Sequence record: PP400777
Length of the DNA stretch: 64,000 nt
Reading direction: 5' to 3' (one strand)
Source: Escherichia phage JM10
Part shown: piece by piece, positions 1-64,000 of the stretch
How the letters are laid out: every line of letters starts with the position of its first letter
How positions within the stretch are numbered: the first letter of the stretch is position 1
Program-made: the position numbers and the translations under genes
The notes under the pieces: generated by a model
Databases searched by the model: none
What the model saw: the letters and a program-made list of their open reading frames with translations, nothing else
Told to the model about the DNA's origin: nothing

Positions 1-44
1 GTAAGAACGCTTACTTTAGACGCGTCTACGTTAAAGGAATTTAA
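1..44 (+). CDS. 3' end of an upstream late structural gene (possibly major capsid protein gene 23), partial
   Basis: Frame 3 is open from the window edge to TAA at 42-44 and is followed by a GC hairpin; position upstream of segD/gene 24 matches T4. Frame 1 is also open, so frame and identity are uncertain. Confidence 0.25.
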   Translation, partial: KNAYFRRVYVKGI

Positions 45-73
45 TGCTTTAACGTTAAAATACATAACCTTAT

Positions 74-91
74 GGGAGACTCCGGTCTCCC
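74..91. terminator. GC-rich hairpin terminator (GGGAGAC-TCCG-GTCTCCC), likely bidirectional
   Basis: Perfect 7-bp inverted repeat with 4-nt loop between convergent genes, T-rich flank. Confidence 0.55.
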
Positions 92-101
92 ATTCTTGTT
101 T

Positions 102-761
102 CTATAGCTTAAAACAATCATCGCGTTCATTAATCCAATTTCTTATAGTTTTTGCGGATACGTTAAAGAATTCGGCAGCGTAATCGTAGTGGTTAAATTC
201 ATGGCCTTTAATAGAAATATCCACAAATACAAATTTCTTACCTTTATTAGAATTCTTTCTAATTTTTGCTTTATGCTCTTCTGATAGTTTTCTACCTTTA
301 AGATGAGAATCTCTATTTTTATAAAACTTTTTATTTGCTATAGATTTGTTTTCTCGATGTTCTTTAGATTCTTTAGAACCTAATTTCTTTTTAGATATTT
401 TGGCCCGAACTTCTTCAGTCATACCAGCTTTTGTCTTTTCGGATAACATCTCACGATACCCAGGTTCCTGTAAAGCTACTATAACAGGATTACCCTTGCC
501 GCCTAAGGCTGCATTATAAGTATCTGTTCTCATGACAAAAGCCTCGTCAACTAGTTCGGCTTCCTTAGCATACATCTCTTCAGATGTTTCGAAATTGAAA
601 AGGATTTCCTTTTTAAAATTCTCTAAGCCGTATTTCTTTATGGATTTTACTATGTTAACCCCGGAACCCATATAAGAATCGTTAACATCTGTAGTGGCAT
701 GGGCTCCAACATAAATCTTGTTATTAATGAGATTGGTTATTTTGTAAATTAAATAATTCAT
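102..761 (-). CDS. segD: GIY-YIG homing endonuclease, SegD-like
   Basis: 219-aa ORF; N-terminal YLIYKITNLINNKIYVGAHATTD matches the GIY-YIG module; lies between gene 23 end and gene 24 as segD does in T4. Confidence 0.6.
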   Translation of the reverse strand: MNYLIYKITNLINNKIYVGAHATTDVNDSYMGSGVNIVKSIKKYGLENFKKEILFNFETSEEMYAKEAELVDEAFVMRTDTYNAALGGKGNPVIVALQEPGYREMLSEKTKAGMTEEVRAKISKKKLGSKESKEHRENKSIANKKFYKNRDSHLKGRKLSEEHKAKIRKNSNKGKKFVFVDISIKGHEFNHYDYAAEFFNVSAKTIRNWINERDDCFKL

Positions 762-764
762 ATT

Positions 765-1031
765 TTATGCTGCTTTGACACGACGGTTGATGATATCACG
801 GAAGTCAATACGATTTTCTTGGATTTTCAGCCAGTTACCAGATTTGTCTTTGGTATGGGTAGAATATTCACCGTTCCACCAGAAGTCAGTTTCATAAGCC
901 AGGGCTTCGTATTTCTTAACCAATGCATTAACTGCATTACCGTTAGGATTGGTACCAAATTTTTCTACCAGAGCTTTGATGTCTTTGTCAAGGTTAGAAA
1001 GTGTGGTACGGATAAAGTTTAATTTGTTCAT
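765..1031 (-). CDS. hypothetical small protein co-transcribed with segD-like gene
   Basis: ORF track 765..1046; the second ATG (MNKLNF...) is preferred because AGGAGA lies 8 nt upstream of it, whereas the first ATG has no SD. Confidence 0.45.
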   Translation of the reverse strand: MNKLNFIRTTLSNLDKDIKALVEKFGTNPNGNAVNALVKKYEALAYETDFWWNGEYSTHTKDKSGNWLKIQENRIDFRDIINRRVKAA

Positions 1032-1060
1032 TTTTAATCTCCTCATGTTTTGATAGGTCT

Positions 1061-1090
1061 ATAGTAACACGACGCTTTTTGTGTGTAAAC
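1061..1090 (-). promoter_or_regulatory. T4-type early promoter (GTTTAC-N18-TACTAT) for the small ORF and segD-like gene
   Basis: Minus strand reads GTTTAC acacaaaaagcgtcgtgt TACTAT, about 30 nt upstream of the ATG. Confidence 0.55.
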
Positions 1091-1096
1091 CACTTT

Positions 1097-1104
1097 TATA
1101 AATA
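1097..1104 (+). promoter_or_regulatory. late promoter TATAAATA for gene 24
   Basis: Exact TATAAATA about 30 nt upstream of the gene 24 start. Confidence 0.65.
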
Positions 1105-1134
1105 AAATTATATTCTCAATAAGGAAAAAATGCA

Positions 1135-2418
1135 ATGAGTAAAATCCAAAAATTATTGCGTGAATCTACAACGTCTACTAGCAACTCAATTGGTCGCCCA
1201 AATCTCGTTGCTTTGACTCGCGCTACGACTAAATTAATATATTCTGACATTGTAGCAACACAAAGAACTAATCAACCTGTTGCTGCTTTTTATGGTATCA
1301 AATATCTTAACCCAGATAACGAATTCACATTTAAAACTGGTGCTACTTATGCTGGCGAAGTTGGATATGTAGACCGAGAAAAAATTACTGAGCTCACAGA
1401 AGAATCAAAAGTCACACTAAATAAAGGCGATTTTTTCAAATATAATAATATCGTCTATAAAGTGTTAGAAGATACACCATTTGCAGATATTCAAGAAAGT
1501 GATCTAGAATTAGCTCTTCAGATTGCAGTCGTTCATTTAAAGGTACGGTTATTTTCAGATGCAGCGGTAACAAGCAAATTTGAAAGCTCTGGTAGCGAAA
1601 TTTCTGATGCAAGATTCCAGATTAATAAATGGCAAACTTCAGTCAAATCTCGCAAACTTAAAACTGGTCTCACGGTTGAATTAGCGCAAGATTTGGAAGC
1701 GAATGGATTTGATGCCCCTAACTTCTTAGAGGATTTGCTTGCTACTGAAATGGCTGATGAAATTAATAAAGATATTCTTCAGTCTTTAATTACTGTATCG
1801 AAACGTTATAAAGTTACTGGAATTACTGACACCGGATTTATTGACTTGAGCTATGCATCCGCTCCAGAAGCAGGTCGTTCATTATATCGAATGGTGTGTG
1901 AAATGGTATCACACATTCAAAAAGAGTCAACTTATACTGCAACGTTTTGTGTAGCCTCAGCTCGTGCAGCTGCTATTCTTGCTGCTTCCGGTTGGTTAAA
2001 ACATAAGCCAGAAGATGACAAGTATCTTTCACAAAATGCTTATGGATTCTTGGCAAATGGATTACCTCTTTACTGCGATACCAACAGTCCATTAGATTAT
2101 GTTATTGTTGGTGTTGTAGAAAATATCGGCGAAAAAGAAATTGTAGGGTCCATCTTTTATGCTCCATACACTGAAGGAGTAGATTTAGATGACCCGGAAC
2201 ATGTCGGTGCTTTTAAAGTTGTAGTTGATCCAGAAAGCTTGCAACCGTCTATTGGTTTATTGGTTAGATACGCTTTATCAGCAAATCCTTACACAGTAGC
2301 AAAAGATGAAAAAGAAGCGAGAATAATTGATGGCGGGGACATGGATAAAATGGCGGGACGTTCAGACTTGTCTGTTTTACTCGGTGTTAAGCTACCAAAA
2401 ATTATTGTTGATGAATAA
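1135..2418 (+). CDS. 24: head vertex protein gp24
   Basis: 427 aa; near-identical to recalled T4 gp24 in sequence and length (...SIGRPNLVALTRATTKLIYSDIVATQRTNQPVAAFYGIKYLNPDNEF...). Confidence 0.93.
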   Translation: MSKIQKLLRESTTSTSNSIGRPNLVALTRATTKLIYSDIVATQRTNQPVAAFYGIKYLNPDNEFTFKTGATYAGEVGYVDREKITELTEESKVTLNKGDFFKYNNIVYKVLEDTPFADIQESDLELALQIAVVHLKVRLFSDAAVTSKFESSGSEISDARFQINKWQTSVKSRKLKTGLTVELAQDLEANGFDAPNFLEDLLATEMADEINKDILQSLITVSKRYKVTGITDTGFIDLSYASAPEAGRSLYRMVCEMVSHIQKESTYTATFCVASARAAAILAASGWLKHKPEDDKYLSQNAYGFLANGLPLYCDTNSPLDYVIVGVVENIGEKEIVGSIFYAPYTEGVDLDDPEHVGAFKVVVDPESLQPSIGLLVRYALSANPYTVAKDEKEARIIDGGDMDKMAGRSDLSVLLGVKLPKIIVDE

Positions 2419-2420
2419 AC

Positions 2421-2448
2421 GAAAAAGGGACCGTAAGGTCCCTTTTTC
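2421..2448. terminator. bidirectional hairpin terminator (GGGACC-GTAA-GGTCCC with A/T-run flanks)
   Basis: Inverted repeat flanked by AAAAA and TTTTT between convergent genes 24 and rnlB. Confidence 0.7.
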
Positions 2449-2449
2449 G

Positions 2450-3448
2450 TTATGATACTAATTCAATCCATGCAGGACGCAGAACATCTTGCACCATTCG
2501 GACTAATTCTTTCTTAACAAGATTCGGATTATCAGATGATGTTAATACAATACCTTCACGAGAAGTTTCTTCCAGAATATCTTGAACAGTCAATCCCATC
2601 ACTTTGCCAAAATCTTTTGGCGTTACAGCCCCAATCTTAGAAATAACATTATTAACACGATTTAATGTAACATAACAAGCTAGAACATCAAGCAAGTTTT
2701 TGTCAATTTCGGTTAATGGAACCTGAGTTTTAATAGGCTTATCAGACTTTTTCTTTTCACTGAATTTAGAGTTCTTGCACTTAATCGCTACACGAGTACC
2801 GTTTGGCAGCCATTTAGGGAAACAAGGCTTCAGAACATAACCTTCTGCAGTATTATCACCAATAACATTAGCATCAAATACACAATTATTTGCTTCTACA
2901 AGGTCTTCCGATGCCGTAGCGTTATAAGCGGCTAAGACGGAATCAAGGTCGTTTGGAATCATGATAAGAGCATCAAATGTTCCACGTCCAAGCATTGGTG
3001 CCATTTTAAAACCAAATTCATTACAGAAATCTTGCATTTCGTAATCGGTCAAATACGTATTATCACCACTTTCTGTATTGATAAGGATATCGAACACATA
3101 AAAATCTTTTTCACCGTAGTCAACACCTTTCTGGATTCCACCACCAGCGAATTCACCGAATACTTGATATGATACGGCTCGAGCTGTGTACATGAATTCC
3201 TGAACGGCTTTAATAGCTTTATCATACTTCTTGAGTACGATTTCATAACCATAAAAATCTTCTGCTGGAAGAATAGGGCCTGTGCGCTTGGCGCATGTGA
3301 CGTTGTCACATTCAATTATTAACGAGAAGTTGGTCCCATGAATTTTCTCACGTGCTACCCAAACACCAGTAGTCAAACCATTAGTGTAGAGTTTTTCAAT
3401 AAACTTAGAGTTGTAGTGGTTTTCAAGACTGCTGTATTTCTTAAACAT
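2450..3448 (-). CDS. rnlB: RNA ligase 2 (Rnl2)
   Basis: 332 aa; nucleotidyltransferase motif [10 protein letters not shown] (lysine adenylation site); close match to recalled T4 Rnl2. Confidence 0.9.
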
Positions 3449-3567
3449 AAATCACCATTATAAATAATAATATCAAAATAATTAGCAGAGACTCTGTCTC
3501 TGACCAGATGTTTAATTTGAATGGATAGAACCTAGATTCATTATACCATCAAAAAATGTAAAGCATA

Positions 3568-3819
3568 CTAGAACTTTATTTCTATCCAGTGCCCATCACG
3601 CTGGTCATGATTAATTTTATACTGAAAGCCATTATCACGTAACCACTGCCCGATTTGCTCGGTGATAGTTAAATCATTCTTTGACGGATAGTACGTGAAT
3701 TGTGTCTGGCCTTTGTCAGCGGCTTTCTCTGCCATCACAGAGAAGTTAGTAATAAAATCACTCAACAAATTAGCTTTAGTGGCCAGAGCCCTTTCTCTTA
3801 ATTCCTGTGCAAAACTCAT
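3568..3819 (-). CDS. hypothetical protein (T4 24.2 position)
   Basis: 83-aa ORF in a minus-strand operon; synteny only. Confidence 0.45.
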   Translation of the reverse strand: MSFAQELRERALATKANLLSDFITNFSVMAEKAADKGQTQFTYYPSKNDLTITEQIGQWLRDNGFQYKINHDQRDGHWIEIKF

Positions 3820-4016
3820 TTCTTCACCTTTTTGTTAATCAAACGTTTACGGTATACAACTTTTTCTTTTGCTTTAAACTTTGACCGAGCTGTCTCGGCT
3901 TTAGTCCATAGTAATCCAACTTCTTTAGGTTGTAAACCGATTTTTTGAGCAATTTCTACGAATGAAAATCCCGCCTCATGTAATGTATAAACTTCAACTT
4001 CAGCTCTCATAATCAA
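3816..4016 (-). CDS. hypothetical small HTH-like protein (T4 24.3 position)
   Basis: 66-aa ORF; GFSFVEIAQKIGLQPKEV resembles a helix-turn-helix; basic C-terminus. Confidence 0.45.
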   Translation of the reverse strand: MIMRAEVEVYTLHEAGFSFVEIAQKIGLQPKEVGLLWTKAETARSKFKAKEKVVYRKRLINKKVKK

Positions 4017-4090
4017 TCCCGTATTATTTGGTTTGTGCCATTATATACATCAATCTCACGTTGTGTTTTGTATGCTTTAAAAACGAAGAA

Positions 4091-4106
4091 AGGGGCCGAA
4101 GCCCCT
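4091..4106 (-). terminator. hairpin terminator downstream of hoc (AGGGGC-UUCG-GCCCCU then U-rich)
   Basis: Inverted repeat followed on the minus strand by UUCUUCGUUUUU. Confidence 0.6.
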
Positions 4107-4111
4107 TACGA

Positions 4112-5242
4112 TTATGGATATGTATAGATGATACCAGTTTCCAAAGCAGTTTTATGGATGATGTATCCATTACGTGATTCTTGAACATCAACTTCTGGAT
4201 AGTCTTTCATCATCTTCTGAAGAGTGTAACGATGCAGGTAGTATTTACTATCTGGATCTTCAGTTTTCCAATCTTTACCTTCTTCAGTCATTTTTTGGAT
4301 TTCATCCATAACCCACCAACCGCACCAGATGTAAGCTGAAGTACGATGTGGAAGAGGATGAACATAAGGTAATTCACCTTCTGGTTCTGGAGCAACTTTA
4401 TCAGTTACCTGAACTTGACCTTCTGCTGTAATAGTTTTGCTATCGTAATCAGTTGCAGTAATAGTTGCAGTAACTTCAATAGTTTGACTTCCAATAGACG
4501 AGGTATCAACGGTATATACATTAGTTGACCCTTCTACAGGAGAAGAATCTTTCTTCCATGAATACGCAATTTGCGCTTCTTCTGGAGCATCCGTAACATT
4601 AGCCGTAAATGTAGCCGAAGCATCTTGCTGAACGTTAATAGAAGGAGGAGTCAATGTAACCTGTGGATTCATTGTCTTCTTATTAACCGTTAATGATACT
4701 TCATTCGAAGTAACTTCCTTTGCATCATAATCTGTCGCAGTTACTTGGGCTACACATTTAATTCTTTTTACTCCACTTGTAGTTGGAGTATAGCTAAATG
4801 TAGAGTTAGTTTCTCCACCAACCTGTGAATCATCTACATACCACTGATACGTAGCAGACGCTCCAGCTGGTTGAGAAGCTAAGGCAGCAGTAAATTGAAC
4901 TGGGGTTCCAATTACTCCAGCTGAAGGACTATTGGGAGTTACTGCCAACGTAGTTGACTGAGTTTTATTTTTAACCGTGATAGTCGTAGTAATTTCTGCT
5001 GTTTCAGCATCAGTATCAGGAATAGTATTTGTTGCAACAACTTTAATTGTTTTTGTTCCAGCAGGTCCTTTTAACACATAATCAAAAGTTTCTGCCGATC
5101 CTACTTGAGGAGCATCGTCTACACTCCATGCATAGGTAATAGTTCCGCCTCCAGTTTCACCACTGGGAGTAGCAGTAAACTGCTTAGTCTCATCTATAAC
5201 TCCAGTAGGTGTTTTAGGAGTTATATCAATTGTAAAAGCCAT
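4112..5242 (-). CDS. hoc: highly immunogenic outer capsid protein Hoc (Ig-like domains)
   Basis: 376 aa; near-identical to recalled T4 Hoc; repeated Ig-like segments and conserved C-terminal capsid-binding region. Confidence 0.92.
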   Translation of the reverse strand: MAFTIDITPKTPTGVIDETKQFTATPSGETGGGTITYAWSVDDAPQVGSAETFDYVLKGPAGTKTIKVVATNTIPDTDAETAEITTTITVKNKTQSTTLAVTPNSPSAGVIGTPVQFTAALASQPAGASATYQWYVDDSQVGGETNSTFSYTPTTSGVKRIKCVAQVTATDYDAKEVTSNEVSLTVNKKTMNPQVTLTPPSINVQQDASATFTANVTDAPEEAQIAYSWKKDSSPVEGSTNVYTVDTSSIGSQTIEVTATITATDYDSKTITAEGQVQVTDKVAPEPEGELPYVHPLPHRTSAYIWCGWWVMDEIQKMTEEGKDWKTEDPDSKYYLHRYTLQKMMKDYPEVDVQESRNGYIIHKTALETGIIYTYP

Positions 5243-5251
5243 AAGTTATCC

Positions 5252-5920
5252 TTATTTTAATGTTACGAAAGAAGAATTACGAGTTTCACGAATTAGAACT
5301 GATCCATCGCGATTAATATAATAAATTAAGCTAAATAATGTTTGGTGAGCAGAAGCGTGCACAAAACTAGTTGGGTGAGATTTCCAATCTGGGGTTTCGG
5401 CTATCCATTGATAAATCCACCAAGGAACAGTAACATATCCTGGGGCTTTGCCTAATTTAATGAGTGTAGGACTAAAATTTTCAGGCAGAACAAAATTTAC
5501 TTCTTTATTTACTTCTGGCTCAGGCTCTTTTTCAGATTCAACAACCTGAGTAATTGCTTCTTCGAATTTATCATGGTCGAATTCTTTTTCTTGTTCGACA
5601 ACTTCTAATACTTCAACTTGTTCTGTTGGAGAATCAAACAACAGAATAGCTTCTTCTTTAACTTCTTCGTTGGTGAAATTAACACCGTCCACATCATCTG
5701 CGGCAGTAATTAAATCAGTAATAGATAATCCATCAGTTTCAGGTAATGGTTCATCAGCCAGTGCGTTAAGAGCTTCTTCGATATCAATAACAATATTATC
5801 GAACGATTTTGTTTTCTTAACACTAATGCCAAATTGTTCTGCATATTCAAACAGTTTAGCTTTAGCTTCCTTTTTATCAGAAAGAGCACGTAACTCTTCA
5901 ATATAGTCTTTATCGATCAT
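5252..5920 (-). CDS. inh: Inh-like protein (inhibitor of prohead protease), acidic
   Basis: 222 aa; position between hoc and uvsW as in T4; identity rests on synteny and size. Confidence 0.55.
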   Translation of the reverse strand: MIDKDYIEELRALSDKKEAKAKLFEYAEQFGISVKKTKSFDNIVIDIEEALNALADEPLPETDGLSITDLITAADDVDGVNFTNEEVKEEAILLFDSPTEQVEVLEVVEQEKEFDHDKFEEAITQVVESEKEPEPEVNKEVNFVLPENFSPTLIKLGKAPGYVTVPWWIYQWIAETPDWKSHPTSFVHASAHQTLFSLIYYINRDGSVLIRETRNSSFVTLK

Positions 5921-5933
5921 GGTATTTCCTCAT

Positions 5934-5941
5934 TATAAATA
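5934..5941 (+). promoter_or_regulatory. late promoter TATAAATA for uvsW
   Basis: Exact TATAAATA about 30 nt upstream of the uvsW ATG. Confidence 0.6.
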
Positions 5942-5970
5942 TAACTATATTTATTACATGGTAATTTGAC

Positions 5971-7485
5971 ATGACTGACATTAAAGTACATTTTTATGAT
6001 TTTAGTCACGTGCGCATTGAATGCGACGAAAGCGTGTTCTATGAATTACGCGACTTTTTTAGCTTTGAAGCCGATGGGTACAAATTCAACCCGCGTTACA
6101 AATATGGGAACTGGGATGGTAGAATTCGACTTTTAGATTACAATCGTTTGTTACCATATGGACTTGTAGGACAAATAAAAAAGTTCTGTAACAATATGAG
6201 TTATTCTGTATGGATTGACCCTAAAATCTTTGAAACCGAAGACCTTACCAGGGAAGATTTTGACGCGTGGCTTTCTAAACAAGAAATTTATTCAGGCAAC
6301 GCCAAAATCGAACCACATTGGTATCAAAAAGATGCCGTATATGAAGGTCTGGTTAATCGTCGTCGAATTTTAAACCTTCCGACATCAGCAGGTAAATCAC
6401 TAATCCAAGCACTTTTAGCTCGATATTATCTAGAGAACTATGAAGGTAAAATTCTCATTATCGTCCCTACAACAGCATTGACAACCCAGATGGCTAATGA
6501 TTTTGTTGATTATCGCTTGTTTAGTCATTCGATGATTAAGAAAATTGGCGGCGGTGCCGATAAAGCGGACAAATCTAAAAACGACGCTCCAATTATTGTT
6601 GGCACATGGCAAACGGTAGTTAAGCAGCCTAAAGAATGGTTCTCTCAGTTCGGTATGATGATGAACGATGAATGCCACTTAGCAACAGGCAAAAGTATTT
6701 CTTCAATCATCTCAGGATTAAATAATTGCATGTTTAAATTCGGTTTATCTGGCTCATTAAGAGACGGAAAAGCCAATGTAATGCAGTACGTAGGTATGTT
6801 CGGCGAAATCTTCCGTCCTGTTAGCACGTCTAAATTAATGGAAGATGGACAGGTAACTGAGCTTAAGATTAATAGTATTTTCCTTCGTTATCCAGACGAA
6901 TTCGCCACCAAATTAAAAGGTAAAACATACCAAGAAGAAGTTAAAATTATTACCGGACTAAAACGTCGTACAAAGTGGATTGCTCAACTTTCGGTCAAAT
7001 TGGCTAAGAAAGACGAGAACGCCTTTGTAATGTTTAAACACGTTACACACGGTAAAGAAATATTTGAAGCTATTAAAGAGCTTGGATACGAAAAAGTTTA
7101 TTACGTATCAGGCGAAGTTGATACTGAAACACGTAACGCGCTTAAAGTCATGGCAGAAAATGGTAAAGGCATTATTATTGTCGCATCATATGGAGTATTC
7201 TCTACTGGTATTTCAGTCAAGAATCTTCATCATGTTATTTTTGCCCATGGTGTTAAATCAAAAATTATCGTACTTCAAACCGTAGGTCGTGTGCTTCGCA
7301 AGCATGGTTCTAAATCTGTTGCTACAGTTTGGGATCTCATCGACGATGCAGGTGTAAAACCTAAATCATTAAATACTAAAAAGAAGTATACTCATCTTAA
7401 TTACTTGTTAAAACACGGTATTGATCGTATCCAACGTTACGCTGATGAGAAATTTAACTATGTAATGAAAACAATTAATTTATAA
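5971..7485 (+). CDS. uvsW: UvsW SF2 DNA/RNA helicase
   Basis: 504 aa; Walker A PTSAGKS, DECH box; near-identical to recalled T4 UvsW. Confidence 0.95.
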   Translation: MTDIKVHFYDFSHVRIECDESVFYELRDFFSFEADGYKFNPRYKYGNWDGRIRLLDYNRLLPYGLVGQIKKFCNNMSYSVWIDPKIFETEDLTREDFDAWLSKQEIYSGNAKIEPHWYQKDAVYEGLVNRRRILNLPTSAGKSLIQALLARYYLENYEGKILIIVPTTALTTQMANDFVDYRLFSHSMIKKIGGGADKADKSKNDAPIIVGTWQTVVKQPKEWFSQFGMMMNDECHLATGKSISSIISGLNNCMFKFGLSGSLRDGKANVMQYVGMFGEIFRPVSTSKLMEDGQVTELKINSIFLRYPDEFATKLKGKTYQEEVKIITGLKRRTKWIAQLSVKLAKKDENAFVMFKHVTHGKEIFEAIKELGYEKVYYVSGEVDTETRNALKVMAENGKGIIIVASYGVFSTGISVKNLHHVIFAHGVKSKIIVLQTVGRVLRKHGSKSVATVWDLIDDAGVKPKSLNTKKKYTHLNYLLKHGIDRIQRYADEKFNYVMKTINL

Positions 7486-7510
7486 GGGCTTCGGCCCTTA
7501 GGAGATAAAA

Positions 7511-7744
7511 ATGGTACTTGAATTTAAACAATTTTTATACGAAGCATCTATTGACGAATTCATGGGTAAAATTGCTAGTTGTCATACCCTAGAAGGGCTT
7601 GAAGAATTGGAAGCTTATTATAAGAAACGTATAAAAGAAACGGAATTAAAAGATACAGATGATATTTCTGTCAGGGATGCCTTAGCAGGTAAGCGTGCCG
7701 AACTTGAAGGCGACGATGATGAGGATGTGGAAGAAGACTTCTAA
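7511..7744 (+). CDS. uvsW.1: UvsW.1 small acidic protein
   Basis: 77-aa ORF immediately downstream of uvsW with SD GGAGA; synteny with T4. Confidence 0.65.
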   Translation: MVLEFKQFLYEASIDEFMGKIASCHTLEGLEELEAYYKKRIKETELKDTDDISVRDALAGKRAELEGDDDEDVEEDF

Positions 7745-7749
7745 TTAAA

Positions 7750-7782
7750 AAAAAGGCCCGACCTTTTTGGAAGGGCCAAAAA
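7750..7782. terminator. bidirectional terminator region with alternative hairpins
   Basis: AAAAAGG-cccga-CCTTTTT and TTTTTGG-aaggg-CCAAAAA overlapping hairpins between convergent uvsW.1 and uvsY.-2. Confidence 0.55.
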
Positions 7783-7803
7783 CCATAGGCAAAAAAGGTA
7801 ACA

Positions 7804-7971
7804 CTATAGTAAAAGTTGGGTTTCGTTCAATTGCTCTTCTGAACTTTCTGAAACCGGCAATTGTTGGACATAGTTATAACAAGGACCAGGATGTGCTGGA
7901 CCTTTGTCTGTTTCAACAACCAATGCAGAATCGATTGGAGTTTTACAGACAACACAAATCTTATCTGACAT
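7804..7971 (-). CDS. UvsY.-2-like small Cys-containing protein
   Basis: 55-aa minus-strand ORF (MSDKICVVCKTPIDSALVVETDKG...) with GGAGG SD; below the 60-aa cutoff of the ORF track; matches recalled T4 uvsY.-2. Confidence 0.6.
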   Translation of the reverse strand: MSDKICVVCKTPIDSALVVETDKGPAHPGPCYNYVQQLPVSESSEEQLNETQLLL

Positions 7972-7999
7972 GATTGCCTCCTAAGTTGAAATTACATAT

Positions 8000-8227
8000 C
8001 TATTTATACACTCTCATATGCATATCAATGCCCATATCTTTAGAATAAAAATATTCATCAAGATATCCGGCAAATTTTCCTTTAATATAAAGGACGTCTT
8101 CACCACACGGGTGGTCTGCCAGGATACGAATATCTTGACGACGTAGACGATACTTTTCCATTAAGAATTTAATTTCAGTTTCAAATTCTTCGTCATTATT
8201 AAAGGCATCTTCAATTGAATAACGCAT
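8000..8227 (-). CDS. UvsY.-1-like protein
   Basis: 75-aa ORF directly downstream of uvsY; synteny. Confidence 0.55.
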   Translation of the reverse strand: MRYSIEDAFNNDEEFETEIKFLMEKYRLRRQDIRILADHPCGEDVLYIKGKFAGYLDEYFYSKDMGIDMHMRVYK

Positions 8228-8640
8228 TATTGCCCCGCTTCAAATTCTCGCATATCTTGGATATGTTTAAGTGCAAAACTACGAGACTTAACTGCGTCAA
8301 GTGCACCACTACAGAACTCAAGTAAAATTCCCCAGTATTGTAAAGTAGTCTCTATTTTAAGCACATCTTTATCTGCAGCCAGGACAGTTTTCATTTCAGA
8401 TTTCTCGTATCGGTCCATACTGAATTCATCACCGTCACCTCGTCCCGAGTAGTAGTCTAATCTTGCTTTTAGAGCAGTTTTCTTCTGAGTCTCTATACGC
8501 AACATTTCTTTACGAATAAATGAGTGCTTACGTAGCCATTTGCTGTATAACTTAACATTATTCGCCGTCTCATATTGCAACTTTGTCGTATCAATAGCTA
8601 AGTCTGCGTCTAACTCTTCCTGTAAATCTTCCAGCTTCAT
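8227..8640 (-). CDS. uvsY: UvsY recombination mediator
   Basis: Internal start MKLEDLQEEL gives 137 aa matching recalled T4 UvsY; the ORF track N-terminal extension is probably untranslated. Confidence 0.9.
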   Translation of the reverse strand: MKLEDLQEELDADLAIDTTKLQYETANNVKLYSKWLRKHSFIRKEMLRIETQKKTALKARLDYYSGRGDGDEFSMDRYEKSEMKTVLAADKDVLKIETTLQYWGILLEFCSGALDAVKSRSFALKHIQDMREFEAGQ

Positions 8641-8695
8641 AATATTCTCTCTTTTAACTAATAATCTCCCGGCTGTATCGGAAGGACCTAAAACC

Positions 8696-8722
8696 ATTAT
8701 ACATATGTCGCCTTGAAGCATT
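8696..8722 (-). promoter_or_regulatory. middle (MotA-dependent) promoter for uvsY: MotA box AATGCTTCA, 12 nt, TATAAT
   Basis: Minus strand reads AATGCTTCA aggcgacatatg TATAAT; the MotA box overlaps the gene 25 stop codon. Confidence 0.6.
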
Positions 8723-9119
8723 ACACTCTATTGCTTGACGCTAACTGAAGTTTAATTTGTTCAATATCGTCAGGGTTATCTACGACCGAAAATCTAATCT
8801 CTACTATAACCGTATAGTCATCATATACTGGCGTTACACTTACAGAAAGTTTGTCGATGCGTGGCTCATAGTTACGGACAGCTGCCTGGATATTACGCTC
8901 AATCGTATCGGCTGTAAGTGGTGTCATGTTCTCGAAAAGTTCGTCGACCAAATCGCATCCAAATTCAGGGTCGAAGGGGCGCGAGCCTTTTCTAGTTGTC
9001 ACTATGCCAAGAAGACTATTTTTAATAGAACGAAGTCCTACAGAACGAGCAACGTCCTTGTTCCAATCCATACGCATTTCTGGGTCGATATCTGAATAAA
9101 GTTTATTGATATTAGACAT
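8721..9119 (-). CDS. 25: baseplate wedge protein gp25
   Basis: 132 aa; size, sequence recall and synteny. Confidence 0.88.
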   Translation of the reverse strand: MSNINKLYSDIDPEMRMDWNKDVARSVGLRSIKNSLLGIVTTRKGSRPFDPEFGCDLVDELFENMTPLTADTIERNIQAAVRNYEPRIDKLSVSVTPVYDDYTVIVEIRFSVVDNPDDIEQIKLQLASSNRV

Positions 9120-9745
9120 TATAGTAACTCAAAGAATTCTTTGAGGCCTCGTATTGTGTGAACGTGTGACGCCCCACATTTGGGACATTTAATAGGGGTT
9201 GCCAGATAAATTGATGGCGACACCAAAAGATTTTTAATATTGATCATGTCATCTTCTGTTATAAGGCCGTAAAGGTCGTTTATTTCTGATTCAGTTAAAT
9301 CTTCAACAGGGATGGACTCTCCATTGACAAAAACGGCCTCAATACATGAAGCAATCATTAATGCGATATTTTTATCATCAAATAATTTAGGTTGACGGAA
9401 CTTAATTTTAATACCGCTGAACGAATACCAGGGATCGGCCTGTTCATCTAATTGAGTGTGCAATAAATTCATATAGACTTGAAATGAATGCCCACAGGAA
9501 CAATTCCAGGTGTGTTCTTGATTCACTTCACCTAACGAATGTGCCCACAGATTTACCAACAATAACTCGGCTTCTTGTTTAGTCAAGTTTTTAGCGTTAG
9601 AGCAATTAGTGATAATATTGTTCACTGCTGATTCAATAGTACCGGTAGCCCGCGCACCTATGAGTCCTAAATATTCTTTTAAAGTAAAGGCTCTACAATT
9701 CACTTCTTTATCGCCTAAACGTACGGTAAACGTATATTTGTACAT
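9119..9745 (-). CDS. 26: baseplate hub protein gp26
   Basis: 208 aa; size and synteny between 25 and 51. Confidence 0.8.
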   Translation of the reverse strand: MYKYTFTVRLGDKEVNCRAFTLKEYLGLIGARATGTIESAVNNIITNCSNAKNLTKQEAELLLVNLWAHSLGEVNQEHTWNCSCGHSFQVYMNLLHTQLDEQADPWYSFSGIKIKFRQPKLFDDKNIALMIASCIEAVFVNGESIPVEDLTESEINDLYGLITEDDMINIKNLLVSPSIYLATPIKCPKCGASHVHTIRGLKEFFELL

Positions 9746-9763
9746 GTTAACTCCTTTATTGTG

Positions 9764-9775
9764 TATTTATAAATA
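9764..9775. promoter_or_regulatory. overlapping divergent late promoters (TATAAATA on both strands) for genes 26/25 and 51
   Basis: TATTTATAAATA contains TATAAATA on plus (9768-9775) and on minus (9764-9771). Confidence 0.6.
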
Positions 9776-9792
9776 ATAGAAAAGGAGTAATT

Positions 9793-10545
9793 ATGGCTAA
9801 TATAATTCGTTGTAAATTACCGGATGGTGTTCATCGTTTTAAGCCGTTCACTGTGGCGGATTATAGAGACTTTTTACTAGTTAGAAATGATATCGAACAT
9901 CGTTCGCCACAAGAACAAAAAGAAATAATTGCCGATCTGATTGATGATTATTTTGGCGAGTACCCTAAAACATGGCAACCATTTATATTCCTGCAAGTTT
10001 TTGCAGGCTCTATAGGCAAAACAAAAGTTCCCGTTATTTTCACTTGCCCTAAATGCTCTAAAGAAAAAACTGCACCATTTGAGATATATCAAAAAGAACT
10101 AGTCGAACCTGAACTTGATGTTGCTGGTATAAAAATACGTTTTTCTTTCCCTGAAAAGTTTTACGACAACAAAGCATTAATGATAAGTGAAAACATAAAA
10201 GAAATATATTATAATGATGAATGGTACCCATGGAATGATTTGACTGAAGAGAACCAAATCCAAGTAATAGAAGCAATAGACATTGACTCGCTCGAGAAGG
10301 TTATTGCTTCTATGAACCCTATTAATTTGACCCTTAGATTAGGTTGTTGTGAACGTCATGTTAAAACATATACTGATATCTTAGAGGTTTTTAAATTGTT
10401 AGTTAACCCTGATGAGATTTTTACATTCTATCAGATAAACCATTCACTAGTAAAGAGTCAATACACATTGGATTCTATTATGCAAATGATTCCTGTTGAA
10501 CGTGGTATTGCTTTAACATTAGTAGAAAAGGACCATAAAAAATGA
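9793..10545 (+). CDS. 51: baseplate hub assembly protein gp51
   Basis: 250 aa; synteny and size. Confidence 0.8.
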
Positions 10546-11714
10546 CAGTATTCCAACGTCCAGGATATCCTAACTTAAGCGTTAAATTATATCAAGATTA
10601 TTCGGCTTGGCAAGAAAATAGATACGTTGAACTCGCGGCAACAATAACAACTTTAACCATGCGAGATTCGCTATATGGAAGAAATGAAGGGATTCTTCAA
10701 TTTTATGACACTAAAAACATCCACACTAAAATGGATGGTAGACAGATAGTCCAAATCTCTGTTTCAAATTCAAACACACCTCTCCAAGTTAGAACTCGAA
10801 TTTATGGATGTAGACATTATTCTGTGTCTGTGGACTCAAAAGGTGACAATATTATTGCAATTGAGCTTGGAACAATACATTCTATAGAGAACCTTAAATT
10901 TGGGCGACCATTCTTCCCTGACGCAGGTGAATCTATACGTGAAATGTTAGGTGTCATATACAAAGACCGTGCGTTAATTACTCCGCCAATAAACACTATT
11001 AATGCTTATGTTCCTGATATTCCTTGGACAAGTACATTTGATGATTATTTGGCATATGTCAGAGAATTAGGACTTGCTACAGCGAGTGATAAGTTCGTAT
11101 TCGTATGGCAAGATATTTTAGGCGTAAACATGATTGACTATGATACTCTTATTGGTCAGGAAGGCATTAAGATGATTGTAGGTGAGCCAAATACTGTAGG
11201 TCAGTATATTCAAGAGCTTGAGTATCCATTAGTATGGGATTTTACCTGGATGACTAAAGCCAACCAATTTACAAGAGACCCTATTAAAAACGCTACAATA
11301 TTCGCCCATTCATTTTTAGATACATCTATTCCGGTTATTGTTACAGGCGATGGTGATAATGCTATTCTTGTGTCAAGATCCGGTGGATATTCCGAAATGA
11401 CCTATCGTAATGGATTTGAAGAAGCAAGTCGTCTTCAGACAATGGCTCAATATGACGGATATGCTAAATGCACTACTACAGGTAATTTTAACATAACGCC
11501 TGCTACTAAAATTATATTTGTTGACCAAAAGAACCAATTCAAATCCGAATTTTACGTGGATGAAGTTATTCATGAGTTATCAAATAACAACTCACAAACT
11601 CATCTGTACATGTTTACCAACTCAATGGTGTTAGAACCTGTTAACCCAGTTAAGGTTAAAAATGAACTTAAATCTGATTCTACCTCTAAAGAAAATAATT
11701 CTACCACAGTCTAA
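10542..11714 (+). CDS. 27: baseplate hub protein gp27
   Basis: 390 aa; ATGA overlap with gene 51; size and synteny. Confidence 0.88.
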
Positions 11715-12195
11715 TAAAAAGGTAATGATTCCTAAATTAGGGCTCAAACATTATAATCTTTTAAAGGACGTTAAAGGCCCTGATGAAAACATGAAAATCT
11801 TAGCTGATTCTATTTGTAAAAATATGAGTCCCGCAGATTTTGATTTTGCATGTCTACACATATTGGAATTTAATAACAAACTTAAGTCTGAAGTTGAAAA
11901 AGACGGATTCACATATAAACTAGATGACGTCTATGTATGCCAACGAACAGAATTCCAATTCCAAGGCAATACTTTTTATTTTAGACCCCCAGGCAAATTT
12001 GAACAATTCGCTACAATCAGTGAAATGCTATCAAATTGCTTAATAAAAGTTAATGACGAAGAGAAAGAAATTTCTTTCCTTGAGATGCCTGCTTTTGTAA
12101 TCAAATGGGCAGAAGACCTTTCGACAACTATTGCTATTCCAGGCCCTAATGGCCCTATTAAGGGTATAGCAGAAATTATTGGATTGCTTGAATGA
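11662..12195 (+). CDS. 28: baseplate hub distal subunit gp28
   Basis: 177 aa; overlaps the gene 27 3' end; size and synteny. Confidence 0.8.
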
Positions 12196-13964
12196 AACCT
12201 GAAGAAATGAAATCCATGCGTAGAAATAAGGTCATTGCCGATAATAAACCACAAAAAGTAGCTGCAACAGCAGCTACCGATTCATTAGAAGCATTGAATA
12301 ACATTTCATCAAAACTAGACGATGTCCAAGCCGCGTCTGAACTCACATCACAAAGTGTAGAAGATAAAGGCAATGGAATTATTGAATCAATTGGAGACTT
12401 AAAGAATTCGACAGATAATACTGCTGAAGGCACAGAGCTTATCGCAGAAGTTATCGAAAAACAAACTGAAGTCACTAAAAGTATAAACGAAGTTTCTAGT
12501 GCAATAAGCTCTAAGTTAGACCGATTAGCTACATTATTAGAGCAAAAATTACAAACGTCTACCGCTGTTCAAAATACAGGAGGCACCTCTCTTGAAGTAA
12601 TTGAGAACGCAATACCTGTTAAAGTGGTTGAGAATGAAACTTCTGATGAGTTGTTTAAAGCATTCCCTACACCTGAAAAGATTGATAATAAGCCAGACGA
12701 AGATTTCTTCCCAGCCCCGGTTCAAGAAAGTGCTAATTCTACTTCCGATTCTAAAGGAGGAATTAGCTTTAAATTGAGCGATAAAATTGCAATGCTCACC
12801 AAAACAGTTCAAACCGGGTTTAATAAATCAATATCAATTTCAGACAGAATTGCTGGAATGCTTTTCAAATACACTATAACGGCTGCTATTGAAGCAGCAA
12901 AAATGGCCGCACTTATTCTTGGTATTGTTATCGGTATTGATTTATTGATAGTCCATTTCAAATATTGGACAGACAAGTTCACTTCTGCCTGGGATTTATT
13001 TGATGAAAACTTTACTAAATTCTCTGATGAAGCTAAAGAGTGGGGTAAATTCTTAAGTGATATATTCACTTCTATTGACTCGATAAAACAAATGTGGGAA
13101 GCTGGAGACTGGGGTGGTTTAACCGTTGCTATTGTCAAAGGTGTAGGAACAGCATTAATGAACTTAGGTGAACTAATTCAATTAGGAATGGCTAAACTCT
13201 CCGCGTCTATATTGCGTGCTATAGGTTTTGGTGATACCGCGGACGAAATAGAAGGACGTGCTTTGGAAGGATTCCAAGAAACTACTGGGAACAAATTAAA
13301 GAAAGAAGACCAAGAGAAAGTCGCTAAATATCAAATGAAGCGTGACGATGGGGAATTAGGAACCGTTTCTAAAGGTCTTGATATGTTACAACGCGGCAAA
13401 ACATTCGTTACTAACTGGGTTCGTGGTAATGACAATAAAGAAGAGTTTAGTACAAGCGATGAGCGTGCTGCGGAATCAGCAAAATTAAAAGAGTTACCTG
13501 AAGAGGAGCGTAAAGAGGCGTATATAAAAGCTAATGAAACTCGTGCGGCACTGGTTAGATTTGAGGATTATATCGATAAAATCGATATGACTAATCCGGA
13601 AAATGCTAAAAACGTCGAGAAGTCTTATGCTGATTTAAGTAAACTTATTAAAGACCCTGAACTTAATAAAACTCCTGTTGTTAAAAAGGAATTAGATGCT
13701 AGATTTGAAAAGCTAAATAATAAAATGGCTGAAGCCAAAAAGGCTCAGACAACAGTTAAGCCTGAATCTTCGTCTAAATCTCCGGAAGCAAAACAAGTTC
13801 AGTCAATAGAGAAAGGACGTGCTTCTGAATCTAAACAACAGCAACCGGTAGCGGCGATTAGTAACACAAATAATGTCGTCAAAAAGAATACCGTAGTCCA
13901 GAATATGACCCCTGTAACAAGTACAACGGCTCCTGGAATTTTCCATGCCACCGGTGTTAATTAA
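12192..13964 (+). CDS. 29: baseplate hub / tail length determinator gp29
   Basis: 590 aa, same length as T4 gp29; ATGA overlap with gene 28. Confidence 0.88.
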   Translation: MKPEEMKSMRRNKVIADNKPQKVAATAATDSLEALNNISSKLDDVQAASELTSQSVEDKGNGIIESIGDLKNSTDNTAEGTELIAEVIEKQTEVTKSINEVSSAISSKLDRLATLLEQKLQTSTAVQNTGGTSLEVIENAIPVKVVENETSDELFKAFPTPEKIDNKPDEDFFPAPVQESANSTSDSKGGISFKLSDKIAMLTKTVQTGFNKSISISDRIAGMLFKYTITAAIEAAKMAALILGIVIGIDLLIVHFKYWTDKFTSAWDLFDENFTKFSDEAKEWGKFLSDIFTSIDSIKQMWEAGDWGGLTVAIVKGVGTALMNLGELIQLGMAKLSASILRAIGFGDTADEIEGRALEGFQETTGNKLKKEDQEKVAKYQMKRDDGELGTVSKGLDMLQRGKTFVTNWVRGNDNKEEFSTSDERAAESAKLKELPEEERKEAYIKANETRAALVRFEDYIDKIDMTNPENAKNVEKSYADLSKLIKDPELNKTPVVKKELDARFEKLNNKMAEAKKAQTTVKPESSSKSPEAKQVQSIEKGRASESKQQQPVAAISNTNNVVKKNTVVQNMTPVTSTTAPGIFHATGVN

Positions 13965-13972
13965 GGATTATT

Positions 13973-15082
13973 ATGATTAGTGTAAAAGAAATAGTAGTAG
14001 ATGCAAAGGATTTAAATAAAGCAATCCCAGTCTCAGAAAGTGCTGGGCAAAGCACTAAAACCGAAACAACTACTAAAACTTATGTTGCTCAATTTCCTAC
14101 AGGAAGAGCAGCCGGAAATGACTCCACAGGAGACTTCCAGGTAACAGACCTTTATAAGAATGGATTATTATTTACCGCGTACAATATGTCTGCACGCGAT
14201 TCAGGATCCCTCAGGAATTTACGTCCGGCATACGCCGGGACTTCATCTAATGGTATCATATCAGATTTAACTGATAATGTGAAAGATGCAGTGACTAAAT
14301 TCTCAAATGGATTGCTTCCTGCCGGAGCTAATAAATCTACTATAAATAAAACTCCTGTTGCTAATATCCTTTTGCCGCGTTCCAAATCTGACGTTGATAC
14401 AACTTCACATCGTTTTAATGATATCGGTGATAGCCTTATTACTAAAGGTGGAGGTACTGCTACGGGTGTTTTAAGTAACATTGCTTCTACTGCAGTTTTT
14501 GGTGCATTAGATTCTATTACTCAAGGGCTTATGGCTGATAATAACGAACAGATTTATACGACTTCTCGTAGTATGTATGGCGGTGCTGAGAACCGTACTA
14601 AAGTCTTTACATGGGATTTAACTCCACGTTCAACTGAAGACCTTATGGCTATTATAAACATTTACCAATATTTTAACTATTTCTCATATGGCGAGACCGG
14701 TAAATCACAATACGCCCAAGAGATTAAAAGTTATTTAGACGAATGGTACCGTTCAACGTTTATTGAGCCTATGACACCAGACGATGCTGTAAAAAATAAG
14801 ACATTGTTTGAAAAGATTACTGCGTCATTAACAAACGTATTAGTTGTAAGCAACCCTACGATTTGGATGGTTAAAAACTTTGGTTATACATCTAAATTTG
14901 ATGGATTAACTGACGTATTTGGCCCATGTCAAATTCAAAGCGTACGTTTTGATAAAACTCCAAATGGACAATTTAATGGTCTCGCTGTTGCTCCTAACTT
15001 ACCATCAACATTTACGTTAGAGATAACAATGCGAGAAATTATTACATTAAACCGTTCTTCACTTTATGCGGGGACTTTCTAA
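13973..15082 (+). CDS. 48: baseplate tail-tube junction protein gp48
   Basis: 369 aa; synteny and size. Confidence 0.88.
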   Translation: MISVKEIVVDAKDLNKAIPVSESAGQSTKTETTTKTYVAQFPTGRAAGNDSTGDFQVTDLYKNGLLFTAYNMSARDSGSLRNLRPAYAGTSSNGIISDLTDNVKDAVTKFSNGLLPAGANKSTINKTPVANILLPRSKSDVDTTSHRFNDIGDSLITKGGGTATGVLSNIASTAVFGALDSITQGLMADNNEQIYTTSRSMYGGAENRTKVFTWDLTPRSTEDLMAIINIYQYFNYFSYGETGKSQYAQEIKSYLDEWYRSTFIEPMTPDDAVKNKTLFEKITASLTNVLVVSNPTIWMVKNFGYTSKFDGLTDVFGPCQIQSVRFDKTPNGQFNGLAVAPNLPSTFTLEITMREIITLNRSSLYAGTF

Positions 15083-16044
15083 TGTACTCTTTAGAAGAAT
15101 TTAATAACCAAGCTATAAATGCAGATTTCCAACGAAACAATATGTTTAGTTGTGTATTTGCTACTACACCGTCGACTAAATCATCTTCACTAATTTCGTC
15201 AATTGGTAGTTTTGCTTATAATAACTTAGGGTTGGATTCAGATTGGCTAGGATTGTCTCAAGGTGATATCAATCAGGGCGTAACAACCCTGATTACAGCA
15301 GGAACACAGAAATTAATTCGAAAATCAGGTATAAGTAAATATCTGATTGGAGCAATGAGTCAACGTACGGTACAAAGCTTGTTAGGTGAGTTCACAGTAG
15401 GAGCTTATCTGATAGACTTCTTCAATATGGCATATAATAATACAGGTTTAATGATTTATTCTGTAAAAATGCCTGAGAACCGATTATCTTATGAAACGGA
15501 TTTCAACTATAACTCACCGAACATCCGAATTACCGGCCGTGAAATGGACCCATTAGTAATAAGCTTTAGAATGGATTCCGAAGCATCTAACTTTAGAGCA
15601 ATGCAAGACTGGGTAAACTCAGTCCAAGACCCTGTAACAGGTCTTCGTGCTTTACCACAAGACGTCGAAGCAGATATTCAGGTTAATTTACATGCACGAA
15701 ATGGTTTACCACATACCGCTGTCATGTTCACCGGATGTATTCCTGTTAGTGTCTCTTCTCCTGAGTTAACGTATGATGGTGATAATCAGATAACAGTTTT
15801 TGATGTAACATTTGCTTATCGCGTTATGCAATCAGGTGCTGTAAATAGACAGGCTGCTTTAGAATGGCTGGAATCAGGACTTATTAGTAGTGTTTCAGGA
15901 ATGTTTGGAAATAATCAGAATGATTCTGGTCTAGGAAGTGCAGTATCAAGACTTTCTAGATTAGGTGGGACTGCTGGTGGTGTGTCTAATATAAACACAT
16001 TGACAGGTGTGGTGAATTCTGCGTCAAGAGTTTTAGGACTATAA
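15082..16044 (+). CDS. 54: baseplate tail-tube initiator gp54
   Basis: 320 aa; TAATG coupling to gene 48; synteny and size. Confidence 0.88.
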   Translation: MYSLEEFNNQAINADFQRNNMFSCVFATTPSTKSSSLISSIGSFAYNNLGLDSDWLGLSQGDINQGVTTLITAGTQKLIRKSGISKYLIGAMSQRTVQSLLGEFTVGAYLIDFFNMAYNNTGLMIYSVKMPENRLSYETDFNYNSPNIRITGREMDPLVISFRMDSEASNFRAMQDWVNSVQDPVTGLRALPQDVEADIQVNLHARNGLPHTAVMFTGCIPVSVSSPELTYDGDNQITVFDVTFAYRVMQSGAVNRQAALEWLESGLISSVSGMFGNNQNDSGLGSAVSRLSRLGGTAGGVSNINTLTGVVNSASRVLGL

Positions 16045-16050
16045 GAAAAA

Positions 16051-16067
16051 GGGAGACAACGTCTCCC
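16051..16067. terminator. bidirectional hairpin terminator GGGAGAC-AAC-GTCTCCC
   Basis: Inverted repeat with A-run upstream and T-run downstream between convergent gene 54 and the alt operon. Confidence 0.65.
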
Positions 16068-16076
16068 TTTAGGGGT

Positions 16077-16370
16077 TTATTTACGGAATGAAAGGAATGC
16101 TGGTGCTCTGAATGGAGTATCATCTTTAGAGTATTTAACTAATACGACCATTGGTACCTCTGTTTCTAAATGACCTGTCACTACACCGATAAAAATTTGA
16201 TCAGTGTGCTCAGGATCACGAAAGTTTTTAAGAGGTTCCATAGCAATATGGAATGCACCTGGGAATACTCGATTCAATTCGTCAATCACAGCTTCGTTAA
16301 AAGCATCATCCGCCGGGATAGCATCTTCAACTACTAGTTCTTGACCATTAAAGCGAAGCATAGATTTCAT
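16077..16370 (-). CDS. hypothetical protein downstream of alt (T4 alt.-1 position)
   Basis: ORF track 16077..16409; start at MKSML preferred (GAGGAA SD, and the early promoter start site would lie downstream of the first ATG). Confidence 0.5.
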   Translation of the reverse strand: MKSMLRFNGQELVVEDAIPADDAFNEAVIDELNRVFPGAFHIAMEPLKNFRDPEHTDQIFIGVVTGHLETEVPMVVLVKYSKDDTPFRAPAFLSFRK

Positions 16371-16399
16371 AACGTTTTCCTCATGTTGTTGATGAAATG

Positions 16400-16429
16400 A
16401 TAGTATCACACATCCATGTGTTTGTAAAC
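16400..16429 (-). promoter_or_regulatory. early promoter GTTTAC-N18-TACTAT embedded in the 3' end of alt
   Basis: Minus strand reads GTTTAC aaacacatggatgtgtga TACTAT; the -35 hexamer abuts the alt stop codon. Confidence 0.55.
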
Positions 16430-18516
16430 TATCCTTGGATAAATTTAAACGGAACTGATTCTAAATCCATTAAAGATGCTAACAATTTCAAACCTTTAGG
16501 TGCACTAGTTTTTTCTACAAATGAGGCAAAAGATACCGGCTCATCTGATTCGATTTCACCCGTCATAGCAACTACCTCGCCTGTTTCCATGAGAACATCA
16601 CCATCGTAAATGACAGCTTCGTCCAACTGGTCTGAGGACATGACTTCAGCTTGAATAAATTTAAGGTTGGATTCTAAACCTGCACCAGTGTCAGATGACG
16701 CATCTGTAATTTTATTTATCTGCAAGAGAATGCCTCTAGGCAAAATAATTTCTTGCTCATTAGGGTGATTACTCAACTGTCCTGGATAAATCACGTTAAC
16801 TTTATGAGCGCCATCAATAGCCCATCCGACGTTAACACGGATTTGTTCTGGCGCATGCATAGCTGTTCTTACTTGACTAGGAGAAATAGTAACACCTTCG
16901 TCATTATTGTCAATGTTAAGCTCTTTGCGAACTTCTTCAGGAGCAAGTCCAAGGGCAACGTTCTCTTTAAACCCACCGAAAATAATAGGAGCTAGTGAAG
17001 TGGAAACATAGTTTCTGAAATAGAATACCTTATTTTTAACCATTGCTTCGTAAATAGGCATTCTGATAGACTGAGCTCTATATAACGTTAGTCCTTCAGG
17101 TAAACGGTCTCCATTTAAAAACGCCGAATCAAGACCATCAATAGCGCGTTTAACTTCATCTTCATCTGCAACATCGTAAAAATCTGGTTTATAACGACCT
17201 AACAACATATTATTGATATCGGTATACGCAGAAGAGGCATATTCACGAATAGCTCGTTTTTCAGCAACAGAGTATTGTTTAGGGTCCCGATTCATTGTTA
17301 TATTAAAGGTGCCTCTAGCCGATTCTCGTGCATAAGTATACATCACATTAGACAAGAACGCTGATTTACGTTGTTTCCAAGTTTTTTCAGATACTTCAGC
17401 TAAAACATCGTCGGCCAGTTGGAAATTATCACGTCTAAAATCTTCAAACCATTCGTCTTTAATAGAGTCTGCAATCTCATTTGCAGCTTCAACAAAAGCA
17501 GCTAATGCTTTAACAGATGTTGTTTTTTCAGTTTTAATTTTCTTAGCAAACTTTTCTAAAGTTTGCTTAATAACACTACCATAAGAAACTTCATCAGCAA
17601 ATCTAAAGGATTCATCAATACGATTATAAATCTTATTTTCGATATCAGCAACTAAAGTGCCTTTTGCTGTGGACGATGCTTGGGCTAGTACGATTTCATA
17701 TGCTTCAGGAAGTAATTCGGCTGTAGCCGGGCCACTAACTTCTTTAGCAGAATTTTCGTATTTCTGGAATAACTCACCTTCTTGGCGGTCAGCTTCTAAA
17801 GATTGACTTGCTGCAATAGCACGACGAGAAATTTTAGTACGAGCAATAACAGGCTTATCTTTACGTTTTTCTTCTACAGCAGCAATAGAACCAGCGATAG
17901 CCGTTTCTTTGGTGACCTTTTCGCCAGTCTTTTTACTCACATAAACTTCGCCAACATCAGAATCTACTTTCGCGTACAACTCTGTGTTAATGTTAGGGAT
18001 GCCTTTAATATCTTCAATGTTGGCATTTTTACGAACCATCATCACATAAGTGTGTTTACCTGTGAATTGATACATTGCCGACAATACTTTAAAACGACCA
18101 CCGGTTTTAGTAGAAACTAAACGAGCAAGAAGAGTTTGAAGCTGCTGACCACGTCCTTTCAATTTCTTGGTAGGGAATCGGAACAGAACTGCATCCATAC
18201 GAAGAGCTTTAACCTGTTCATATACTGTATTGAAAATGGTGTTGATTGCATCAATAGGAGCAGGACCAAGGCCATTTTTCAATTCAGCGAGATTACCCTT
18301 TTCAGACAGACTCATAATAACAACATGGGCGTATTTGTCGCCAAGTTTAACTTGTTTTACAGCGTCGCCTTCGGAAAGGTAAGAGAATAAACGAACTACG
18401 ATGTTTGTATCAACATCACCAATTTTCCAGACTTGTGGAACTTTAGCTTTAGGGTTCAAATTGACGACAGGAAGACTGCCTTCAGATTCAAACACTTCAT
18501 TTAATTGTTCAGACAT
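16429..18516 (-). CDS. alt: Alt ADP-ribosyltransferase (virion-packaged)
   Basis: 695 aa; ART signature elements (Arg, STS in YVSTSLAP, and EQE); sequence recall of T4 Alt; adjacent to gene 30. Confidence 0.88.
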   Translation of the reverse strand: MSEQLNEVFESEGSLPVVNLNPKAKVPQVWKIGDVDTNIVVRLFSYLSEGDAVKQVKLGDKYAHVVIMSLSEKGNLAELKNGLGPAPIDAINTIFNTVYEQVKALRMDAVLFRFPTKKLKGRGQQLQTLLARLVSTKTGGRFKVLSAMYQFTGKHTYVMMVRKNANIEDIKGIPNINTELYAKVDSDVGEVYVSKKTGEKVTKETAIAGSIAAVEEKRKDKPVIARTKISRRAIAASQSLEADRQEGELFQKYENSAKEVSGPATAELLPEAYEIVLAQASSTAKGTLVADIENKIYNRIDESFRFADEVSYGSVIKQTLEKFAKKIKTEKTTSVKALAAFVEAANEIADSIKDEWFEDFRRDNFQLADDVLAEVSEKTWKQRKSAFLSNVMYTYARESARGTFNITMNRDPKQYSVAEKRAIREYASSAYTDINNMLLGRYKPDFYDVADEDEVKRAIDGLDSAFLNGDRLPEGLTLYRAQSIRMPIYEAMVKNKVFYFRNYVSTSLAPIIFGGFKENVALGLAPEEVRKELNIDNNDEGVTISPSQVRTAMHAPEQIRVNVGWAIDGAHKVNVIYPGQLSNHPNEQEIILPRGILLQINKITDASSDTGAGLESNLKFIQAEVMSSDQLDEAVIYDGDVLMETGEVVAMTGEIESDEPVSFASFVEKTSAPKGLKLLASLMDLESVPFKFIQG

Positions 18517-18555
18517 AGTGTTTTCCTTTTAGTAATAATTTATATTTATGCCAAA

Positions 18556-18573
18556 AAGAGCCCGAAGGCTCTT
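18556..18573 (-). terminator. hairpin terminator AAGAGCC-UUCG-GGCUCUU then U-run
   Basis: Inverted repeat followed by UUUUUGG on the minus strand between alt.1 and alt. Confidence 0.6.
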
Positions 18574-18760
18574 AATCCACAATCGGGAGCAAAGTACGAT
18601 AAACTTCAAAATTAGGGCCTTTTTCGTACTTATCAAAATTGTCCATAAAAATATGATAGGAATCGTTATTAGGAAAATCTAATATAATCTGAGAGCAAGA
18701 GGTGGAAACATCTCCACCATCCTTCTTAGCTACAATAACTGTTTCTAAATAAGCTTTCAT
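18572..18760 (-). CDS. hypothetical small protein (T4 alt.1 position)
   Basis: ORF track 18572..18781; internal start MKAYL abuts the gene 30 stop. Confidence 0.4.
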   Translation of the reverse strand: MKAYLETVIVAKKDGGDVSTSCSQIILDFPNNDSYHIFMDNFDKYEKGPNFEVYRTLLPIVD

Positions 18761-20253
18761 TATAAACCTGTCTGGGACCACGGTCCAAATACGTCTTCAA
18801 ACGAATCCGCTTCTGTTTTATCAAAACGGAACCCTTTAATAATTGGAAGGAAAATACCTACAGTACCTTCGCGGCCTTTAGAATGAACCCAACCATTACA
18901 TTCACAATCAGCGATACGTCCAATTAATTTACCTTCACGAGCTTCGGTCATTAATCGTTCACGGTCTAAATCATGACGCTCGTCTAAAGGAATAAGAACC
19001 TTTACGCCATCAACTGTTTTATGAGTTGTATCTTTAAAACCTGAACCACAATCAGTTGTAATACGACGACAACGTGATACGAGTTCGACACCACCTAATT
19101 TGTTAGGGTCTTTAGAGTGTTCATAGTATCCTACAACTTCTAAAGCGATATCAATAACTTCTTTAAATTTAATTAGGTTCTTAGAGCGTTTGTTTTCCCA
19201 ATATGAATCACGGTTTTTAAGGATAATACCTTCAAGACCTTGGTCAACATATTTTTTATAAACCACTTTAGCTTCGTCAAGATTACGAACTAACTGATTT
19301 TCAATTGGCTCAATTCGCTTAAAGCCTTCAGCCATATTTTCAAGAGCAGCAAAACGAACATCGTATTTCTGACCTTTAATTTTGCCATCAGAATAGACTT
19401 CATCTAAAGGAACATAGTCCCAGGCTTGAAGAACCATACCTTCCGCTTCTTTAGGAGAAATAGTCCCTTGAAGAGATTTATTTGCTAAACCATTTGAAGT
19501 GCTACGGTCTACAACTTGTACTTCTTCGGATTCTTCATTATCACCAAATAAGAACGACAGGTCATTTCCTGAGCTCACAGCCTTTTTAATATCAAATGAA
19601 TGATAAACTAATTCACCGTCGATTAAAACCCCATTAGGGTGTCTTTCACGAGCTTCTTTGGTCATTTCCATTAGTTCATCCGCTAATAGAGTAAGACCAT
19701 GGTATTCGTTACCGGCACGAGAAAAGAATTGAACACCATCATCGCGAACTTCAGCGAAACAACGAGCACCATCTGCTTTTAATTGGGCAAATGCGGGCCA
19801 TTTAATATTTTTAGTAATCAATTTCTCGTCATATGCAGATGCTAACATCTGTGGTTGCAATTGAATAAGTCCAGGCCACACCTTATTCGCGATAGACACT
19901 GAAGCACCTACTTCAAGGTCGCGCATCATTACACGACGAAGGACTTCTACATCATCAGGTTTACCGTCAGCGATATAACCCATGAGCTCTTTAATTGCAG
20001 CATTACCAGTGAGTTTACGAGTGGCTAATGTGAACTCAATAAAATCCAACATGTCATCTAATTCGAGAAGACCATACGCTTGAGACCTTTCACCTGGTCC
20101 TGGCCATTTCTTAATATAATACTGGATACCACGTGCATATGTTAAACGATACACACGTTCAAGTAATTTGTTGTCCTTATTTTTCTTAAGGATTTCTTGT
20201 TTTGTTTTAGTAGAACCGATCGCAGCTATTTGGTTTAAAATATCTAAAATCAT
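18760..20253 (-). CDS. 30: ATP-dependent DNA ligase gp30
   Basis: 497 aa; adenylation motif KADGAR; near-identical N-terminus to recalled T4 ligase. Confidence 0.95.
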   Translation of the reverse strand: MILDILNQIAAIGSTKTKQEILKKNKDNKLLERVYRLTYARGIQYYIKKWPGPGERSQAYGLLELDDMLDFIEFTLATRKLTGNAAIKELMGYIADGKPDDVEVLRRVMMRDLEVGASVSIANKVWPGLIQLQPQMLASAYDEKLITKNIKWPAFAQLKADGARCFAEVRDDGVQFFSRAGNEYHGLTLLADELMEMTKEARERHPNGVLIDGELVYHSFDIKKAVSSGNDLSFLFGDNEESEEVQVVDRSTSNGLANKSLQGTISPKEAEGMVLQAWDYVPLDEVYSDGKIKGQKYDVRFAALENMAEGFKRIEPIENQLVRNLDEAKVVYKKYVDQGLEGIILKNRDSYWENKRSKNLIKFKEVIDIALEVVGYYEHSKDPNKLGGVELVSRCRRITTDCGSGFKDTTHKTVDGVKVLIPLDERHDLDRERLMTEAREGKLIGRIADCECNGWVHSKGREGTVGIFLPIIKGFRFDKTEADSFEDVFGPWSQTGL

Positions 20254-20519
20254 TTGATGTCCTCGATTTTGGTTACGGTTCTATTATAAGCCACTTCATC
20301 TAGAAGCGATTTCAGCGTTTTCTGATAAGTGGTAATCCATTTACCGAGCCCTTCAACATAGTATTCTGAAATGTAGATGAACCCTTGTTCAACACACTCT
20401 TTAAATATTTCTGCGTCTTTTACTGAACGAAACAATGGCCAGTCTCGAAAGAACATGTTAACGTGACCGTAGTCACGCGTTGTGTTTTTACCATCTGTAA
20501 TATCATGAACTACAAACAT
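20250..20519 (-). CDS. hypothetical protein (30.1-like)
   Basis: 89-aa ORF with ATGA overlap to gene 30; synteny. Confidence 0.5.
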   Translation of the reverse strand: MFVVHDITDGKNTTRDYGHVNMFFRDWPLFRSVKDAEIFKECVEQGFIYISEYYVEGLGKWITTYQKTLKSLLDEVAYNRTVTKIEDIK

Positions 20520-20528
20520 AATTATCCC

Positions 20529-21344
20529 TTAACAATTTATAGACCAAGTCCATTTAGACGAATCTAAAGGAAAGTTTTGAATCGTCCACCATGGCTGCAT
20601 ATCGGTTGGTCCTGGGGTTCGCCAGGTATACGGATTCGACGGACCACCAATTTGATTAGGCCATGCACCTGGACTTGTTGCACCAGATTCTTTAAGCAAA
20701 TCTGCCAATCGTTTTAAAAGGTCTTCACGATCTGAATCTGAATTATGCTCGGGTGGAACCAAACGAGATTCAATATCATCCCACGTGTGTACACGTTGTG
20801 CAGTACGAGGAATGGCGTCACGTTCACCACGAGCCAACCAATAAATCGGTACATTAAGAATTTCTGCCGCATGGTCACAGTGATGAGCTAAATCGTCAAC
20901 ATAACAAATCACGTTATATTTTGTTTTAGCTAGTTCGAATAATTGTTCCTTTGACGAATCATGACCACACATCATTACTTCAGAAAAGGCGCCTGGGAAC
21001 AAAGCATTCAAATTAAATTGTCTATTCAATCGAGCATCAATTGAATCACCTAGCGCCGTCACGGCTACAAAATTATAGTCTTCTTTTAGTTTATTGATAA
21101 CTCGAAGAGCATCCGAATAAGGCGCTAAGTAACGAATAAAATCAGAGCGATTATATTTTTCTATTAATTGTTTACCAAGGTTATCGTCGGTATTGAATAG
21201 TTTACCAGGAGAAATAAATTTTTCATCCTGAATCATTTTTAAAATATGTTCTAATGGAAGATTATATTTTTGGGCAAAATAAGGAAGTCCAGATTGCCAG
21301 CTTAAACATACACCATCAATATCAGTCAAAATAGTAGGCTTCAT
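20529..21344 (-). CDS. HAD-superfamily hydrolase-like protein (30.2-like)
   Basis: 271 aa; N-terminal ILTDIDGV matches HAD motif I (DxDG[TV]); function not established. Confidence 0.5.
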   Translation of the reverse strand: MKPTILTDIDGVCLSWQSGLPYFAQKYNLPLEHILKMIQDEKFISPGKLFNTDDNLGKQLIEKYNRSDFIRYLAPYSDALRVINKLKEDYNFVAVTALGDSIDARLNRQFNLNALFPGAFSEVMMCGHDSSKEQLFELAKTKYNVICYVDDLAHHCDHAAEILNVPIYWLARGERDAIPRTAQRVHTWDDIESRLVPPEHNSDSDREDLLKRLADLLKESGATSPGAWPNQIGGPSNPYTWRTPGPTDMQPWWTIQNFPLDSSKWTWSINC

Positions 21345-21808
21345 AAAGAGTCTCTTAATAGGTTTAACACATCAATAAATTCAGCTTCGGTTAGTATTGT
21401 ATCATCTTTTGTTAGACCACTAGCCATGCTGTGCTTCAAAATTTTTCCTTTAGAGGCTTGTAAGGCATCACGAAACCCCTTGTTTTGGATCGCGGCTTCA
21501 AAATATGCATTTGTGTATAATTCTTTCCATGCTTCGGAGTATCTTGAAAATGGAACTCCTAACCAGAAGAGAGTCCCACGGTCCTGAGCTCTCGCATAAG
21601 ACCTTCCTGCTTGCTGTGCAGCCAATCCAGACAACCCAAATATACGTCTTTGTTGTTCAACATTTTTCACCTTACATCCTTGGAGAAATCCTTCAAGACC
21701 TCCGAATTGAATACCATCCATAACAAAAGGCCATTGAGCAAAGTTACTTAATGCACATGATGGCCACTTGAAATTACTTCTTATTTCTAATTCAGACATC
21801 TTTAACAC
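21341..21808 (-). CDS. NADAR/YbiA-like domain protein (30.3-like)
   Basis: 155 aa; pattern recalled for T4 gp30.3 family; weak motif-level support only. Confidence 0.45.
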   Translation of the reverse strand: MLKMSELEIRSNFKWPSCALSNFAQWPFVMDGIQFGGLEGFLQGCKVKNVEQQRRIFGLSGLAAQQAGRSYARAQDRGTLFWLGVPFSRYSEAWKELYTNAYFEAAIQNKGFRDALQASKGKILKHSMASGLTKDDTILTEAEFIDVLNLLRDSL

Positions 21809-22010
21809 TTATAATTTCAACATCAGCCCAATGGCCGTATCCTGGTATACGGTCTTCGATAGATAAATTTCCGTCATTTTTAGGCATTTTAATTGACGTA
21901 ACGTATGGTTCTAAACGGTTTTCTGCATAATATGGAAAAACGTCCGTCACACGATAAGTAACTTCAATCATTTCTGTACCAAACAATTTCTGCATCAGTT
22001 TCTTAAACAT
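21792..22010 (-). CDS. hypothetical protein (30.4-like)
   Basis: 72-aa ORF in a compact operon. Confidence 0.4.
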   Translation of the reverse strand: MFKKLMQKLFGTEMIEVTYRVTDVFPYYAENRLEPYVTSIKMPKNDGNLSIEDRIPGYGHWADVEIISVKDV

Positions 22011-22011
22011 A

Positions 22012-22206
22012 TTATCCTCGCTTTAAACATTTGATTACAGACAGTTCTTGGCTCATGCGGACGTCTTCAGTTCCATCAACCCACAGGACTGCATAGGCTT
22101 CTTTAATTACATTACCGTTAATTTTAAAAGCAGGTAAAACCTTTGAAATCATTCCGGGGATACCTATACCTTTTAACTGGACAGTTTGTGATAAGAATAG
22201 TTGCAT
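22012..22206 (-). CDS. hypothetical protein (30.5-like)
   Basis: 64-aa ORF in a compact operon. Confidence 0.4.
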   Translation of the reverse strand: MQLFLSQTVQLKGIGIPGMISKVLPAFKINGNVIKEAYAVLWVDGTEDVRMSQELSVIKCLKRG

Positions 22207-22493
22207 TAGAACCTCATCTGAAATCCGTGTGATTTAACATTACCGCCATAGATGTCAGAGGTATTGACTTCACGTGCGGCGCTAGGGTCGATGTTAATAT
22301 CATAGTTGAGCTTAGTGATTGCTAGGGTGTCACGACCATTGACTGTACGGAATTCTACTGGACAAACCACATCAGCATAAGCCTTAATGGATTCACGAGT
22401 GGGCTGTTTGTCGGCAGGAACATCTTTACCTGCTTTAGAGAAAACAACTTCACAGAAATTTTTACGAGTATCGAAATAAGTGGTCATAAACAT
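22206..22493 (-). CDS. hypothetical protein (30.6-like)
   Basis: 95-aa ORF; TAATG coupling downstream. Confidence 0.45.
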   Translation of the reverse strand: MFMTTYFDTRKNFCEVVFSKAGKDVPADKQPTRESIKAYADVVCPVEFRTVNGRDTLAITKLNYDINIDPSAAREVNTSDIYGGNVKSHGFQMRF

Positions 22494-22507
22494 AATATTT
22501 TCCTCAA

Positions 22508-22523
22508 TAGGGAGCTTCGGCTC
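22508..22523 (-). terminator. GC hairpin GGGAGC-CGAA-GCUCCC (attenuator or terminator)
   Basis: Perfect 6-bp stem with tetraloop; no strong U-run, so efficiency is uncertain. Confidence 0.4.
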
Positions 22524-22532
22524 CCAGTTAAA

Positions 22533-22898
22533 TTAGATATCGAATTCGTTAAGAACTACATCAAAGATTGCTTCGAGATGTTCAGGTTTAGCTCGGTTAC
22601 TCAGGATATGACGAATCCAAGTTTTAACCAGAAGTTTACGATTAACACCGTTCCAGCAAGGATGAGTACCTAAATCACGTTGACGGAAATCGTCATCTAA
22701 TGCAATTTTGAAGTTGGAACCTTCCATCGTGATTGAAACCGTGATACCATTTTCAAAGCGCATATAAACGTAATTAGGAGTCATGCACTGTTCGATTTCG
22801 CACACTGTGCCGTTGTTGTGTTTCCACAGGCAAATAACTTCAGAAGAACCTGGGATACCGTTAGAAACATATTTACGTTCGAAGTTGATGTAGTTCAT
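22533..22898 (-). CDS. hypothetical protein (30.7-like)
   Basis: 121-aa ORF; synteny. Confidence 0.45.
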   Translation of the reverse strand: MNYINFERKYVSNGIPGSSEVICLWKHNNGTVCEIEQCMTPNYVYMRFENGITVSITMEGSNFKIALDDDFRQRDLGTHPCWNGVNRKLLVKTWIRHILSNRAKPEHLEAIFDVVLNEFDI

Positions 22899-22939
22899 TT
22901 TATTCTCCAGTTTGTTTTCGTATTATTTGGTACAGGTCT

Positions 22940-22968
22940 ATAATAACACATCCTACAGGAGAGTAAAC
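22940..22968 (-). promoter_or_regulatory. early promoter GTTTAC-N17-TATTAT
   Basis: Minus strand reads GTTTAC tctcctgtaggatgtgt TATTAT upstream of the 30.7-like ORF. Confidence 0.5.
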
Positions 22969-23004
22969 ATCTTTTTTAACTTTTTCTGCCCTAAACGCAC
23001 AAAA

Positions 23005-23022
23005 GGGAGACTTCGGTCTCCC
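23005..23022 (-). terminator. hairpin terminator GGGAGAC-CGAA-GUCUCCC then UUUUGUG
   Basis: Perfect 7-bp stem with tetraloop immediately after the stop of the 59-aa ORF. Confidence 0.65.
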
Positions 23023-23027
23023 TAAAA

Positions 23028-23207
23028 TTATGCAACAACCTTTCCAAAACGAGAAGCATCATCTCGAAGAACTGCACGTGCTCTGCGCATGATCTTCTCA
23101 ACTGTTTGATTAATACGAGAGTTCGACCCACGCTTGTATCCAGCGCGTTTAGAGGTACCATCAACTTTCTTTTCAACTGCTTTCTTTGCTTTAGCTTGTT
23201 TTGCCAT
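23028..23207 (-). CDS. small basic (Lys/Arg-rich) protein, 59 aa
   Basis: MAKQAKAKKAVEKKV...; ends 5 nt before the terminator hairpin; preferred over the overlapping 61-aa ORF in the track, which reads through the hairpin. Confidence 0.45.
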   Translation of the reverse strand: MAKQAKAKKAVEKKVDGTSKRAGYKRGSNSRINQTVEKIMRRARAVLRDDASRFGKVVA

Positions 23208-23401
23208 TATAAATTCTCTTTAAATGAAAATGCAGGACTTATTGACATTGCCTGCGCAAGCCCTCAAGGGGAACATAGGTTTTGGATATTTAACGACAGG
23301 ATAACCATAAACCTCGTCAATATTCAAGAGGTACACCGTAAAACATAGTTCGACGGCTCCTCGATTTTAACTTCACACTAAGGTAGTGACTCACCTAACA
23401 C

Positions 23402-23650
23402 TTATTTCAGGGTAATAACAAAATGACGTACTGCTTTACGAGCTGCAGAAGCCAAAGGCTTAGCATATTTCAGTTCATCTTTTGCTTCCAGTTCAGAAGC
23501 CAAAGCTGCCTGGACTGGGTTCAGATGTTTGAAATAACGAAGGATTTCAAGAGCTTCGGCTTCAACATCAATAGATGCGCCATAGTTTTCGTGACCGTTA
23601 TTCCATGCGTTTCGTTGCAGTTCAAGAGCGTGTTGTAATTGTTTAATCAT
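23402..23650 (-). CDS. rIII: rIII lysis-inhibition accessory protein
   Basis: 82 aa; near-identical to recalled T4 rIII (MIKQLQHALELQRNAWNNGHENYGASIDVEAEALEILRYF...). Confidence 0.88.
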   Translation of the reverse strand: MIKQLQHALELQRNAWNNGHENYGASIDVEAEALEILRYFKHLNPVQAALASELEAKDELKYAKPLASAARKAVRHFVITLK

Positions 23651-23774
23651 TTTAAATTCTCAATTCGAGATAATATTTAGTAGCCACGTTCGTCTGAATT
23701 TCACCTTCTTTCGACAAGTCTCTCAGTTGTAGGCTACCGCTTAGAAGAGTGTTCTCTTCATATAGTTATTTATA

Positions 23775-24107
23775 TCACTTATAAAGACACGGAATAGCTT
23801 TATAGTGGCATGTTACGAATTTCTGTTTAATTTCTTTAGGTTGTTTAAGTCCCAAAGCCACAAATGGATGTGGAACATTTCGAATTTGTCCAACTGGTAG
23901 TGGAGTCAAATCACCGACTTCAACAAAACCTTCAGGAACATCAGGACCTACAGAATGAACTACACATAGTTCAGGAACTTCACCTTGAACACGTTTACCA
24001 ATCACAAGTCCTGATTCGGTAACTTCTTCATCACCTGCTTGAGCGGGTTCAGAAACCAGAATGACATATTCACCAACAGCACGAATTGGGAGTTGTACTT
24101 CAGACAT
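23775..24107 (-). CDS. 31: co-chaperonin gp31 (GroES analogue)
   Basis: 110 aa; near-identical to recalled T4 gp31. Confidence 0.92.
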
Positions 24108-24137
24108 CTTATTTCCTTGTTGTTTGACGATAGATTA

Positions 24138-24164
24138 ATAATACCATACTATTCGTAAAGCATA
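24138..24164 (-). promoter_or_regulatory. middle promoter for gene 31: MotA box TATGCTTTA, 12 nt, TATTAT
   Basis: Minus strand reads TATGCTTTA cgaatagtatgg TATTAT about 30 nt upstream of the gene 31 ATG. Confidence 0.5.
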
Positions 24165-24473
24165 TTACATAAGAAGCAAACGTTCTACCGGAGTACCATC
24201 AACCGAAATTACTTTATCAAGGCGGAAAGAACGCCACTGACCTAACTTGGTATCGAATGCTCGAACTGATTCACGAGGTTCAGAACGAACTTCTGTTGCC
24301 GGATTGTTATTTTCATATTTGACTTCAAGTTCATCGCGCGAAGCAAACATAGTGCGTACCTCACCGTTAGCCTTTTCAAATACAACACAATGAACGCCTA
24401 CAAACAGAATAGTTTTAATACGTTCACGAAGAACCATAGTTTCTTGTTCAGTTAAAATCATATTATTCACCAC
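24165..24473 (-). CDS. hypothetical protein downstream of cd
   Basis: 102-aa ORF overlapping the cd 3' end by 11 nt; no recognisable motif. Confidence 0.45.
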   Translation of the reverse strand: MVNNMILTEQETMVLRERIKTILFVGVHCVVFEKANGEVRTMFASRDELEVKYENNNPATEVRSEPRESVRAFDTKLGQWRSFRLDKVISVDGTPVERLLLM

Positions 24474-25044
24474 AAAAGTTTCGGATTTGTTCCCAATTCA
24501 GAGAACGAAGATTATTACGAGAGTACTGAATTACTTCAATACCAGCTTGTTTAAGAATGTCTGCCCAATTTTCAGGAGATCTGTCATATAATTCTGCGTA
24601 TACAACCTTTTTAATACCTGACTGTGTAATAGCTTTAGTGCAATCAGGACATGGAGAAAGCGTCGTATATAACGTAGCACCTTCAATAGAATTACCTTTA
24701 CGAGCTGCAAACAAAATGGCATTCAATTCAGCATGGATTTCGTTATTAGCAGACCATGCACTATGAGCGGCCCGATGTTCTTTAGCCAAAACAAAATTAT
24801 CCACCCGTCCAAATGCTGTAGTGCCTTCTTTATGTCCAGCAACGATGACCGGGCTTGGTTTATTCTTCAACCAACCATTTTCGTATGCGTGTTCGCAACA
24901 GTTAACGCCACCTGCAGGTGAACCATTATATCCAGTAGAGATAATGCGTCCATCTTTTTCAATGACGGCACCAACTTTCCATGAACAACATTTTGATTCT
25001 TGAGAAATCAGATATGCAATCTGAAGGTATGTGCTAGCTTTCAT
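24463..25044 (-). CDS. cd: dCMP deaminase
   Basis: 193 aa; zinc-binding deaminase motifs (H-A-E and PCxxC: SPCPDCTKAI); size matches T4 Cd. Confidence 0.9.
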   Translation of the reverse strand: MKASTYLQIAYLISQESKCCSWKVGAVIEKDGRIISTGYNGSPAGGVNCCEHAYENGWLKNKPSPVIVAGHKEGTTAFGRVDNFVLAKEHRAAHSAWSANNEIHAELNAILFAARKGNSIEGATLYTTLSPCPDCTKAITQSGIKKVVYAELYDRSPENWADILKQAGIEVIQYSRNNLRSLNWEQIRNFCGE

Positions 25045-26036
25045 TATTGAACCTTATTAATATAAGTTAACAGCTCTTTAGTTTGTTCCCAACTGATGCA
25101 CGCATCGGTAACGGAAACGCCATAGGACATATTATCAGAAATTTTTTGATTTCCTTCATGTAGGAATGATTCTATCATAATTCCTTTGACCAAATCATTA
25201 GCTGCTAAATTTTTACCAATACCAATTTGATTGCTATAATGCCCAGCAGCGTTTGCATGGCTACAGTCAACCATTACATAATGATTCAGACCTACTGCAC
25301 TTGCTTTGTTAGAAGCTTCTTGAATATCAGAAGAATGATAGTTCGGGCCGTTGGTCCCGCCACGCAATACGATATGCGTATTCTGATTACCTTCAGCTTC
25401 AACAATGCCTACAGTACCATCGACGTCCATACCCATATACCGATGAGGCCAGGCGGCACTATACATCGCGTCTGTAGCTACTTTAATAGAACCATTGGTT
25501 GCGTTCTTGAAGCCTACGCACATCGGTAGACCTGAAGCAATTTCACGATGTGTCTGACTTTCAGTCGTACGGGCGCCAATAGCAACCCATGAGAAAATAC
25601 CAGAAAGATACTTAATCGTGAATGGGTCTAATACTTCAGTTGCTAATGGAAGTCCCATACGTAGAAGTTTACGACACAATGTTCGTGCAACTATAAGACC
25701 GTGGTTCATATCAAAACTTCCGTCAAGATATGGATCATTTACAAGACCTTTCCAACCTACGGTAGTTCGAGGCTTTTCAAAATAAACGCGCATCACTAAC
25801 AGAACATTAGGAAGACGAGTTTGAAGTTCAGCCAGACGTTTGCCGTATTCAACAGCAGCAATAGGGTCATGAATTGAACAAGGACCTACAACAATAAGTT
25901 TGCGTGGGTCTTCACCGTTCATAATCGAATTAACTTGTTCGCGATGAGAAGCCACTTGTGATGCGTAAGCTTCCGACAAAGGAATAATCTCAGCCAGTTC
26001 TTTTGGAGAAATAAGTTTTCCGACGACAGGTAACAT
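25044..26036 (-). CDS. 3-deoxy-D-arabino-heptulosonate-7-phosphate (DAHP) synthase, class I (AroG/AroF/AroH-like)
   Basis: 330 aa; GPCSIHDP, KPRTTVGWKGLVNDP, IGARTTESQTHREIASGL, ILRGG, CSHAN, VTDACISW align with E. coli AroG active-site regions; stop codon overlaps the cd start. Confidence 0.85.
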   Translation of the reverse strand: MLPVVGKLISPKELAEIIPLSEAYASQVASHREQVNSIMNGEDPRKLIVVGPCSIHDPIAAVEYGKRLAELQTRLPNVLLVMRVYFEKPRTTVGWKGLVNDPYLDGSFDMNHGLIVARTLCRKLLRMGLPLATEVLDPFTIKYLSGIFSWVAIGARTTESQTHREIASGLPMCVGFKNATNGSIKVATDAMYSAAWPHRYMGMDVDGTVGIVEAEGNQNTHIVLRGGTNGPNYHSSDIQEASNKASAVGLNHYVMVDCSHANAAGHYSNQIGIGKNLAANDLVKGIMIESFLHEGNQKISDNMSYGVSVTDACISWEQTKELLTYINKVQ

Positions 26037-26156
26037 AACAATCCTTAGGAGATATAAACAGATTCTGATTCAACAATACCTTTAACCGGATTAGACAGGC
26101 TAAGTTGGTAGTGCTCAGATTTATGACCATTCTCGATAGTAATGAGATAACTCTCA

Positions 26157-26393
26157 TTATAGTGTTCCATATACTCGAGTTGCTTCAACTAAACCGTCAC
26201 TGCCTAATTTAAGGCTAGTAATCTGGTCACCATCTTTAGGATTAACGATTATGAGAAAAGAACGTGGAGATTCTTGAATAACTCGTAATGTTGCATCCTG
26301 GAAACGTTCAGACACTTTATTGATGAGTGCTTGAGCAAATTCTTTTACTTTAATCTGAAATTCGTGTACTGTAATTGGATTTTCACTTAGCAT
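26157..26393 (-). CDS. hypothetical protein
   Basis: 78-aa ORF downstream of an early promoter. Confidence 0.4.
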   Translation of the reverse strand: MLSENPITVHEFQIKVKEFAQALINKVSERFQDATLRVIQESPRSFLIIVNPKDGDQITSLKLGSDGLVEATRVYGTL

Positions 26394-26421
26394 TTCGATT
26401 TCCTCATTGTATTGGTAGAGT

Positions 26422-26451
26422 TATAGTATCACAACTCCACCATGTTGTAAA
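26422..26451 (-). promoter_or_regulatory. early promoter GTTTAC-N18-TACTAT
   Basis: Minus strand reads GTTTAC aacatggtggagttgtga TACTAT in the intergenic gap. Confidence 0.5.
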
Positions 26452-26454
26452 CCA

Positions 26455-26730
26455 TTAAATTGCTTTGCATTCAATTTTTTGTGTACCGAAATTGATATCG
26501 CATTGGATAACTAAATCACCGTCAAGATCAAATACCACTATGACGTGTGCAGACCCAGGGAGAAGAGTAATAGCAATAGAATCTACTTGGTCTGGGAGCA
26601 AAGCATTGAGTACATGAGTTAGTTGAGCATTAACTCTGAGTTCGGCTGCATTATCAAGCACTTCAAACATATTATTAGCAATAATCTGACTGAAGACTAC
26701 CTTTACAATTTCAGAATAAGTTGGGAACAT
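26455..26730 (-). CDS. hypothetical protein
   Basis: 91-aa ORF; synteny with the T4 cd.x cluster. Confidence 0.4.
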   Translation of the reverse strand: MFPTYSEIVKVVFSQIIANNMFEVLDNAAELRVNAQLTHVLNALLPDQVDSIAITLLPGSAHVIVVFDLDGDLVIQCDINFGTQKIECKAI

Positions 26731-26737
26731 AATTACC

Positions 26738-26962
26738 TCAGTGCACAGTATTTACTTTAACTCGAACAACAAATTGCTCGGTCGGTTCACCGACGGGAAC
26801 AAACTCTACATAATATTCACCTTTGTAACTAGTATTCAGATCATTACGAATTCCTGCGAGTTTGTTGATTAATGTAGGACTCATATTAAGTCCCACTAGT
26901 TTACGAAGCATTTTGTATGCTTCATCTTCGATTTCATGATGTTTATCGTACATAGTTTTCAT
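26738..26962 (-). CDS. hypothetical protein
   Basis: 74-aa ORF. Confidence 0.4.
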   Translation of the reverse strand: MKTMYDKHHEIEDEAYKMLRKLVGLNMSPTLINKLAGIRNDLNTSYKGEYYVEFVPVGEPTEQFVVRVKVNTVH

Positions 26963-27133
26963 TTAACCATTCAATTGCCTGGTCGACGTTATCAAATATA
27001 CCGCCGTCCAAACGTTCTTCATGCTCATAGTCCAGCACATCAATACCGAACTGCCCATTTACTAAAGGCCAGGCTACAAACAAATATTCTTTATGCTGTT
27101 CGATGGCCTCAATCACTTCATATAATCGTTTCA

Positions 27134-27134
<1 letters not shown>
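26943..27134 (-). CDS. hypothetical protein
   Basis: 63-aa ORF abutting the pseT stop. Confidence 0.4.
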
Positions 27135-28220
<1,086 letters not shown>

Positions 28221-28221
<1 letters not shown>

Positions 28222-28520
28222 TATTTTATTCCTAAGAAAGTTTCAAGAATACGAATGTTATGCTCGCGCCGGTCTTTATTAATTTCAGCAACGTTTTTAT
28301 TAATTGACGTACTTCTAACGTTTGAAGAAATAAATTTAATCATATGACTTTTGAGTTGTTGCAAATCCAACCCTTTTTCTTTAGCAGCTTTACGAAGAGC
28401 TTTACCTGCTTCATCTAGTGCCTTTGCTGCATCTTTGTCATAATTGACAAGTGACATTCCATGGCAGATATCAATATACTCATCAGACCGTTTGATGTAA
28501 TTCTCTAGTAACGTTTTCAT
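28221..28520 (-). CDS. hypothetical protein
   Basis: 99-aa ORF directly downstream of an early promoter. Confidence 0.45.
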
Positions 28521-28548
28521 TTAGATTTCCTCAATTATCCATAGGAGC

Positions 28549-28578
28549 ATTATACTCTGCTCCCGAGAGTTTGTAAAC
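28549..28578 (-). promoter_or_regulatory. early promoter GTTTAC-N18-TATAAT with a palindrome spanning the -10
   Basis: Minus strand reads GTTTAC aaactctcgggagcagag TATAAT; GGAGCA/TGCTCC inverted repeat flanks the -10. Confidence 0.6.
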
Positions 28579-28802
28579 TATTTTACTAAAGATTCAATAT
28601 ACTCATGAAGAGCTTTAGTCGCTACTGCCCACTTATTCTGATATTCATTTTTCAGATTAGCACGAGACTGAACTAACAAGCGGTCATTAGTCGGAGGCAA
28701 AGATTCTAATCGTTGAATCTGGCGCCCATAAATCATAGCCGCCATTTCAGATTCATAGATAAGCCCTTTAATGTATTCATGCTGTTCTTTAGTCATTGGC
28801 AT
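28578..28802 (-). CDS. hypothetical protein
   Basis: 74-aa ORF. Confidence 0.4.
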   Translation of the reverse strand: MPMTKEQHEYIKGLIYESEMAAMIYGRQIQRLESLPPTNDRLLVQSRANLKNEYQNKWAVATKALHEYIESLVK

Positions 28803-29083
28803 TTTTCCTCTTTTAAACCACTACGATAATAACATAACATAGTCTTCTGGTCATGTACATATCTTTTTACGTCGTTTAACCAGATACGAAATTCTTGAGA
28901 GTCTTCAAATGGCATTCCAACCCATGGATTACCATCAATAACCTTTACTTGCCATTTCTGGTTATATTCAACAATAGATTCAGGCCATGGCGGATGTAAA
29001 GTTTCTTTAGGGCTTAAGGGCACATCCTGGGCACATCCAGCCAAAATGCCAATAGATAATACAACTGCGGTTAATTTAATCAT
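28793..29083 (-). CDS. predicted lipoprotein
   Basis: 96 aa; N-terminal signal peptide with lipobox (MIKLTAVVLSIGILAGC). Confidence 0.5.
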   Translation of the reverse strand: MIKLTAVVLSIGILAGCAQDVPLSPKETLHPPWPESIVEYNQKWQVKVIDGNPWVGMPFEDSQEFRIWLNDVKRYVHDQKTMLCYYRSGLKEEKCQ

Positions 29084-29436
29084 TCTGAGAGCTTCCTGAG
29101 GTCTTCTGCAAAGGAATCGAAGGACCTGTTGATTTGTTTTTCGACCAATCCTGGTTTACTTGCCACCACGTTCTTCTTCTTCGAATCCTTACGGAGCTTT
29201 TCATTTTCGGCCTTAAGTTGGTCAACTAAAACACGGTTCTTATACGTCATTTCTTCGATTGACTGATATTGAACCTTGAAGTCGTCTAATACTTTAGCAT
29301 TGTTTTTAGCGGTCTCTTTGACAGAAGCTAATTCAGTATTCAACGAATCAACTTTGTTGTTTAAGACAACTATTGTTACCGTAGAAACTAGAGCAAAAGC
29401 TGCTACTATAGCGTAAATAGGATTTACTTTAAGCAT
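29080..29436 (-). CDS. predicted membrane-anchored coiled-coil protein
   Basis: 118 aa; N-terminal hydrophobic helix (IYAIVAAFALVSTVTIVVL) followed by a charged, heptad-like region. Confidence 0.45.
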   Translation of the reverse strand: MLKVNPIYAIVAAFALVSTVTIVVLNNKVDSLNTELASVKETAKNNAKVLDDFKVQYQSIEEMTYKNRVLVDQLKAENEKLRKDSKKKNVVASKPGLVEKQINRSFDSFAEDLRKLSE

Positions 29437-29924
29437 GTTTTAATAATCTCAATGATTTCATCTCGGGATAATCCATTGATAAGAACGGTTTTCAAACCAT
29501 CACACTGGATTTTGTACGATTCAAACAATACACACAACTCTTCTGCTGTATGATATGGACTTGAAATTCCGAGACGGTTGAATTTGTCGGTAAGAGGGTC
29601 GCAAATAATATAGAATTTGATACCTGCGATATGTACGTTTGGTTGACTAATATTAATGAACACATTAGCGTCATATTTAGTCAAATTGTTTTGAAGAAAT
29701 TCTACCATAGCATTAACTGCTTCTGGCAACGCTTCGCGTTTCTCTTCAGCGTATCGGGTTGAATACTCTTTTTGTTTTACTTTCTTTTTAAGATTTTTGG
29801 CCAGTGTAACACGTAGGTCAGTAAGATAACCAACTGGACGTCCTTTCTTAAAGACCCGGATTCCGTCAGTTGTATCTCCAAAAGCGGTTACGACCATATC
29901 GTTAGTAATCAATTGCATATTCAT
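29424..29924 (-). CDS. alc: probable Alc (transcription terminator for cytosine-containing DNA)
   Basis: Position between rnlA and pseT as in T4; start at MNMQ (GAGGAG SD, 166 aa, close to the 167 aa of T4 Alc) preferred over the ORF-track start; an early promoter lies upstream. Confidence 0.5.
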   Translation of the reverse strand: MNMQLITNDMVVTAFGDTTDGIRVFKKGRPVGYLTDLRVTLAKNLKKKVKQKEYSTRYAEEKREALPEAVNAMVEFLQNNLTKYDANVFINISQPNVHIAGIKFYIICDPLTDKFNRLGISSPYHTAEELCVLFESYKIQCDGLKTVLINGLSRDEIIEIIKTCLK

Positions 29925-29954
29925 AATTTTCTCCTCGTGTTGTTGATAAAAGCC

Positions 29955-29984
29955 ATAGTAACACCTTCCTTGGTGTTTGTAAAC
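29955..29984 (-). promoter_or_regulatory. early promoter GTTTAC-N18-TACTAT
   Basis: Minus strand reads GTTTAC aaacaccaaggaaggtgt TACTAT between the rnlA stop and the alc start. Confidence 0.5.
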
Positions 29985-29986
29985 CA

Positions 29987-31120
<1,134 letters not shown>

Positions 31121-31137
31121 TCAGTTAGTTTTTTTAA

Positions 31138-31167
31138 ATTGTACCACAATCCTTGTGGTATGTAAAC
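31138..31167 (-). promoter_or_regulatory. early promoter GTTTAC-N18-TACAAT with spacer palindrome CCACAAGGATTGTGG
   Basis: Minus strand reads GTTTAC ataccacaaggattgtgg TACAAT; the -35 hexamer overlaps the denA stop. Confidence 0.5.
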
Positions 31168-31577
31168 TACTTTTTCTTATGTTGGATATTCCAAGGCGGG
31201 TTGAACTTTTTGATAAAAAGCGGTTCTTCAAGGTCCATTGTTGCGATGGTCATTGAACCAAGTTCGTTGGTGACTGAAAGGTCAAAACATTGGCGGGCCC
31301 AGAATTCAACCTTTTTGCCTTGCATTAAGGCATCCAAAATCATAAGTGATTTTCTTGAATCTGAAGTCTGGTCTTTTCGATTTATGGCTGTTCGATAATA
31401 GTTAATGCGTTTCTTTAAATTCTTGGTTTTACCAATATACACAAGTTCGTCATCTATAGCAATAGCATATATGACATTTTTCTTATTAGGGACATCAACT
31501 GTTTTAATTGTTGCATCTTCTAATAGCTCCAATTCTGTATATTTAATAAAGGAATATTCGGCGGCGATATCTTTCAT
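31167..31577 (-). CDS. denA: endonuclease II (GIY-YIG-like)
   Basis: 136 aa; near-identical to recalled T4 DenA (...VIYAIAIDDELVYIGKTKNLKKRINYYR...). Confidence 0.92.
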   Translation of the reverse strand: MKDIAAEYSFIKYTELELLEDATIKTVDVPNKKNVIYAIAIDDELVYIGKTKNLKKRINYYRTAINRKDQTSDSRKSLMILDALMQGKKVEFWARQCFDLSVTNELGSMTIATMDLEEPLFIKKFNPPWNIQHKKK

Positions 31578-31585
31578 AATAAAGT

Positions 31586-31599
31586 GGGACCGAAGTCCC
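31586..31599 (-). terminator. hairpin GGGAC-UUCG-GUCCC between nrdB and denA
   Basis: 5-bp GC stem with UUCG tetraloop; weak U-tract. Confidence 0.4.
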
Positions 31600-31603
31600 G
31601 TCC

Positions 31604-32106
31604 TTAGAAATATTTTTTGTATGAATTGATTACATTTTGGTCTACATCATTATCAATTTGTGCGACAAGATAAGAACTGATTTCAACTTCTTGTGGGGCT
31701 GCTTGAACCAAATCAGAGTTCAAATACTCACGAATCCATGGAATAGGATGACGAGTTGATACGTCTTTAAGAGGACATGGCAGACCACAACTACGCATAC
31801 GAGACACGGTAAGATAATCCACAAATTCACTTAGGATTTTAACATTTAGACCTGGAAGAGCACCATCTTTAAACAAGTGTTCAGCCCATTCTTTTTCTTG
31901 AGCGTTAACTTCCATGAAAATATCAACTGCTTCTTGTTCACACTCTTGAGCAATTTTGACCCATTCATCACCGTCTTCGCCATCTTGTAAAGCACGAATA
32001 ATATATTGAGTGCCCTTGAGGTGGAGCTGTTCATCACGAGCAATGAACTTCATAATCTTGGCATTACCTTCCATAATTTCCATGTTCTTATGGAAGTTAA
32101 AGGTAC
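31604..32106 (-). CDS. nrdB: ribonucleotide reductase beta subunit NrdB, exon 2
   Basis: Exon 2 encodes (C)TFNFHKNMEIMEGNAK... through the C-terminus; frame joins exon 1 across the intron to give about 392 aa. Confidence 0.85.
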
Positions 32107-33197
32107 CGTTATGTTCGATTGAGCTCGCTAATTCTCAACCCGTTCTCTTATGAACTGCTACATATTACTATGCAGACCAGACTATATCACAATCCCAGAG
32201 GGATTCTCCCCATTTCGAGTCGCTTGACCCTACGTCCGAAGACTAGTCGTTGAACCTTGCTTTGCAATTGTCGCCGTGCCATCGTTTATATGTTGATGGT
32301 GATAAATCTTTCTTATCACAATATGGACAATTCAATTGAATTCTATTTGGATTTAATTTACATCTGTCATTATGTTTTAGATAAAATCCAGGACCTTTAC
32401 CAATGTGACCGCAGAAATCACATGTGATTTCTTTTTGTGCAGGATGGGTTCCGTTCTTAACCATTTCTAATGTTTTTGCTGATGTTCTTTTCTTATGGTC
32501 TTCTGATAAGAAATGATGTGAACCGTCATTTACCCGTTTTGATTGAGTTTCTGACTGCATTTTACCACCGCAAAATACATGAGTACCTTCTTTTATAGCT
32601 GCAATATTGCGTTCTTTAACTTTTGCAATATGCTCAGCTTGTTGAAAATTATGTATACCTAATGCAACTCTATTTAAATTAGATTTACGCTGTATTTCAC
32701 CGTCTAAAAGATGAAATGTACCATTTTCTATCTTAGATTTAATAGAGGCAATATTTTTAGCTCGTACTTCAGGGATATTAAAAATCTGGATTTCTCTAGA
32801 TTTTGCGGCTTTAGAAGCTAATTCAGAAATTTCTTCAGGAGAATATTTCATTCTAAGCTTTATAGCATGACAAGCCTGGTAATCTTTTTGAGCTAAATGT
32901 ATATCATAATGTTCCTGTATAGAAAGGCACATCAAATTATCTAAATCATTATTTTCACGGTTACCGTCTTTATGATGGATTTCGTATGTTCTTCCATCAG
33001 AATCTTTAGGTATAGGTCCGTTAGCATCTATCCAAATTTTTCTATAGTTCAATTGTGCATCCTCTTAAAAGTATAATCATATTTATATTATACTAATTAA
33101 AGGTGCAAGCAAAACCTTGGCTGCTAGTTTTCCTATAAAGGACTTTCCAGCAATTAAAGGAGTTTTCGATAAACGTTACCGTTTAAAGGCGCATTTT
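32107..33197 (-). mobile_element. group I intron in nrdB (about 1091 nt) carrying I-TevIII
   Basis: Exon 1 ORF terminates in-frame directly after ...RFYVSFA while conserved NrdB sequence resumes about 1.1 kb downstream; exon 1 ends in U and the intron ends in G; an HNH endonuclease ORF lies inside. Confidence 0.8.
32243..33052 (-). CDS. I-TevIII: HNH homing endonuclease I-TevIII (full length, 269 aa)
   Basis: HNH motif EIHHKDGNRENNDLDNL and C-terminal Cys/His zinc-finger-like region; matches the intact I-TevIII recalled from phage RB3 rather than the truncated T4 form. Confidence 0.8.
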   Translation of the reverse strand: MNYRKIWIDANGPIPKDSDGRTYEIHHKDGNRENNDLDNLMCLSIQEHYDIHLAQKDYQACHAIKLRMKYSPEEISELASKAAKSREIQIFNIPEVRAKNIASIKSKIENGTFHLLDGEIQRKSNLNRVALGIHNFQQAEHIAKVKERNIAAIKEGTHVFCGGKMQSETQSKRVNDGSHHFLSEDHKKRTSAKTLEMVKNGTHPAQKEITCDFCGHIGKGPGFYLKHNDRCKLNPNRIQLNCPYCDKKDLSPSTYKRWHGDNCKARFND

Positions 33198-33873
33198 ACG
33201 CAAAAGATACATAAAAACGAATAGCTTCTAAGGCATTAATAACGTGCAAACAGAGGTAAAGAGATTTCATTAAAGCACGTTTAGCTTCGGCTTCTTGTTT
33301 AATAGCTCGGTTTAAACGAAAGTCGGCATCAGGAGATTCTTTAGCTAGTTCTACAAATTCTTTAGCATTTTCCCAATGACGAGTCTTGACTAGAACATCA
33401 TCGTAATATTTACCTATTGATTCAGCTCGTTTCATGATTGCTTCGTCTAATACAATCTCATCAAATACCTTAGATGGATCTGTATAAAGATTTCGCATAA
33501 TATGAGTATATGAACGAGAGTGAATAGTTTCACTGAAAGTCCATGTAGCAACCCATGTATCTAATGAAGGGTCTGAAAGCAATGACATAAGTACCGCAGA
33601 TGGTGCTCTACCTTGGATAGAATCTAATAATGATTGATACTTAAGGTTGTTGGTAAAGATGTCCTGTTGGAACTGTGGAAGCTTATTGAACTGCGCAGAG
33701 TCCAACATCAAGTTTACCTCTTCTGGACGCCAGAAAAACGACAATTGCTTTTCAATAAGTTCTTCAAAAACTTTATGACGCTGAATATCATACCGTGCGA
33801 GGCCAAGACCAGAACCAAAGAACATCGGTTCATTCAAAACATCGACTTGTTGTGTGTTAAAAACTGTACTCAT
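33198..33873 (-). CDS. nrdB: ribonucleotide reductase beta subunit NrdB, exon 1
   Basis: N-terminal 225 codons near-identical to recalled T4 NrdB (MSTVFNT...ALEAIRFYVSFA). Confidence 0.85.
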
Positions 33874-33926
33874 TATATTTTCTCACTTAGTTTAACTCAT
33901 CCATGAGTAAATTATAATCAAAAGTC

Positions 33927-36182
33927 TTAAAGCTTACAAGCAGAACAATCTTCAGCTTTTGGAGTTTCTAGTTCATAGTCGTCAGTACCAGAACCGTCGC
34001 GAGTATTATGATAGTAGAGGTTTTTACCGCCAAAGTACCAGAAGTAAAGCAAATCGTCAAGCATTACAGACATTGGCACTTTACCTTTCTCAAATACTGC
34101 AGGGTCATAGTAAGTATTAGCAGAAGCAGATTGGCACACCCATTTCAACATGATAGCAACTTGGGTCAAATAAGGTTTATTACCTTTCTTAGCAAGTTTC
34201 CACGCATAGTCGTAAAGACTCATGTTATGTTCGATATTAGGAACAACCTGTCGGAAGTTGCCTTCTTTAGATTCTTTAATACTTACTGGACCGCGTGGGG
34301 GCTCAATCCCGTTTGTAGAGTTTGATACTTGACTGCTTGACTCACAAGGCATGAGTGCAGACAACGTTGAGTTACGAATTCCATGTTCTTTGAGTTCAGC
34401 TCGAAGTTCTTCCCAGTCACAGACGTAGTTCGGGGCTGCGATTTGGTCAATCTTTTTATTGTACCAGTCGATAGGTAATTCGCCTCTAGACCATTTAGTG
34501 TCTGAATAATACTCGCAACATCCTTTTTCTTTGGCGAGTTTGATTGATGCTTTGATAAGGCCATATTGCAATCTCTCAAACAATTCATGAGTCAAATCGT
34601 TAGCGTCTTCATATGAAGCAAAGTTGCTTGCTAACCATGCAGCATAGTTCGTCACACCAACACCGAGGTTTCGACGCTTTTTAGCTTTTAAAGCTTCTGG
34701 AACCGGATAATCTTGATAGTCTAACAGGTTATCAAGTGCACGTACTTGTACTTCAGCAAGTTCATTAATTTTATCTTGGTCCTGCCAATCAAAGTTATCT
34801 AACACGAATGCAGACAACGTGCACAACCCGATTTCAGCATCAGGACTATTCACATCATTAGTTGGAATAGCGATTTCACAACATAAGTTACTCTGACGAA
34901 TTGGAGCTTTTTCACGAATAAATGGAGTGTAGTTGTTCGTGTTATCAACGAATTGCGGATAAATTCGAGCAGTACCAGAGCGTTCAGTCATGAACAATTC
35001 AAAGAGTTCTAGTGCTTTGATTCTTTTCTTTCTGATTGTTGGGTCTTTTTCAGCTTTCTCATAAAGCTCACGGAATTTATCTTGATCTTCAAAGAACGAG
35101 TAATACAGTTCGCCTGACATTTCGTGAGGGCTAAATAAAGTAATATAATCATTTTTACCAAGGCGTTCCATCATAAGGTCATTAATCTGAATTCCGTAGT
35201 CCATATGTCGAATACGGTTTTCATCCACGCCTTTGTTATTTTTCAGAACCAATAGGTTCTCTACTTCTAAGTGCCACATTGGATAATACGCTGTAGCAGC
35301 ACCACCACGAATACCGCCTTGAGAACAAGATTTTACTGCAGTTTGGAAATGTTTCCAGAATGGAATAACACCCGTATGTCGAACTTCACCCATACCGATC
35401 TTAGAACCTTCTGCACGAAGCATACCAACGTTGATGCCGATACCGGCTCGTTTAGAAATATATTCAATAATTGATGCTGAAGTTTTGTTAATAGATTTTA
35501 AGGAATCACCGGCTTCAATAACTACACAACTAGAGAACTGGCGAGTTGGAGTACGAGCACCTGCCATAATTGGGGTTGGCAATGAAACTTGATGAGTAGA
35601 AACGGCATCATAAAAACGAATAATATGTTTCAAACGGTCATGAGTTTCGTCTTGGTGTAAGGCCATGCCAATAGCCATGATAGCAAACTGTGGAGTTTCA
35701 TAAATCTTCCCAGTTGTTTTATCTTTAACTAGATATTTTTCTTTAAGCTGCATAGCACCAGCATAAGTCAGGTCAAAGTCTCGTTCATGTTTAATCTGTG
35801 AATCGAGATAAATGATTTCTTCTGCTGAATATTGAGACAACAACTCAGGATCGTATTTGCCTTCATTAACACAGTAAGAAATATGGTCGATAAAAGCAGG
35901 CGGTTCAAACTGCCCATATACATCTTTACGAAGTGCAAACATTAGCCCTTTGGCGGCGACATAATGATAATCAGGTTCTTCGACAGAAATCAAGTTAGCT
36001 GCAACTTTAATACAAATCTTCTGAATATCTTTGGTGCTCATCCCATCGACAAGATGGGTCTTAATTTCTTCGTATAATTCATATGGGTCGATTTGTGTTC
36101 CTTCACATTGCCAAGTTAAGACTTGAATAATTTTCTGTGCATCAAAATTTTGGGATACACCACTGCTCTTAGTTACTTGCAT
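33927..36182 (-). CDS. nrdA: ribonucleotide reductase alpha subunit NrdA
   Basis: 751 aa; class Ia RNR large-subunit features; synteny nrdB-nrdA-td. Confidence 0.95.
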   Translation of the reverse strand: MQVTKSSGVSQNFDAQKIIQVLTWQCEGTQIDPYELYEEIKTHLVDGMSTKDIQKICIKVAANLISVEEPDYHYVAAKGLMFALRKDVYGQFEPPAFIDHISYCVNEGKYDPELLSQYSAEEIIYLDSQIKHERDFDLTYAGAMQLKEKYLVKDKTTGKIYETPQFAIMAIGMALHQDETHDRLKHIIRFYDAVSTHQVSLPTPIMAGARTPTRQFSSCVVIEAGDSLKSINKTSASIIEYISKRAGIGINVGMLRAEGSKIGMGEVRHTGVIPFWKHFQTAVKSCSQGGIRGGAATAYYPMWHLEVENLLVLKNNKGVDENRIRHMDYGIQINDLMMERLGKNDYITLFSPHEMSGELYYSFFEDQDKFRELYEKAEKDPTIRKKRIKALELFELFMTERSGTARIYPQFVDNTNNYTPFIREKAPIRQSNLCCEIAIPTNDVNSPDAEIGLCTLSAFVLDNFDWQDQDKINELAEVQVRALDNLLDYQDYPVPEALKAKKRRNLGVGVTNYAAWLASNFASYEDANDLTHELFERLQYGLIKASIKLAKEKGCCEYYSDTKWSRGELPIDWYNKKIDQIAAPNYVCDWEELRAELKEHGIRNSTLSALMPCESSSQVSNSTNGIEPPRGPVSIKESKEGNFRQVVPNIEHNMSLYDYAWKLAKKGNKPYLTQVAIMLKWVCQSASANTYYDPAVFEKGKVPMSVMLDDLLYFWYFGGKNLYYHNTRDGSGTDDYELETPKAEDCSACKL

Positions 36183-36217
36183 ATATTCCTCAGTATAGGT
36201 TGATAGACATTACTCCA

Positions 36218-36240
36218 AACGGGATAGTATTTATCCCGTT
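36218..36240 (-). other. 9-bp stem hairpin in the nrdA 5' leader region
   Basis: AACGGGATA-gtatt-TATCCCGTT perfect inverted repeat 36 nt upstream of the nrdA ATG. Confidence 0.4.
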
Positions 36241-36269
36241 AATTTATTATACACTTTTAAACTGAAGCG

Positions 36270-36524
36270 TTAATTATCCTCAGCAATAATTTCTTCATAT
36301 TCTTTAGGTGTCAAGACCGTGATATCGAAATAAACCAACGGTTCTTTTTCTATACCGAATCCACCACAGAATTCACGATATTCATAAATTCGTTCATGTG
36401 AATAACAAATGAATCGTTCACCTTTAACTGTGATTTCACTATTTGGTGAAGGGATATCCAGTTCACTTGGATTTTTCATTTCAAAAATTGTGGTGCCATA
36501 TGAATTAATAAAACGTAAAATCAT
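36270..36524 (-). CDS. hypothetical protein (nrdA.1-like)
   Basis: 84-aa ORF between td exon 2 and nrdA; synteny. Confidence 0.45.
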   Translation of the reverse strand: MILRFINSYGTTIFEMKNPSELDIPSPNSEITVKGERFICYSHERIYEYREFCGGFGIEKEPLVYFDITVLTPKEYEEIIAEDN

Positions 36525-36525
36525 T

Positions 36526-36837
36526 TTATACCGCCATTTTAGCTTTGATAGCTGGATGAGATTCGTAATTTTTAAGAACGAAATCAGAATGTGTCATCGT
36601 TCCAGTAACCCAGTCCATTTGGATTTTTGTAGGCCAATTCTCAAAATTACTAGGCCAATTAATTTCAAGAGAACACAACTCTTTAGGTTCACGACGAAGA
36701 ACTTCTTTGCATTGTTCTACATGATTGCTGTAGATATGTGTGTTGCCGCCTGAGAACACTAAATCACCTGGGATAAGGTTACACATCTTCGCTACAATAT
36801 GCGTCAAGGCAGCGTACGAGGCAATGTTGAACGGTAG
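36526..36837 (-). CDS. td: thymidylate synthase, exon 2
   Basis: Encodes LPFNIASYAALTHIVAKMCNLIPGDL... to the C-terminus; joins exon 1 to give 286 aa, as in T4 Td. Confidence 0.9.
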   Translation of the reverse strand, partial: LPFNIASYAALTHIVAKMCNLIPGDLVFSGGNTHIYSNHVEQCKEVLRREPKELCSLEINWPSNFENWPTKIQMDWVTGTMTHSDFVLKNYESHPAIKAKMAV

Positions 36838-37853
36838 CATTATGTTCAGATAAGGTCGTTAATCTTATCCCGGAATTATATCCAGCTGCATGTCACCATG
36901 CAGAGCAGACTATATCTCCAACTTGTTAAAGCAAGTTGTCTATCGTTTCGAGTCACTTGACCCTACTCCCTAAAGGGATAGTCGTTAGGCATTTATGTAG
37001 AACCAATTCCACTTATCAGATTTTACACGGTAAGTAACTAATCCTGATGAAATTTCAAAATGTCTAGCCGCATCGGCTGCACATTCAAAAATAATCCCAT
37101 CGCATGAAATCTTTTTGATGTTAGCTGGCTTTTTGCCTTTCATCTTTTCAGATAGTTTAGTTTTAGTTTTTTCTGAATGTTTGTGATTAAAGAACGGGTT
37201 ATTTTCACCTGAACGTTTTCGGCACTTTCCACAAGTATCGGCCGAAGATGGTATGCGAACACCGCATTTACAAAACTTGTGGTTTTCTGGATTCCATCGG
37301 CCATTTTTACTTCCGTGTTTACCATAAAGAGCTTTCCGACCGTCAGGACCAAGCTTAAGCATCTTAGCTTTAACAGTTTCAGCTCGTTTCTTAGCAATTT
37401 CTTCTTTTAATGGATGATTTGAAAGCACATCGCCAAAAGACGCATCAGCAATATTATATCCATTAATTTTAGAATTTAGCTCTTTAATCCAAAAATTTTC
37501 TCGTTCAATAATCAAATCTTTCTCATATGTAATTTCTTCCAGTACAGAGCATTCAAAAACATTACCATGTTTATTAAAAGACCTTTGAAATTTTATAGAA
37601 GAGTGAACACCGTTTTCAAGGTCTTTAAAATGTCTCTTCCATCTTTTCTCAAAATCTTTAGCACTTCCAACATACACTTTACCGTTTAAAGTGTTTTTAA
37701 TCTGATAAATTCCGCTTTTCATAAACACCTCTTTTTATATAGAAGTATTTATTAAAGGGTAGTCCTACAATTTAGCACGGGATTGTCTACTAGAGAGGTC
37801 CCCCGTTTAGATAGATTACAAGTATAAGTCACCTTATACCTAGGCCTAAATTA
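36838..37853 (-). mobile_element. group I intron in td (1016 nt) carrying I-TevI
   Basis: Intron 5' end TAATTTAGGCCTAGGTATAAGGTGACTTATACTTGTAATC... and 3' end ...GAACATAATG closely match the recalled T4 td intron; exon 1 ends in U, intron ends in G. Confidence 0.9.
36985..37728 (-). CDS. I-TevI: GIY-YIG homing endonuclease I-TevI
   Basis: 247-aa ORF; GIYQIKNTLNGKVYVGSAKDFEKRWKRH GIY-YIG module and C-terminal DNA-binding region; near-identical to recalled T4 I-TevI. Confidence 0.92.
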   Translation of the reverse strand: MFMKSGIYQIKNTLNGKVYVGSAKDFEKRWKRHFKDLENGVHSSIKFQRSFNKHGNVFECSVLEEITYEKDLIIERENFWIKELNSKINGYNIADASFGDVLSNHPLKEEIAKKRAETVKAKMLKLGPDGRKALYGKHGSKNGRWNPENHKFCKCGVRIPSSADTCGKCRKRSGENNPFFNHKHSEKTKTKLSEKMKGKKPANIKKISCDGIIFECAADAARHFEISSGLVTYRVKSDKWNWFYINA

Positions 37854-39237
<1,384 letters not shown>

Positions 39238-39271
39238 TTTATTCTCCTCTTCACTTTTATTTTATAGGGCT

Positions 39272-39301
39272 ACTATAACATAGCCCTATCTTGTTATAAA
39301 C
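39272..39301 (-). promoter_or_regulatory. early promoter-like GTTTAT-N18-TATAGT with palindrome ATAGGGCTA/TAGCCCTAT
   Basis: Minus strand reads GTTTAT aacaagatagggctatgt TATAGT; 9-bp inverted repeat spans the spacer and -10. Confidence 0.45.
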
Positions 39302-39693
39302 TACTTTTTAAAGGTTTTTTGCAAAAGTTTGATGATTTCGTCGACGTTGGTTTCATCTACGATACAATTGATTTTTGTTACACCTAAAGCTATACCTTCG
39401 TTAGTAGATTGAGGCTTTACTAAATCTACCTCAATAAAGTATTTGAACTCGTCAGGATAAATCTCAAAATAAGTTTCAATTTCACCACCGGCAGAACATA
39501 CAGTACCATCTTCCATAGTTACACTTACTACGTTTGACGTATCGCTATCATAATCAGGTTCCATTCCGTTTACAACAAAACTAGGCCCGTGGAGTTCAAT
39601 CAATTTTAACATCTTAGCGTTATTATGTGGTGCTTCTTGAACAAAGTCATCTTTAAATAAAGGGTTAATGATATAAGATTTTCCGATTTCCAT
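39301..39693 (-). CDS. hypothetical protein (frd.2/frd.3 position)
   Basis: 130-aa ORF downstream of an early promoter. Confidence 0.45.
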   Translation of the reverse strand: MEIGKSYIINPLFKDDFVQEAPHNNAKMLKLIELHGPSFVVNGMEPDYDSDTSNVVSVTMEDGTVCSAGGEIETYFEIYPDEFKYFIEVDLVKPQSTNEGIALGVTKINCIVDETNVDEIIKLLQKTFKK

Positions 39694-39722
39694 TTTGATT
39701 TCCTCATGTTGTTGATAGGTTT

Positions 39723-39751
39723 ATACTAACACATCCAGGGAAGAAGTAAAC
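39723..39751 (-). promoter_or_regulatory. early promoter GTTTAC-N17-TAGTAT
   Basis: Minus strand reads GTTTAC ttcttccctggatgtgt TAGTAT about 30 nt upstream of the ATG at 39693. Confidence 0.5.
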
Positions 39752-39782
39752 AACTTTTTCGGCAATTTACAGATACTCAAAA

Positions 39783-39800
39783 GGGAGACCGAAGTCTCCC
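39783..39800 (-). terminator. terminator after gene 32: GGGAGAC-UUCG-GUCUCCC then UUUUGAG
   Basis: Perfect 7-bp GC stem with UUCG tetraloop 7 nt after the gene 32 stop. Confidence 0.7.
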
Positions 39801-39806
39801 AATTTA

Positions 39807-40706
39807 TTATAGACCAGCTAACAGGTCATCGAGGTCGCCATCGTCAGAAGACGAGGAACTCATGAAGTCATCTTCAGTTTTTGCAGAACCAAAGGCTTCC
39901 ATGTCTTTATCAAAATCGTCAAGGTCAGAAGCAACTTTATCTGCAACAGAAGCTGCGGCAGCTGCTGCACCACCAAGAGCGGCAGTACCAAGAACTTGAT
40001 TAAATTTAGTATTCAATTCTTCAAACGATTTGAACTTATCTTTAGAAGTCATTTCAGAAAGGTCAACCATTTGTTCGAACAATTCTTTCTGGAAAGATTC
40101 ATCATCAATGTTTGGAATCGCAGATTGATTCAGGAATTTAGATTCGTCGTAGTTACTGAAACCAGAAACCTGTTTAACTTTCAGCACAAAGTTAGCACCT
40201 TCCCATGGGCAAGTTACATCAACTGGAGTTTCACCCATTTCAGTATCGACTGCAATCATTGCATTGATTTTGTCCCAAATCTTTTTACCGAAACGATATT
40301 TAAATACTTTACCTTCATTATCTGGAGCTTGTGGGTCTTTAACAACCAGAATATTAGCCCAATAAGAAGTTTTACGTTTCAGTTGAGAATATTCAGTTTT
40401 GTTGGTATTGTACAGGTCATTTTTACTAATGTACTGACATACAGGACAAGAGTCATAATCGCCGTGTGTAGATGAACAGGTTTCAATATACCATTTACCA
40501 TTTTTCTTGAACCCGTGGTTAACAAGAATTGTAAACGGAAGTGCGTCATCTGTTTTTGCCGGCAGGAAACGAATTACCGCTTGACCATTACCGGATGCAT
40601 CGAGTTTCAGCTTCCATTCACCTTTATCTTCTGAAGAGAAACCTTTGTTACCATTCAGTTTAGCCATCTGAGCTGCGAGGTCTGCGGTACTTTTACGTTT
40701 AAACAT
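39807..40706 (-). CDS. 32: single-stranded DNA-binding protein gp32
   Basis: 299 aa; zinc-binding [10 protein letters not shown] region; acidic C-terminal tail; near-identical to recalled T4 gp32. Confidence 0.95.
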
Positions 40707-40822
40707 TTTATTTGCCTTTATTTAGATTATTTAATTTATTTACAGTTGGTTGCTACGACACTTATACCTCGTAGCTGGTATGATTTATTTATAAAGTAAT
40801 TTTAACACACAAGAAATAAAGC
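40707..40822 (-). promoter_or_regulatory. gene 32 leader: late promoter TATAAATA (40786-40793), hairpin (40752-40775) and AU-rich translational operator
   Basis: Minus strand has TATAAATA, then GCTACGA-ggtataagtg-TCGTAGC, then repeated UAAAUAAAUUAAAUAAUCUAAAUAAA before the ATG, like the T4 gp32 autoregulatory operator. Confidence 0.6.
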
Positions 40823-41476
40823 TTAATACTTACATGATTTGATTGTTTCTATGAACAATTTCTTAGCAGCATTTCCATCGATTTGAAGTATTTTTCGATA
40901 TGCCTTTAATTTAGTAGAATAATTTTGCCAGACTAAGTTATCGGTGAGTTCGTCGTGCTTATCTATAATATTCAAAAATGAGTCCAATAATAAGAAAGTC
41001 TCAAATGAAATTATATTGCTTTGTAGCAATTTGAATATGTAGCTCGACTGAACGTTATTATTATAATCAAATATCTCTTGAAGCGCACTAACTTCAACTT
41101 TCTTACTGAAATAGTAGATGTTACGTACGTCTTCAGCAAACGTCTCTTTAGCTTGTTTGAGACGTCCAATATATTCCCTATAGAAAACTAATGCATCAGC
41201 GTCTGATATCTCACCAATCCATGCGTCTTGGTTAGCAACTAAGTTGCTTATGAATATCAAGGTGAGTTCCTTCAATTTATATTTCTCTGCTAGTTTTTCA
41301 AAGAAATATTTATCTCGACGTTTTTGATACGCATTATCCGAAACACGCATGCACCAGTTATATTTGATTACGTCATACCGACCACCAAAGTGGTTTTTGC
41401 ACATCAAGTATAGTTTATATACTGATTTACCGTTAATATACCGTTCTCCGCCAGGAGGCATGCGTATTTTAATCAT
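40823..41476 (-). CDS. 59: helicase loader gp59
   Basis: 217 aa; near-identical to recalled T4 gp59. Confidence 0.93.
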   Translation of the reverse strand: MIKIRMPPGGERYINGKSVYKLYLMCKNHFGGRYDVIKYNWCMRVSDNAYQKRRDKYFFEKLAEKYKLKELTLIFISNLVANQDAWIGEISDADALVFYREYIGRLKQAKETFAEDVRNIYYFSKKVEVSALQEIFDYNNNVQSSYIFKLLQSNIISFETFLLLDSFLNIIDKHDELTDNLVWQNYSTKLKAYRKILQIDGNAAKKLFIETIKSCKY

Positions 41477-41811
41477 AATAAGAAATCTAACGTATTAGTT
41501 TTTTCACCACGAGCAACTGATGGGCGAAGCATGTTTTCGTCAATTGCTTCGCTTGTAATTTTTTCAACAATTCCTGTAGGAATAAATTTAGCAAATTGTG
41601 TTTCTGGAATAGAATTTTCTTCCAAGAAAGCAGTTGTTGCTTCTAAATAAGACATACCAAATTGTTCAACCATGGATTCGATAATGAATCCGTTTTCTTG
41701 TCGGTCAAGCAATTTAGCGATATCATCTTTATCATGTTTTACTGCTAATTCTTGTTCAGATAAACCGGCCTCATCAACCGGTTTAATATCACTTAGTGAA
41801 AACTGTGTCAT
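41473..41811 (-). CDS. 33: late transcription co-activator gp33
   Basis: 112 aa; near-identical to recalled T4 gp33; ATGA overlap with gene 59. Confidence 0.92.
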   Translation of the reverse strand: MTQFSLSDIKPVDEAGLSEQELAVKHDKDDIAKLLDRQENGFIIESMVEQFGMSYLEATTAFLEENSIPETQFAKFIPTGIVEKITSEAIDENMLRPSVARGEKTNTLDFLL

Positions 41812-42058
41812 AAAGCTCGACTACCTCTTCGTTTTCAGCTTCAAATTGATCACGAGCGTCTTTATGATAAAGAACTAACAAACGATTAAACATTTTTCCA
41901 TCAACGCCAAGCTCTTCTTTAGCACGAGTACGAATGTCTTTAATCAGTTCATTATAACCAGAAATTTTAAGTTTGTTATCAGAAGCTTCCTTGACTAGTT
42001 TAGCCAGTTCTTCACCATGCACATCTTGATTAAATTCAACTGCTTCTTTCTTAGCCAT
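41789..42058 (-). CDS. dsbA: double-stranded DNA-binding protein DsbA
   Basis: Start at MAKKE (GAGG SD) gives 89 aa matching T4 DsbA; the ORF-track N-terminal extension is rejected. Confidence 0.88.
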   Translation of the reverse strand: MAKKEAVEFNQDVHGEELAKLVKEASDNKLKISGYNELIKDIRTRAKEELGVDGKMFNRLLVLYHKDARDQFEAENEEVVELYDTVFTK

Positions 42059-42065
42059 GTTTACC

Positions 42066-42983
42066 TCAGAATTCATTAATTACACTTGTTAATTTAGAAA
42101 GACCAGATTTTACAAAGTATGAATAAATCTTGCCTTTAGGTTGTTGTTTATATGAGTTATAATACTCTATAATGGTTGAAGCAATATTATCAGGTATATA
42201 ATCAAAATCAATGAGAACCAAATTTTCTTGATACCGTTTATATTCTTCTGCACTTAATAATACTTCAGCTTGAGAACGGTCATTAGCAATTGCTTCAATA
42301 ATTGATGTTTTCATACTTGGAGTTCGTTCACCATCAACTCTGGTAAACCAGAAGTCACCACGAACTCGAACAGATGCAACGCCGTCTTTACGGTCACCTT
42401 TAAGAATTTTAGTCATGCAATCAATTTCAGCAGAACAGTTCTTAATTTTAACCCATTTTTTCTGTGGTGGCGACCACTGTTTAACGTTAGGATATTTGTG
42501 TAATTGTGTAAAGTCACCATCTGATGCAACAATACATACCTTATGACCAGCTAATGACAAATATTTAGTTAATACACCGATATGGTCATCCGCTTCATAC
42601 TTGTCAATATCCATTACAACGTATGGCATGTATTTCTTAATCTCATCAACAACTTGATGGAGTGCAGTAAAATATCCTTCCCAATCCCACTTTGAAGCTT
42701 CACGATCGGTTTTACGATTTTTCTTGTAATAGTAAGCAAAGTCACGACGCCAATAACCTGAAGTAGCATTATCCATACACAATACAAATTTTGTATAGCC
42801 TTGCTTACGGAACATCACTACGTTTTTACGAATTGAATTCAAGATTACATGGCGAACCATTGGTATCGTAATTTTATCGCCGTCTTCAAAGTTGTTTAAT
42901 GCGGCTGCCAATGCAATGTTACTAAAGTCGGCAAGTGCAATACCTTCTTTATAATCTTCATCCAACATCATTTCTAAATCCAT
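42066..42983 (-). CDS. rnh: RNase H (5'-3' exonuclease, FEN family)
   Basis: 305 aa; near-identical to recalled T4 RNase H. Confidence 0.93.
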   Translation of the reverse strand: MDLEMMLDEDYKEGIALADFSNIALAAALNNFEDGDKITIPMVRHVILNSIRKNVVMFRKQGYTKFVLCMDNATSGYWRRDFAYYYKKNRKTDREASKWDWEGYFTALHQVVDEIKKYMPYVVMDIDKYEADDHIGVLTKYLSLAGHKVCIVASDGDFTQLHKYPNVKQWSPPQKKWVKIKNCSAEIDCMTKILKGDRKDGVASVRVRGDFWFTRVDGERTPSMKTSIIEAIANDRSQAEVLLSAEEYKRYQENLVLIDFDYIPDNIASTIIEYYNSYKQQPKGKIYSYFVKSGLSKLTSVINEF

Positions 42984-43015
42984 ATGAACCTCTTGTTCAG
43001 TTAGTCAACTTTTCT

Positions 43016-43044
43016 ATAGTAACACACTCATTTGAAAGCGTAAA
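43016..43044 (-). promoter_or_regulatory. early promoter GTTTAC-N17-TACTAT for rnh
   Basis: Minus strand reads GTTTAC gctttcaaatgagtgtg TACTAT about 30 nt upstream of the rnh ATG. Confidence 0.55.
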
Positions 43045-43047
43045 CTG

Positions 43048-43055
43048 GTATAAAT
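43048..43055 (+). promoter_or_regulatory. late promoter TATAAATA for gene 34
   Basis: Exact TATAAATA 31 nt upstream of the gene 34 ATG. Confidence 0.65.
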
Positions 43056-43086
43056 AAGTATTATTGAAACAATAAAGGAAAAACGA

Positions 43087-46000
43087 ATGGCCGACATCAA
43101 ACGTAAGTTCAGAGCCGAAGACGGTCTGGACGCCGGTGGCGACAAGATTGTTAACGTAGCATTAGCCGACCGTACAGTAGGTACTGATGGCGTAAACGTT
43201 GACTTCCTGGTACAAGAAAACACCGTTCAAGTATATGATTCTACGCGTGGATATAACAAAGGATTTGTTGTTCTTTATGACAACCGTTTATATCAAGCAA
43301 TAAATGATATCGTGTCTCCTTCCGGGGCATTTAACCTTTTACAATGGCGTGCAGTTCGTACTGATGCACAATGGATAACTGTCGCTTCTGGGACTTATCA
43401 ACTTTCTTCAGGTGAATCGATTTCGGTTAACACTGGTGCCGGCAATGATATGGTTTTCACGTTGCCGAATACGCCGGTTGATGGTGATACTGTTGTTTTG
43501 GCTGATATTGGTGGAAGAACCGGGACAGTTAAAGTACAGATTAACGCGTCTGTGCAGAGTATTTTAAACTTTAGAGGTGAACAAGTTCGTACAGTTTTAA
43601 TGACGCGCCCACGTTCACAACTATTGTTTGTGTTTAGTAATCGTTTGTGGCAGATGTATATTATCGATTATGGTAAAGAATCAATCACTGTTACACCTGC
43701 GACACCATATCAAGCACAAGCAAATGATTTTATCGTTCGTCGTTTTACTAGTGCAGCACCAATCAACATTACACTTCCACGTAATGCTAACAATGGTGAT
43801 ATAATCCACCTAGTTGATTTAGATAAATTAAACCCACTGTATCATACAATTGTTAAAACATTTGATGATACAACGTCTATCGGTGAAGTCGGGACTCATA
43901 TTGCCGAAGGCAGAAATGACTCTGACGCGTTTTTTGTTTTTGATGCTGCAAATAGTTTATGGCGTATACGGGAAGGCGACCAGAAATCGCGTCTTCGTAT
44001 TATCCGTGCGGATTCAAATATTCGTCCAAATGAAGAAGTTCTTATTTTTGGCACAAATAACGCTACAACCGGAACTATTAATCTTACGCTGCCTTCTGGA
44101 ATTTTGAGTGGTGACACTGTTAAAATTTCAATGAACTACATGCGTAAAGGCCAAACAGTAAAAATTAAAGCTGCCGAAGGTGATACAATTGCTTCTTCTG
44201 TTGCATTGCTTCAGTTCCCTAAACGTTCTGAATATCCACCTGATGCTCAATGGGTCTCTGTTACTGAACTAGAATTCAATGGCACTACTTCATATGTTCC
44301 TGTATTAGAATTAGCGTATATCGAAGACACCGTTGCTGGTACACGTTATTGGGTTGTTCAACAAAACGTCCCGACTGTAGAACGTGTTGATGCTGGAACT
44401 GATGCTACACGAGCTCGTTTAGGTGTTATTGCTCTTGCTACTCAAGCGCAAGCAAATGTTGATTTAGAGAATACTCCAGCTAAAGAAGTGGCTATTACTC
44501 CTGAAACGTTGGCAAATCGTACAGCAACTGAAACTCGACGCGGTATCGCTAAAATTGCTACAACAGCACAAGTTAATCAGGATTCTACTGCAACATTTGT
44601 GGATGATACTATCGTTACGCCTAAGAAATTAAATGAGCGTACAGCGACTGAAACTCGTCGCGGTTTAGCAGAAATAGCTACTCAAGCAGAGACTGATGCT
44701 GGGACTGATGATACAACTATTATCACTCCTAAGAAATTACAGGCACGTCAGGGTTCAGAAACTCTGTCTGGTATAGTTAAATATGTATCGACTGCTTCAG
44801 CTACTCCTGCTGCTACTCGTGGAACTGCAGGCACTAACGTTTATAATAAAGACACAACTACGTTAACTATTTCGCCTAAAGCTCTCGATCAGTATAAAGC
44901 GACTTCTACTCAACAGGGTGCTACTATTCTGGCTCTTGAAAGTGAAGTAATTGCTGGTCAATCCCAAGCAGGTTATTCTCACGCTGTAGTAACTCCTGAA
45001 ACACTACATAAGAAAACTTCTACTGATGGACGTATTGGTTTAATTGAAATTGCTACGCAAGAAGAAACTAATGCTGGGACTGATTATACACGTGCAGTAA
45101 CGCCTAAGACGTTAAATGATAGGAAAGCTACGGAAGGATTATCCGGCATAGCCGAACTTGCTACGCAAGTTGAATTTGATACTGGAACTGACGATACTCG
45201 TATCTCAACTCCACTGAAAATTAAAACTCATTTTGATTCTTCTGACCGTACCAGTGTTAATTCTGATTCCGGACTTATTGAAGAAGGAACCTTGTGGAAC
45301 CATTATACTCTTGATATTTCTAAAGCAAATGAAACACAACGTGGCACACTTCGCGTAGCGACCCAGGCAGAATCTAATACAGGAACTTTAGATGATGTTC
45401 TTATTACTCCTAAAAAGCTTTTAGGGACTAAGTCCACTGAAACGTCTGAAGGCGTAATTAAGGTTGCTACTCAGGCTGAAACTGTAACAGGAACTTCTGC
45501 TAATACTGCTGTATCTCCAAAAAATTTAAAATGGATTGCGCAGAGTGAACCTACCTGGGCAGCTACTACTGCGATAAGAGGTTTTGTTAAAACTTCATTC
45601 GGTTCTATTACATTTGTTGGCGACGATACTCAAGGTAGTACACAGGACCTGAATCTTTACGAGAAAAATAGTTATGCTATTTCTCCATATGAATTAAATC
45701 GCGTATTAGCAAATTATTTGCCATTGAAAGCTAAAGCTGTAGATAGTAATTTATTAGATGGACTAGATTCATCTCAGTTCATTCGTAGGGATATTGCACA
45801 GACGGTTAATGGTTCACTAACCTTAACCCAACAAACGAATCTGAGTGCCCCTCTTGTATCATCTAGTACTGCTACGTTTGGTGGTTCAGTTTCGGCAAAT
45901 AGTACATTAACTATTTCTAACTCTGGAACAGCAACTCGTCTGATTTTTGAAAAAGGACCTCAAACTGGAACTAACCCAGCGCAGACGATGACTATCAGAG

Positions 46001-46962
46001 TTTGGGGAAATCAGTTTGGCGGCGGATCAGATACATCACGTTCTACTGTATTTGAAGTTGGAGATGAAACATCTAATCACTTTTATTCTCAACGTAATAA
46101 AGCTGGGAATATAACGTTTAGCATTAACGGTACTGTGATGCCGATAAATGTTAACGCTTCAGGTTCTTTGAACGCTAACGGCGTTGCAACATTTGGTAGT
46201 TCAGTTACAGCCAATGGTGAATTCATTAGCAAGTCTGCAAATGCATTTAGAGTAATTAGTGGTGATTACGGATTCTTTATTCGTAATGATGCTGCTAATA
46301 CCTATTTTATGCTCACTGCATCAGGTGATCAGACCGGTGGTTTTAATGGATTACGCCCATTATTAATTAATAATCAATCCGGTCAGATTACAATTGGTGA
46401 AGGCTTAATCGTTGCCAAAGGTGCTACTATAAATTCAGGTGGTTTGACTGTTAACTCGAGAATTCGTTCTCATGGTACTAAAACATCTGATTTATATACC
46501 CGTGCACCAACATCTGATACTGTAGGATTCTGGTCAATAGATATTAACGATTCAGCCACTTATAACCAATTCCCTGGTTATTTTAAAATGGTTGAAAAAA
46601 CTAATGAAGTGACTGGACTTCCATACTTAGAACGTGGCGAAGAAGTTAAATCTCCTGGTACATTGACTCAGTTTGGTAATACACTTGATTCACTTTACCA
46701 AGATTGGATTACTTATCCAACAACTCCAGAAGCACGTACCACTCGCTGGACACGTACATGGCAGAAAACTAAAAATTCTTGGTCAAGTTTTGTTCAGGTA
46801 TTTGATGGAGGTAACCCTCCTCAACCATCTGATATTGGTGCTTTACCATCTGATAATGCTACAATGGGGAATCTTACTATTCGTGATTTCTTAAGGATTG
46901 GTAATGTCCGCATTATTCCAGACCCTGTGAATAAATCTGTTAAATTCGAGTGGATTGAATAA
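43087..46962 (+). CDS. 34: long tail fibre proximal subunit gp34
   Basis: 1291 aa (T4 gp34 is 1289); internal fibre repeats (x-ATETRRG-x-A-x-IAT-x-A-x-x-GTDDT-x-I-TPKKL). Confidence 0.93.
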   Translation: MADIKRKFRAEDGLDAGGDKIVNVALADRTVGTDGVNVDFLVQENTVQVYDSTRGYNKGFVVLYDNRLYQAINDIVSPSGAFNLLQWRAVRTDAQWITVASGTYQLSSGESISVNTGAGNDMVFTLPNTPVDGDTVVLADIGGRTGTVKVQINASVQSILNFRGEQVRTVLMTRPRSQLLFVFSNRLWQMYIIDYGKESITVTPATPYQAQANDFIVRRFTSAAPINITLPRNANNGDIIHLVDLDKLNPLYHTIVKTFDDTTSIGEVGTHIAEGRNDSDAFFVFDAANSLWRIREGDQKSRLRIIRADSNIRPNEEVLIFGTNNATTGTINLTLPSGILSGDTVKISMNYMRKGQTVKIKAAEGDTIASSVALLQFPKRSEYPPDAQWVSVTELEFNGTTSYVPVLELAYIEDTVAGTRYWVVQQNVPTVERVDAGTDATRARLGVIALATQAQANVDLENTPAKEVAITPETLANRTATETRRGIAKIATTAQVNQDSTATFVDDTIVTPKKLNERTATETRRGLAEIATQAETDAGTDDTTIITPKKLQARQGSETLSGIVKYVSTASATPAATRGTAGTNVYNKDTTTLTISPKALDQYKATSTQQGATILALESEVIAGQSQAGYSHAVVTPETLHKKTSTDGRIGLIEIATQEETNAGTDYTRAVTPKTLNDRKATEGLSGIAELATQVEFDTGTDDTRISTPLKIKTHFDSSDRTSVNSDSGLIEEGTLWNHYTLDISKANETQRGTLRVATQAESNTGTLDDVLITPKKLLGTKSTETSEGVIKVATQAETVTGTSANTAVSPKNLKWIAQSEPTWAATTAIRGFVKTSFGSITFVGDDTQGSTQDLNLYEKNSYAISPYELNRVLANYLPLKAKAVDSNLLDGLDSSQFIRRDIAQTVNGSLTLTQQTNLSAPLVSSSTATFGGSVSANSTLTISNSGTATRLIFEKGPQTGTNPAQTMTIRVWGNQFGGGSDTSRSTVFEVGDETSNHFYSQRNKAGNITFSINGTVMPINVNASGSLNANGVATFGSSVTANGEFISKSANAFRVISGDYGFFIRNDAANTYFMLTASGDQTGGFNGLRPLLINNQSGQITIGEGLIVAKGATINSGGLTVNSRIRSHGTKTSDLYTRAPTSDTVGFWSIDINDSATYNQFPGYFKMVEKTNEVTGLPYLERGEEVKSPGTLTQFGNTLDSLYQDWITYPTTPEARTTRWTRTWQKTKNSWSSFVQVFDGGNPPQPSDIGALPSDNATMGNLTIRDFLRIGNVRIIPDPVNKSVKFEWIE

Positions 46963-46970
46963 GAGGTATT

Positions 46971-48098
46971 ATGGAAAAATTTATGGCTAAGTTTGGACAA
47001 GGATACGTCCAAACGCCATTTTTATCGGAAAGCAATTCAGTACGATTTAAATTAAGCATAGCGGGATCTTGCCCGCTATCAACATCTCCTGCTTATATTA
47101 AGTTCCAGGATAATCCACTTGGGTCCCAGGTTTTTTCTGTTGGATTAAACGTTCGTGTAATAAATCCTACAACAGGTGCAGTAGTTGAATCTAAGTCATA
47201 TAATTTCTCTACTGAAAACGACGCCACGTCAAGTGCATTTGTTACTTACATGGACACATATGCTTCAAATTTTATATTTGCTCTTGTTACTAACGCTAAA
47301 ACAAACTTTCCTCCTGAAGTTCTCGCATGGTTTACCAAAGCTGGGAGTTCTGCTATTCCATTAGCTCAACAAGTTTTAAATATAGTGGACATTTCTTATT
47401 CTGCATTTTATATTTCTGGTAAGAACGCTATAGCACTAGAACATATTAAGTATAGTAATAAGAAAACTTCAACCGACTATAGTACACCACTTGATGTTGT
47501 GTACGACACTATCGATGATATTGGTGCTACCGGCTTCCCTAGTCGTACGTACGAATCGACAGACACATTTTTATCTGCTGTTGGAGGTACTAATAACGAA
47601 ATTAAAAGGATGCCTACAACATCCCTTATTACACCTCTCGCTGGGTATAAATTGAAGCCTGGAGATTTCCTTTATATGAAATTCCAACTAATGGCAGATG
47701 CTGATTTGTTAGCACAAGGGACGACACGACTTTCTATTCGTTTCTTTAAATCTCCTTCTACTTCACCTATTTCATTTAAGGATATAAACTTTGATGGGGG
47801 TGCAGGTGAATGGAAGATATATGAAGACTACATAGAAATTCCTGCTGGTGCTGACGGGTTCACGATTTATTGTTATCGTACAGCTCCAGTCGGGCAAGGC
47901 GGATTAAGAAACGTTATATTCACTGAAGTGTCATGTAATGGAAGCGTTTCAAAACCTGCTGAGTTTGGTATAAATGGTATTCGTGTAAATTATGTTTCAG
48001 AATCTTTAAGTGCCCCAGACATAATGACATTACCTACTCAATCTTCAACTGATACTGGTAAGGTATTTGGACAAGAATTTAAAGAAGCATCAGAATAA
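46971..48098 (+). CDS. 35: long tail fibre hinge connector gp35
   Basis: 375 aa; synteny and size. Confidence 0.88.
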   Translation: MEKFMAKFGQGYVQTPFLSESNSVRFKLSIAGSCPLSTSPAYIKFQDNPLGSQVFSVGLNVRVINPTTGAVVESKSYNFSTENDATSSAFVTYMDTYASNFIFALVTNAKTNFPPEVLAWFTKAGSSAIPLAQQVLNIVDISYSAFYISGKNAIALEHIKYSNKKTSTDYSTPLDVVYDTIDDIGATGFPSRTYESTDTFLSAVGGTNNEIKRMPTTSLITPLAGYKLKPGDFLYMKFQLMADADLLAQGTTRLSIRFFKSPSTSPISFKDINFDGGAGEWKIYEDYIEIPAGADGFTIYCYRTAPVGQGGLRNVIFTEVSCNGSVSKPAEFGINGIRVNYVSESLSAPDIMTLPTQSSTDTGKVFGQEFKEASE

Positions 48099-48103
48099 AT
48101 TTA

Positions 48104-48121
48104 GGGAGACTTCGGTCTCCC
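48104..48121 (+). terminator. hairpin GGGAGAC-UUCG-GUCUCCC after gene 35
   Basis: Perfect 7-bp stem with tetraloop followed by AUUUUUG; identical 18-mer to the element at 23005. Confidence 0.6.
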
Positions 48122-48128
48122 ATTTTTG

Positions 48129-48136
48129 TATAAATA
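48129..48136 (+). promoter_or_regulatory. late promoter TATAAATA for genes 36-37
   Basis: Exact TATAAATA 25 nt upstream of the gene 36 ATG. Confidence 0.65.
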
Positions 48137-48160
48137 TGGTATACATATAAGGAGACAACT

Positions 48161-48823
48161 ATGGCCGATTTAAAAGCTGGTAGTACAACTGGCGGTGCTG
48201 TTATATGGCATCAAGGTAATTTCCCTTTAATGCCAGCAGGTGATGACGTCCTGTATAAAACGTTTAAACTCTATTCAGAATATAATAAACCACAAGCTGC
48301 TGATAACGATTTCGTTTCTAAAGCTAATGGTGGTACTTACGCTGCAACTGTTCGATTTAACGGAGGCGTACATGTTCCTACTGTAGGTAGTAGTCAACAG
48401 TGTGGTGTTTATCCAGGTAACGGTGATGCAGCTACTTTTGATATGGCAAATATTGACATCGTTTCGTGGAATGGTATTGGTTTTAAGTCATCACAAGGTT
48501 CAGCAGACCGAACTGTTGTTATTAACGCTCGTACCGGTGATATTAATACGAAAGGCGTTGTATCTGCTTCAGGACAAGTAAGAAGCGATATGACTGCTCC
48601 GGTTGCAGCAAATGATCTCACAAGAAAAGATTATGTTGATGGACGAATAAATATTGTTACGGATAACGCAAATTCCCGTGTATTGCGTAAAGGCGATACA
48701 ATGACTGGTACTTTAACAGCACCAAACTTTTTCTCACAGAATCCGGCGTCTGAGGCTAATCATGTTCCTCGTTTCGACCAGATTGTAATTAAAGATTCTG
48801 TTCAAGATTTCGGCTATTATTAA
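48161..48823 (+). CDS. 36: long tail fibre distal connector gp36
   Basis: 220 aa; synteny and size. Confidence 0.88.
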
Positions 48824-48831
48824 GAGGACTT

Positions 48832-51800
48832 ATGGCTACTTTAAAACAAATACAATTTAAAAGAAGCAAAACCGCAGGTGCACGTCCTGCTGCTTCAGTA
48901 TTAGCCGAAGGTGAATTGGCTATAAACTTAAAAGATAGAACAATTTTTACTAAAGATGATACAGGAAATATCATTGATCTAGGTATTGCTAAAGGCGGTC
49001 AAATTGATGGAAATGTAACTATTGATGGAACTTTACGCGTCAATGGACCAATAAACAACTTTGGAAATTTTTCTACAAGTGGTACTATTACGGCAAGTAA
49101 TATTGTTTCTGCTACAGTATTCAGATCAACATCCGGTTCATTTTATACAAGAGCAATAAATGATACTGCAAAGGCCCATCTTTGGTTTGAAAATACAAAT
49201 GGCTCAGAACGTGGCGTTTTATATTCAAACCCGCAGTCTGAAAATGAAGGCGTAATTACAATGCGTGTTCGTCAAGGAACCGCTGCGGAAGCTCAAAATT
49301 CAGAATTTCATTTCATTTCTACTGATGGCGGTATCTTCCAGGCACGCAAATTAACTGCTTTAACTTCTATTAGTACACCAACTATTAGTGTTAATTTAAT
49401 TAATCATGATTCTAAATCATTTGGACAATATGATTCACAATCTTTGGTTAACTATGTTTATCCTGGAACTGGTGAAACGAATGGTGTAAACTATCTTCGT
49501 AAAGTTTGCGCTACGTCCGGTGGTACAATTTATCATGAAATTGTTACTGCACAAAAAGGCCTGTCTGATGAAGTTTCTTGGTGGACTGGTAATACACCAT
49601 TATTTAAACTATATGGTATTCGTAGCGACGGCAGACTGATTATCCGCAATAGCCTGGCCATCGGTACTGTGACGGGAGGGTTTCCGTCAAGCGATTATGG
49701 CAATGTTGAGGCACTAGGAAATATATTTCTTGCTTTAGGTGATAACGGGACAGGTTTACGCTATCGAAAAACCGGGGTATTTGATTTCGTTGGTTCTGGA
49801 CTATCTGTCGCATCTATTACACCTGACAGTTTCCGTAGTACTCGTAAAGGTATATTTGGTCGTTCCGAGGACCAAGGCGCAACTTGGATAATGCCTGGGA
49901 CCAACGCCGCGTTTTTAACGGTTCAAACACAGGCTGATGAAAACACTGCTGGAGACGGTCAAACCCATATTGGATATAATTCTGGCGGGAAAATGTCCCA
50001 CTATTTCCGTGGTAAAGGCCAAACTAATATTAATACTCAAGAAGGCATGGAAGTTAACCCGGGTATTTTGAAATTGGTAACTGGCTCTAATAACGTACAG
50101 TTTTATGCTAACGGAACAGTATCTTCAATACAAAGAATTAAATTTGATAATGGATTAGTTCTTACTGGTGCTAGACCCGATGGTATTCAACTTGATGCTC
50201 CTACAACAACAGATGGCACTAAAACTATATTGTGGGCCGGCGGTACTCGTGAGGGTCAGAATAAAAGTTATGTATCTATTAAAGCATGGGGTAATTCATT
50301 TAACGCATCTGGCGATCGTAATCGTGAAACGGTTTTTGAAGTAGCTGATGGACAAGGATATTATTTCTACGCTCAACGTACTAATCCTGCGTCAGGTCAA
50401 ACAGTAGGTCCGGTTAACTTTAAATTTAACGGAACTGTCGAAACAGGCCATATCATAGGCCTTGGTAATATAAGTGCCTCCGGTACAGGTTCTTTTGGTG
50501 GCAATGTTACTATGTCTAACGGTTTGTTTGTCCAAGGTGGTTCTTCTATTACTGGACAAGTTAAAATCGGCGGAACAGCTGATGCATTAAGAATTTGGAA
50601 TGCTGAATACGGGGCTATTTTCCGTCGTTCTGAAGATAAACTTTATATTATTCCAACTCCACAAAATGCTGGTGAATCAGGTGGTATTTCTAATTTACGT
50701 CCATTTACCATGACTCTTAGTACTGGTAAAATGGAATTTAAACATGATGTTGGACTTGGTGATAACGGCTCCGGTGGAAGCATATTATTTGTAGATAACA
50801 CTAACAAAGCCACTACTAATAACGGTCGTTTATACGTTAATATGACAAGTGATGCTATAGTGCTTAATGCTCCTACACAAGAAACATCTAACTTTATCCA
50901 AGGACGCAAAGCTAACGTCACTAAATGGTATGTTGGTATTGGCGACAGTGGTGATTCTGTTCGTATGCATAGCTATGCATATTCCCACGGCTTGGTATTA
51001 AGTGCTAACTCCGTTGATATTACTAAACCGTTAAAAGTTGGTAATGCTCAATTCGGTACTGATGGTAATATCACCGGTGGTTCTGGTAACTTTGCCAACT
51101 TGAACACCACAATAAATAACCTTAAGACGGATATCGTCTCAAGTTATCCAATTGGCGCTCCGATTCCTTGGCCAACGGATACTCCTCCTGACGGTTACGC
51201 TATTATGGAAGGTCAGACTTTTGATAAGTCTGCATACCCAAAATTGGCTATGGCTTACCCATCTGGCGCTCTGCCTGATATGCGTGGTCAAACTATCAAG
51301 GGTAAACCATCTGGGCGTGCTGTATTAAGTACAGAAGCCGATGGTGTTAAGTCACATAGCCATAGTGCAAGTGCATCAAGCACAGATTTGGGTACTAAAA
51401 ACACATCAAGTTTTGATTATGGTACTAAAACCTCTTCAAGCTTTGATTATGGTACGAAGACTAGCAATACAACAGGTAACCATAACCATACAGTAAGCGG
51501 TACTACTGGTGCAGCAGGTAACCACCAGCACTCACAAACCGGTCCAAGGGGTCCTAATAATCAACCAACAGGAATATTTCCTAATGGATCTACTCTAATT
51601 AGTGGAACCCAGGTTGTTGGTTTTGGCCTAAGCAACGGTGTCGTGCCTGGTTCAAGCCAATATATTGCAAAGTCATCGACAGAAGGTAACCATACACACT
51701 CTTGGTCTGGTACTACTAGCTCTACGGGTAACCATGCTCATACTGTAGGTATTGGTGCTCACACTCACACGGTAGGTATTGGTGCTCATTCTCATACTGT

Positions 51801-51903
51801 TGCAATTGGTTCCCATGGACATACAATAACTGTAAATGCCACAGGAAATACAGAAAACACAGTTAAAAACGTTGCTTTTAACTATATCGTTCGTTTAGCA
51901 TAA
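48832..51903 (+). CDS. 37: long tail fibre distal subunit gp37 (receptor-binding tip)
   Basis: 1023 aa; C-terminal His-x-His repeats ([39 protein letters not shown]), the T4 gp37 iron-binding needle signature; ends ...NYIVRLA. Confidence 0.93.
51391..51462 (+). repeat. tandem 30-bp repeat (about 2.4 copies) inside the gene 37 tip region
   Basis: ggtactaaaaacacatcaagttttgattat / ggtactaaaacctcttcaagctttgattat / ggtacgaagact, encoding [24 protein letters not shown]. Confidence 0.8.
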
Positions 51904-51907
51904 GGAG

Positions 51908-51925
51908 AAGGGACTTCTGTCCCTT
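51908..51925 (+). terminator. hairpin AAGGGAC-UUCU-GUCCCUU then UUUUAU after gene 37
   Basis: 7-bp stem plus U-run immediately after the gene 37 stop. Confidence 0.6.
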
Positions 51926-51933
51926 TTTATAAT

Positions 51934-52485
51934 ATGAAACTCTATCACTATTATTTTGACACTAAAGAATTTTACAAAGAAGAAAATTATAAACCATTAA
52001 AAGGCGTAGGATTTCCGGCTCATTCGACACCAAAAAAACCTTTAGACCCTAAAGAAGGCTATGCTGTTGTATTTGATGAACGCGAACAAGAATGGGTATA
52101 TGTTGAAGACCATCGTGGAAAAACAGTATGGACTTATGATAAGCAAAAAATTGTTATTGACACTCCAGGTGCTCTTCAAAATGTTACTACAGAAGAACCC
52201 GGTGAATTTGACATTTGGACCGACGACGGGTGGAAGGAAGATGAAGCATATAAACGCGTAGTTCAACGTGATAAGAAAATTCATGAACTCTATAAATTAT
52301 TCAGTGTTTTAAGTTCTCTTATCGACGCAGAGGTTGCTAATAGAGAAGAAAAACGAAAATTTAAAGAGCTCAAAAAATTCTTTGCCCTTTTAGAAAAACA
52401 TGAACATCTTGGCGGCGAATTCCCTAAATTCCCTGACCTTGAAAATAAATCTATTATCAAAGCGATTATAAATATCTTTAAGTAA
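51934..52485 (+). CDS. 38: gp38, T4-type long tail fibre assembly chaperone
   Basis: 183 aa, same length as T4 gp38; N-terminus MKLYHYYFDTKEFYKEENYKP matches recalled T4 gp38. Confidence 0.88.
   Translation: MKLYHYYFDTKEFYKEENYKPLKGVGFPAHSTPKKPLDPKEGYAVVFDEREQEWVYVEDHRGKTVWTYDKQKIVIDTPGALQNVTTEEPGEFDIWTDDGWKEDEAYKRVVQRDKKIHELYKLFSVLSSLIDAEVANREEKRKFKELKKFFALLEKHEHLGGEFPKFPDLENKSIIKAIINIFK
52467..52474 (+). promoter_or_regulatory. late promoter TATAAATA for holin t (inside the gene 38 3' end)
   Basis: Exact TATAAATA 20 nt upstream of the t ATG. Confidence 0.55.
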
Positions 52486-52494
52486 GGAGGTATT

Positions 52495-53154
52495 ATGGCA
52501 ACACCAAAAGTGTCATTTTCGCCTGGTGATATTCTATTTGGGTTGCTAGATCGTATTTTCAAAGATAACGCTACTGGAAAGGTTTTAATGTCCCGAGTAG
52601 CGGTAATTATTCTTTTGTTCCTAATGGCACTAATATGGTACAAAGGAAGTATTTTGCTGGATTATTATGTAAGAGCTAAGTATGATACTTATACTGAAAT
52701 AATCCAAAAAGAACGAGCTTTACGTTTTGAATCTGCGGCTCTAGAACAACTGCAAATAGTTCATATCTCATCTGGTGCAGATTTTAGTGCTGTGTATTCT
52801 TTCAGACCTAAAAACTTAAATTATTTTGTCGACCTTATAGCTTATGAAGGCAAACTACCTAGCACAATTTCTGAAAAGTCCCTTGGCGGATTCCCAGTGG
52901 ATAAAACGGCCAATGAATATATAATTCATTTAAGTGGCCGTCATTTCTCATCTAAATCAGAATTTGCATTTTTGCCTACAAAATCTAAGACTGCCGAACT
53001 TTCTTATATGTATAGTTGTCCATACTTTAATTTGGATAACATCTATGCTGGAACTGTGACGATGTATTGGTATAAGGGGAGTAATATACTTGAGGAAGAT
53101 CGCTTAGCGGCTATATGCAACCAAGCGATCCGAATACTAGGAAGGGCTAAATAA
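52495..53154 (+). CDS. t: holin T
   Basis: 219 aa; single N-terminal transmembrane segment and large periplasmic domain; near-identical to recalled T4 holin. Confidence 0.92.
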   Translation: MATPKVSFSPGDILFGLLDRIFKDNATGKVLMSRVAVIILLFLMALIWYKGSILLDYYVRAKYDTYTEIIQKERALRFESAALEQLQIVHISSGADFSAVYSFRPKNLNYFVDLIAYEGKLPSTISEKSLGGFPVDKTANEYIIHLSGRHFSSKSEFAFLPTKSKTAELSYMYSCPYFNLDNIYAGTVTMYWYKGSNILEEDRLAAICNQAIRILGRAK

Positions 53155-53427
53155 TTAGTTGTTAGAATACATCGCTAAATGACGATAAATATTTTCAAAA
53201 CCTTCATTGAATTCACTAATCAGTGTTTTCTTTTCTTCGGCAGTTAAATTTGTAATTAGTTTTCTGAACGAATTCTGATTTAGCTGCCGACCATCTTTTT
53301 TAATTCCAATCTCATTCAAGAATCCGATGAAACTTGCTCGGTCTTCAACAATATCTTCCCTAGAGAATTTAATCAAAATAGAAGCAATAGTAATAATTTC
53401 ACGTACGATTTCAATGTCTTTATTCAT
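53155..53427 (-). CDS. asiA: anti-sigma-70 factor AsiA
   Basis: 90 aa; near-identical to recalled T4 AsiA (MNKDIEIVREIITIASILIKFSREDIVE...). Confidence 0.92.
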   Translation of the reverse strand: MNKDIEIVREIITIASILIKFSREDIVEDRASFIGFLNEIGIKKDGRQLNQNSFRKLITNLTAEEKKTLISEFNEGFENIYRHLAMYSNN

Positions 53428-53461
53428 AACGTTTTATTCATTCCACTTAATTGATAGGAGT

Positions 53462-53491
53462 ATAGTACCATTATCAGTGTTGATTGTAAAC
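53462..53491 (-). promoter_or_regulatory. early promoter GTTTAC-N18-TACTAT for asiA
   Basis: Minus strand reads GTTTAC aatcaacactgataatgg TACTAT; overlaps the 3' end of the upstream small ORF. Confidence 0.55.
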
Positions 53492-53635
53492 GGCTTTTTC
53501 TACGCTTTTAACGTAATTGGTATAGTCTTCCTGTTCGTACGAGTGTAAGGCCAAGAACAGAGCTAATAGTTCATTATAGACTAAAGCCTCACGCTCACGT
53601 TCGGCCTCTACTACGTTCTGAAGATTATGGCTCAT
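53474..53635 (-). CDS. hypothetical small protein
   Basis: 53 aa from internal start MSHNLQ; 11-nt overlap with the arn stop. Confidence 0.4.
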   Translation of the reverse strand: MSHNLQNVVEAEREREALVYNELLALFLALHSYEQEDYTNYVKSVEKAVYNQH

Positions 53636-53924
53636 ATTGTTCCTTATAACTATCAATGTAGTCCTGTATGTCAAAGAATGACATTTCATATTCTAGGACA
53701 TTAAGAGCCTGTTCTTCAGTGTAGTCAGAACCAAATACGATAGTGATTTCACCGGGTTTAGAATGACTGAAATCAACACTAAACTCAATTCGAGAACAGA
53801 CTTCATCTTCCATATCTACGATAACACTACGACACACTTCTCGGTTAACCTGATAAAGCTCTGCAAGTTCTTCACATCGAATAACAAGTTCAGTGGCAGG
53901 ATTTTCTTTGATTTTAGTAAGCAT
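53625..53924 (-). CDS. arn: probable Arn (anti-restriction, McrBC inhibitor; acidic DNA-mimic-like)
   Basis: 99 aa from MLTKIKENPATELVIRCEEL; highly acidic; position next to asiA as in T4; identity by recall and synteny. Confidence 0.5.
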   Translation of the reverse strand: MLTKIKENPATELVIRCEELAELYQVNREVCRSVIVDMEDEVCSRIEFSVDFSHSKPGEITIVFGSDYTEEQALNVLEYEMSFFDIQDYIDSYKEQYEP

Positions 53925-54007
53925 AGTCTTTACCCTTATGTTTTTGTTTGCGTTTAGATTGAAGTTCTGATTTCTTCTTGTCCTTATGGACAGAAGCCTT
54001 ATTGAAA

Positions 54008-54223
54008 TCATGTTTTGCTACAAGATTGTTCATAATGATTTATAACCTCGTTTAAACATTTGTCTGTGAAAGAAAACTTTTTAGCCACAGAACATTCGAT
54101 AATGTGTTCTTTCAAATCTTTAGAGACAGTATAATCCATCTCAGTAATAAAGTGGCGAATTAAAGCTTTATTCTTATCATTAACAGAATTAAAATAATCT
54201 GCTTTAGAATCAATTATTCTCAT
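54008..54223 (-). CDS. hypothetical protein
   Basis: 71-aa ORF in the asiA-motA operon. Confidence 0.4.
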   Translation of the reverse strand: MRIIDSKADYFNSVNDKNKALIRHFITEMDYTVSKDLKEHIIECSVAKKFSFTDKCLNEVINHYEQSCSKT

Positions 54224-54491
54224 CGTATAATTTCCTTAATTGATATTGAAACGAGCTAATAATTTCTTCGTTCATTTTAATATACATGTCGCGCAAGAAA
54301 GGTTTTAACCCATCACGAATAATTGCTAACGTATCACCTTTACATAAATTAACCAAATAAGGATGGTCTAAAGCATCCCAACCAGGCTGATTAGCATACA
54401 TACCATAGTTTTCTTCCATCATATGATTAAGACGTTTGATATCTTGGATACGTGATTCAATAGCATCTTTCTGGAGTTGTTTAATATTCAT
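54210..54491 (-). CDS. hypothetical protein
   Basis: 93-aa ORF. Confidence 0.4.
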   Translation of the reverse strand: MNIKQLQKDAIESRIQDIKRLNHMMEENYGMYANQPGWDALDHPYLVNLCKGDTLAIIRDGLKPFLRDMYIKMNEEIISSFQYQLRKLYDENN

Positions 54492-54952
54492 TAGTAAAGG
54501 TCCTCAGAGTAAAGTTCTTTTTCATTACCACCACGTTCAATACGTACTTGGCCAGCGTAAGTTGCAATAATCATTGCTTCTTCACGTGTCCAATAATTAC
54601 TATATTGGTCAATAAACCCTTGGTCATCATCACAAACTTGTTGAGTAACTAATTGAGGTTTAACTACATCTAAAACTTCTGCCATATCTTTAGAATAATG
54701 ACGAACTCCAGGAATAATAAGAGTTCGTCCATCTTTTAATTTAAAACGGTTGGCTGCACAGACAATTCGTCGTTGATACTTTTGGTTTTCATCCCAATAC
54801 AAAGTCTGCCAACAGATTTCAGGAACTTCATCTAAAACATTTTGTTCTGTATATTCACCGCCGTAAGAAGCTAATTTAGCAGCCAGACTTTCCGGAGTCT
54901 CACGCGACAAAGCTTTATCTAACAGAGCTAAACGTTCTTTAAAAGTTTTCAT
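54491..54952 (-). CDS. hypothetical protein, 153 aa
   Basis: ORF with ATGA-type junctions on both sides; no recognisable motif. Confidence 0.45.
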
Positions 54953-55278
54953 TTAAACCATCCTTTAATACGTTGCCAAATAGATTTTTGTGCTTGTTTA
55001 TTTACACCAATCGAACGAATAACCGGTTGTGACTGCTGATATTCTTTATAATCTTCTTTATAGATTTCGTAAGCGGCATCAACAAATGAACTGATCGCTG
55101 CCATGTAGTTTTTACGAAGGCCAAATGGCGCGTCATTATTTTCACGAATAACCGTATATTGGCCTGCTTTAATCTTTACAATTGTCCCTAAATAAGCCCC
55201 GTGGTACCAAATATCCCATCCTTCCTGAGTAGGTTCTGCACATTTACGAAGTTCGTTAATAATATTCAGCTTATTCAT
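54949..55278 (-). CDS. hypothetical protein, 109 aa
   Basis: ORF overlapping upstream neighbour by 4 nt. Confidence 0.45.
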
Positions 55279-55288
55279 TATGTATTCC

Positions 55289-55921
55289 TCACAGTACGTT
55301 AGTTACAAGGGTAATGATTTCTTTGGACACATTAGGGAAGTCAATGTAAGTATATTTACCACCGATCTTAATCTTAACATCGTTTTCAAGAGAAGTAAAC
55401 AGCTTTGATTCAGTTTCTGACATGTTGTATGCAAAGATTCTAAGAGAACCATCTCGACGAATTTCGATCTGACGAATACCTAGAACTCGTTTTGCAAATC
55501 GAACTTCCAAGTTACTACGGTTTTCACCAATTTCTTTAACTTCAACTTTATCTTTAATATTTTCAAAAACAAAGTTTGCTAATTCATGCATTTCAGGAGT
55601 AACTCCACGTGCTTTTCTAGTGTTACGTTTCTGAAGAAGTTCCGGAGCATTTTCTTGGGCAAAGAGGTCTGCAGCTTTTTGGATAATATCCATTGCTTCG
55701 CCTGTTGCTACAAGTCCATCACCGGATTTTTCGACTAAACCTTTCTTAATCAATACACCAATGTTAGAGTTAACAACCGATGCATTGTATTCCGCTTCCA
55801 GAGCTTCACGGACATTGGCAGCAGTGGTGAAGTTGTTCTTAATGATATAAACCATTATTGCAGCAGTTTTTTCATTCAGAGCGTTTTCAGAAGCTTTGAT
55901 GATGTAAGTAACTTTAGACAT
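55289..55921 (-). CDS. motA: middle-transcription activator MotA
   Basis: 210 aa; near-identical N-terminus to recalled T4 MotA. Confidence 0.92.
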   Translation of the reverse strand: MSKVTYIIKASENALNEKTAAIMVYIIKNNFTTAANVREALEAEYNASVVNSNIGVLIKKGLVEKSGDGLVATGEAMDIIQKAADLFAQENAPELLQKRNTRKARGVTPEMHELANFVFENIKDKVEVKEIGENRSNLEVRFAKRVLGIRQIEIRRDGSLRIFAYNMSETESKLFTSLENDVKIKIGGKYTYIDFPNVSKEIITLVTNVL

Positions 55922-55960
55922 TTCATTTCTCCAATTTAGTTGTTTTGTTTTGATAGGTCT

Positions 55961-55989
55961 ATAATATCATGTTTGAAGCACATGTAAAC
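55961..55989 (-). promoter_or_regulatory. early promoter GTTTAC-N17-TATTAT for motA
   Basis: Minus strand reads GTTTAC atgtgcttcaaacatga TATTAT about 40 nt upstream of the motA ATG. Confidence 0.55.
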
Positions 55990-56014
55990 TGTTTTGTGAG
56001 AAAAATGCACAAAA

Positions 56015-56030
56015 GGGAGCTTCGGCTCCC
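56015..56030 (-). terminator. hairpin GGGAGC-CGAA-GCUCCC then UUUUGUG
   Basis: 6-bp GC stem with tetraloop and U-tract between gene 52 and motA. Confidence 0.6.
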
Positions 56031-56106
56031 TAATCATGTTTGTCCAACCAATACAGCCAAATCACTAGTGCAGCTATTGCACCGAGAAATCCTAAGGCTA
56101 GGGCAC

Positions 56107-57432
56107 TCAAAGTGCCTCCAAGTCTTTAGTGTACTCTGTCACAACATCAGTAGACTTCCAATACTCATTTTCTTCTTTCTTAGCTTTAGCTTCTTCTGCT
56201 AGTTTACGTGCTTCATCGGAAGTGATATGGAAGATGTTAAGACCTACCAGTTTATCGACATGTTCTTTATACATTTCGATTTGTGCTAGCTCTTCAGTCA
56301 AAGCTTTACGGGTCTTGCCTTGAATCACAATTTCACCGTTGATAACTTTTTTGATGAAGTGTGCCTTAGCAAAAGCCAGTTTAAATGCTTTTTCAGATTC
56401 AAGGATTTTATTGTCAATACGTTTCTGAACGTAAGTCTTACGGACTTCAACAAAATCTTTGATTAAGTCCACTACGTTATCGTAGACCGCTAATTTACCC
56501 TTTTCATTAATCACTGCGATGTTTTGTGAACGACGTTCGATGAGACTAAAATCTTTCATGATTTTTTCATGACGTAGCTCTTCATCATCAGGAAGCGAGT
56601 ACTCTTTACGGAACTTCACCTTAAACCCAAAGCCGTGTTCACCACAATCATCTTCCCATGAGATTAGACCTTTGTCTTCCAACGGGTCGAGAACCTTACT
56701 CACATACGTTTCACGGTCGAATTTATATGGGATTTCAGTTATCTGCATTTGAGTGCGAGATGTGAACTTATACGTTCCGTGAATCTCATAACGCCCATCA
56801 ACTTCATGTACTTCACCACGGAATTCCGGGAATTCAACTTTTGGCTTAGTGACATTTTTACCTTGAAGAGCTTGTAATACAGCCTTTTTGACTGATTTAA
56901 AACTATGAGGCAGAATATTTGTTGCGTAACCGGTTGCAATACCAGAGACGCCATTCAAAAGAACTGTCGGAATAATAGGAAGATAGAATTTTGGTGGAAT
57001 GTGTTCTTTATCTTCATGAGCTGGAGCATATTCAGTATCTTTATATACGTTATAGAAATTTTTACTTACACGAGCAAAAATATAACGAGATGCTGCAGCT
57101 TTTTGAACTGTTCGAGAACCAAAGTTGCCTTGGCCATCTAACAGTGGATAGTTGTTGTTCCATGTGTTAGCCATCAATGCACCTGCATCTTGTGCAGAAG
57201 ATTCTCCATGATGATAACCTAAATCTGCAACACCGCCTGCAATTGACGCAAGTTTATGAAATTTTTCTTTATTACCACGAGCCAAATCTAACGCACGATG
57301 AACCACAAAACGTTGAACCGGCTTAAATCCATCAATCATGTTTGGGATTGCACGGTTTTCAACGGTGTACATAGCATATGCTAAGGCTTCGTTATCAATA
57401 ATACTTTTTAGATTACGAGAATTCAATTGCAT
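56107..57432 (-). CDS. 52: DNA topoisomerase II medium subunit gp52
   Basis: 441 aa; near-identical to recalled T4 gp52 (...AIPNMIDGFKPVQRF...). Confidence 0.95.
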   Translation of the reverse strand: MQLNSRNLKSIIDNEALAYAMYTVENRAIPNMIDGFKPVQRFVVHRALDLARGNKEKFHKLASIAGGVADLGYHHGESSAQDAGALMANTWNNNYPLLDGQGNFGSRTVQKAAASRYIFARVSKNFYNVYKDTEYAPAHEDKEHIPPKFYLPIIPTVLLNGVSGIATGYATNILPHSFKSVKKAVLQALQGKNVTKPKVEFPEFRGEVHEVDGRYEIHGTYKFTSRTQMQITEIPYKFDRETYVSKVLDPLEDKGLISWEDDCGEHGFGFKVKFRKEYSLPDDEELRHEKIMKDFSLIERRSQNIAVINEKGKLAVYDNVVDLIKDFVEVRKTYVQKRIDNKILESEKAFKLAFAKAHFIKKVINGEIVIQGKTRKALTEELAQIEMYKEHVDKLVGLNIFHITSDEARKLAEEAKAKKEENEYWKSTDVVTEYTKDLEAL

Positions 57433-57436
57433 ATTT

Positions 57437-57577
57437 TCACCATATTAATGAACGAATAACCATTATAACATCTGAAATGAAAAGCACTACTTGGATTAGT
57501 CCAAACATCACACCGTAGTACAGAACCGTAAGCAACGACAAGAGCCCGAAGGCTCCTGCTAAGATTTTCTTAATCAT
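57437..57577 (-). CDS. small hydrophobic membrane protein, 46 aa (ac/52.1-like)
   Basis: MIKKILAGAFGLLSLLTVLYYGVMFGLIQVVLFISDVIMVIRSLIW; below the ORF-track cutoff; TAATG overlap with the upstream small ORF. Confidence 0.45.
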   Translation of the reverse strand: MIKKILAGAFGLLSLLTVLYYGVMFGLIQVVLFISDVIMVIRSLIW

Positions 57578-57723
57578 TACTCGCCTTTTAACACATTAAG
57601 AAGAGCTAAGACCGCTAAGGTACCTTGTGATACCGCCTGTTGAAATACTGTTGTTTCGCCTGTAACTAAAGTGCTAACGAATAAAAACGACCAACACAGC
57701 AATGCAATAATCCATGCTACCAT
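57577..57723 (-). CDS. small hydrophobic membrane protein, 48 aa (ac/52.1-like)
   Basis: MVAWIIALLCWSFLFVSTLVTGETTVFQQAVSQGTLAVLALLNVLKGE; below the ORF-track cutoff. Confidence 0.45.
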   Translation of the reverse strand: MVAWIIALLCWSFLFVSTLVTGETTVFQQAVSQGTLAVLALLNVLKGE

Positions 57724-57775
57724 TTTAATTACCTCAAAAATAAATTAAAGGCCCAACTTAATAGGCCCGTATAAA

Positions 57776-58222
57776 TTAGTAACTCTGAAGAATGAATTTG
57801 AAGTTATCAGCCAGAAGACGGTTCATTTCAGTGAGTGTTTGATATTCTGATGTATGATTGCGAGTGAATGCCAGAGCCAATTGTCCTTTACCATAACCAG
57901 TGGTCAGTGGTTTCATGTTCTTAGCTGCAACAAAGATTACATCATATTCAATATTGTTAGTGCCCATAGTACGGGCTAGTTGCGAACGGCCTTGACGAAT
58001 GTGAGAAAGAATTGCATCCAACCCTTGTTTAGAACGTTGACGTCCTACAAAGAATCGTGCTGCTACTTGTCGCCAGTCAGATGAACCTTTAACAAAGAAG
58101 TAAAAACCTTCACGAGAACGAAACTCTTTAGAAACTTCAGAACCGTATTCGCCATTACGAACTACTGCAACAACTTCACCGCCAACTGCCAGAAGGTCTT
58201 TACGAGTTAAATATTTGGACAT
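57776..58222 (-). CDS. ndd: nucleoid disruption protein Ndd
   Basis: 148 aa; C-terminal region ...[25 protein letters not shown]...[18 protein letters not shown]...LADNFKF matches recalled T4 Ndd. Confidence 0.8.
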
Positions 58223-58255
58223 GCTAATTTCCTCAATTGATTAATGTTTTTGTAA

Positions 58256-58285
58256 TCCATGAGAGCATTATACTCTGCTCTCAAG
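58256..58285 (-). promoter_or_regulatory. early promoter-like element (TTGTAC-N18-TATAAT) with palindrome, paralogue of the element at 28549
   Basis: About 85% identical over about 45 bp to 28533-28590; GAGAGCA/TGCTCTC inverted repeat flanks the -10. Confidence 0.5.
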
Positions 58286-58298
58286 AGTTTGTACAATT

Positions 58299-58520
58299 TT
58301 ATTCGGCCATATCAGAACGTTCAAAAAGCTCTTCAACAGTTAAACATTCAGTGTCATCTTCAATAAAGAATCGAGTCCAACACGTTGGGGCGATACAGTT
58401 ATGAGTTTGTCCGGCGATAGAAGCTACACGAATAAGCTGCTGACCATTATTCAGAACAAATTTTTCACCAATTTCAACATCTTTAAAAAGCTTAGCCATT
58501 TTGTATTCCTCATGTTTCAA
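58299..58520 (-). CDS. hypothetical protein (ndd.x position)
   Basis: 73-aa ORF. Confidence 0.4.
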   Translation of the reverse strand: MKHEEYKMAKLFKDVEIGEKFVLNNGQQLIRVASIAGQTHNCIAPTCWTRFFIEDDTECLTVEELFERSDMAE

Positions 58521-58569
58521 TAGGACTACTATATCATAGTCCTACTTAGTTGTAAACACTTTTATGAAA

Positions 58570-59046
58570 TTAAAGATGAAGATACCACCCGTTGTAGTTG
58601 CTCTTGCGGATGATTTTCTTTAGGTCTTCATGGTCTCCCACGAACTTTATAGAATAAGAGAAGACGTCAGGTGAGGTTTCTTTGACATTCAATATAATAA
58701 TACAGTCAGCGACTCGATGATTAAGGAAGGGCCCTATGTTGATTCCGTTGCCACCCGGATAATCACCACTGTATCCTGTGGTAACCGAAATCCATTTAGA
58801 ATCTATCTGGTGTGTCTTGACTTCTACACGAATTCCACAATACTTGGGATGGGCTAACACGTCCCATGCATACGTGTACGGGTCTTCTACGTCTTCAATA
58901 CCTTTGTTAACATATCCGTCTAGCCAATTTGCTACTACATACTCTGCAAAGACCGCAACCTTACAACGTCGAACAACGTCTTCTTTTATTTGACCTGGAT
59001 CTTGTTTCAACGAGTACCGAGCAGTATCAGCAATCTTCACCTTCAT
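58570..59046 (-). CDS. hypothetical protein at the T4 denB position
   Basis: ORF track 58570..59190; internal start MKVKIAD (158 aa) avoids overlap with the upstream ORF; identity as endonuclease IV not verified. Confidence 0.4.
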   Translation of the reverse strand: MKVKIADTARYSLKQDPGQIKEDVVRRCKVAVFAEYVVANWLDGYVNKGIEDVEDPYTYAWDVLAHPKYCGIRVEVKTHQIDSKWISVTTGYSGDYPGGNGINIGPFLNHRVADCIIILNVKETSPDVFSYSIKFVGDHEDLKKIIRKSNYNGWYLHL

Positions 59047-59062
59047 TTCACTAGTCAAAAAC

Positions 59063-59350
59063 TCATTCGACAGGATAAATGTCGGAAGACTCTTCAGCCT
59101 CAACAGCCCCAAGTTCGTCTTTATCATAGATACCTCTGATGTGTAGTTCGCCAAAATAAATGCGGTCACCTTCTTCAAGATATTCTGCATCTACCGGCGG
59201 GATTTCAATAACAACTTCGTCACATTCTAACCAGCCATAGTGTGCATCGCCAGGATGTTTTACCAATTTAGCACAATAAACTGATTTACACTTATGATGA
59301 CCACGAAGATTAGCAATTTTGGATTCTGATACGTCAAATGGATGAATCAT
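59063..59350 (-). CDS. hypothetical acidic protein
   Basis: 95-aa ORF downstream of rIIB. Confidence 0.4.
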   Translation of the reverse strand: MIHPFDVSESKIANLRGHHKCKSVYCAKLVKHPGDAHYGWLECDEVVIEIPPVDAEYLEEGDRIYFGELHIRGIYDKDELGAVEAEESSDIYPVE

Positions 59351-59370
59351 AATTACCCCTAAAGAAAAAA

Positions 59371-59386
59371 GGGGACCGAAGTCCCC
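59371..59386 (-). terminator. terminator after rIIB: GGGGAC-UUCG-GUCCCC then UUUUUUCUUU
   Basis: Perfect 6-bp GC stem with UUCG loop and long U-tract 6 nt after the rIIB stop. Confidence 0.75.
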
Positions 59387-59391
59387 AATTA

Positions 59392-60318
59392 TTATTCTGC
59401 AAATAATTCAGTAACGTCTGAAATTACTTCGTAACGACAAGTACGCATCTTAGCATCGCCATAGTCAACTGGGATAGATACAACATCACGTGGATGAACT
59501 TTAACCTTAACAACTTTATCTGAGCTAGAACCAAAGTGGCGAATATAAGATTTAGCACAAACGTGGAGACCGCGAGAACAGGTTTGAGTATCATCGTCGT
59601 TAACTCGAGTACGAGGCATTGAAACAACTTTACCTGGGGAGTTATCAAATGTACCACTATAGCAGTCTAAATAGTCCTTACGAACTACTTTCCACGCATA
59701 GAAATGACCATCTTCAGTGATTTCAATATCATTTGCAACCAAGAAGTCGAATAAACGTTGTACAGCTTTTTCGCTCGGGTTTTCTAACAGGTTTTCAAGG
59801 AATGGCAGATAGAATTTAAAGTCTTCACCTTTTTCCATAGAATCAATAATACGATTAACCAGGCCAGAACGAATCTCTATACCTTGATAAAATAAACTAC
59901 CACCTTCAATAACAACATTACCGTCAACAAACTTACTAATAGCTTTCTTGATGTTAATAAGTTCGACAGCTTTACTAAGGTTTCCTGCGACCAGATTAGC
60001 TTTAATTTCTTCAAAATTTGCATGACTTGATGGAGTCGCATTGTATGCTACGCGTCCTTCAATAATTGAAATAAATTTAGATGACGCGTTCCATACGATT
60101 TCAGGACGATGGCCGCCGATAATAGGTTCATCATTTTCTGGAACTTCTTCAACTTTCGAAGTCTCATCTTCGGCTTTAAAATTCTTAACAATCTTACGAA
60201 GAGTATCTGTTGAAATGTCGAAGTAATCAGCAATTTCCCGACGGGTCCATTGACCTGATTCAACCAGTCTGTAAGCTTCTAACTGTTCTTCTTGGGACAA
60301 GCATTTGATATTGTACAT
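59392..60318 (-). CDS. rIIB: rIIB protein
   Basis: 308 aa; near-identical C-terminal half to recalled T4 rIIB. Confidence 0.93.
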   Translation of the reverse strand: MYNIKCLSQEEQLEAYRLVESGQWTRREIADYFDISTDTLRKIVKNFKAEDETSKVEEVPENDEPIIGGHRPEIVWNASSKFISIIEGRVAYNATPSSHANFEEIKANLVAGNLSKAVELINIKKAISKFVDGNVVIEGGSLFYQGIEIRSGLVNRIIDSMEKGEDFKFYLPFLENLLENPSEKAVQRLFDFLVANDIEITEDGHFYAWKVVRKDYLDCYSGTFDNSPGKVVSMPRTRVNDDDTQTCSRGLHVCAKSYIRHFGSSSDKVVKVKVHPRDVVSIPVDYGDAKMRTCRYEVISDVTELFAE

Positions 60319-60327
60319 AATGTTTCC

Positions 60328-62541
60328 TTATTTGGCCGCTTCCACGGCCTTCATGAATTTAACGATTTGAGCGACCTGTTCTTTGGAAAGAGCACCACGT
60401 CGTCCCATGTATTCTGACACAATATGATAATTGGTTTCGAATTCAATAACCATTTTATCATCATTATCGTAAGCATTATCTTTAAGCTTATCGAAAATTT
60501 TAGCACACAATTCTAACTTCTTATTCAGGTCTGTATTAGTAGCACCTGCGAATCGATTCCATCCCCAGCGATTATTTACTGTGGAGAGTTTTGCAAAATC
60601 TTTACTGATTTCTTTGTTCTTAGAGCTAAAATACTTACTAAGGAAGTTAAGCTCTTCATTACGAGTAATATGATTCAAATAAGGCTGTGCTCTACGACTT
60701 GGTGATACATACTCATCATAATCCACTTTATCAATTAGCGTAATATAGTCATTAATTGATTTTTCGAACAAGCATTCTACTTCACCAAGTTTACGAACTT
60801 TCTTAGCAATCTGTGGACGGACTACAGTGAACTCTTTAATATCTGACAAATCAGCAATACGGGTCAAGAAATTAGAGTCATAGTTCAACCAACCTTTATC
60901 TGCGTCAAGACATTCAGCATTAGAACGATTACGAACTATAGCATAACCTTGGATTTCACCAGCTTCACTCGCTGGAATAAAGAGATCTTCCGATACCCAA
61001 ACATCGTTTTCATTCTTAAAGAACCGATGAGCACTTGGGGATTTAGGACGAGGCTGGGATGAACGTTCTTTAACTTCAATCCACGGTTTAACTAATGCAA
61101 GAATTTCAGATGTCTTATAAAATTTAAGGCTATCACCAGCGAAAATAACCTTTAATCGTTCCAGAAGTTTCATTGCAACTTCATCTTCCGGGTTAATGAA
61201 TAATACGCTACTACCCCATCCGGAAGGAACCTTATCAACGAGTGTTGATGCATCGGTGGAAGTCAAAGCATCGTTCAGAGCACGCATCATTGGTACGCGG
61301 CCTTTCACATCGTCAATAACGATATCAATATGCTTACGACTAATACCTAGCAGGCTATTAATTGAAATAGTTGCAGACGAGCTTCCGCTTTCACGAATAC
61401 GACGAAGTCGTGGGTCTGAAACTATATCATATACAACGCCAAGGTTGCACCATTCAGGTCCCATTTTAAAACGTTTGTACAACTCAGAATAAGTTAGTTG
61501 TTCTTTAGAGTATTTCAGTGATTCGATATTAGAACCGGCTTTTTCCATATATTTACGAGCAGAGTAACCAAGAGAATCGATTTCACGGAATACATGACGT
61601 GGATATTTACAATCAATCCATTTCTTAGAATCTTCAGCGAACAATTTAGCATCGATTTCTGCAACGCGTTTATGGATATTTGCTACTGTACGTTTATCAA
61701 ATGACAATGCTTCACGAGACGGGGCTACATCTAGTTCACCCATAGGGAATTTAATATAAGCTGTAGTGCATCGCGTCATCATCCATGTTTGTTCTTTAAT
61801 AACACTTCCAATTGGATATACAATACCACCATAAACAGCCATGATATTACCACGTTCACCCCATGGAGCTTCCTTGGCTAAATAAACATCATCGAATTCC
61901 GGGAAGTATTTGATATCTTTAACACCACGAACTTCTGCAATATTGCCGAGAGGACGCATAACATAAGCAATTTCGGATGCGAACTTTTCAAAATCTTCTG
62001 GGTTAACAGGCACAACTACTTCTACACCCGTACGGTCATCAGGGCCCATCTTATCTACAAAGGTTGGCTTAATTTGTGGACCCGTGTCATCTTGGTAGAT
62101 TACGTAACCACGAACTTCACCGTTGTGATAAGACGTAAGGTTAAACGTATCGGTATATGCTAGTGGAGCTTTAGAGCCGAGTCCGAATCCACCAATAAAA
62201 TCGTTACTCGATGTTTTAGTTGAAGCAAAATATGAGTTATAAATTCCTGGTTCTTCATCATTACCACGAATAGTGAAATCACTCATACCAGGACCAAAGT
62301 CTCGAACTACAAAACGTGGGTCTAAACGACCTGGAGCCTGAACAATAAACTTATCAGTGCAACCATTAAGAATTTGTCCATCGATACAGTTTGTGATTAA
62401 TTCACGTACACAAGCCAATTCTTTGTTTGTATAAAGGTCATTAGACAAAATCTTATAAACTTTGCTATTGCCTTGAATAGTGAATGCTGTGCTCTTACCG
62501 CCTGAACCAATAATCGTTTCTTTAGCCGTTTCAATAATCAT
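60328..62541 (-). CDS. rIIA: rIIA protein
   Basis: 737 aa; N-terminal GHKL-type ATPase-like region; synteny rIIA-rIIB. Confidence 0.92.
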   Translation of the reverse strand: MIIETAKETIIGSGGKSTAFTIQGNSKVYKILSNDLYTNKELACVRELITNCIDGQILNGCTDKFIVQAPGRLDPRFVVRDFGPGMSDFTIRGNDEEPGIYNSYFASTKTSSNDFIGGFGLGSKAPLAYTDTFNLTSYHNGEVRGYVIYQDDTGPQIKPTFVDKMGPDDRTGVEVVVPVNPEDFEKFASEIAYVMRPLGNIAEVRGVKDIKYFPEFDDVYLAKEAPWGERGNIMAVYGGIVYPIGSVIKEQTWMMTRCTTAYIKFPMGELDVAPSREALSFDKRTVANIHKRVAEIDAKLFAEDSKKWIDCKYPRHVFREIDSLGYSARKYMEKAGSNIESLKYSKEQLTYSELYKRFKMGPEWCNLGVVYDIVSDPRLRRIRESGSSSATISINSLLGISRKHIDIVIDDVKGRVPMMRALNDALTSTDASTLVDKVPSGWGSSVLFINPEDEVAMKLLERLKVIFAGDSLKFYKTSEILALVKPWIEVKERSSQPRPKSPSAHRFFKNENDVWVSEDLFIPASEAGEIQGYAIVRNRSNAECLDADKGWLNYDSNFLTRIADLSDIKEFTVVRPQIAKKVRKLGEVECLFEKSINDYITLIDKVDYDEYVSPSRRAQPYLNHITRNEELNFLSKYFSSKNKEISKDFAKLSTVNNRWGWNRFAGATNTDLNKKLELCAKIFDKLKDNAYDNDDKMVIEFETNYHIVSEYMGRRGALSKEQVAQIVKFMKAVEAAK

Positions 62542-62553
62542 ATTTTTCTCTCA

Positions 62554-62754
62554 TCACAAGTTACGTTTAAAAATTTCTGCTACTTCAAGAAGTTCTTCTT
62601 TAGTAGCTGTATCGGTTTGTATTTTATATCGAATTTCTTTAAAGCGTTCTTTAAAGGACTCTGCTGACTCGATATCAAAAAATCTTTGGATAAGCCGGAA
62701 TTCCCGGAGCACTGCTTTATCAAAAAGTTCCAAGTCCACGTTATATGTTCTCAT
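62554..62754 (-). CDS. rIIA.1-like small protein
   Basis: 66-aa ORF immediately upstream of rIIA. Confidence 0.55.
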   Translation of the reverse strand: MRTYNVDLELFDKAVLREFRLIQRFFDIESAESFKERFKEIRYKIQTDTATKEELLEVAEIFKRNL

Positions 62755-62779
62755 AATATTCTCTTCAGTAGATTCCTAG

Positions 62780-62830
62780 GGCACTATTACTAAAGACCAT
62801 ATAATCTATCATCTTATGTGTAATAGTGCC
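62780..62830. repeat. 11-bp perfect inverted repeat (GGCACTATTAC / GTAATAGTGCC) with 29-nt spacer
   Basis: Lies in the 92-bp gap between the glycosyltransferase-like ORF and rIIA.1. Confidence 0.7.
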
Positions 62831-62846
62831 TCAGGCGATTCAGGAT

Positions 62847-63947
62847 TTACGCTGTGAAGATTTTATCCCACATCGCAACAACTGCATCTCGGTTATACTT
62901 CTTCCATACTGCTTCAGCACGTTTAACTCGAGCTTCGTATGTGTCAGTGAATTCTAATACAGCTTTTGTGTAAAGCGCAACTACTTCTTTCTTAGGAGTA
63001 GAGGAATCAATTTCTACACGCACAGTATCTGGGTCGTATTCGAATGTCGCATGAGGATAATCCTTAAAAACTAACTGGATTACAGGGACACCTTTAGAGA
63101 TGGCTTCAATAGAACTATTCTCTACCGTACCTGTGTCAGGACACGTATTAATAAGTGCTTTAGCTGTTTTAAGACGTTCCATGATTTCACTGTGTGGAGC
63201 ATCAATAATAACAGGATATTTAGCTGGTGGGGCCCATTTGCTTGGACAATAACCAATACCATTTTCGCCTAGTGCTTTAATTGCTTCGAGAGCAACATCA
63301 GTACGACGCATTTTAGTGTCATAACGTTGTGCACTAATAATCAGATCAGTCGCCGGAAGAACTTCAGGTTTCTCATTCAAACAAATAACCGGATAATCTT
63401 CGGCTTCAAACAACGGATTTGCTCGCCAATAATCATAATCAATTTTGTCAGTCAGACCTGAAGTCATATAACAATATTTGCGTTCAAATTCACGGAAGGC
63501 TTTAGTAGGAGCATAACTCTTACCACCGTTCTTATGAATTTGAATAGTCTGGTCCCAAATTTGAACAATGCCACGAGATACCGGTTCAAATGGTGTTGCC
63601 ATAAAATTCTTATGAACTTTAGAGAGACCTGCGTCTTTAATTGCCTGAACGGTTAGTTTAGTCGGTTCCATAGTAACAACAAAATCGTATTCATGGATGC
63701 CGGCTAGTTCAACAATCTTACGAGCCATAGTATAACTCATACCTAGACTGAATTTTGTCAGATGACCAACAGGATGATGATTAACCTTCCAATCACCAAA
63801 TGTGTCATTATCAAAACCGATATAATCAATATCAGCACCGATGGACACAAGATATTTCAACACATTTAAATGTACTGCTTCAAGACCACCTTGTACACGG
63901 TCAGGATTAAATGGGACTGCGCGAGATGGGATAAACATAACTTTCAT
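62847..63947 (-). CDS. putative GT-B fold glycosyltransferase (GT4-like), 366 aa
   Basis: N-terminus MKVMFIP...PFNPDRVQGGLEAVHLNVLKYLVSIGADIDYI resembles the GT-B N-terminal signature; C-terminal TGTVENSSIEAISKGVPVIQ resembles the nucleotide-sugar-binding EA..G.PVI motif. Confidence 0.45.
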   Translation of the reverse strand: MKVMFIPSRAVPFNPDRVQGGLEAVHLNVLKYLVSIGADIDYIGFDNDTFGDWKVNHHPVGHLTKFSLGMSYTMARKIVELAGIHEYDFVVTMEPTKLTVQAIKDAGLSKVHKNFMATPFEPVSRGIVQIWDQTIQIHKNGGKSYAPTKAFREFERKYCYMTSGLTDKIDYDYWRANPLFEAEDYPVICLNEKPEVLPATDLIISAQRYDTKMRRTDVALEAIKALGENGIGYCPSKWAPPAKYPVIIDAPHSEIMERLKTAKALINTCPDTGTVENSSIEAISKGVPVIQLVFKDYPHATFEYDPDTVRVEIDSSTPKKEVVALYTKAVLEFTDTYEARVKRAEAVWKKYNRDAVVAMWDKIFTA

Positions 63948-63973
63948 AATTAAGCCTTATTAAAATTAAAATG

Positions 63974-63991
63974 AAGCTCCCGAAGGAGCTT
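63974..63991 (-). terminator. hairpin AAGCUCC-UUCG-GGAGCUU then U/A-rich tract
   Basis: 7-bp stem with tetraloop upstream of the glycosyltransferase-like ORF; likely terminates the gene beyond the window edge. Confidence 0.55.
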
Positions 63992-64000
63992 AGGACATCC

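Follow-up and report, generated by a model that had tools for sequence, protein, structure and literature searches.

Paired tandem repeats and their probable role in setting needle length in the T4/lambda-type fibre tip of Escherichia phage JM10

Described fibre tips of the T4 and lambda type

The crystallised tip of T4 gp37 (PDB 2XGF) has the order of parts also found in JM10: collar, ascending H-x-H arm, head insert, descending H-x-H arm and conserved tail. The T4 stem consists of residues 882-931 and 960-1009, with the tip subdomain (932-959) between them; residues 1010-1026 belong to domain D10, and the crystal contains seven Fe (PMC6957217). Receptor-contact and host-range residues of T4 map to 929-959 (tip boundaries from PMC6957217). 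Contacts are published between G921 and F970 and between G964 and H929 (PMC6957217).

The nearest relative is gp37 of Mosigvirus vB_EcoM_G2469 (GenBank MK327934), which shares 99% amino-acid identity with JM10 over the last 209 residues and has the same head and the same repeat count (n = 2, as defined below). It was described as carrying 7-9 His-X-His repeats and, by HHpred, a T4-needle-like tip (Korf et al. 2019, PMC6563267). The C-terminus of lambda Stf (orf-314) is 63% identical over the tip; its n is also 2, and its H-x-H spacings (42, 14, head, 14, 9, 9, 9) are those of JM10. A Tfa-type assembly gene follows it, and related prophage fibres come with Tfa chaperones. Lambda Stf differs in its head (48-residue spacing against 56 in JM10), in its N-terminal shaft and in belonging to a siphovirus, not a T4-like myovirus.

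Felixounavirus fibres show the architecture at greater distance (36-44% identity to JM10, over part of the tip only). The long and short tail fibre tips of Bas63 have, like JM10, a collar, a six-stranded H-x-H needle and a small head, and the authors of that study note a possible scaling of motif number with needle length (PMC12609058). SP116, with a Felix-O1-like fibre, shares FDYGTK units and 9-residue steps with JM10. The N-terminal attachment of these fibres is different, and SP116 has an extra C-terminal extension after the array.

The JM10 tip is an ordinary, already described T4/lambda-type tip, published for its 99% identical relative. A rule that pairs the repeat units of the two arms was not found stated in the literature searched (a set without Bartual 2010 and Hyman and van Raaij 2018). 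Full-text searches found no mention of the peptide string FDYGTK, and the term "His boxes" did not occur among the papers returned.

Gene 37 of JM10 and its two repeat arrays

The window analysed here is a stretch of 64,000 nucleotides from Escherichia phage JM10 (PP400777). Its tail fibre genes lie in the order gp34-gp35-gp36-gp37-gp38-holin, and phage records label the gene matching gene 37 "long tail fibre distal subunit". The gene 37 product matches the Pfam families gp37_trimer, Gp34_trimer and Collar; a phage tail collar domain, whose core is the equivalent of part of T4 D10, directly precedes the needle. The features are:

48832-51903, plus strand: gene 37 (long tail fibre distal subunit), 1023 aa, from the ORF list and translation
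51154-51297, plus strand: Collar domain core, residues 775-822 (Pfam PF07484, E = 2.5e-12), aligned to the 2XGF collar region
51355-51363, plus strand: H-x-H 1 (SHSHS, residues 842-844), where the ascending stem arm starts next to the collar; aligns to T4 H883/H885
51391-51480, plus strand: ascending 30-bp array, two full units (51391-51450) and a degenerate terminal unit (51451-51480), from Tandem Repeats Finder
51481-51531, plus strand: distal ascending stem with H-x-H 2 (NHNHT, 51481-51489) and H-x-H 3 (NHQHS, 51523-51531), aligned to T4 H915/H917 and H929/H931
51532-51672, plus strand: head (tip) insert, residues 901-947, 47 aa; aligns to the T4 tip subdomain 932-959
51691-51699, plus strand: H-x-H 4 (NHTHS, residues 954-956), the first descending-arm motif; aligns to T4 H966/H968
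51733-51822, plus strand: descending 27-bp array with H-x-H 5-8, three 9-residue steps, including HSHTVAIGS then HGH
51823-51900, plus strand: conserved C-terminal tail, leading back to the collar, 72-100% nucleotide identity to relatives; aligns to T4 1001-1026
51934-52485, plus strand: gene 38, T4-type tail fibre assembly chaperone, 183 aa, 68% identity to T4 gp38 (E = 7e-92), Pfam Caudo_TAP

By its identity to the T4 gp38 chaperone and its Caudo_TAP match, the gene 38 product is not a T2/S16-type adhesin. A terminator scan reported no hairpin 3' of gene 37, where the G2469 record annotates one.

Homology to the T4 tip is clear. A phmmer search aligns query residues 1-267 to chain residues 14-242 of 2XGF (E = 1.3e-81), with large gaps confined to one 10-aa unit, one 9-aa unit and the head. 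The earlier note had identified the gene as gene 37 and its end as a T4-type needle. This alignment, the Collar match, the gene order from gp34 to the holin and the gp38 chaperone bear out gene 37 with a T4-type collar-needle-head tip. The motifs GTKxxSSFDY and VGIGAHxHT occur in both phages. JM10 has one more 10-aa ascending unit and one more 9-aa descending unit than T4, and its stem arms measure 60 and 59 residues, where each T4 arm has 50. The head insert of JM10 is longer than that of T4 (47 against 28 aa) and unrelated to it (27% nucleotide identity), so the OmpC/LPS specificity of T4 is not transferable to JM10.

The product contains eight H-x-H motifs, and these account for every one of the 16 histidines in its last 209 residues. 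When these residues were shuffled 20,000 times, the mean was 1.15 motifs and the maximum 6; the first 814 residues have 10 histidines and no H-x-H. Seven of the motifs align to the seven iron-ligand motifs of T4 and the eighth lies in the added 9-aa unit, which would give the JM10 tip eight predicted metal sites. The cluster had been recognised earlier with seven motifs. Every peptide then listed is in frame within 48832-51903, and SHSHS was missed. The 30-bp repeat, which had been placed ahead of all the motifs, actually lies between the first and the second.

The repeat itself is real. Tandem Repeats Finder gives a 30-bp period at 51391-51455 with 2.2 copies (close to the 2.4 first proposed), 88% matches and a score of 102. 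The two full units, GGTACTAAAAACACATCAAGTTTTGATTAT and GGTACTAAAACCTCTTCAAGCTTTGATTAT, agree at 26 of 30 positions (87%), and the longest exact direct repeat in the array is 14 nt. At the protein level the array forms the histidine-free spacer between H-x-H 1 and H-x-H 2; H-x-H 3 follows H-x-H 2 at 14 residues. The spacer is nearly free of histidine across relatives as well (28 histidines in 7177 residues). Over 347 ascending units the family consensus is GTKTTSSFDY, with conservation of G at 99%, K at 93%, F at 92% and D at 96%. A consensus of this strength rules out low-complexity noise as the origin of the repeat.

A second array, unmentioned in the earlier note, sits 342 bp downstream. It has a 27-bp period (51733-51800, 2.5 copies, score 101), units identical at 23 of 27 and 21 of 27 positions and a longest exact repeat of 17 nt, and it encodes 9-residue HxHTVGIGA units. 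The two arrays are the sole tandem repeats scoring at least 60 in the window. The descending array would be the partner of the ascending one.

Co-variation of the arrays and the proposed needle

The relation between the arrays was followed through 233 distinct C-terminal domains, drawn from phages and prophages as well as viral contigs and metagenomes. Matches from the large protein database all fell below about 470 aa; most were prophage fibres and none was a full-length gp37, and named phages were added separately. Sequences were parsed by the first H-x-H gap and by the number of 9-residue steps in the terminal run, and 28 of 418 sequences went unparsed, having no collar or C-terminal anchor motifs or too few H-x-H.

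Among the 233 relatives the two arrays co-vary one to one. H-x-H 1 and H-x-H 2 are spaced by 22+10n residues, while the terminal 9-residue H-x-H run has n+1 steps, with n from 0 to 4: spacings of 22, 32, 42, 52 and 62 residues go with 1, 2, 3, 4 and 5 terminal steps. The rule is strict in 226 of 233 sequences (4, 56, 144, 20 and 2 for n = 0, 1, 2, 3 and 4); six are off by at most one residue or by one motif gained or lost, and one is a true mismatch. T4 (seven H-x-H), GRNsp7, PhiZZ23 and SI7 have n = 1. Lambda Stf, G2469, teqhad, AdolfPortmann, ECCR664, PNJ-9, LF82-41 and CJY920 have n = 2, as does JM10 gene 37 with its eight motifs. The arms are matched in distant flavobacterial relatives too, where both carry H-x-H motifs at intervals of 17 residues.

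Of the 191 sequences analysed first, 187 were concordant, where independent arrays would lead one to expect 45%; Spearman's coefficient was 0.98, and the highest of 100,000 permutations reached 114. These figures overstate independence because the sequences share phylogeny: n was counted to change independently only about five times while the head stayed constant. Two stem lengths occur in each of five head-cassette clusters (at least 70% identity), and both arrays shift together in all five. Copy number thus varies among relatives, as the earlier note had supposed, from 0 to 4 full units, and it does so only together with the 27-bp array.

Because of this 22+10n / n+1 co-variation, each GTKxxSSFDY unit probably pairs with one HxHTVGIGA unit in an antiparallel needle. 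The chain would leave the collar, enter a six-stranded, metal-stapled needle (three chains, two arms each), pass through a small variable head and return to the collar. In such a fold the 30-bp repeat would supply the histidine-free 10-residue units of the outgoing (ascending) arm, directly after the collar, and the 27-bp repeat the 9-residue HxHTVGIGA units of the returning (descending) arm. As the arms are antiparallel, each ascending unit would lie alongside one descending H-x-H unit, and one of each would make up a "rung" of the needle that adds one predicted metal site per trimer. If units pair into rungs, copy number determines, in quantised steps and subject to the pairing, how long the stem is, and mismatched arms may be selected against. 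Receptor specificity would reside in the head cassette between the two arrays. We put the probability at roughly 0.8 that the region is a T4/lambda-type fibre tip in which copy number sets stem length in paired, quantised steps and specificity lies in the head.

The geometry can be approached through T4. The published contacts G921-F970 and G964-H929, taken with both stem boundaries, imply an antiparallel register of i+j ~1891. This register would set T4 residues 895-904 opposite 987-996, the home of the H989/H991 motif; unit-to-unit pairing extrapolates it from two contacts and the domain boundaries. With 10 residues facing 9 there is one residue too many in every rung, which a bulge would have to absorb. 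An AlphaFold2 monomer of the last 267 residues, built on a 44-sequence alignment, reached a pLDDT of 53 and a pTM of 0.21, and its only long strands were at query residues 119-136 and 200-217; a poor score is expected when an interdigitated trimer is modelled as a monomer.

Head cassettes, recombination and host range

By alignment the T4 counterpart of the 30-bp repeat is residues 895-914, a part of the stem beside the collar and outside the tip subdomain. The earlier note had assigned it to the receptor-binding end and proposed it as a host-range hotspot. The alignment places it in the collar-proximal stem and not in the tip at 932-959, and the hotspot proposal is not supported, given that position, the unchanged span in the high-coverage relatives listed and the divergence of the units (66% against 65%, below).

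It is very improbable that the array works as a slipped-strand or unequal-crossover hotspot yielding host-range variants. The idea draws on a genuine tandem repeat with units 87% identical and an exact direct repeat of 14 nt, on the range of 0 to 4 full units among relatives, and on single contigs: one (L001) has repeat units identical at the DNA level, and another (L002, from IMG/VR) shows an apparent single-array deletion between 14-nt direct repeats, although in the 27-bp array. Gene 37 duplications in T4 have also been reported to extend host range to Yersinia, as Tetart 1996 is cited in PMC7002106. Yet the repeat occupies the part of the needle farthest from the head, and the T4 host-range and receptor-contact residues lie at 929-959. 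The duplications in question reportedly involve one small adhesin-region domain and leave out the GTKxxSSFDY units beside the collar.

Turnover of the units tells the same way against a hotspot. Mean unit identity is 66% within a gene and 65% between genes (77 two-unit genes), which rejects concerted evolution; units no more alike within than between genes give no sign of ongoing slippage turnover. Changes confined to a single array are almost absent (1 of 233). When a query spanning the array was compared with phage records, 175 of 220 matched 80% or more of its length, mostly at 80-95% nucleotide identity, and the listed matches of that coverage all keep the two-unit span. T4-type records align to one unit only, no listed record suggests a three-unit array, and no copy-number polymorphism between closely related genomes appears among the records listed. 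Stem length may affect host range.

Variation is concentrated elsewhere. The head insert between the two arrays is the sole hypervariable segment of the tip: at the nucleotide level it shares 27-46% with every relative compared apart from G2469 (97%), whereas its flanks keep 54-100%. It is presumed to be the receptor-contacting cassette. The T-even distal tail fibre locus, for which recombination between conserved motifs is reported (Tetart et al. 1998, as cited in PMC3157838), has the same layout as JM10, with conserved repeated motifs flanking a variable adhesin segment.

Mosaic identity is visible around the cassette. Against G2469, nucleotide identity is 94-100% across the tip except in the descending array (81%); the ascending array is 100% identical. 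The 17 differences form a mainly synonymous patch confined to the 27-bp array, where JM10 turns ECCR664-like, and from about 51787 onwards JM10 is 100% identical to ECCR664. Against ECCR664 itself, identity starts at 97% at the collar end, falls through 74% (ascending array) to 33% (head), and climbs again to 91% (descending array) and 100% (tail). The descending array, judged by these identities, contains a recombination or conversion junction.

Such mosaics invite the reading that the arrays are mainly conserved DNA "landing pads" (the His-box idea) for head-cassette swaps, with copy number incidental. The drop to 33% in the head beside 100% in the tail, the junction seen against G2469 and ECCR664, and the same head type on stems of differing length in five clusters all fit it, and recombination between conserved motifs at this locus is an established idea (Tetart 1998, as cited in PMC3157838). 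As the principal role of the arrays we hold it somewhat doubtful, since it leaves unexplained the exact 10- and 9-residue protein periods and the locked array counts across 233 sequences, and the ascending array, 100% identical to G2469, showed no junction in the comparisons made. It is compatible with the paired-unit needle and not an alternative to it.

Stem length could also be adaptive in itself, the number of rungs tuning the reach of the head through O-antigen or capsule and so affecting host range indirectly. The five discrete lengths and the occurrence of one head on different lengths would suit such tuning, and cryo-EM shows that needle length and di-histidine number differ between the two fibres of Bas63 (PMC12609058). 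We regard it as unlikely; T4-like phages showed only n = 1 and n = 2 among the records examined. The stricter proposal, of obligately paired 10- and 9-residue modules gained or lost only as pairs (n = 0-4), with an adaptive rung number as a second, length-based axis of host range, is likewise improbable.

The paired-unit needle, which we prefer, bears on fibre-tip engineering for phage therapy. The arrays should be treated as a matched pair with their counts kept in step, and head cassettes are best swapped between the arrays with the repeats left unaltered. The 22+10n / n+1 rule offers a prediction, from sequence only, of needle length and metal-site number (eight in JM10), and unmatched arms may flag mis-assemblies or defective genes.

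Gene 37 and its tip

The arrays lie in gene 37, a label correctly assigned in the earlier note: neighbouring ORFs have T4-like sizes and order, their Pfam domains agree, and window positions 30000-50000 share about 96% identity with Mosigvirus vB_EcoM_G2469 and with phage JM17.

Features of gene 37 and its neighbourhood
ORF at the gp34 position: 1291 aa, size and order as in the T4 long-tail-fibre module
ORF at the gp35 position: 375 aa, size and order as in the T4 long-tail-fibre module
gp36 ORF: 220 aa, Pfam Phage_T4_gp36
48832-51903, + strand: gene 37 ORF, 1023 codons, Pfam gp37_trimer, Gp34_trimer and Collar
51355-51363: SHSHS motif
51391-51455: 30-bp period (ascending array), 2.2 copies, 88% matches, score 102 (Tandem Repeats Finder)
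51733-51800: 27-bp period (descending array), 2.5 copies, score 101 (Tandem Repeats Finder)
Chaperone-type ORF downstream of gene 37: 183 aa, Pfam Caudo_TAP
Holin T ORF: 219 aa

The 183-aa protein is a homologue of the T4 gp38 chaperone (68% identity, E = 7e-92). The arrangement is therefore that of T4, with the adhesin carried by gp37; the T2/S16 type, in which gp38 is the adhesin, is ruled out. The sequence GGGAGAC-TTCG-GTCTCCC, followed by a T-run (48104-48121), makes a terminator-like hairpin between the gp35 and gp36 positions; 3' of it an 11-bp tandem (GTATAAATATG x1.9, 48128-48148) contains TATAAATA, which resembles the T4 late-promoter consensus. A second hairpin (AAGGGAC-TTCT-GTCCCTT then TTTA, 51908-51929) separates gene 37 from gene 38; a terminator scan made no call there, and the G2469 record has a terminator annotated at the equivalent position.

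The last 267 residues match the crystallized T4 gp37 tip (PDB 2XGF) over the whole chain (E = 1.3e-81), supporting the T4-type metal-stapled needle that the note had recognized. For a near-identical phage this identification is already in print: the tip protein is 99% identical to that of vB_EcoM_G2469, and the paper on that phage credits its gp37 with seven to nine His-X-His repeats and, by HHpred, a tip resembling the T4 needle (PMC6563267). Only three large differences separate the window from T4: a 10-residue unit and a 9-residue unit, both absent from T4, and a head unrelated to the T4 head.

Both arrays and all H-x-H motifs fall within the final 550 bp of the ORF, and these arrays are the only tandem repeats scoring at least 60 in the 64-kb window. 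The full 30-bp units agree at 26/30 nt (longest exact repeat 14 nt) and are followed by a degenerate unit; the 27-bp units encode peptide repeats including HSHTVAIGS. Eight H-x-H motifs account for every one of the 16 histidines in the last 209 residues, and the first 814 residues have no H-x-H; in 20,000 shuffles of the 209 residues, motifs averaged 1.15 and never exceeded 6. The repeat and the motif cluster described earlier are thus confirmed, but eight motifs are present where seven had been listed, and the repeat does not precede them all: with SHSHS upstream, it falls between the first and second motifs. The peptide text of the 27-bp array had been given correctly, its tandem nature left unmentioned.

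Matched lengths of the two arrays

C-terminal domains were gathered from 120 database proteins, 160 viral-contig loci, 45 genome loci, 80 metagenome loci and 16 named phages, and 233 distinct complete domains were scored for H1-to-H2 spacing and for the uninterrupted C-terminal run of 9-residue H-x-H steps. With n as the number of full 10-residue GTKxxSSFDY ascending units, spacing equals 22+10n and descending steps equal n+1.

Spacing and steps in the scored domains (n; H1-to-H2 spacing; 9-residue steps; domains; named examples)
0; 22; 1; 4
1; 32; 2; 56; T4, GRNsp7, PhiZZ23, SI7
2; 42; 3; 144; lambda Stf, G2469, teqhad, AdolfPortmann, ECCR664, PNJ-9, LF82-41, CJY920, window
3; 52; 4; 20
4; 62; 5; 2

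Six of the 233 are near-fits, deviating by no more than one residue or by the gain or loss of a single motif within a unit (L092, L094, L100, L212, L213, L229). The one true mismatch, L002 (IMG/VR UViG_3300030021_000020, locus 2080-2280), combines spacing 42 with two 9-residue steps; its sequence corresponds to a teqhad-like array from which one 27-nt unit has dropped out between 14-nt direct repeats, whether by slippage in nature or by collapse during assembly. Among the first 191 sequences, 187 had concordant arrays, against 45% expected under independence and a maximum of 114 in 100,000 permutations, figures inflated by relatedness. A more conservative count compares head-cassette clusters (at least 70% identity): five clusters each occur with two stem lengths, and both arrays differ together in 5/5. 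This 1:1 pairing rule was not found stated in the searchable literature; a 2025 paper goes no further than remarking that longer needles may have more motifs (PMC12609058).

Minimal forms from Rosenbergiella (L189), Desulfoluna (L193/L194), Klebsiella (L199) and Grimontia (L212/L213) have zero full units, a spacing of 22-23 residues and one 9-residue step, so the series reaches n = 0 and hosts beyond Enterobacterales. L229 (metagenome contig RCUE01000008.1) carries an additional H-x-H (AHDHG) inside an ascending unit and retains 52-residue spacing and four descending steps; evidently the ascending arm can acquire a motif at unchanged length. In the teqhad RefSeq record (L081, NC_054933.1, locus 1064-1126), a 'repeat_region' within gene 37 coincides with the 27-bp array, flagging the descending repeat without a functional note. 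Distant flavobacterial relatives (L216, Psychroserpens; L217, a Flavobacteriales MAG; L220, Winogradskyella) differ in having H-x-H every 17 residues in both arms, the ascending count being the descending count plus one (e.g. four 17-residue spacings, head, three); they achieve the same matched-arm geometry with another type of repeat.

Position of the repeat and variation of the head

The 30-bp repeat aligns with T4 residues 895-914. In T4, the D10 collar comprises 811-881 and 1010-1026, the stem 882-931 and 960-1009, and the tip subdomain 932-959 (Islam et al. 2019, PMC6957217), which places the repeat on the outgoing stem arm, next to the collar. By this alignment it is the part of the needle most distant from the receptor-contacting head, not in the receptor-binding end as the earlier note had it. 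The T4 residues shown to affect LPS/OmpC binding or host range map to 929-959; an older genetic specificity region, 907-996 as quoted in PMC9659904, overlaps only the degenerate last unit.

The proposal that the repeat is a slippage hotspot for host range is not borne out either. At least 80% of an array-spanning query is covered by 175 of 220 phage records, mostly at 80-95% nucleotide identity; all matches listed at that coverage keep the query span, hence two units, T4-type records match a single unit, and no listed record points to three. In a set of 77 distinct two-unit genes, identity is 66% between the units of one gene and 65% between orthologous units of different genes, so that homogenisation through recurrent slippage or conversion is not apparent; units in the window (87%) are above average, and those of contig L001 are identical. 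Length change in one array alone is almost absent (1/233, L002). For T4, duplications in gene 37 have been described that broaden host range (Tetart 1996, as cited in PMC7002106).

What varies is the head insert between the arrays, with 27-46% nucleotide identity to all compared relatives except G2469, while its flanks show 54-100% across relatives. Compared with G2469 (L083), the descending array (51733-51822) is 81% identical, with 17 differences over about 85 nt, most of them synonymous, against 94-100% DNA identity in the rest of the tip; from about 51787 to the stop codon the window is 100% identical to ECCR664 (L085). The pattern is evidence of recombination: a crossover or gene-conversion junction seems to lie within the descending array, which fits an old proposal that cassettes are exchanged through conserved motifs at this locus (Tetart 1998, as cited in PMC3157838). 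The head insert (51532-51672) also resembles that of the E. coli prophage fibres P0007-P0010 (SQTGPRTNSGSQPTGMFPAGSTQVSGTNQVG...). Their stems have n = 1, and at a 70% cut-off their heads did not cluster with the window's insert; a similar head type thus occurs on a virulent T4-like phage and on prophages, with different stem lengths.

Proposed pairing of the arms

Stem boundaries in T4 (882+1009, 931+960) concur in an antiparallel register of i+j about 1891 and, together with the published inter-arm contacts G921-F970 and G964-H929 (PMC6957217), define it. Residues 895-904 would then lie opposite 987-996, which holds the H989/H991 motif. The equivalent sum in the window is 1848, which would place ascending units opposite descending motifs.

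Predicted pairing in the window (register 1848)
Ascending unit 854-863 opposite motif 986-988
Ascending unit 864-873 opposite motif 977-979
Ascending unit 874-883 opposite motif 968-970

The AlphaFold2 monomer model is of too low quality to rely on (pLDDT 53); it has just two long strands, at query 119-136 and 200-217, and these also sum to the 1848 register, which is weak support at most. The ascending-unit consensus, G-T-K-T-T-S-S-F-D-Y, is strongly conserved, and the ascending spacer is nearly histidine-free (28 histidines in 7177 residues), so metal ligands here would come from the returning arm only, the outgoing arm contributing matching strand length. By T4 boundaries the arms measure 50 + 50 residues in T4 and 60 + 59 in the window; one surplus residue per rung would require a bulge.

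The role of the 30-bp unit is most likely structural. It would supply the outgoing, histidine-free side of a rung and be paired there with the 27-bp H-x-H unit on the returning side; the window would have one such rung more than T4, with eight predicted metal sites. Rather than revealing a new system, these findings refine a known one.

Follow-up and report, generated by a model that had tools for sequence, protein, structure and literature searches.

The window analysed here is a stretch of 64,000 nucleotides from Escherichia phage JM10 (PP400777). ORF calls across it place seven tightly packed ORFs on the minus strand between motA and asiA, in the order motA, arn.4, arn.3, arn.2, arn.1, a 39-aa ORF, an arn-like gene, an asiA.1-like gene and asiA (Table 1). 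From arn.4 to orf53 the six junctions are overlaps of 4, 1, 14, 26, 11 and 11 nt, whilst the spacers measure 10 nt after motA and 46 nt before asiA, and an SD-like GAGG/AAGGA motif is found 6–10 nt upstream of every start. The six ORFs of 53, 99, 71, 93, 153 and 109 aa listed in a preliminary description of this DNA were all recovered on the minus strand at the positions it had given; its account of tight packing with overlapping start and stop codons also holds (1–26 nt at the six junctions), as do its naming of AsiA and MotA as neighbours and its T4-like order of asiA, an Arn-like gene, small ORFs and motA, which matches both T4 and annotated Mosigviruses.

Table 1. Genes and promoter-like sites of the motA–asiA interval (positions in the 64,000-nt window).
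Feature	Position	Strand	Properties and evidence
sigma70-like promoter at motA	55988-55961	-	TTTACA-16-TATTAT with TG (promoter scan)
motA, middle-transcription activator, upstream neighbour	55289..55921	-	Pfam MotA_activ E 2.4e-39, MotCF E 2e-8
arn.4 orthologue	54949..55278	-	109 aa, pI 9.3, basic
arn.3 orthologue	54491..54952	-	153 aa
arn.2 orthologue	54210..54491	-	93 aa
arn.1 orthologue	54008..54223	-	71 aa, full-length form
39-aa ORF, DUF7230, RB32ORF249c-like	53914..54033	-	very basic, pI 10.1
orf99, putative diverged arn	53625..53924	-	99 aa, pI 4.15
orf53, asiA.1 position	53474..53635	-	53 aa, acidic
sigma70-like promoter of asiA	53490-53462	-	46-nt gap region (promoter scan)
asiA, anti-sigma70 factor, downstream neighbour	53155..53427	-	Pfam AsiA E 2.4e-32

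That these ORFs are real genes, and not chance reading frames, follows from their PHROG matches and from wide nucleotide conservation. Indeed PHROG profiles are matched across the cluster with E-values of 1e-30 to 1e-72 (for the 39-aa ORF, phrog_1359 at 4e-22), and the DNA shares 97% identity over 2.9 kb with Shigella phages JK42/JK45 and Escherichia phage APCEc01; this region is matched by 753 phage records, and hundreds of T-even phages keep the ORFs. When all seven ORFs were searched against Pfam, NCBIfam and PDB sequences, DUF7230 alone was returned. The preliminary description had overlooked the 39-aa ORF and had counted four unassigned ORFs in its title and five in its text; these are orthologues of T4 arn.1–arn.4 that belong to existing Pfam/PHROG families of unknown function. 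It was right that arn.1–arn.4 are poorly characterised, their functions still being given as unknown (bioRxiv 10.64898/2026.06.19.733364). It had also placed motA.1 in this region, but tblastn of the 49-aa hydrophobic T4 MotA.1 against the whole window gave nothing at E<=10, and in T4 motA.1 lies outside this interval, with motA and gene 52 as its neighbours.

The products of the flanking genes are 51% (MotA) and 73% (AsiA) identical to their T4 counterparts by blastp. Since asiA has a promoter-like site of its own, it is probably not strictly in the same transcription unit as the genes upstream. A pattern scan for MotA-box middle promoters matched no site in the window, nor any in the T4 locus; the pattern being blind in T4 too, the scan is uninformative either way, and the case for an operon therefore comes from gene packing and from data on T2, in which arn.4 to arn form a single, highly expressed transcript (bioRxiv 10.64898/2026.06.19.733364). 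The small accessory genes of the cluster all run in one direction and are probably coupled in translation, and by analogy with T2/T4 the cluster may be expressed soon after infection.

The arn operon of T4 and T2 has the same order, orientation and flanking genes (motA, asiA) as the window, and identity to the T4 proteins is 82% for Arn.3, 79% for Arn.4, 70% for Arn.1 and 40% for Arn.2, whereas arn is present in a form without pairwise-detectable similarity to T4 arn. The two loci also differ in annotated length, as arn.1 and arn.4 encode 71 and 109 aa in the window compared with an annotated 43 and 68 aa in T4. In T2, a 70-nt spacer between arn.2 and arn.1 contains an RNase E site (bioRxiv 10.64898/2026.06.19.733364); in the window arn.2 and arn.1 overlap, and hence this spacer is missing. 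The ArcZ-complementary CCAGGGAAA is likewise absent from the window; dependence on ArcZ has been reported for T2 (bioRxiv 10.64898/2026.06.19.733364). The interval is in all likelihood the form that the T-even 'arn operon' takes in Mosigvirus, RB69-like phages with arabinosyl-hmC DNA, diverged Arn included.

Amongst the smaller ORFs, Arn.4 is 79% identical to the T4 arn.4 frame over 109 aa by tblastn, whilst blastp gives 76% within the C-terminal 67 aa; it matches phrog_1594 (E 6e-53), and its 54 homologues (47–98% identity) all carry PF26821 and all come from T4-like phages. A PDB sequence search with Arn.4 gave no match, and nothing was found that points to an anti-defence role for it; a PADLOC match to REase_II (E 1.7e-3) was taken as noise. 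Arn.2 is 40% identical to T4 Arn.2 (blastp, E 4e-20) and matches phrog_1844 (E 6e-40), with no significant match in the PDB and a PADLOC match to Hp1 (E 3.7e-4) that was also set aside as noise. For Arn.1, the tblastn match to the T4 frame (70% over 70 aa) includes a stretch annotated as intergenic in T4, the blastp match covering the C-terminal 42 aa (69%, E 1e-19); its family is phrog_4452 (E 1e-36). The 39-aa ORF, which belongs to Pfam DUF7230 (E 5.4e-13), is annotated in related phages and has an unannotated, 79% identical copy in T4 (tblastn). Arn.1, Arn.2, Arn.4 and the 39-aa peptide are, we infer, conserved T-even accessory proteins. The remaining small ORF, orf53, matches phrog_5245 (E 1e-30). 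Its likeness to T4 AsiA.1 is N-terminal and of the MSHNL type (30% identity across 40 aa), with an E-value of 1e-3 from a database of nine proteins; a tblastn search of the T4 locus did not match the asiA.1 position, and homology to asiA.1 appears weak at the sequence level.

The 99-aa protein had been described as highly acidic, which is borne out by its composition (23 D+E and 8 K+R, pI 4.15), and as a probable Arn, which fared less evenly: genomic position, profile comparison and predicted fold speak for it, whilst pairwise searches against T4 Arn by blastp, tblastn and phmmer (PDB including 3WX4) gave no match. The gene lies between arn.1 and the asiA.1-like ORF/asiA on the same strand, exactly as arn does in T4. 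When the two proteins were compared with hhalign, a probability of 71% (P 3.6e-5) was obtained for an alignment of 80 collinear columns that ends at a common C-terminus, (I/L)(Q/E)DY(I/F); in a column-shuffle control the mean score was 11 (sd 2, maximum 21.5), and none of 400 shuffles reached the real score of 30.9. The fold of orf99, predicted from a shallow seven-sequence alignment, found T4 Arn as its best match in the whole PDB library (8.4, the next match scoring 6.9), with 15% identity in the structural alignment. T4 Arn (PDB 3WX4), a McrBC inhibitor that mimics DNA, is about 15–16% identical to orf99 and similarly small and acidic, at 92 aa and pI 4.55 (16 D+E and 7 K+R), but orf99 has seven extra C-terminal residues and a net charge of about -15 compared with -9. 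The two types barely overlap in distribution: T4-type Arn was found in 485 records, all at least 88% identical and none listed as Mosigvirus, whereas the 99-aa type has 178 records, spread over Mosigvirus, Dhakavirus and Gaprivervirus, and the gene is already named Arn by the BASEL annotators. At the profile level the 99-aa protein appears similar in sequence to T4 Arn, whose fold it is also predicted to have; the protein is probably a diverged Arn orthologue and putative anti-restriction DNA mimic. By analogy with T4 Arn, it would form an acidic, DNA-mimicking dimer that would fill the site where McrBC-type type IV restriction enzymes, and possibly H-NS, bind DNA, such that hmC DNA would be protected before glycosylation.

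The 153-aa Arn.3 is 82% identical to its T4 counterpart (blastp) and matches phrog_839 (E 1e-72). Residues from about 43 to 153 form the T4_Y16D core (PF26092, phrog_839), and the homologues carry PF26092. Conserved positions in the core are R61, A66, A67, R84, H85, Q111, G112, F113, D115, R123, Q135 and the C-terminal LYSEDLY, and the T4_Y16D motif set of RH, QGFxD, RxxA, GQ and C-terminal SE(D/N)LY is present in full. The core was modelled with confidence and matched no solved fold, and a Foldseek search of BFVD with the model returned uncharacterised phage proteins. Kinship with 'large polyvalent protein associated domain' proteins was considered on the basis of three weak BFVD matches (E 4e-3 to 3e-2) and rejected, a Pfam LPD domain occurring in 0 of 145 family members. 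Ten longer proteins that contain T4_Y16D (225–434 aa) were found to have no Pfam domain, and the family is nearly absent from plasmids, where a single match was obtained. The invariant constellation of Arg, His, Gln and Asp, together with the fixed C-terminal SEDLY, suggests that thousands of phage proteins share a domain that binds a ligand or is catalytic. Within PF26092/phrog_839 the window protein is a close relative of the family namesake, T4 Arn.3; most members are stand-alone domains of 90–110 aa, to which the T-even proteins add an N-terminal extension of ~42 residues. Between the window and T4 this N-terminus is 48% identical and the core 96%, and Arn.3 would therefore consist of two modules, a fast-evolving N-terminal helix pair and an almost invariant T4_Y16D core.

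The N-terminal module resembles a bacterial antitoxin. Residues 1–30 of Arn.3 match positions 1–30 of the 77-position PADLOC profile PD-T4-9_B (E 9.3e-9), a profile matched by 8 of 35 Arn.3 homologues, and they align without gaps to CmdA of two cmdTAC operons at 67% and 56% identity (shuffle test: z 15–17, the real score not being reached in any of 2000 shuffles). In one of these operons, from Lelliottia, all three cmdTAC genes were verified with PADLOC (E 2e-90, 4e-34 and 3e-55); the other, from E. coli, shares its P2-like prophage context and has an annotated SecB chaperone gene. CmdA has been described as an N-terminal helix pair followed by an unstructured tail (PMC11618068), and the Arn.3 model has helices at residues 4–14 and 20–28. 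Judged by its sequence, the N-terminal segment of Arn.3 is copied from, or common with, CmdA, and the helix pair is probably a protein-binding adaptor. The remainder of the protein differs, as Arn.3 is without the unstructured chaperone-addiction tail (profile positions 31–77 are unmatched) and residues 43–153 instead form the confidently folded T4_Y16D domain. Surroundings differ as well: in true cmdTAC operons cmdA lies between the genes for the ADP-ribosyltransferase CmdT and the SecB-like CmdC, whereas arn.3 adjoins arn.4 and arn.2, and the CmdT and CmdC PADLOC models left all seven ORFs of the asiA–motA interval unmatched. CmdA also comes from a P2-like prophage and Arn.3 from a lytic phage, and a DNA-level search of E. 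coli genomes for the CmdA-like segment found nothing. The same module was also found inside an unrelated 320-aa protein of a Klebsiella phage.

Two of the assignments above have to be weighed against other explanations. The 99-aa protein might be an acidic replacement of arn in RB69-like phages that acts on another target, for instance some other host protein that binds nucleic acid, or another defence; its likeness to Arn would then reflect a widespread small alpha/beta fold, or very ancient common ancestry with no shared target. T4 Arn is reported to bind H-NS as well, and the lack of pairwise similarity, a structural-alignment identity of only 15% and an hhalign probability of just 71% are all in keeping with such a replacement. 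Furthermore, Mosigvirus DNA carries arabinosyl-hmC in place of glucosyl-hmC (PMC6024577; PMC8594841), so the selective pressures on a Mosigvirus Arn may differ. This explanation is nevertheless distinctly unlikely, given that the gene occupies exactly the position of T4 arn, that length and charge are similar, that the alignment is collinear from end to end with a score never reached by shuffles, and that T4 Arn is the top structural match in the PDB library by a clear margin; a diverged Arn is the preferred reading. For Arn.1, Arn.2, Arn.4 and the 39- and 53-aa ORFs, a role in modulating host or phage gene expression in place of anti-defence has been considered, with RNA metabolism or the nucleoid as other possible targets. 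These ORFs have the transcription-takeover genes asiA and motA on either side and in the same orientation, they have no convincing PADLOC, Pfam or PDB match of known function, and Arn.4 (pI 9.3) and the 39-aa peptide (pI 10.1) are basic and compatible with nucleic-acid binding. Since T-even accessory regions are functionally mixed, neighbourhood is a weak predictor, and no target is positively indicated; such a role is unlikely.

For Arn.3, the resemblance to CmdA raises the question of whether the protein counters CmdTAC-type systems, its N-terminal helix pair mimicking the toxin-binding part of the antitoxin. Being without the unstable, chaperone-addicted tail, Arn.3 would stay bound to the mRNA ADP-ribosyltransferase CmdT once infection triggers degradation of CmdA, whilst the T4_Y16D core might stabilize the N-terminal module or add an activity. 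The PD-T4-9_B match, the gapless identity to CmdA and its shuffle scores are consistent with this, as are the two helices of the model, CmdA too being described with an N-terminal pair (PMC11618068). CmdTAC specifically restricts Tevenvirinae, and the contrast in conservation between N-terminus and core is that expected for an arms-race interface. Against this stand published plating data, in which the CmdTAC system of ECOR22 restricts T4 and the Mosigvirus Bas46 by 1e3- to 1e5-fold. The Arn.3 N-terminus of Bas46 is identical to CmdA at 17 of 28 positions and 64% identical to that of the window, yet the phage is restricted; conversely, the BASEL phages Bas35 and Bas38, which escape CmdTAC, have N-termini that are not more CmdA-like (14/28 each). 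The type of Arn.3 N-terminus was therefore rejected as a correlate of CmdTAC escape, no correlation being seen among BASEL phages. In addition, T4 mutants that escape CmdTAC map to alt.-3 and not to arn.3 (PMC11618068), the CmdT-binding part of CmdA has itself been assigned by inference, and the module recurs in the unrelated Klebsiella phage protein. Overall, it is very unlikely that Arn.3 counters CmdTAC-type systems in this way. Because a Mosigvirus with a CmdA-like module is still restricted, action against CmdTAC is no more than a lead: the CmdA-like N-terminus provides one new, circumstantial pointer to anti-defence by Arn.3, and the plating data oppose its simplest version. The chances are slighter still for the broader proposal that the Arn.3 proteins of T-even phages are modular counter-defence factors, in which a diversifying, CmdA-like antitoxin mimic captures CmdT-family toxins of TAC systems and the conserved T4_Y16D core serves as a stable scaffold or an enzyme.

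As a whole, the cluster is an ordinary one, an RB69-type copy of the arn region already known from T-even phages. The database name 'anti-restriction nuclease' borne by homologues of Arn.1, Arn.3 and Arn.4 has been propagated from gene names, and hence is not functional evidence. RB69-like, Dhakavirus and Gaprivervirus phages have no Arn by pairwise search, yet most likely possess one; this bears on the prediction of type IV restriction sensitivity in therapeutic T-even phages, and the diverged Arn illustrates the fast divergence of DNA-mimic proteins. The N-terminus that Arn.3 has in common with the CmdTAC antitoxin offers an experimental handle on T4_Y16D/phrog_839, a family very widespread in phages. 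If it proved true, capture of CmdT would be the first function for the T4_Y16D family, which comprises more than 3000 sequence clusters.

Seven minus-strand open reading frames (ORFs) lie between motA and asiA, overlapping their neighbours by 1 to 26 nt and leaving gaps of only 10 nt between motA and arn.4 and 46 nt between orf53 and asiA. A ribosome-binding site of the GAGG/AAGGA type stands before every start codon in the cluster, and all of the ORFs match PHROG families (E 1e-22 to 1e-72) and carry annotations in related genomes, so the tightly packed small ORFs reported here in the preliminary description are real. Its list was incomplete, as a 39-aa ORF had been left out, and the motA.1 gene that it expected was not found when a MotA.1 homologue was sought across the whole window. 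The 39-aa ORF bridges arn.1 and the Arn-like gene, overlapping the end of the former and the start of the latter; its product, like Arn.4, is strongly basic, and a 79% identical copy is present in T4, where it lacks annotation (T4 locus L003, 2200..2084, minus strand). The window comes from a Mosigvirus, a T-even phage of the RB69-like type: over the 2.9 kb around the cluster it shares 97% identity with Shigella phages JK42/JK45 and Escherichia phage APCEc01, and this region matches 753 phage records. A perfect G+C-rich hairpin between gene 52 and the promoter of motA was scored as terminator-like on the plus strand; as it is a palindrome, minus-strand transcripts of gene 52 could end there too.

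Features of the arn cluster and its flanks, with identity to T4 proteins (blastp, tblastn)
Feature	Coordinates	Strand	Description	T4 counterpart
Hairpin	56014-56031		AGGGAGC-TTCG-GCTCCCT
Sigma70-like promoter	55988-55961		Upstream of motA (promoter scan)
motA	55289-55921
arn.4 (orf109)	54949-55278	-	109 aa	Arn.4, 79% across all 109 codons, T4 reading frame
arn.3 (orf153)	54491-54952	-	153 aa	Arn.3, 82%
arn.2 (orf93)	54210-54491	-	93 aa	Arn.2, 40%
arn.1 (orf71)	54008-54223	-	71 aa	Arn.1, 70% over 70 codons
39-aa ORF	53914-54033	-	39 aa; Pfam DUF7230 (E 5e-13), phrog_1359
orf99	53625-53924	-	99 aa
orf53	53474-53635	-	53 aa
Sigma70-like promoter	53490-53462		Gap before asiA (promoter scan)
asiA	53155-53427

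Comparison with the T4 locus shows that the arn-cluster genes are not new, as they have orthologues in T4 and their homologues are already placed in Pfam families, PF26092 (T4_Y16D) for Arn.3 and PF26821 for Arn.4, both without known function. The locus is the Mosigvirus form of the known T-even arn cluster; thus, whilst the ‘probable Arn’ of the preliminary description stands (see below), its view of the remaining ORFs as unassigned does not. The product of orf53, in the asiA.1 position, resembles AsiA.1 weakly and at the N-terminus alone. Homologues of Arn.4 form 54 clusters (47-98% identity) and are confined to T4-like phages; no PDB sequence significantly matched the Arn.4 profile, Arn.2 or Arn.1. 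PADLOC matched Arn.2 weakly to ‘Hp1’ (E 3.7e-4, positions 227-294 of the 333 in the profile), and 32 residues of Arn.4 weakly to a model of a type II restriction enzyme (E 1.7e-3); both matches are probably noise. In T4, the 41 codons upstream of the annotated arn.4 (L003 3335-3457, minus strand) remain an open, conserved frame (79% over 109 aa), and the full-length start codon is ATA where other phages have ATG; T4 Arn.4 is either cut to 68 aa or begun at a non-ATG codon. Several records of related phages (e.g. L002, NC_031090) give homologues of Arn.1, Arn.3 and Arn.4 the product name ‘anti-restriction nuclease’, and the same GenBank/RefSeq records of relatives call the Arn-like 99-aa gene hypothetical. 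No support was found for this name as the function of Arn.1, Arn.3 or Arn.4, and it appears to have been carried over from locus or gene names.

In phage T2, arn.4-arn.3-arn.2-arn.1-arn forms one abundant transcript, in which an RNase E site lies beside an ArcZ pairing site in the 70-nt arn.2/arn.1 intergenic region, and the functions of arn.1-4 are stated to be unknown (bioRxiv 10.64898/2026.06.19.733364). The T4 counterpart of this spacer is of the same size (L003 2307-2376, minus strand) and in alignment corresponds to coding sequence in the window, the N-terminus of the 71-aa Arn.1 (70% over 70 aa). T4 arn.2 ends with CCAGGGAAA, taken here to be the ArcZ-complementary site; at the junction in the window (54210-54250, minus strand) this reads TTAAGGAAA and forms the ribosome-binding site of arn.1. 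As the stretch matching the spacer is coding in the window and CCAGGGAAA is changed, the ArcZ control described in T2 may not hold for Mosigviruses.

The relationship of orf99 to Arn is cryptic. T4 Arn and orf99 did not match by blastp or tblastn, and phmmer of orf99 against all PDB sequences, T4 Arn (3WX4) included, gave no match even at E 10. The two types are almost separate in distribution: T4-type Arn was found in 485 phage records, at an identity of at least 88% in all and with no Mosigvirus among the listed matches, whilst the 99-aa type was found in 178 records, comprising Mosigviruses and 32-37% identical copies at the same position in Dhakavirus and Gaprivervirus. With these distant copies added to the alignment of the 99-aa family, an hhalign comparison against T4 Arn gave a score of 30.9 (P 3.6e-5, probability 71%) over 80 collinear columns spanning nearly all of both proteins, each of which ends in an (I/L)(Q/E)DY(I/F) motif; column shuffles (200 per alignment) never exceeded 21.5 (mean 11, sd 2). 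The proteins also agree in position, size and charge (orf99: pI 4.15, 23 acidic and 8 basic residues; T4 Arn: pI 4.55). Together with the profile-profile comparison, this makes homology of orf99 to T4 Arn probable, and the preliminary description was right to call it a probable Arn; from this we infer that its product would block McrBC by DNA mimicry. The 99-aa gene has already been named Arn by the BASEL annotators, and a 2021 comparative study reported Arn in the RB69-like and Gaprivervirus groups (PMC8056088). In the Tequatrovirus Escherichia phage AugustSocin (Bas38), a Mosigvirus-type pair of 53-aa and 99-aa genes replaces the T4-type asiA.1 and arn (L016 7203-7653), which indicates that recombination exchanges the two forms of Arn across genera.

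A homologue search with Arn.3 returned 162 proteins, in which the C-terminal ~110 residues are conserved, and the Arn.3 profile matched 3385 of 1.84 billion cluster representatives at E<=1e-3 (1418 at E<=1e-10); among the best 150 of the 3385, most stand alone and are about 90-140 aa long. The 145 members sampled all belong to phrog_839, a family without known function, and no known Pfam domain was found in these or in longer fusion proteins. Conserved residues include the CAA of the first strand, an Arg-His pair, QGFxD, RxxA and GQ, and the C-terminus always ends L(F/Y)SE(D/N)LY. In Bas35, a Dhakavirus-like Arn.3 is accompanied by an extra 51-aa ORF between arn.3 and arn.4.

When the ORFs were compared with PADLOC profiles, one match was unexpected: residues 1-30 of Arn.3 matched positions 1-30 of the 77 in PD-T4-9_B (E 9.3e-9). 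Of 35 Arn.3 homologues, 8 also match; T4 Arn.3 matches weakly (E 0.0026). PD-T4-9 is CmdTAC, a toxin-antitoxin-chaperone system of P2-like prophages that restricts Tevenvirinae (PMC9519451; PMC11618068), and PD-T4-9_B, whose gene lies in the middle with cmdT and cmdC on either side, is taken here as the antitoxin, CmdA. When genomes were scanned with the N-terminus of Arn.3, a P2-like prophage of Lelliottia wanjuensis was retrieved, in which a row of three genes matches the profiles of CmdT (E 2e-90), CmdA (E 4e-34) and CmdC (E 3e-55); an E. coli copy was also retrieved. The Lelliottia and E. coli CmdA proteins align to the 30 residues of Arn.3 gaplessly at 67% and 56% identity, with Smith-Waterman scores that exceed those of 2000 shuffles by 15-17 sd. 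CmdA has been described as an N-terminal helix pair followed by an unstructured tail (PMC11618068); in the Arn.3 model, residues 4-14 and 20-28 are helical. This segment of Arn.3 is 48% identical between the window and T4 and the core 96%, so the N-terminus either diverges much faster than the core or is exchanged between phages. A CmdA-like module (PD-T4-9_B, E 2.7e-9) also occurs at residues 103-132 of the 320-aa, largely low-complexity product of gene 063 of the Klebsiella phage Geezett (Jedunavirus; L011 2198-3160), so the module is mobile among unrelated phage proteins.

From this resemblance, Arn.3 could be imagined as an antitoxin mimic that would neutralize CmdT, yet published data argue against the simplest form of this idea. 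T4 is restricted by the CmdTAC of ECOR22 and its escape mutations lie in alt.-3 (PMC11618068); the Mosigvirus Bas46 is also restricted (EOP 3e-5), although the N-terminus of its Arn.3 is identical to CmdA at 17 of 28 residues, whereas in the escapers Bas35 (EOP 0.85) and Bas38 (EOP 0.32) it is no closer to CmdA. We therefore regard such mimicry as improbable and keep it as a lead only. The terms arn.3 and arn.4 occurred in the searched literature in the T2 preprint alone (bioRxiv 10.64898/2026.06.19.733364), and the main text of the paper on CmdTAC (PMC11618068) does not use the word ‘arn’, so the likeness of Arn.3 to CmdA seems not to have been described there. The locus is of value for its cryptic, probable orthologue of Arn and because it offers the very widespread T4_Y16D family a lead that can be tested.

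Follow-up and report, generated by a model that had tools for sequence, protein, structure and literature searches.

A GT-B glycosyltransferase gene upstream of rIIA.1 in Escherichia phage JM10 probably encodes a chain-extending DNA arabinosyltransferase

The sequence analysed here, referred to below as the window, is a stretch of 64,000 nucleotides from Escherichia phage JM10 (sequence record PP400777). An earlier note, made from the letters alone, had drawn attention to an open reading frame (ORF) of 366 amino acids near the end of this stretch and had proposed that it encodes a glycosyltransferase; the ORF listing bears out the frame, its ATG start and its location on the minus strand (Table 1). 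In the sense direction the ORF lies directly upstream of rIIA.1, which is followed by rIIA, and its start codon is preceded at a distance of 8-11 nt by a Shine-Dalgarno-like motif that is unchanged in phages F27, NRG-P0074 and HY126. Over its last 12 kb the window matches Mosigvirus genomes (among them phages moha, a20 and APCEc01) at about 96-97% identity and, judged by this, it is part of a Mosigvirus (RB69-like) genome; RB69 is a member of the same genus (PMC13390438).

Table 1. Position and evidence for the features of the locus, in window coordinates
Feature	Position	Strand	Evidence
rIIA, 737 aa, landmark	60328..62541	-	ORF listing; annotation in relatives
rIIA.1, 66 aa, downstream landmark	62554..62754	-	ORF listing; F27 and HY126 annotation
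Conserved intergenic hairpin: 11-bp perfect core, 29-nt loop, no U-tract	62775..62835	-	Inverted-repeat scan, RNA folding, shuffles
GT-B glycosyltransferase CDS, 366 aa	62847..63947	-	ORF listing, PDB 9iqz/9ir0, PHROG 8302, Foldseek
Shine-Dalgarno-like AAGG, 8-11 nt 5' of the ATG of the ORF	63955..63958	-	Read from sequence
Terminator-like hairpin AAGCTCC-TTCG-GGAGCTT, then CATTTTAATT	63974..63991	-	Consensus scan

At the equivalent place T4 has the order rIIA.1 - 60 - 60.1 - mobA - 39, and its glucosyltransferase genes are elsewhere, b-gt near 24 kb and a-gt near 37 kb. The comparison with T4 in the earlier note, which placed 60, mobA and 39 upstream of rIIA.1 and the two glucosyltransferase genes elsewhere, is thus correct. 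The T4 gap that corresponds to the one between the ORF and rIIA.1 holds an early-promoter-like element, GTTTAC-17-TATAAT. In the Mosigvirus relatives examined, the glycosyltransferase gene sits between rIIA.1 and gene 39. Whether genes 60 and 39 follow beyond the window, as the earlier note had wished to see, was looked up in close relatives: what follows there is an unsplit gene 39 of 1818-1821 bp (605-606 codons), with either a homing endonuclease or nothing in between. HY126 carries its copy at the identical locus, adjoining rIIA.1, and has no homing endonuclease. The 53 nt of the window that lie 5' of the ORF are identical to F27 and NRG-P0074 and, as the homing endonuclease and gene 39 end with the same codons, they fit both as the upstream gene.

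Two putative RNA structures flank the ORF. The terminator-like hairpin, located 3' of the stop codon of the upstream gene and 26 nt 5' of the start of the ORF, is kept in F27 and NRG-P0074 and shows one loop change in HY126; taken alone it is weak evidence, because chance predicts one site of this kind in the region. On the other side, 11 nt past the stop codon of the ORF and 20 nt ahead of the rIIA.1 start, the 11-bp inverted repeat described in the earlier note (62780-62830) proved to be real. Its perfect arms (62780-62790 and 62820-62830) extend to 16 nt with 88% complementarity (62775-62790 and 62820-62835), only 22 of 20000 shuffled versions of the intergenic region contained a perfect 11-bp inverted repeat, and the folding energy of the sense-strand RNA is -28.5 kcal/mol (z = -4.47). 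Conservation of the hairpin in 154 Mosigvirus records is 97.5% or higher, a level of identity that makes a covariation test impossible. A single substitution is informative, in HY126: pairing is kept as G-U on the sense RNA only, where the fold remains at -28.1 versus -28.5 kcal/mol, and the antisense fold is weakened to -19.8 versus -23.8 kcal/mol. This hints at a structure acting in the mRNA of the coding strand, where the hairpin probably forms; nothing links it to the function of the enzyme. We rejected an intrinsic terminator, as the hairpin lacks a U-tract, and a sigma-70 promoter, as a promoter scan gave no site there.

The identity of the protein is best seen from its closest characterized relative. 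A phmmer search of PDB sequences returned a single match, entries 9iqz/9ir0, covering residues 1-366 with E = 3e-250. The titles of these entries, released on 2025-07-16 and read through Foldseek, are 'phage HY126 glycosyltransferase' and 'phage HY126 glycosyltransferase with UDP'; presumably these apo (9iqz) and UDP-bound (9ir0) structures are the work of He et al., Nat Chem Biol 2026. The JM10 protein and the crystallised chain are identical at 361 of 366 residues, differing by five substitutions (N56T, Y160H, G164A, I231V and S315F), and the two genes share the locus next to rIIA.1 in genomes related at the genus level; HY126 differs further in its lack of the homing endonuclease that some relatives have upstream. 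Binding of a nucleotide-sugar donor by the JM10 enzyme may be expected by proxy, from the title of 9ir0. PHROG 8302, labelled "unknown function", likewise matches residues 1-366 of 366 (E = 2.7e-223), the protein of phage F27 is 100% identical, and homologues with at least 95% identity are present in about 155 Mosigvirus records, nearly all of them under the label "hypothetical protein". Neither Pfam, even at E <= 10, nor NCBIfam has a family for the protein, so that no curated family name can be attached to it directly. The maximal Kyte-Doolittle mean over a 19-residue window is 1.07; the protein therefore has no hydrophobic or membrane segment, and its sequence is consistent with a soluble enzyme.

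The gene is the orthologue of RB69 ORF003c/gp3 (RB69p003), and gene, family and crystal structure are already known from published work. Orthology was judged on the common length of 366 aa, the position between rIIA.1 and gene 39, and the genus; no functional difference from RB69 gp3 was detected, the function of gp3 being itself a published proposal.

Structure prediction gives the same class of enzyme. The AlphaFold2 model was built from a 6-sequence alignment and is of low confidence because homologues are so few (mean pLDDT 59.6, residues 116-187 below 50); we used it for recovery of experimental structures and for fold class, not for residue-level claims. Within these bounds, DSSP finds strands and helices alternating in both halves of the model, as in two Rossmann-like domains, and Foldseek recovers the experimental HY126 structure with a TM of 0.71. 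The remaining top matches are all GT-B enzymes, namely PimA, BshA, tetrahydrobiopterin glucosyltransferase, MshA, WaaG, PglA and GtfA, with E around 1e-9 to 1e-7 and identity of about 10-14%. By this modelling the protein is a GT-B fold enzyme.

The sequence motifs on which the earlier note had based its family call can be placed through profile comparison. Among members of the protein family, the two weakest matches, the remote outliers P0015 and P0016, are the only ones with Pfam GT4 domains, and P0015 passes the Pfam Glyco_transf_4 model with 31.9 bits against a cut-off of 28.5. Alignment of the family profile to P0015 with hhalign extends over 323 columns (probability 92.8%, E = 4e-7). It pairs G20-G21-L-E with GG-V-E, which upholds the GT-B/GT4-like N-terminal signature in the form of a GG loop, and E281-A-I-S-K-G-V-P-V-I with F-E-A-A-Q-R-G-I-P-I-V, which upholds the C-terminal EA..G.PVI-type motif (E281-A-x-x-x-G286-x-P288-V289). 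Together with the near-identity to the HY126 enzyme and the Foldseek matches to GT-B enzymes, this alignment backs the assignment to glycosyltransferases; neither a match to a non-glycosyltransferase family nor divergent homology to a T4 gene of unrelated function was found. The EX7E motif is a different matter: in P0015 it reads E-TFGISNF-E, and its first Glu aligns with G273, while the second is kept as E281. The family has an invariant E276 of its own, giving E-x4-E spacing. With the first Glu missing, mechanism and stereochemistry cannot be read by analogy with GT4. The enzyme shares with bacterial GT4-type enzymes (PimA, BshA, MshA and WaaG) the overall fold, the N-terminal GG loop and the E-A-x-x-x-G-x-P-V motif; it differs from them in having Gly273 for the first EX7E Glu, and in that they act on lipid or small-molecule acceptors, whereas its proposed acceptor is a sugar borne on DNA.

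Is this enzyme related to the DNA glucosyltransferases of T4? The family profile recovered only the HY126 entry among PDB sequences. Aligned with hhalign to T4 a-gt and b-gt it gave probabilities of 0.6% and 0.1%, and it showed no relationship with the first glycosyltransferase of the Mosigvirus arabinose cluster; since the profile is shallow (Neff 1.8), these null results show non-orthology and not absence of superfamily kinship. With much deeper profiles, Thomas et al. obtained no more than superfamily-level similarity to the T4 glycosyltransferases in HHpred (PMC6024577, Table 3). We therefore reject the view of the ORF as a displaced agt or bgt, and regard the protein as a separate GT-B lineage. 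Its proposed likeness to the T4 enzymes lies in their being phage GT-B enzymes that transfer from a UDP-sugar onto a modified cytosine of DNA, protecting this DNA from host nucleases; the T4 enzymes differ in using glucose, in having the hydroxymethyl group of hmC as acceptor, in their genome positions, and in the lack of a sequence link with a shallow profile.

Among the hypermodifications of phage DNA, arabinosylated 5-hydroxycytosine has been resolved only recently. Mosigvirus DNA that bears it is protected against many restriction enzymes and against some CRISPR systems, and is laid open to some modification-dependent nucleases. In 2018 Thomas et al. found arabinose in RB69 DNA and, from HMM and HHpred searches, named ORF003c (366 residues) as candidate arabinosyltransferase with a likely GT-B fold; they also saw homologues of it in JS09, in Shf125875 and in Acinetobacter phages (PMC6024577). 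In the revised chemistry of Lee et al. (2026), cytosine gives way to 5-hydroxycytosine, which a homologue of thymidylate synthase produces as a nucleotide and which in RB69 bears beta-D-Araf-3-alpha-D-Araf (PMC13326640). Their Table 1 lists RB69p003 as 'beta-arabinosyltransferase 2', and in their proposal the first sugar comes from gp46:47 and the second from gp3; their experiments leave the site of the first arabinosylation unsettled. In vitro, DLP3 gp76 and gp77 jointly transfer a third arabinose from UDP-Araf to RB69 DNA, and the individual DLP3 glycosyltransferases are inactive alone, including on 5hoC DNA (PMC13326640). The Durham-collection paper credits Mosigviruses with two putative DNA arabinosyltransferases. 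In the BASEL collection, Bas46 and Bas47 are reported to have doubly arabinosylated DNA (PMC12923530) and, according to a passage of PMC13216743 that cites Mahler et al., Bas46 without the arabinosyltransferase "Aat" is sensitised to a defence system.

The ORF family accompanies this pathway, at varying distance. In F27, whose protein is identical to that of JM10, the arabinose cluster lies between uvsX and the DNA polymerase gene, about 22 kb from the ORF homologue. It encodes a kinase-like protein, a first glycosyltransferase of 299 aa, a ThyA homologue, a collagenase-like protein and a nucleotidyltransferase, as well as a small phosphatase-sized ORF and an isomerase-sized ORF. The corresponding region of JM10 falls outside the 64-kb window, and presence of the cluster is expected from relatives that are about 97% identical. 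In Acinetobacter phage Berthold, two paralogues of the ORF product end the arabinose cluster, right after the first glycosyltransferase and the kinase. These paralogues, orf075 (44% identity) and orf074 (41%), are homologous to the JM10 protein over its full length and correspond to DLP3 gp77 and gp76, and the gene order is that published for DLP3, gp83 to gp76. The genomes examined that have a member of the ORF family, F27 and Berthold, thus also carry an arabinosylation cluster. Members from Mosigvirus and those from Acinetobacter phages are about 43% identical and have some 100 invariant positions in common, including R208, E276, E281 and G286-x-P288-V289, and none of the five HY126 substitutions falls on any of these named residues.

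The family is extremely narrow: a set of 1.84 billion proteins yielded 12 representatives at E <= 0.001, and one of 5.8 billion yielded 5 clusters. By tblastn the first glycosyltransferase occurs in 348 phage records, with Klebsiella, Serratia, Enterobacter, Proteus and Yersinia among the hosts, and the ORF family in just 211, from Mosigvirus, Acinetobacter phages and one Tegunavirus. In other words, a gp46:47-type enzyme is present in all 348 arabinose-cluster records, against 211 for the ORF family, which has one copy in Mosigvirus and two in Acinetobacter phages. Thanatos, part of the same phage collection, gave no ORF-family homologue by tblastn, and the Serratia 92A1 cluster has no glycosyltransferase of this family, its kinase being followed by an annotated DNA repair protein at the uvsX position. 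Thanatos-1 is reported to be mono-arabinosylated and to have a single arabinosyltransferase (PMC13326640), and the reported chemistry as a whole is mono-arabinosyl for Thanatos, di-arabinosyl for RB69, NP and Bas46/47, and tri-arabinosyl for DLP3 (PMC13326640, PMC13390438 and PMC12923530). Zero, one and two copies of the ORF family are thus correlated with one, two and three arabinoses on DNA, which is the pattern expected of a chain extender and argues against a base-proximal transferase.

We consider it very probable that the ORF product is a DNA arabinosyltransferase of the 5-hydroxycytosine/arabinose pathway. Within this pathway it is most likely the second, chain-extending transferase and not one acting on the base: we propose, with good but lesser confidence, that it attaches the second D-arabinofuranose, with alpha-Araf-5-hydroxy-dC of the DNA as its acceptor. 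In this proposal donor, acceptor, linkage and action on polymer DNA would follow from the proposals of Lee et al. and from the activity of the Acinetobacter-phage paralogues in vitro. The scheme would run as follows. Cytosine of the Mosigvirus genome would be replaced by 5-hydroxycytosine, on whose 5-oxygen a first transferase (gp46:47 in RB69), encoded in the arabinose cluster about 22 kb away, would place an alpha-D-arabinofuranose. The soluble GT-B enzyme studied here would then take UDP-D-arabinofuranose as donor and lengthen this first arabinose on the DNA polymer, most likely to beta-D-Araf-(1->3)-alpha-D-Araf-5-O-dC, as in RB69-type virion DNA; the bulkier glycan may guard the DNA against restriction enzymes and other DNA-targeting defences. 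The earlier note had suggested an additional or alternative DNA-sugar transferase in a context of glucose and hmC. The transferase part of this suggestion stands, on orthology to RB69 gp3 and near-identity to the HY126 enzyme; its context has to be replaced, the sugar being in all likelihood D-arabinofuranose and the base 5-hydroxycytosine.

The roles of the two transferases could also be reversed, the ORF enzyme acting first, next to the base, and the in-cluster gp46:47 serving as extender. Such was the original proposal, inasmuch as HMM and HHpred searches made ORF003c 'the' candidate arabinosyltransferase (Thomas et al. 2018, PMC6024577), and it draws further on the unsettled site of first arabinosylation and on the inactivity of single DLP3 glycosyltransferases on 5hoC DNA (PMC13326640). 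This reversal is nevertheless unlikely: neither Thanatos, which is mono-arabinosylated, nor the Serratia 92A1 cluster has a member of the ORF family, and both retain a gp46:47-type enzyme, this type accompanies 348 of 348 arabinose clusters against 211 for the ORF family, and copies of the ORF family increase with glycan length. A second alternative is that the protein works only within a complex that includes another glycosyltransferase, or that it is a subunit lending specificity or lacking catalysis. DLP3 gp76 and gp77, which add their third arabinose only jointly and are inactive singly (PMC13326640), provide a precedent, and Gly273 in place of the first EX7E Glu would suit a non-catalytic role. 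Mosigviruses, however, have a single copy of the family, the HY126 protein, which is nearly identical, was crystallised with UDP bound, going by the title of the entry, and about 100 invariant positions at 43% identity are what one expects of an active enzyme, all of which leaves a dependent or non-catalytic role decidedly unlikely. Finally, the idea of a non-DNA target, be it a host envelope glycan, a protein or a small molecule, which the earlier note had kept as another possible substrate, can appeal to the nearest structural neighbours, whose substrates are lipids or small molecules (PimA, BshA, MshA and the tetrahydrobiopterin glycosyltransferase), but is unsupported and most improbable in view of the extreme narrowness of the family (12 representatives and 5 clusters in the two protein searches), its confinement in the phage collection to Mosigvirus, Acinetobacter phages and one Tegunavirus record, the arabinosylation cluster in the genomes examined, within which the Acinetobacter-phage gene resides, and the lack of a membrane segment.

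A functional parallel is offered by the pair DLP3 gp77/gp76, which together extend the arabinose chain on DNA from UDP-Araf. The arrangement differs, with two tandem copies inside the cluster versus one Mosigvirus copy 22 kb away, and so does the outcome, the DLP3 enzymes being mutually dependent in vitro and leading to a tri-arabinosyl product. As regards stereochemistry, an alpha-linked first sugar and a beta-linked second sugar made from one donor anomer would imply opposite outcomes for the two transferases, and one may speculate that the altered EX7E region relates to this opposition. Taking these elements further, it is conceivable, although we would not go beyond a tentative suggestion, that the copy number of the family sets the length of the DNA glycan and that the lineage is an inverting offshoot of a retaining GT4-like clade; the second part is suggested by the missing first EX7E Glu, together with a product proposed to be beta-linked as opposed to the alpha-linked first sugar.

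The practical gain from this analysis is one of annotation: about 150 GenBank records of Mosigvirus name this gene 'hypothetical protein', and it can be annotated as a DNA arabinosyltransferase (putative second, chain-extending enzyme). The gene is also a member of the pathway that is placed apart from the main arabinose cluster. If the copy-number rule were true, the chemistry of the modification would be readable from the genome, and about 137 sequenced phages with the first transferase alone, infecting Klebsiella, Serratia, Enterobacter, Proteus, Yersinia and E. coli (JS10/Bp7 type), would be predicted to have mono-arabinosylated DNA.

The region upstream of the glycosyltransferase gene varies among Mosigvirus relatives. 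A homing endonuclease gene separates the glycosyltransferase gene from gene 39 in F27 and NRG-P0074, and no homing endonuclease is found between these two genes in HY126 (positions 5749-5790 of its locus, L006). The final codons of gene 39 (...WMS*) are duplicated at the 3' end of the homing endonuclease gene, and the sequence arrangement looks as if the endonuclease had been inserted at the extreme end of gene 39. In JM10, the 53 bases upstream of the ORF (window 63948-64000) are compatible with either the presence or the absence of the endonuclease.

These same bases contain a terminator-like hairpin, located directly past the stop codon of the upstream gene and 26 nt ahead of the start of the glycosyltransferase ORF, and no promoter for this ORF was seen in the 53 nt available within the window. 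With such a hairpin ahead of it, the glycosyltransferase ORF would need either read-through or a promoter that went unseen in this stretch. Another hairpin, conserved and devoid of a U-tract, occupies the gap between the glycosyltransferase gene and rIIA.1 (window 62775-62835). In T4, the corresponding gap has instead an early-promoter-like element (GTTTAC-17-TATAAT) and a smaller hairpin. Two further ORFs lie past rIIA.

Features around the glycosyltransferase gene (L001, locus of a Mosigvirus relative)
Feature	Location	Strand	Description
Terminator-like hairpin	window 63974-63991	-	AAGCTCC-TTCG-GGAGCTT, then T-rich tail
Homing endonuclease gene	L001 5161-5958		265 aa
308-aa ORF	window 59392-60318	-	place of the gene annotated rIIB in related Mosigvirus records
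206-aa ORF	window 58570-59190	-	just past rIIA, from the ORF listing

The HY126 glycosyltransferase encoded by the genome record (GenBank PP658200.1, L006 4648-5748) differs from the deposited PDB chain by two substitutions, P288L and V289G. Positions 288-289 fall within the G-x-P-V motif, which is invariant in the family, and the P-V pair is retained in both the JM10 protein and the PDB chain. Judging from these sequences, the two substitutions are probably an error of the genome record.

In the phage collection, the sole match to the glycosyltransferase beyond Mosigvirus and the Acinetobacter phages was a single Tegunavirus record, whose homologue shares less than 60% identity. About 137 phage records of the collection have a homologue of the first arabinosyltransferase (RB69 gp46:47 type) and no member of the gp3-type family; they include phages of Klebsiella, Serratia, Enterobacter, Proteus, Yersinia, Erwinia, Kosakonia and Providencia, as well as JS10/Bp7/VR5-type E. 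coli phages. For these phages the prediction would be either a single arabinose or chain extension by an unrelated enzyme.
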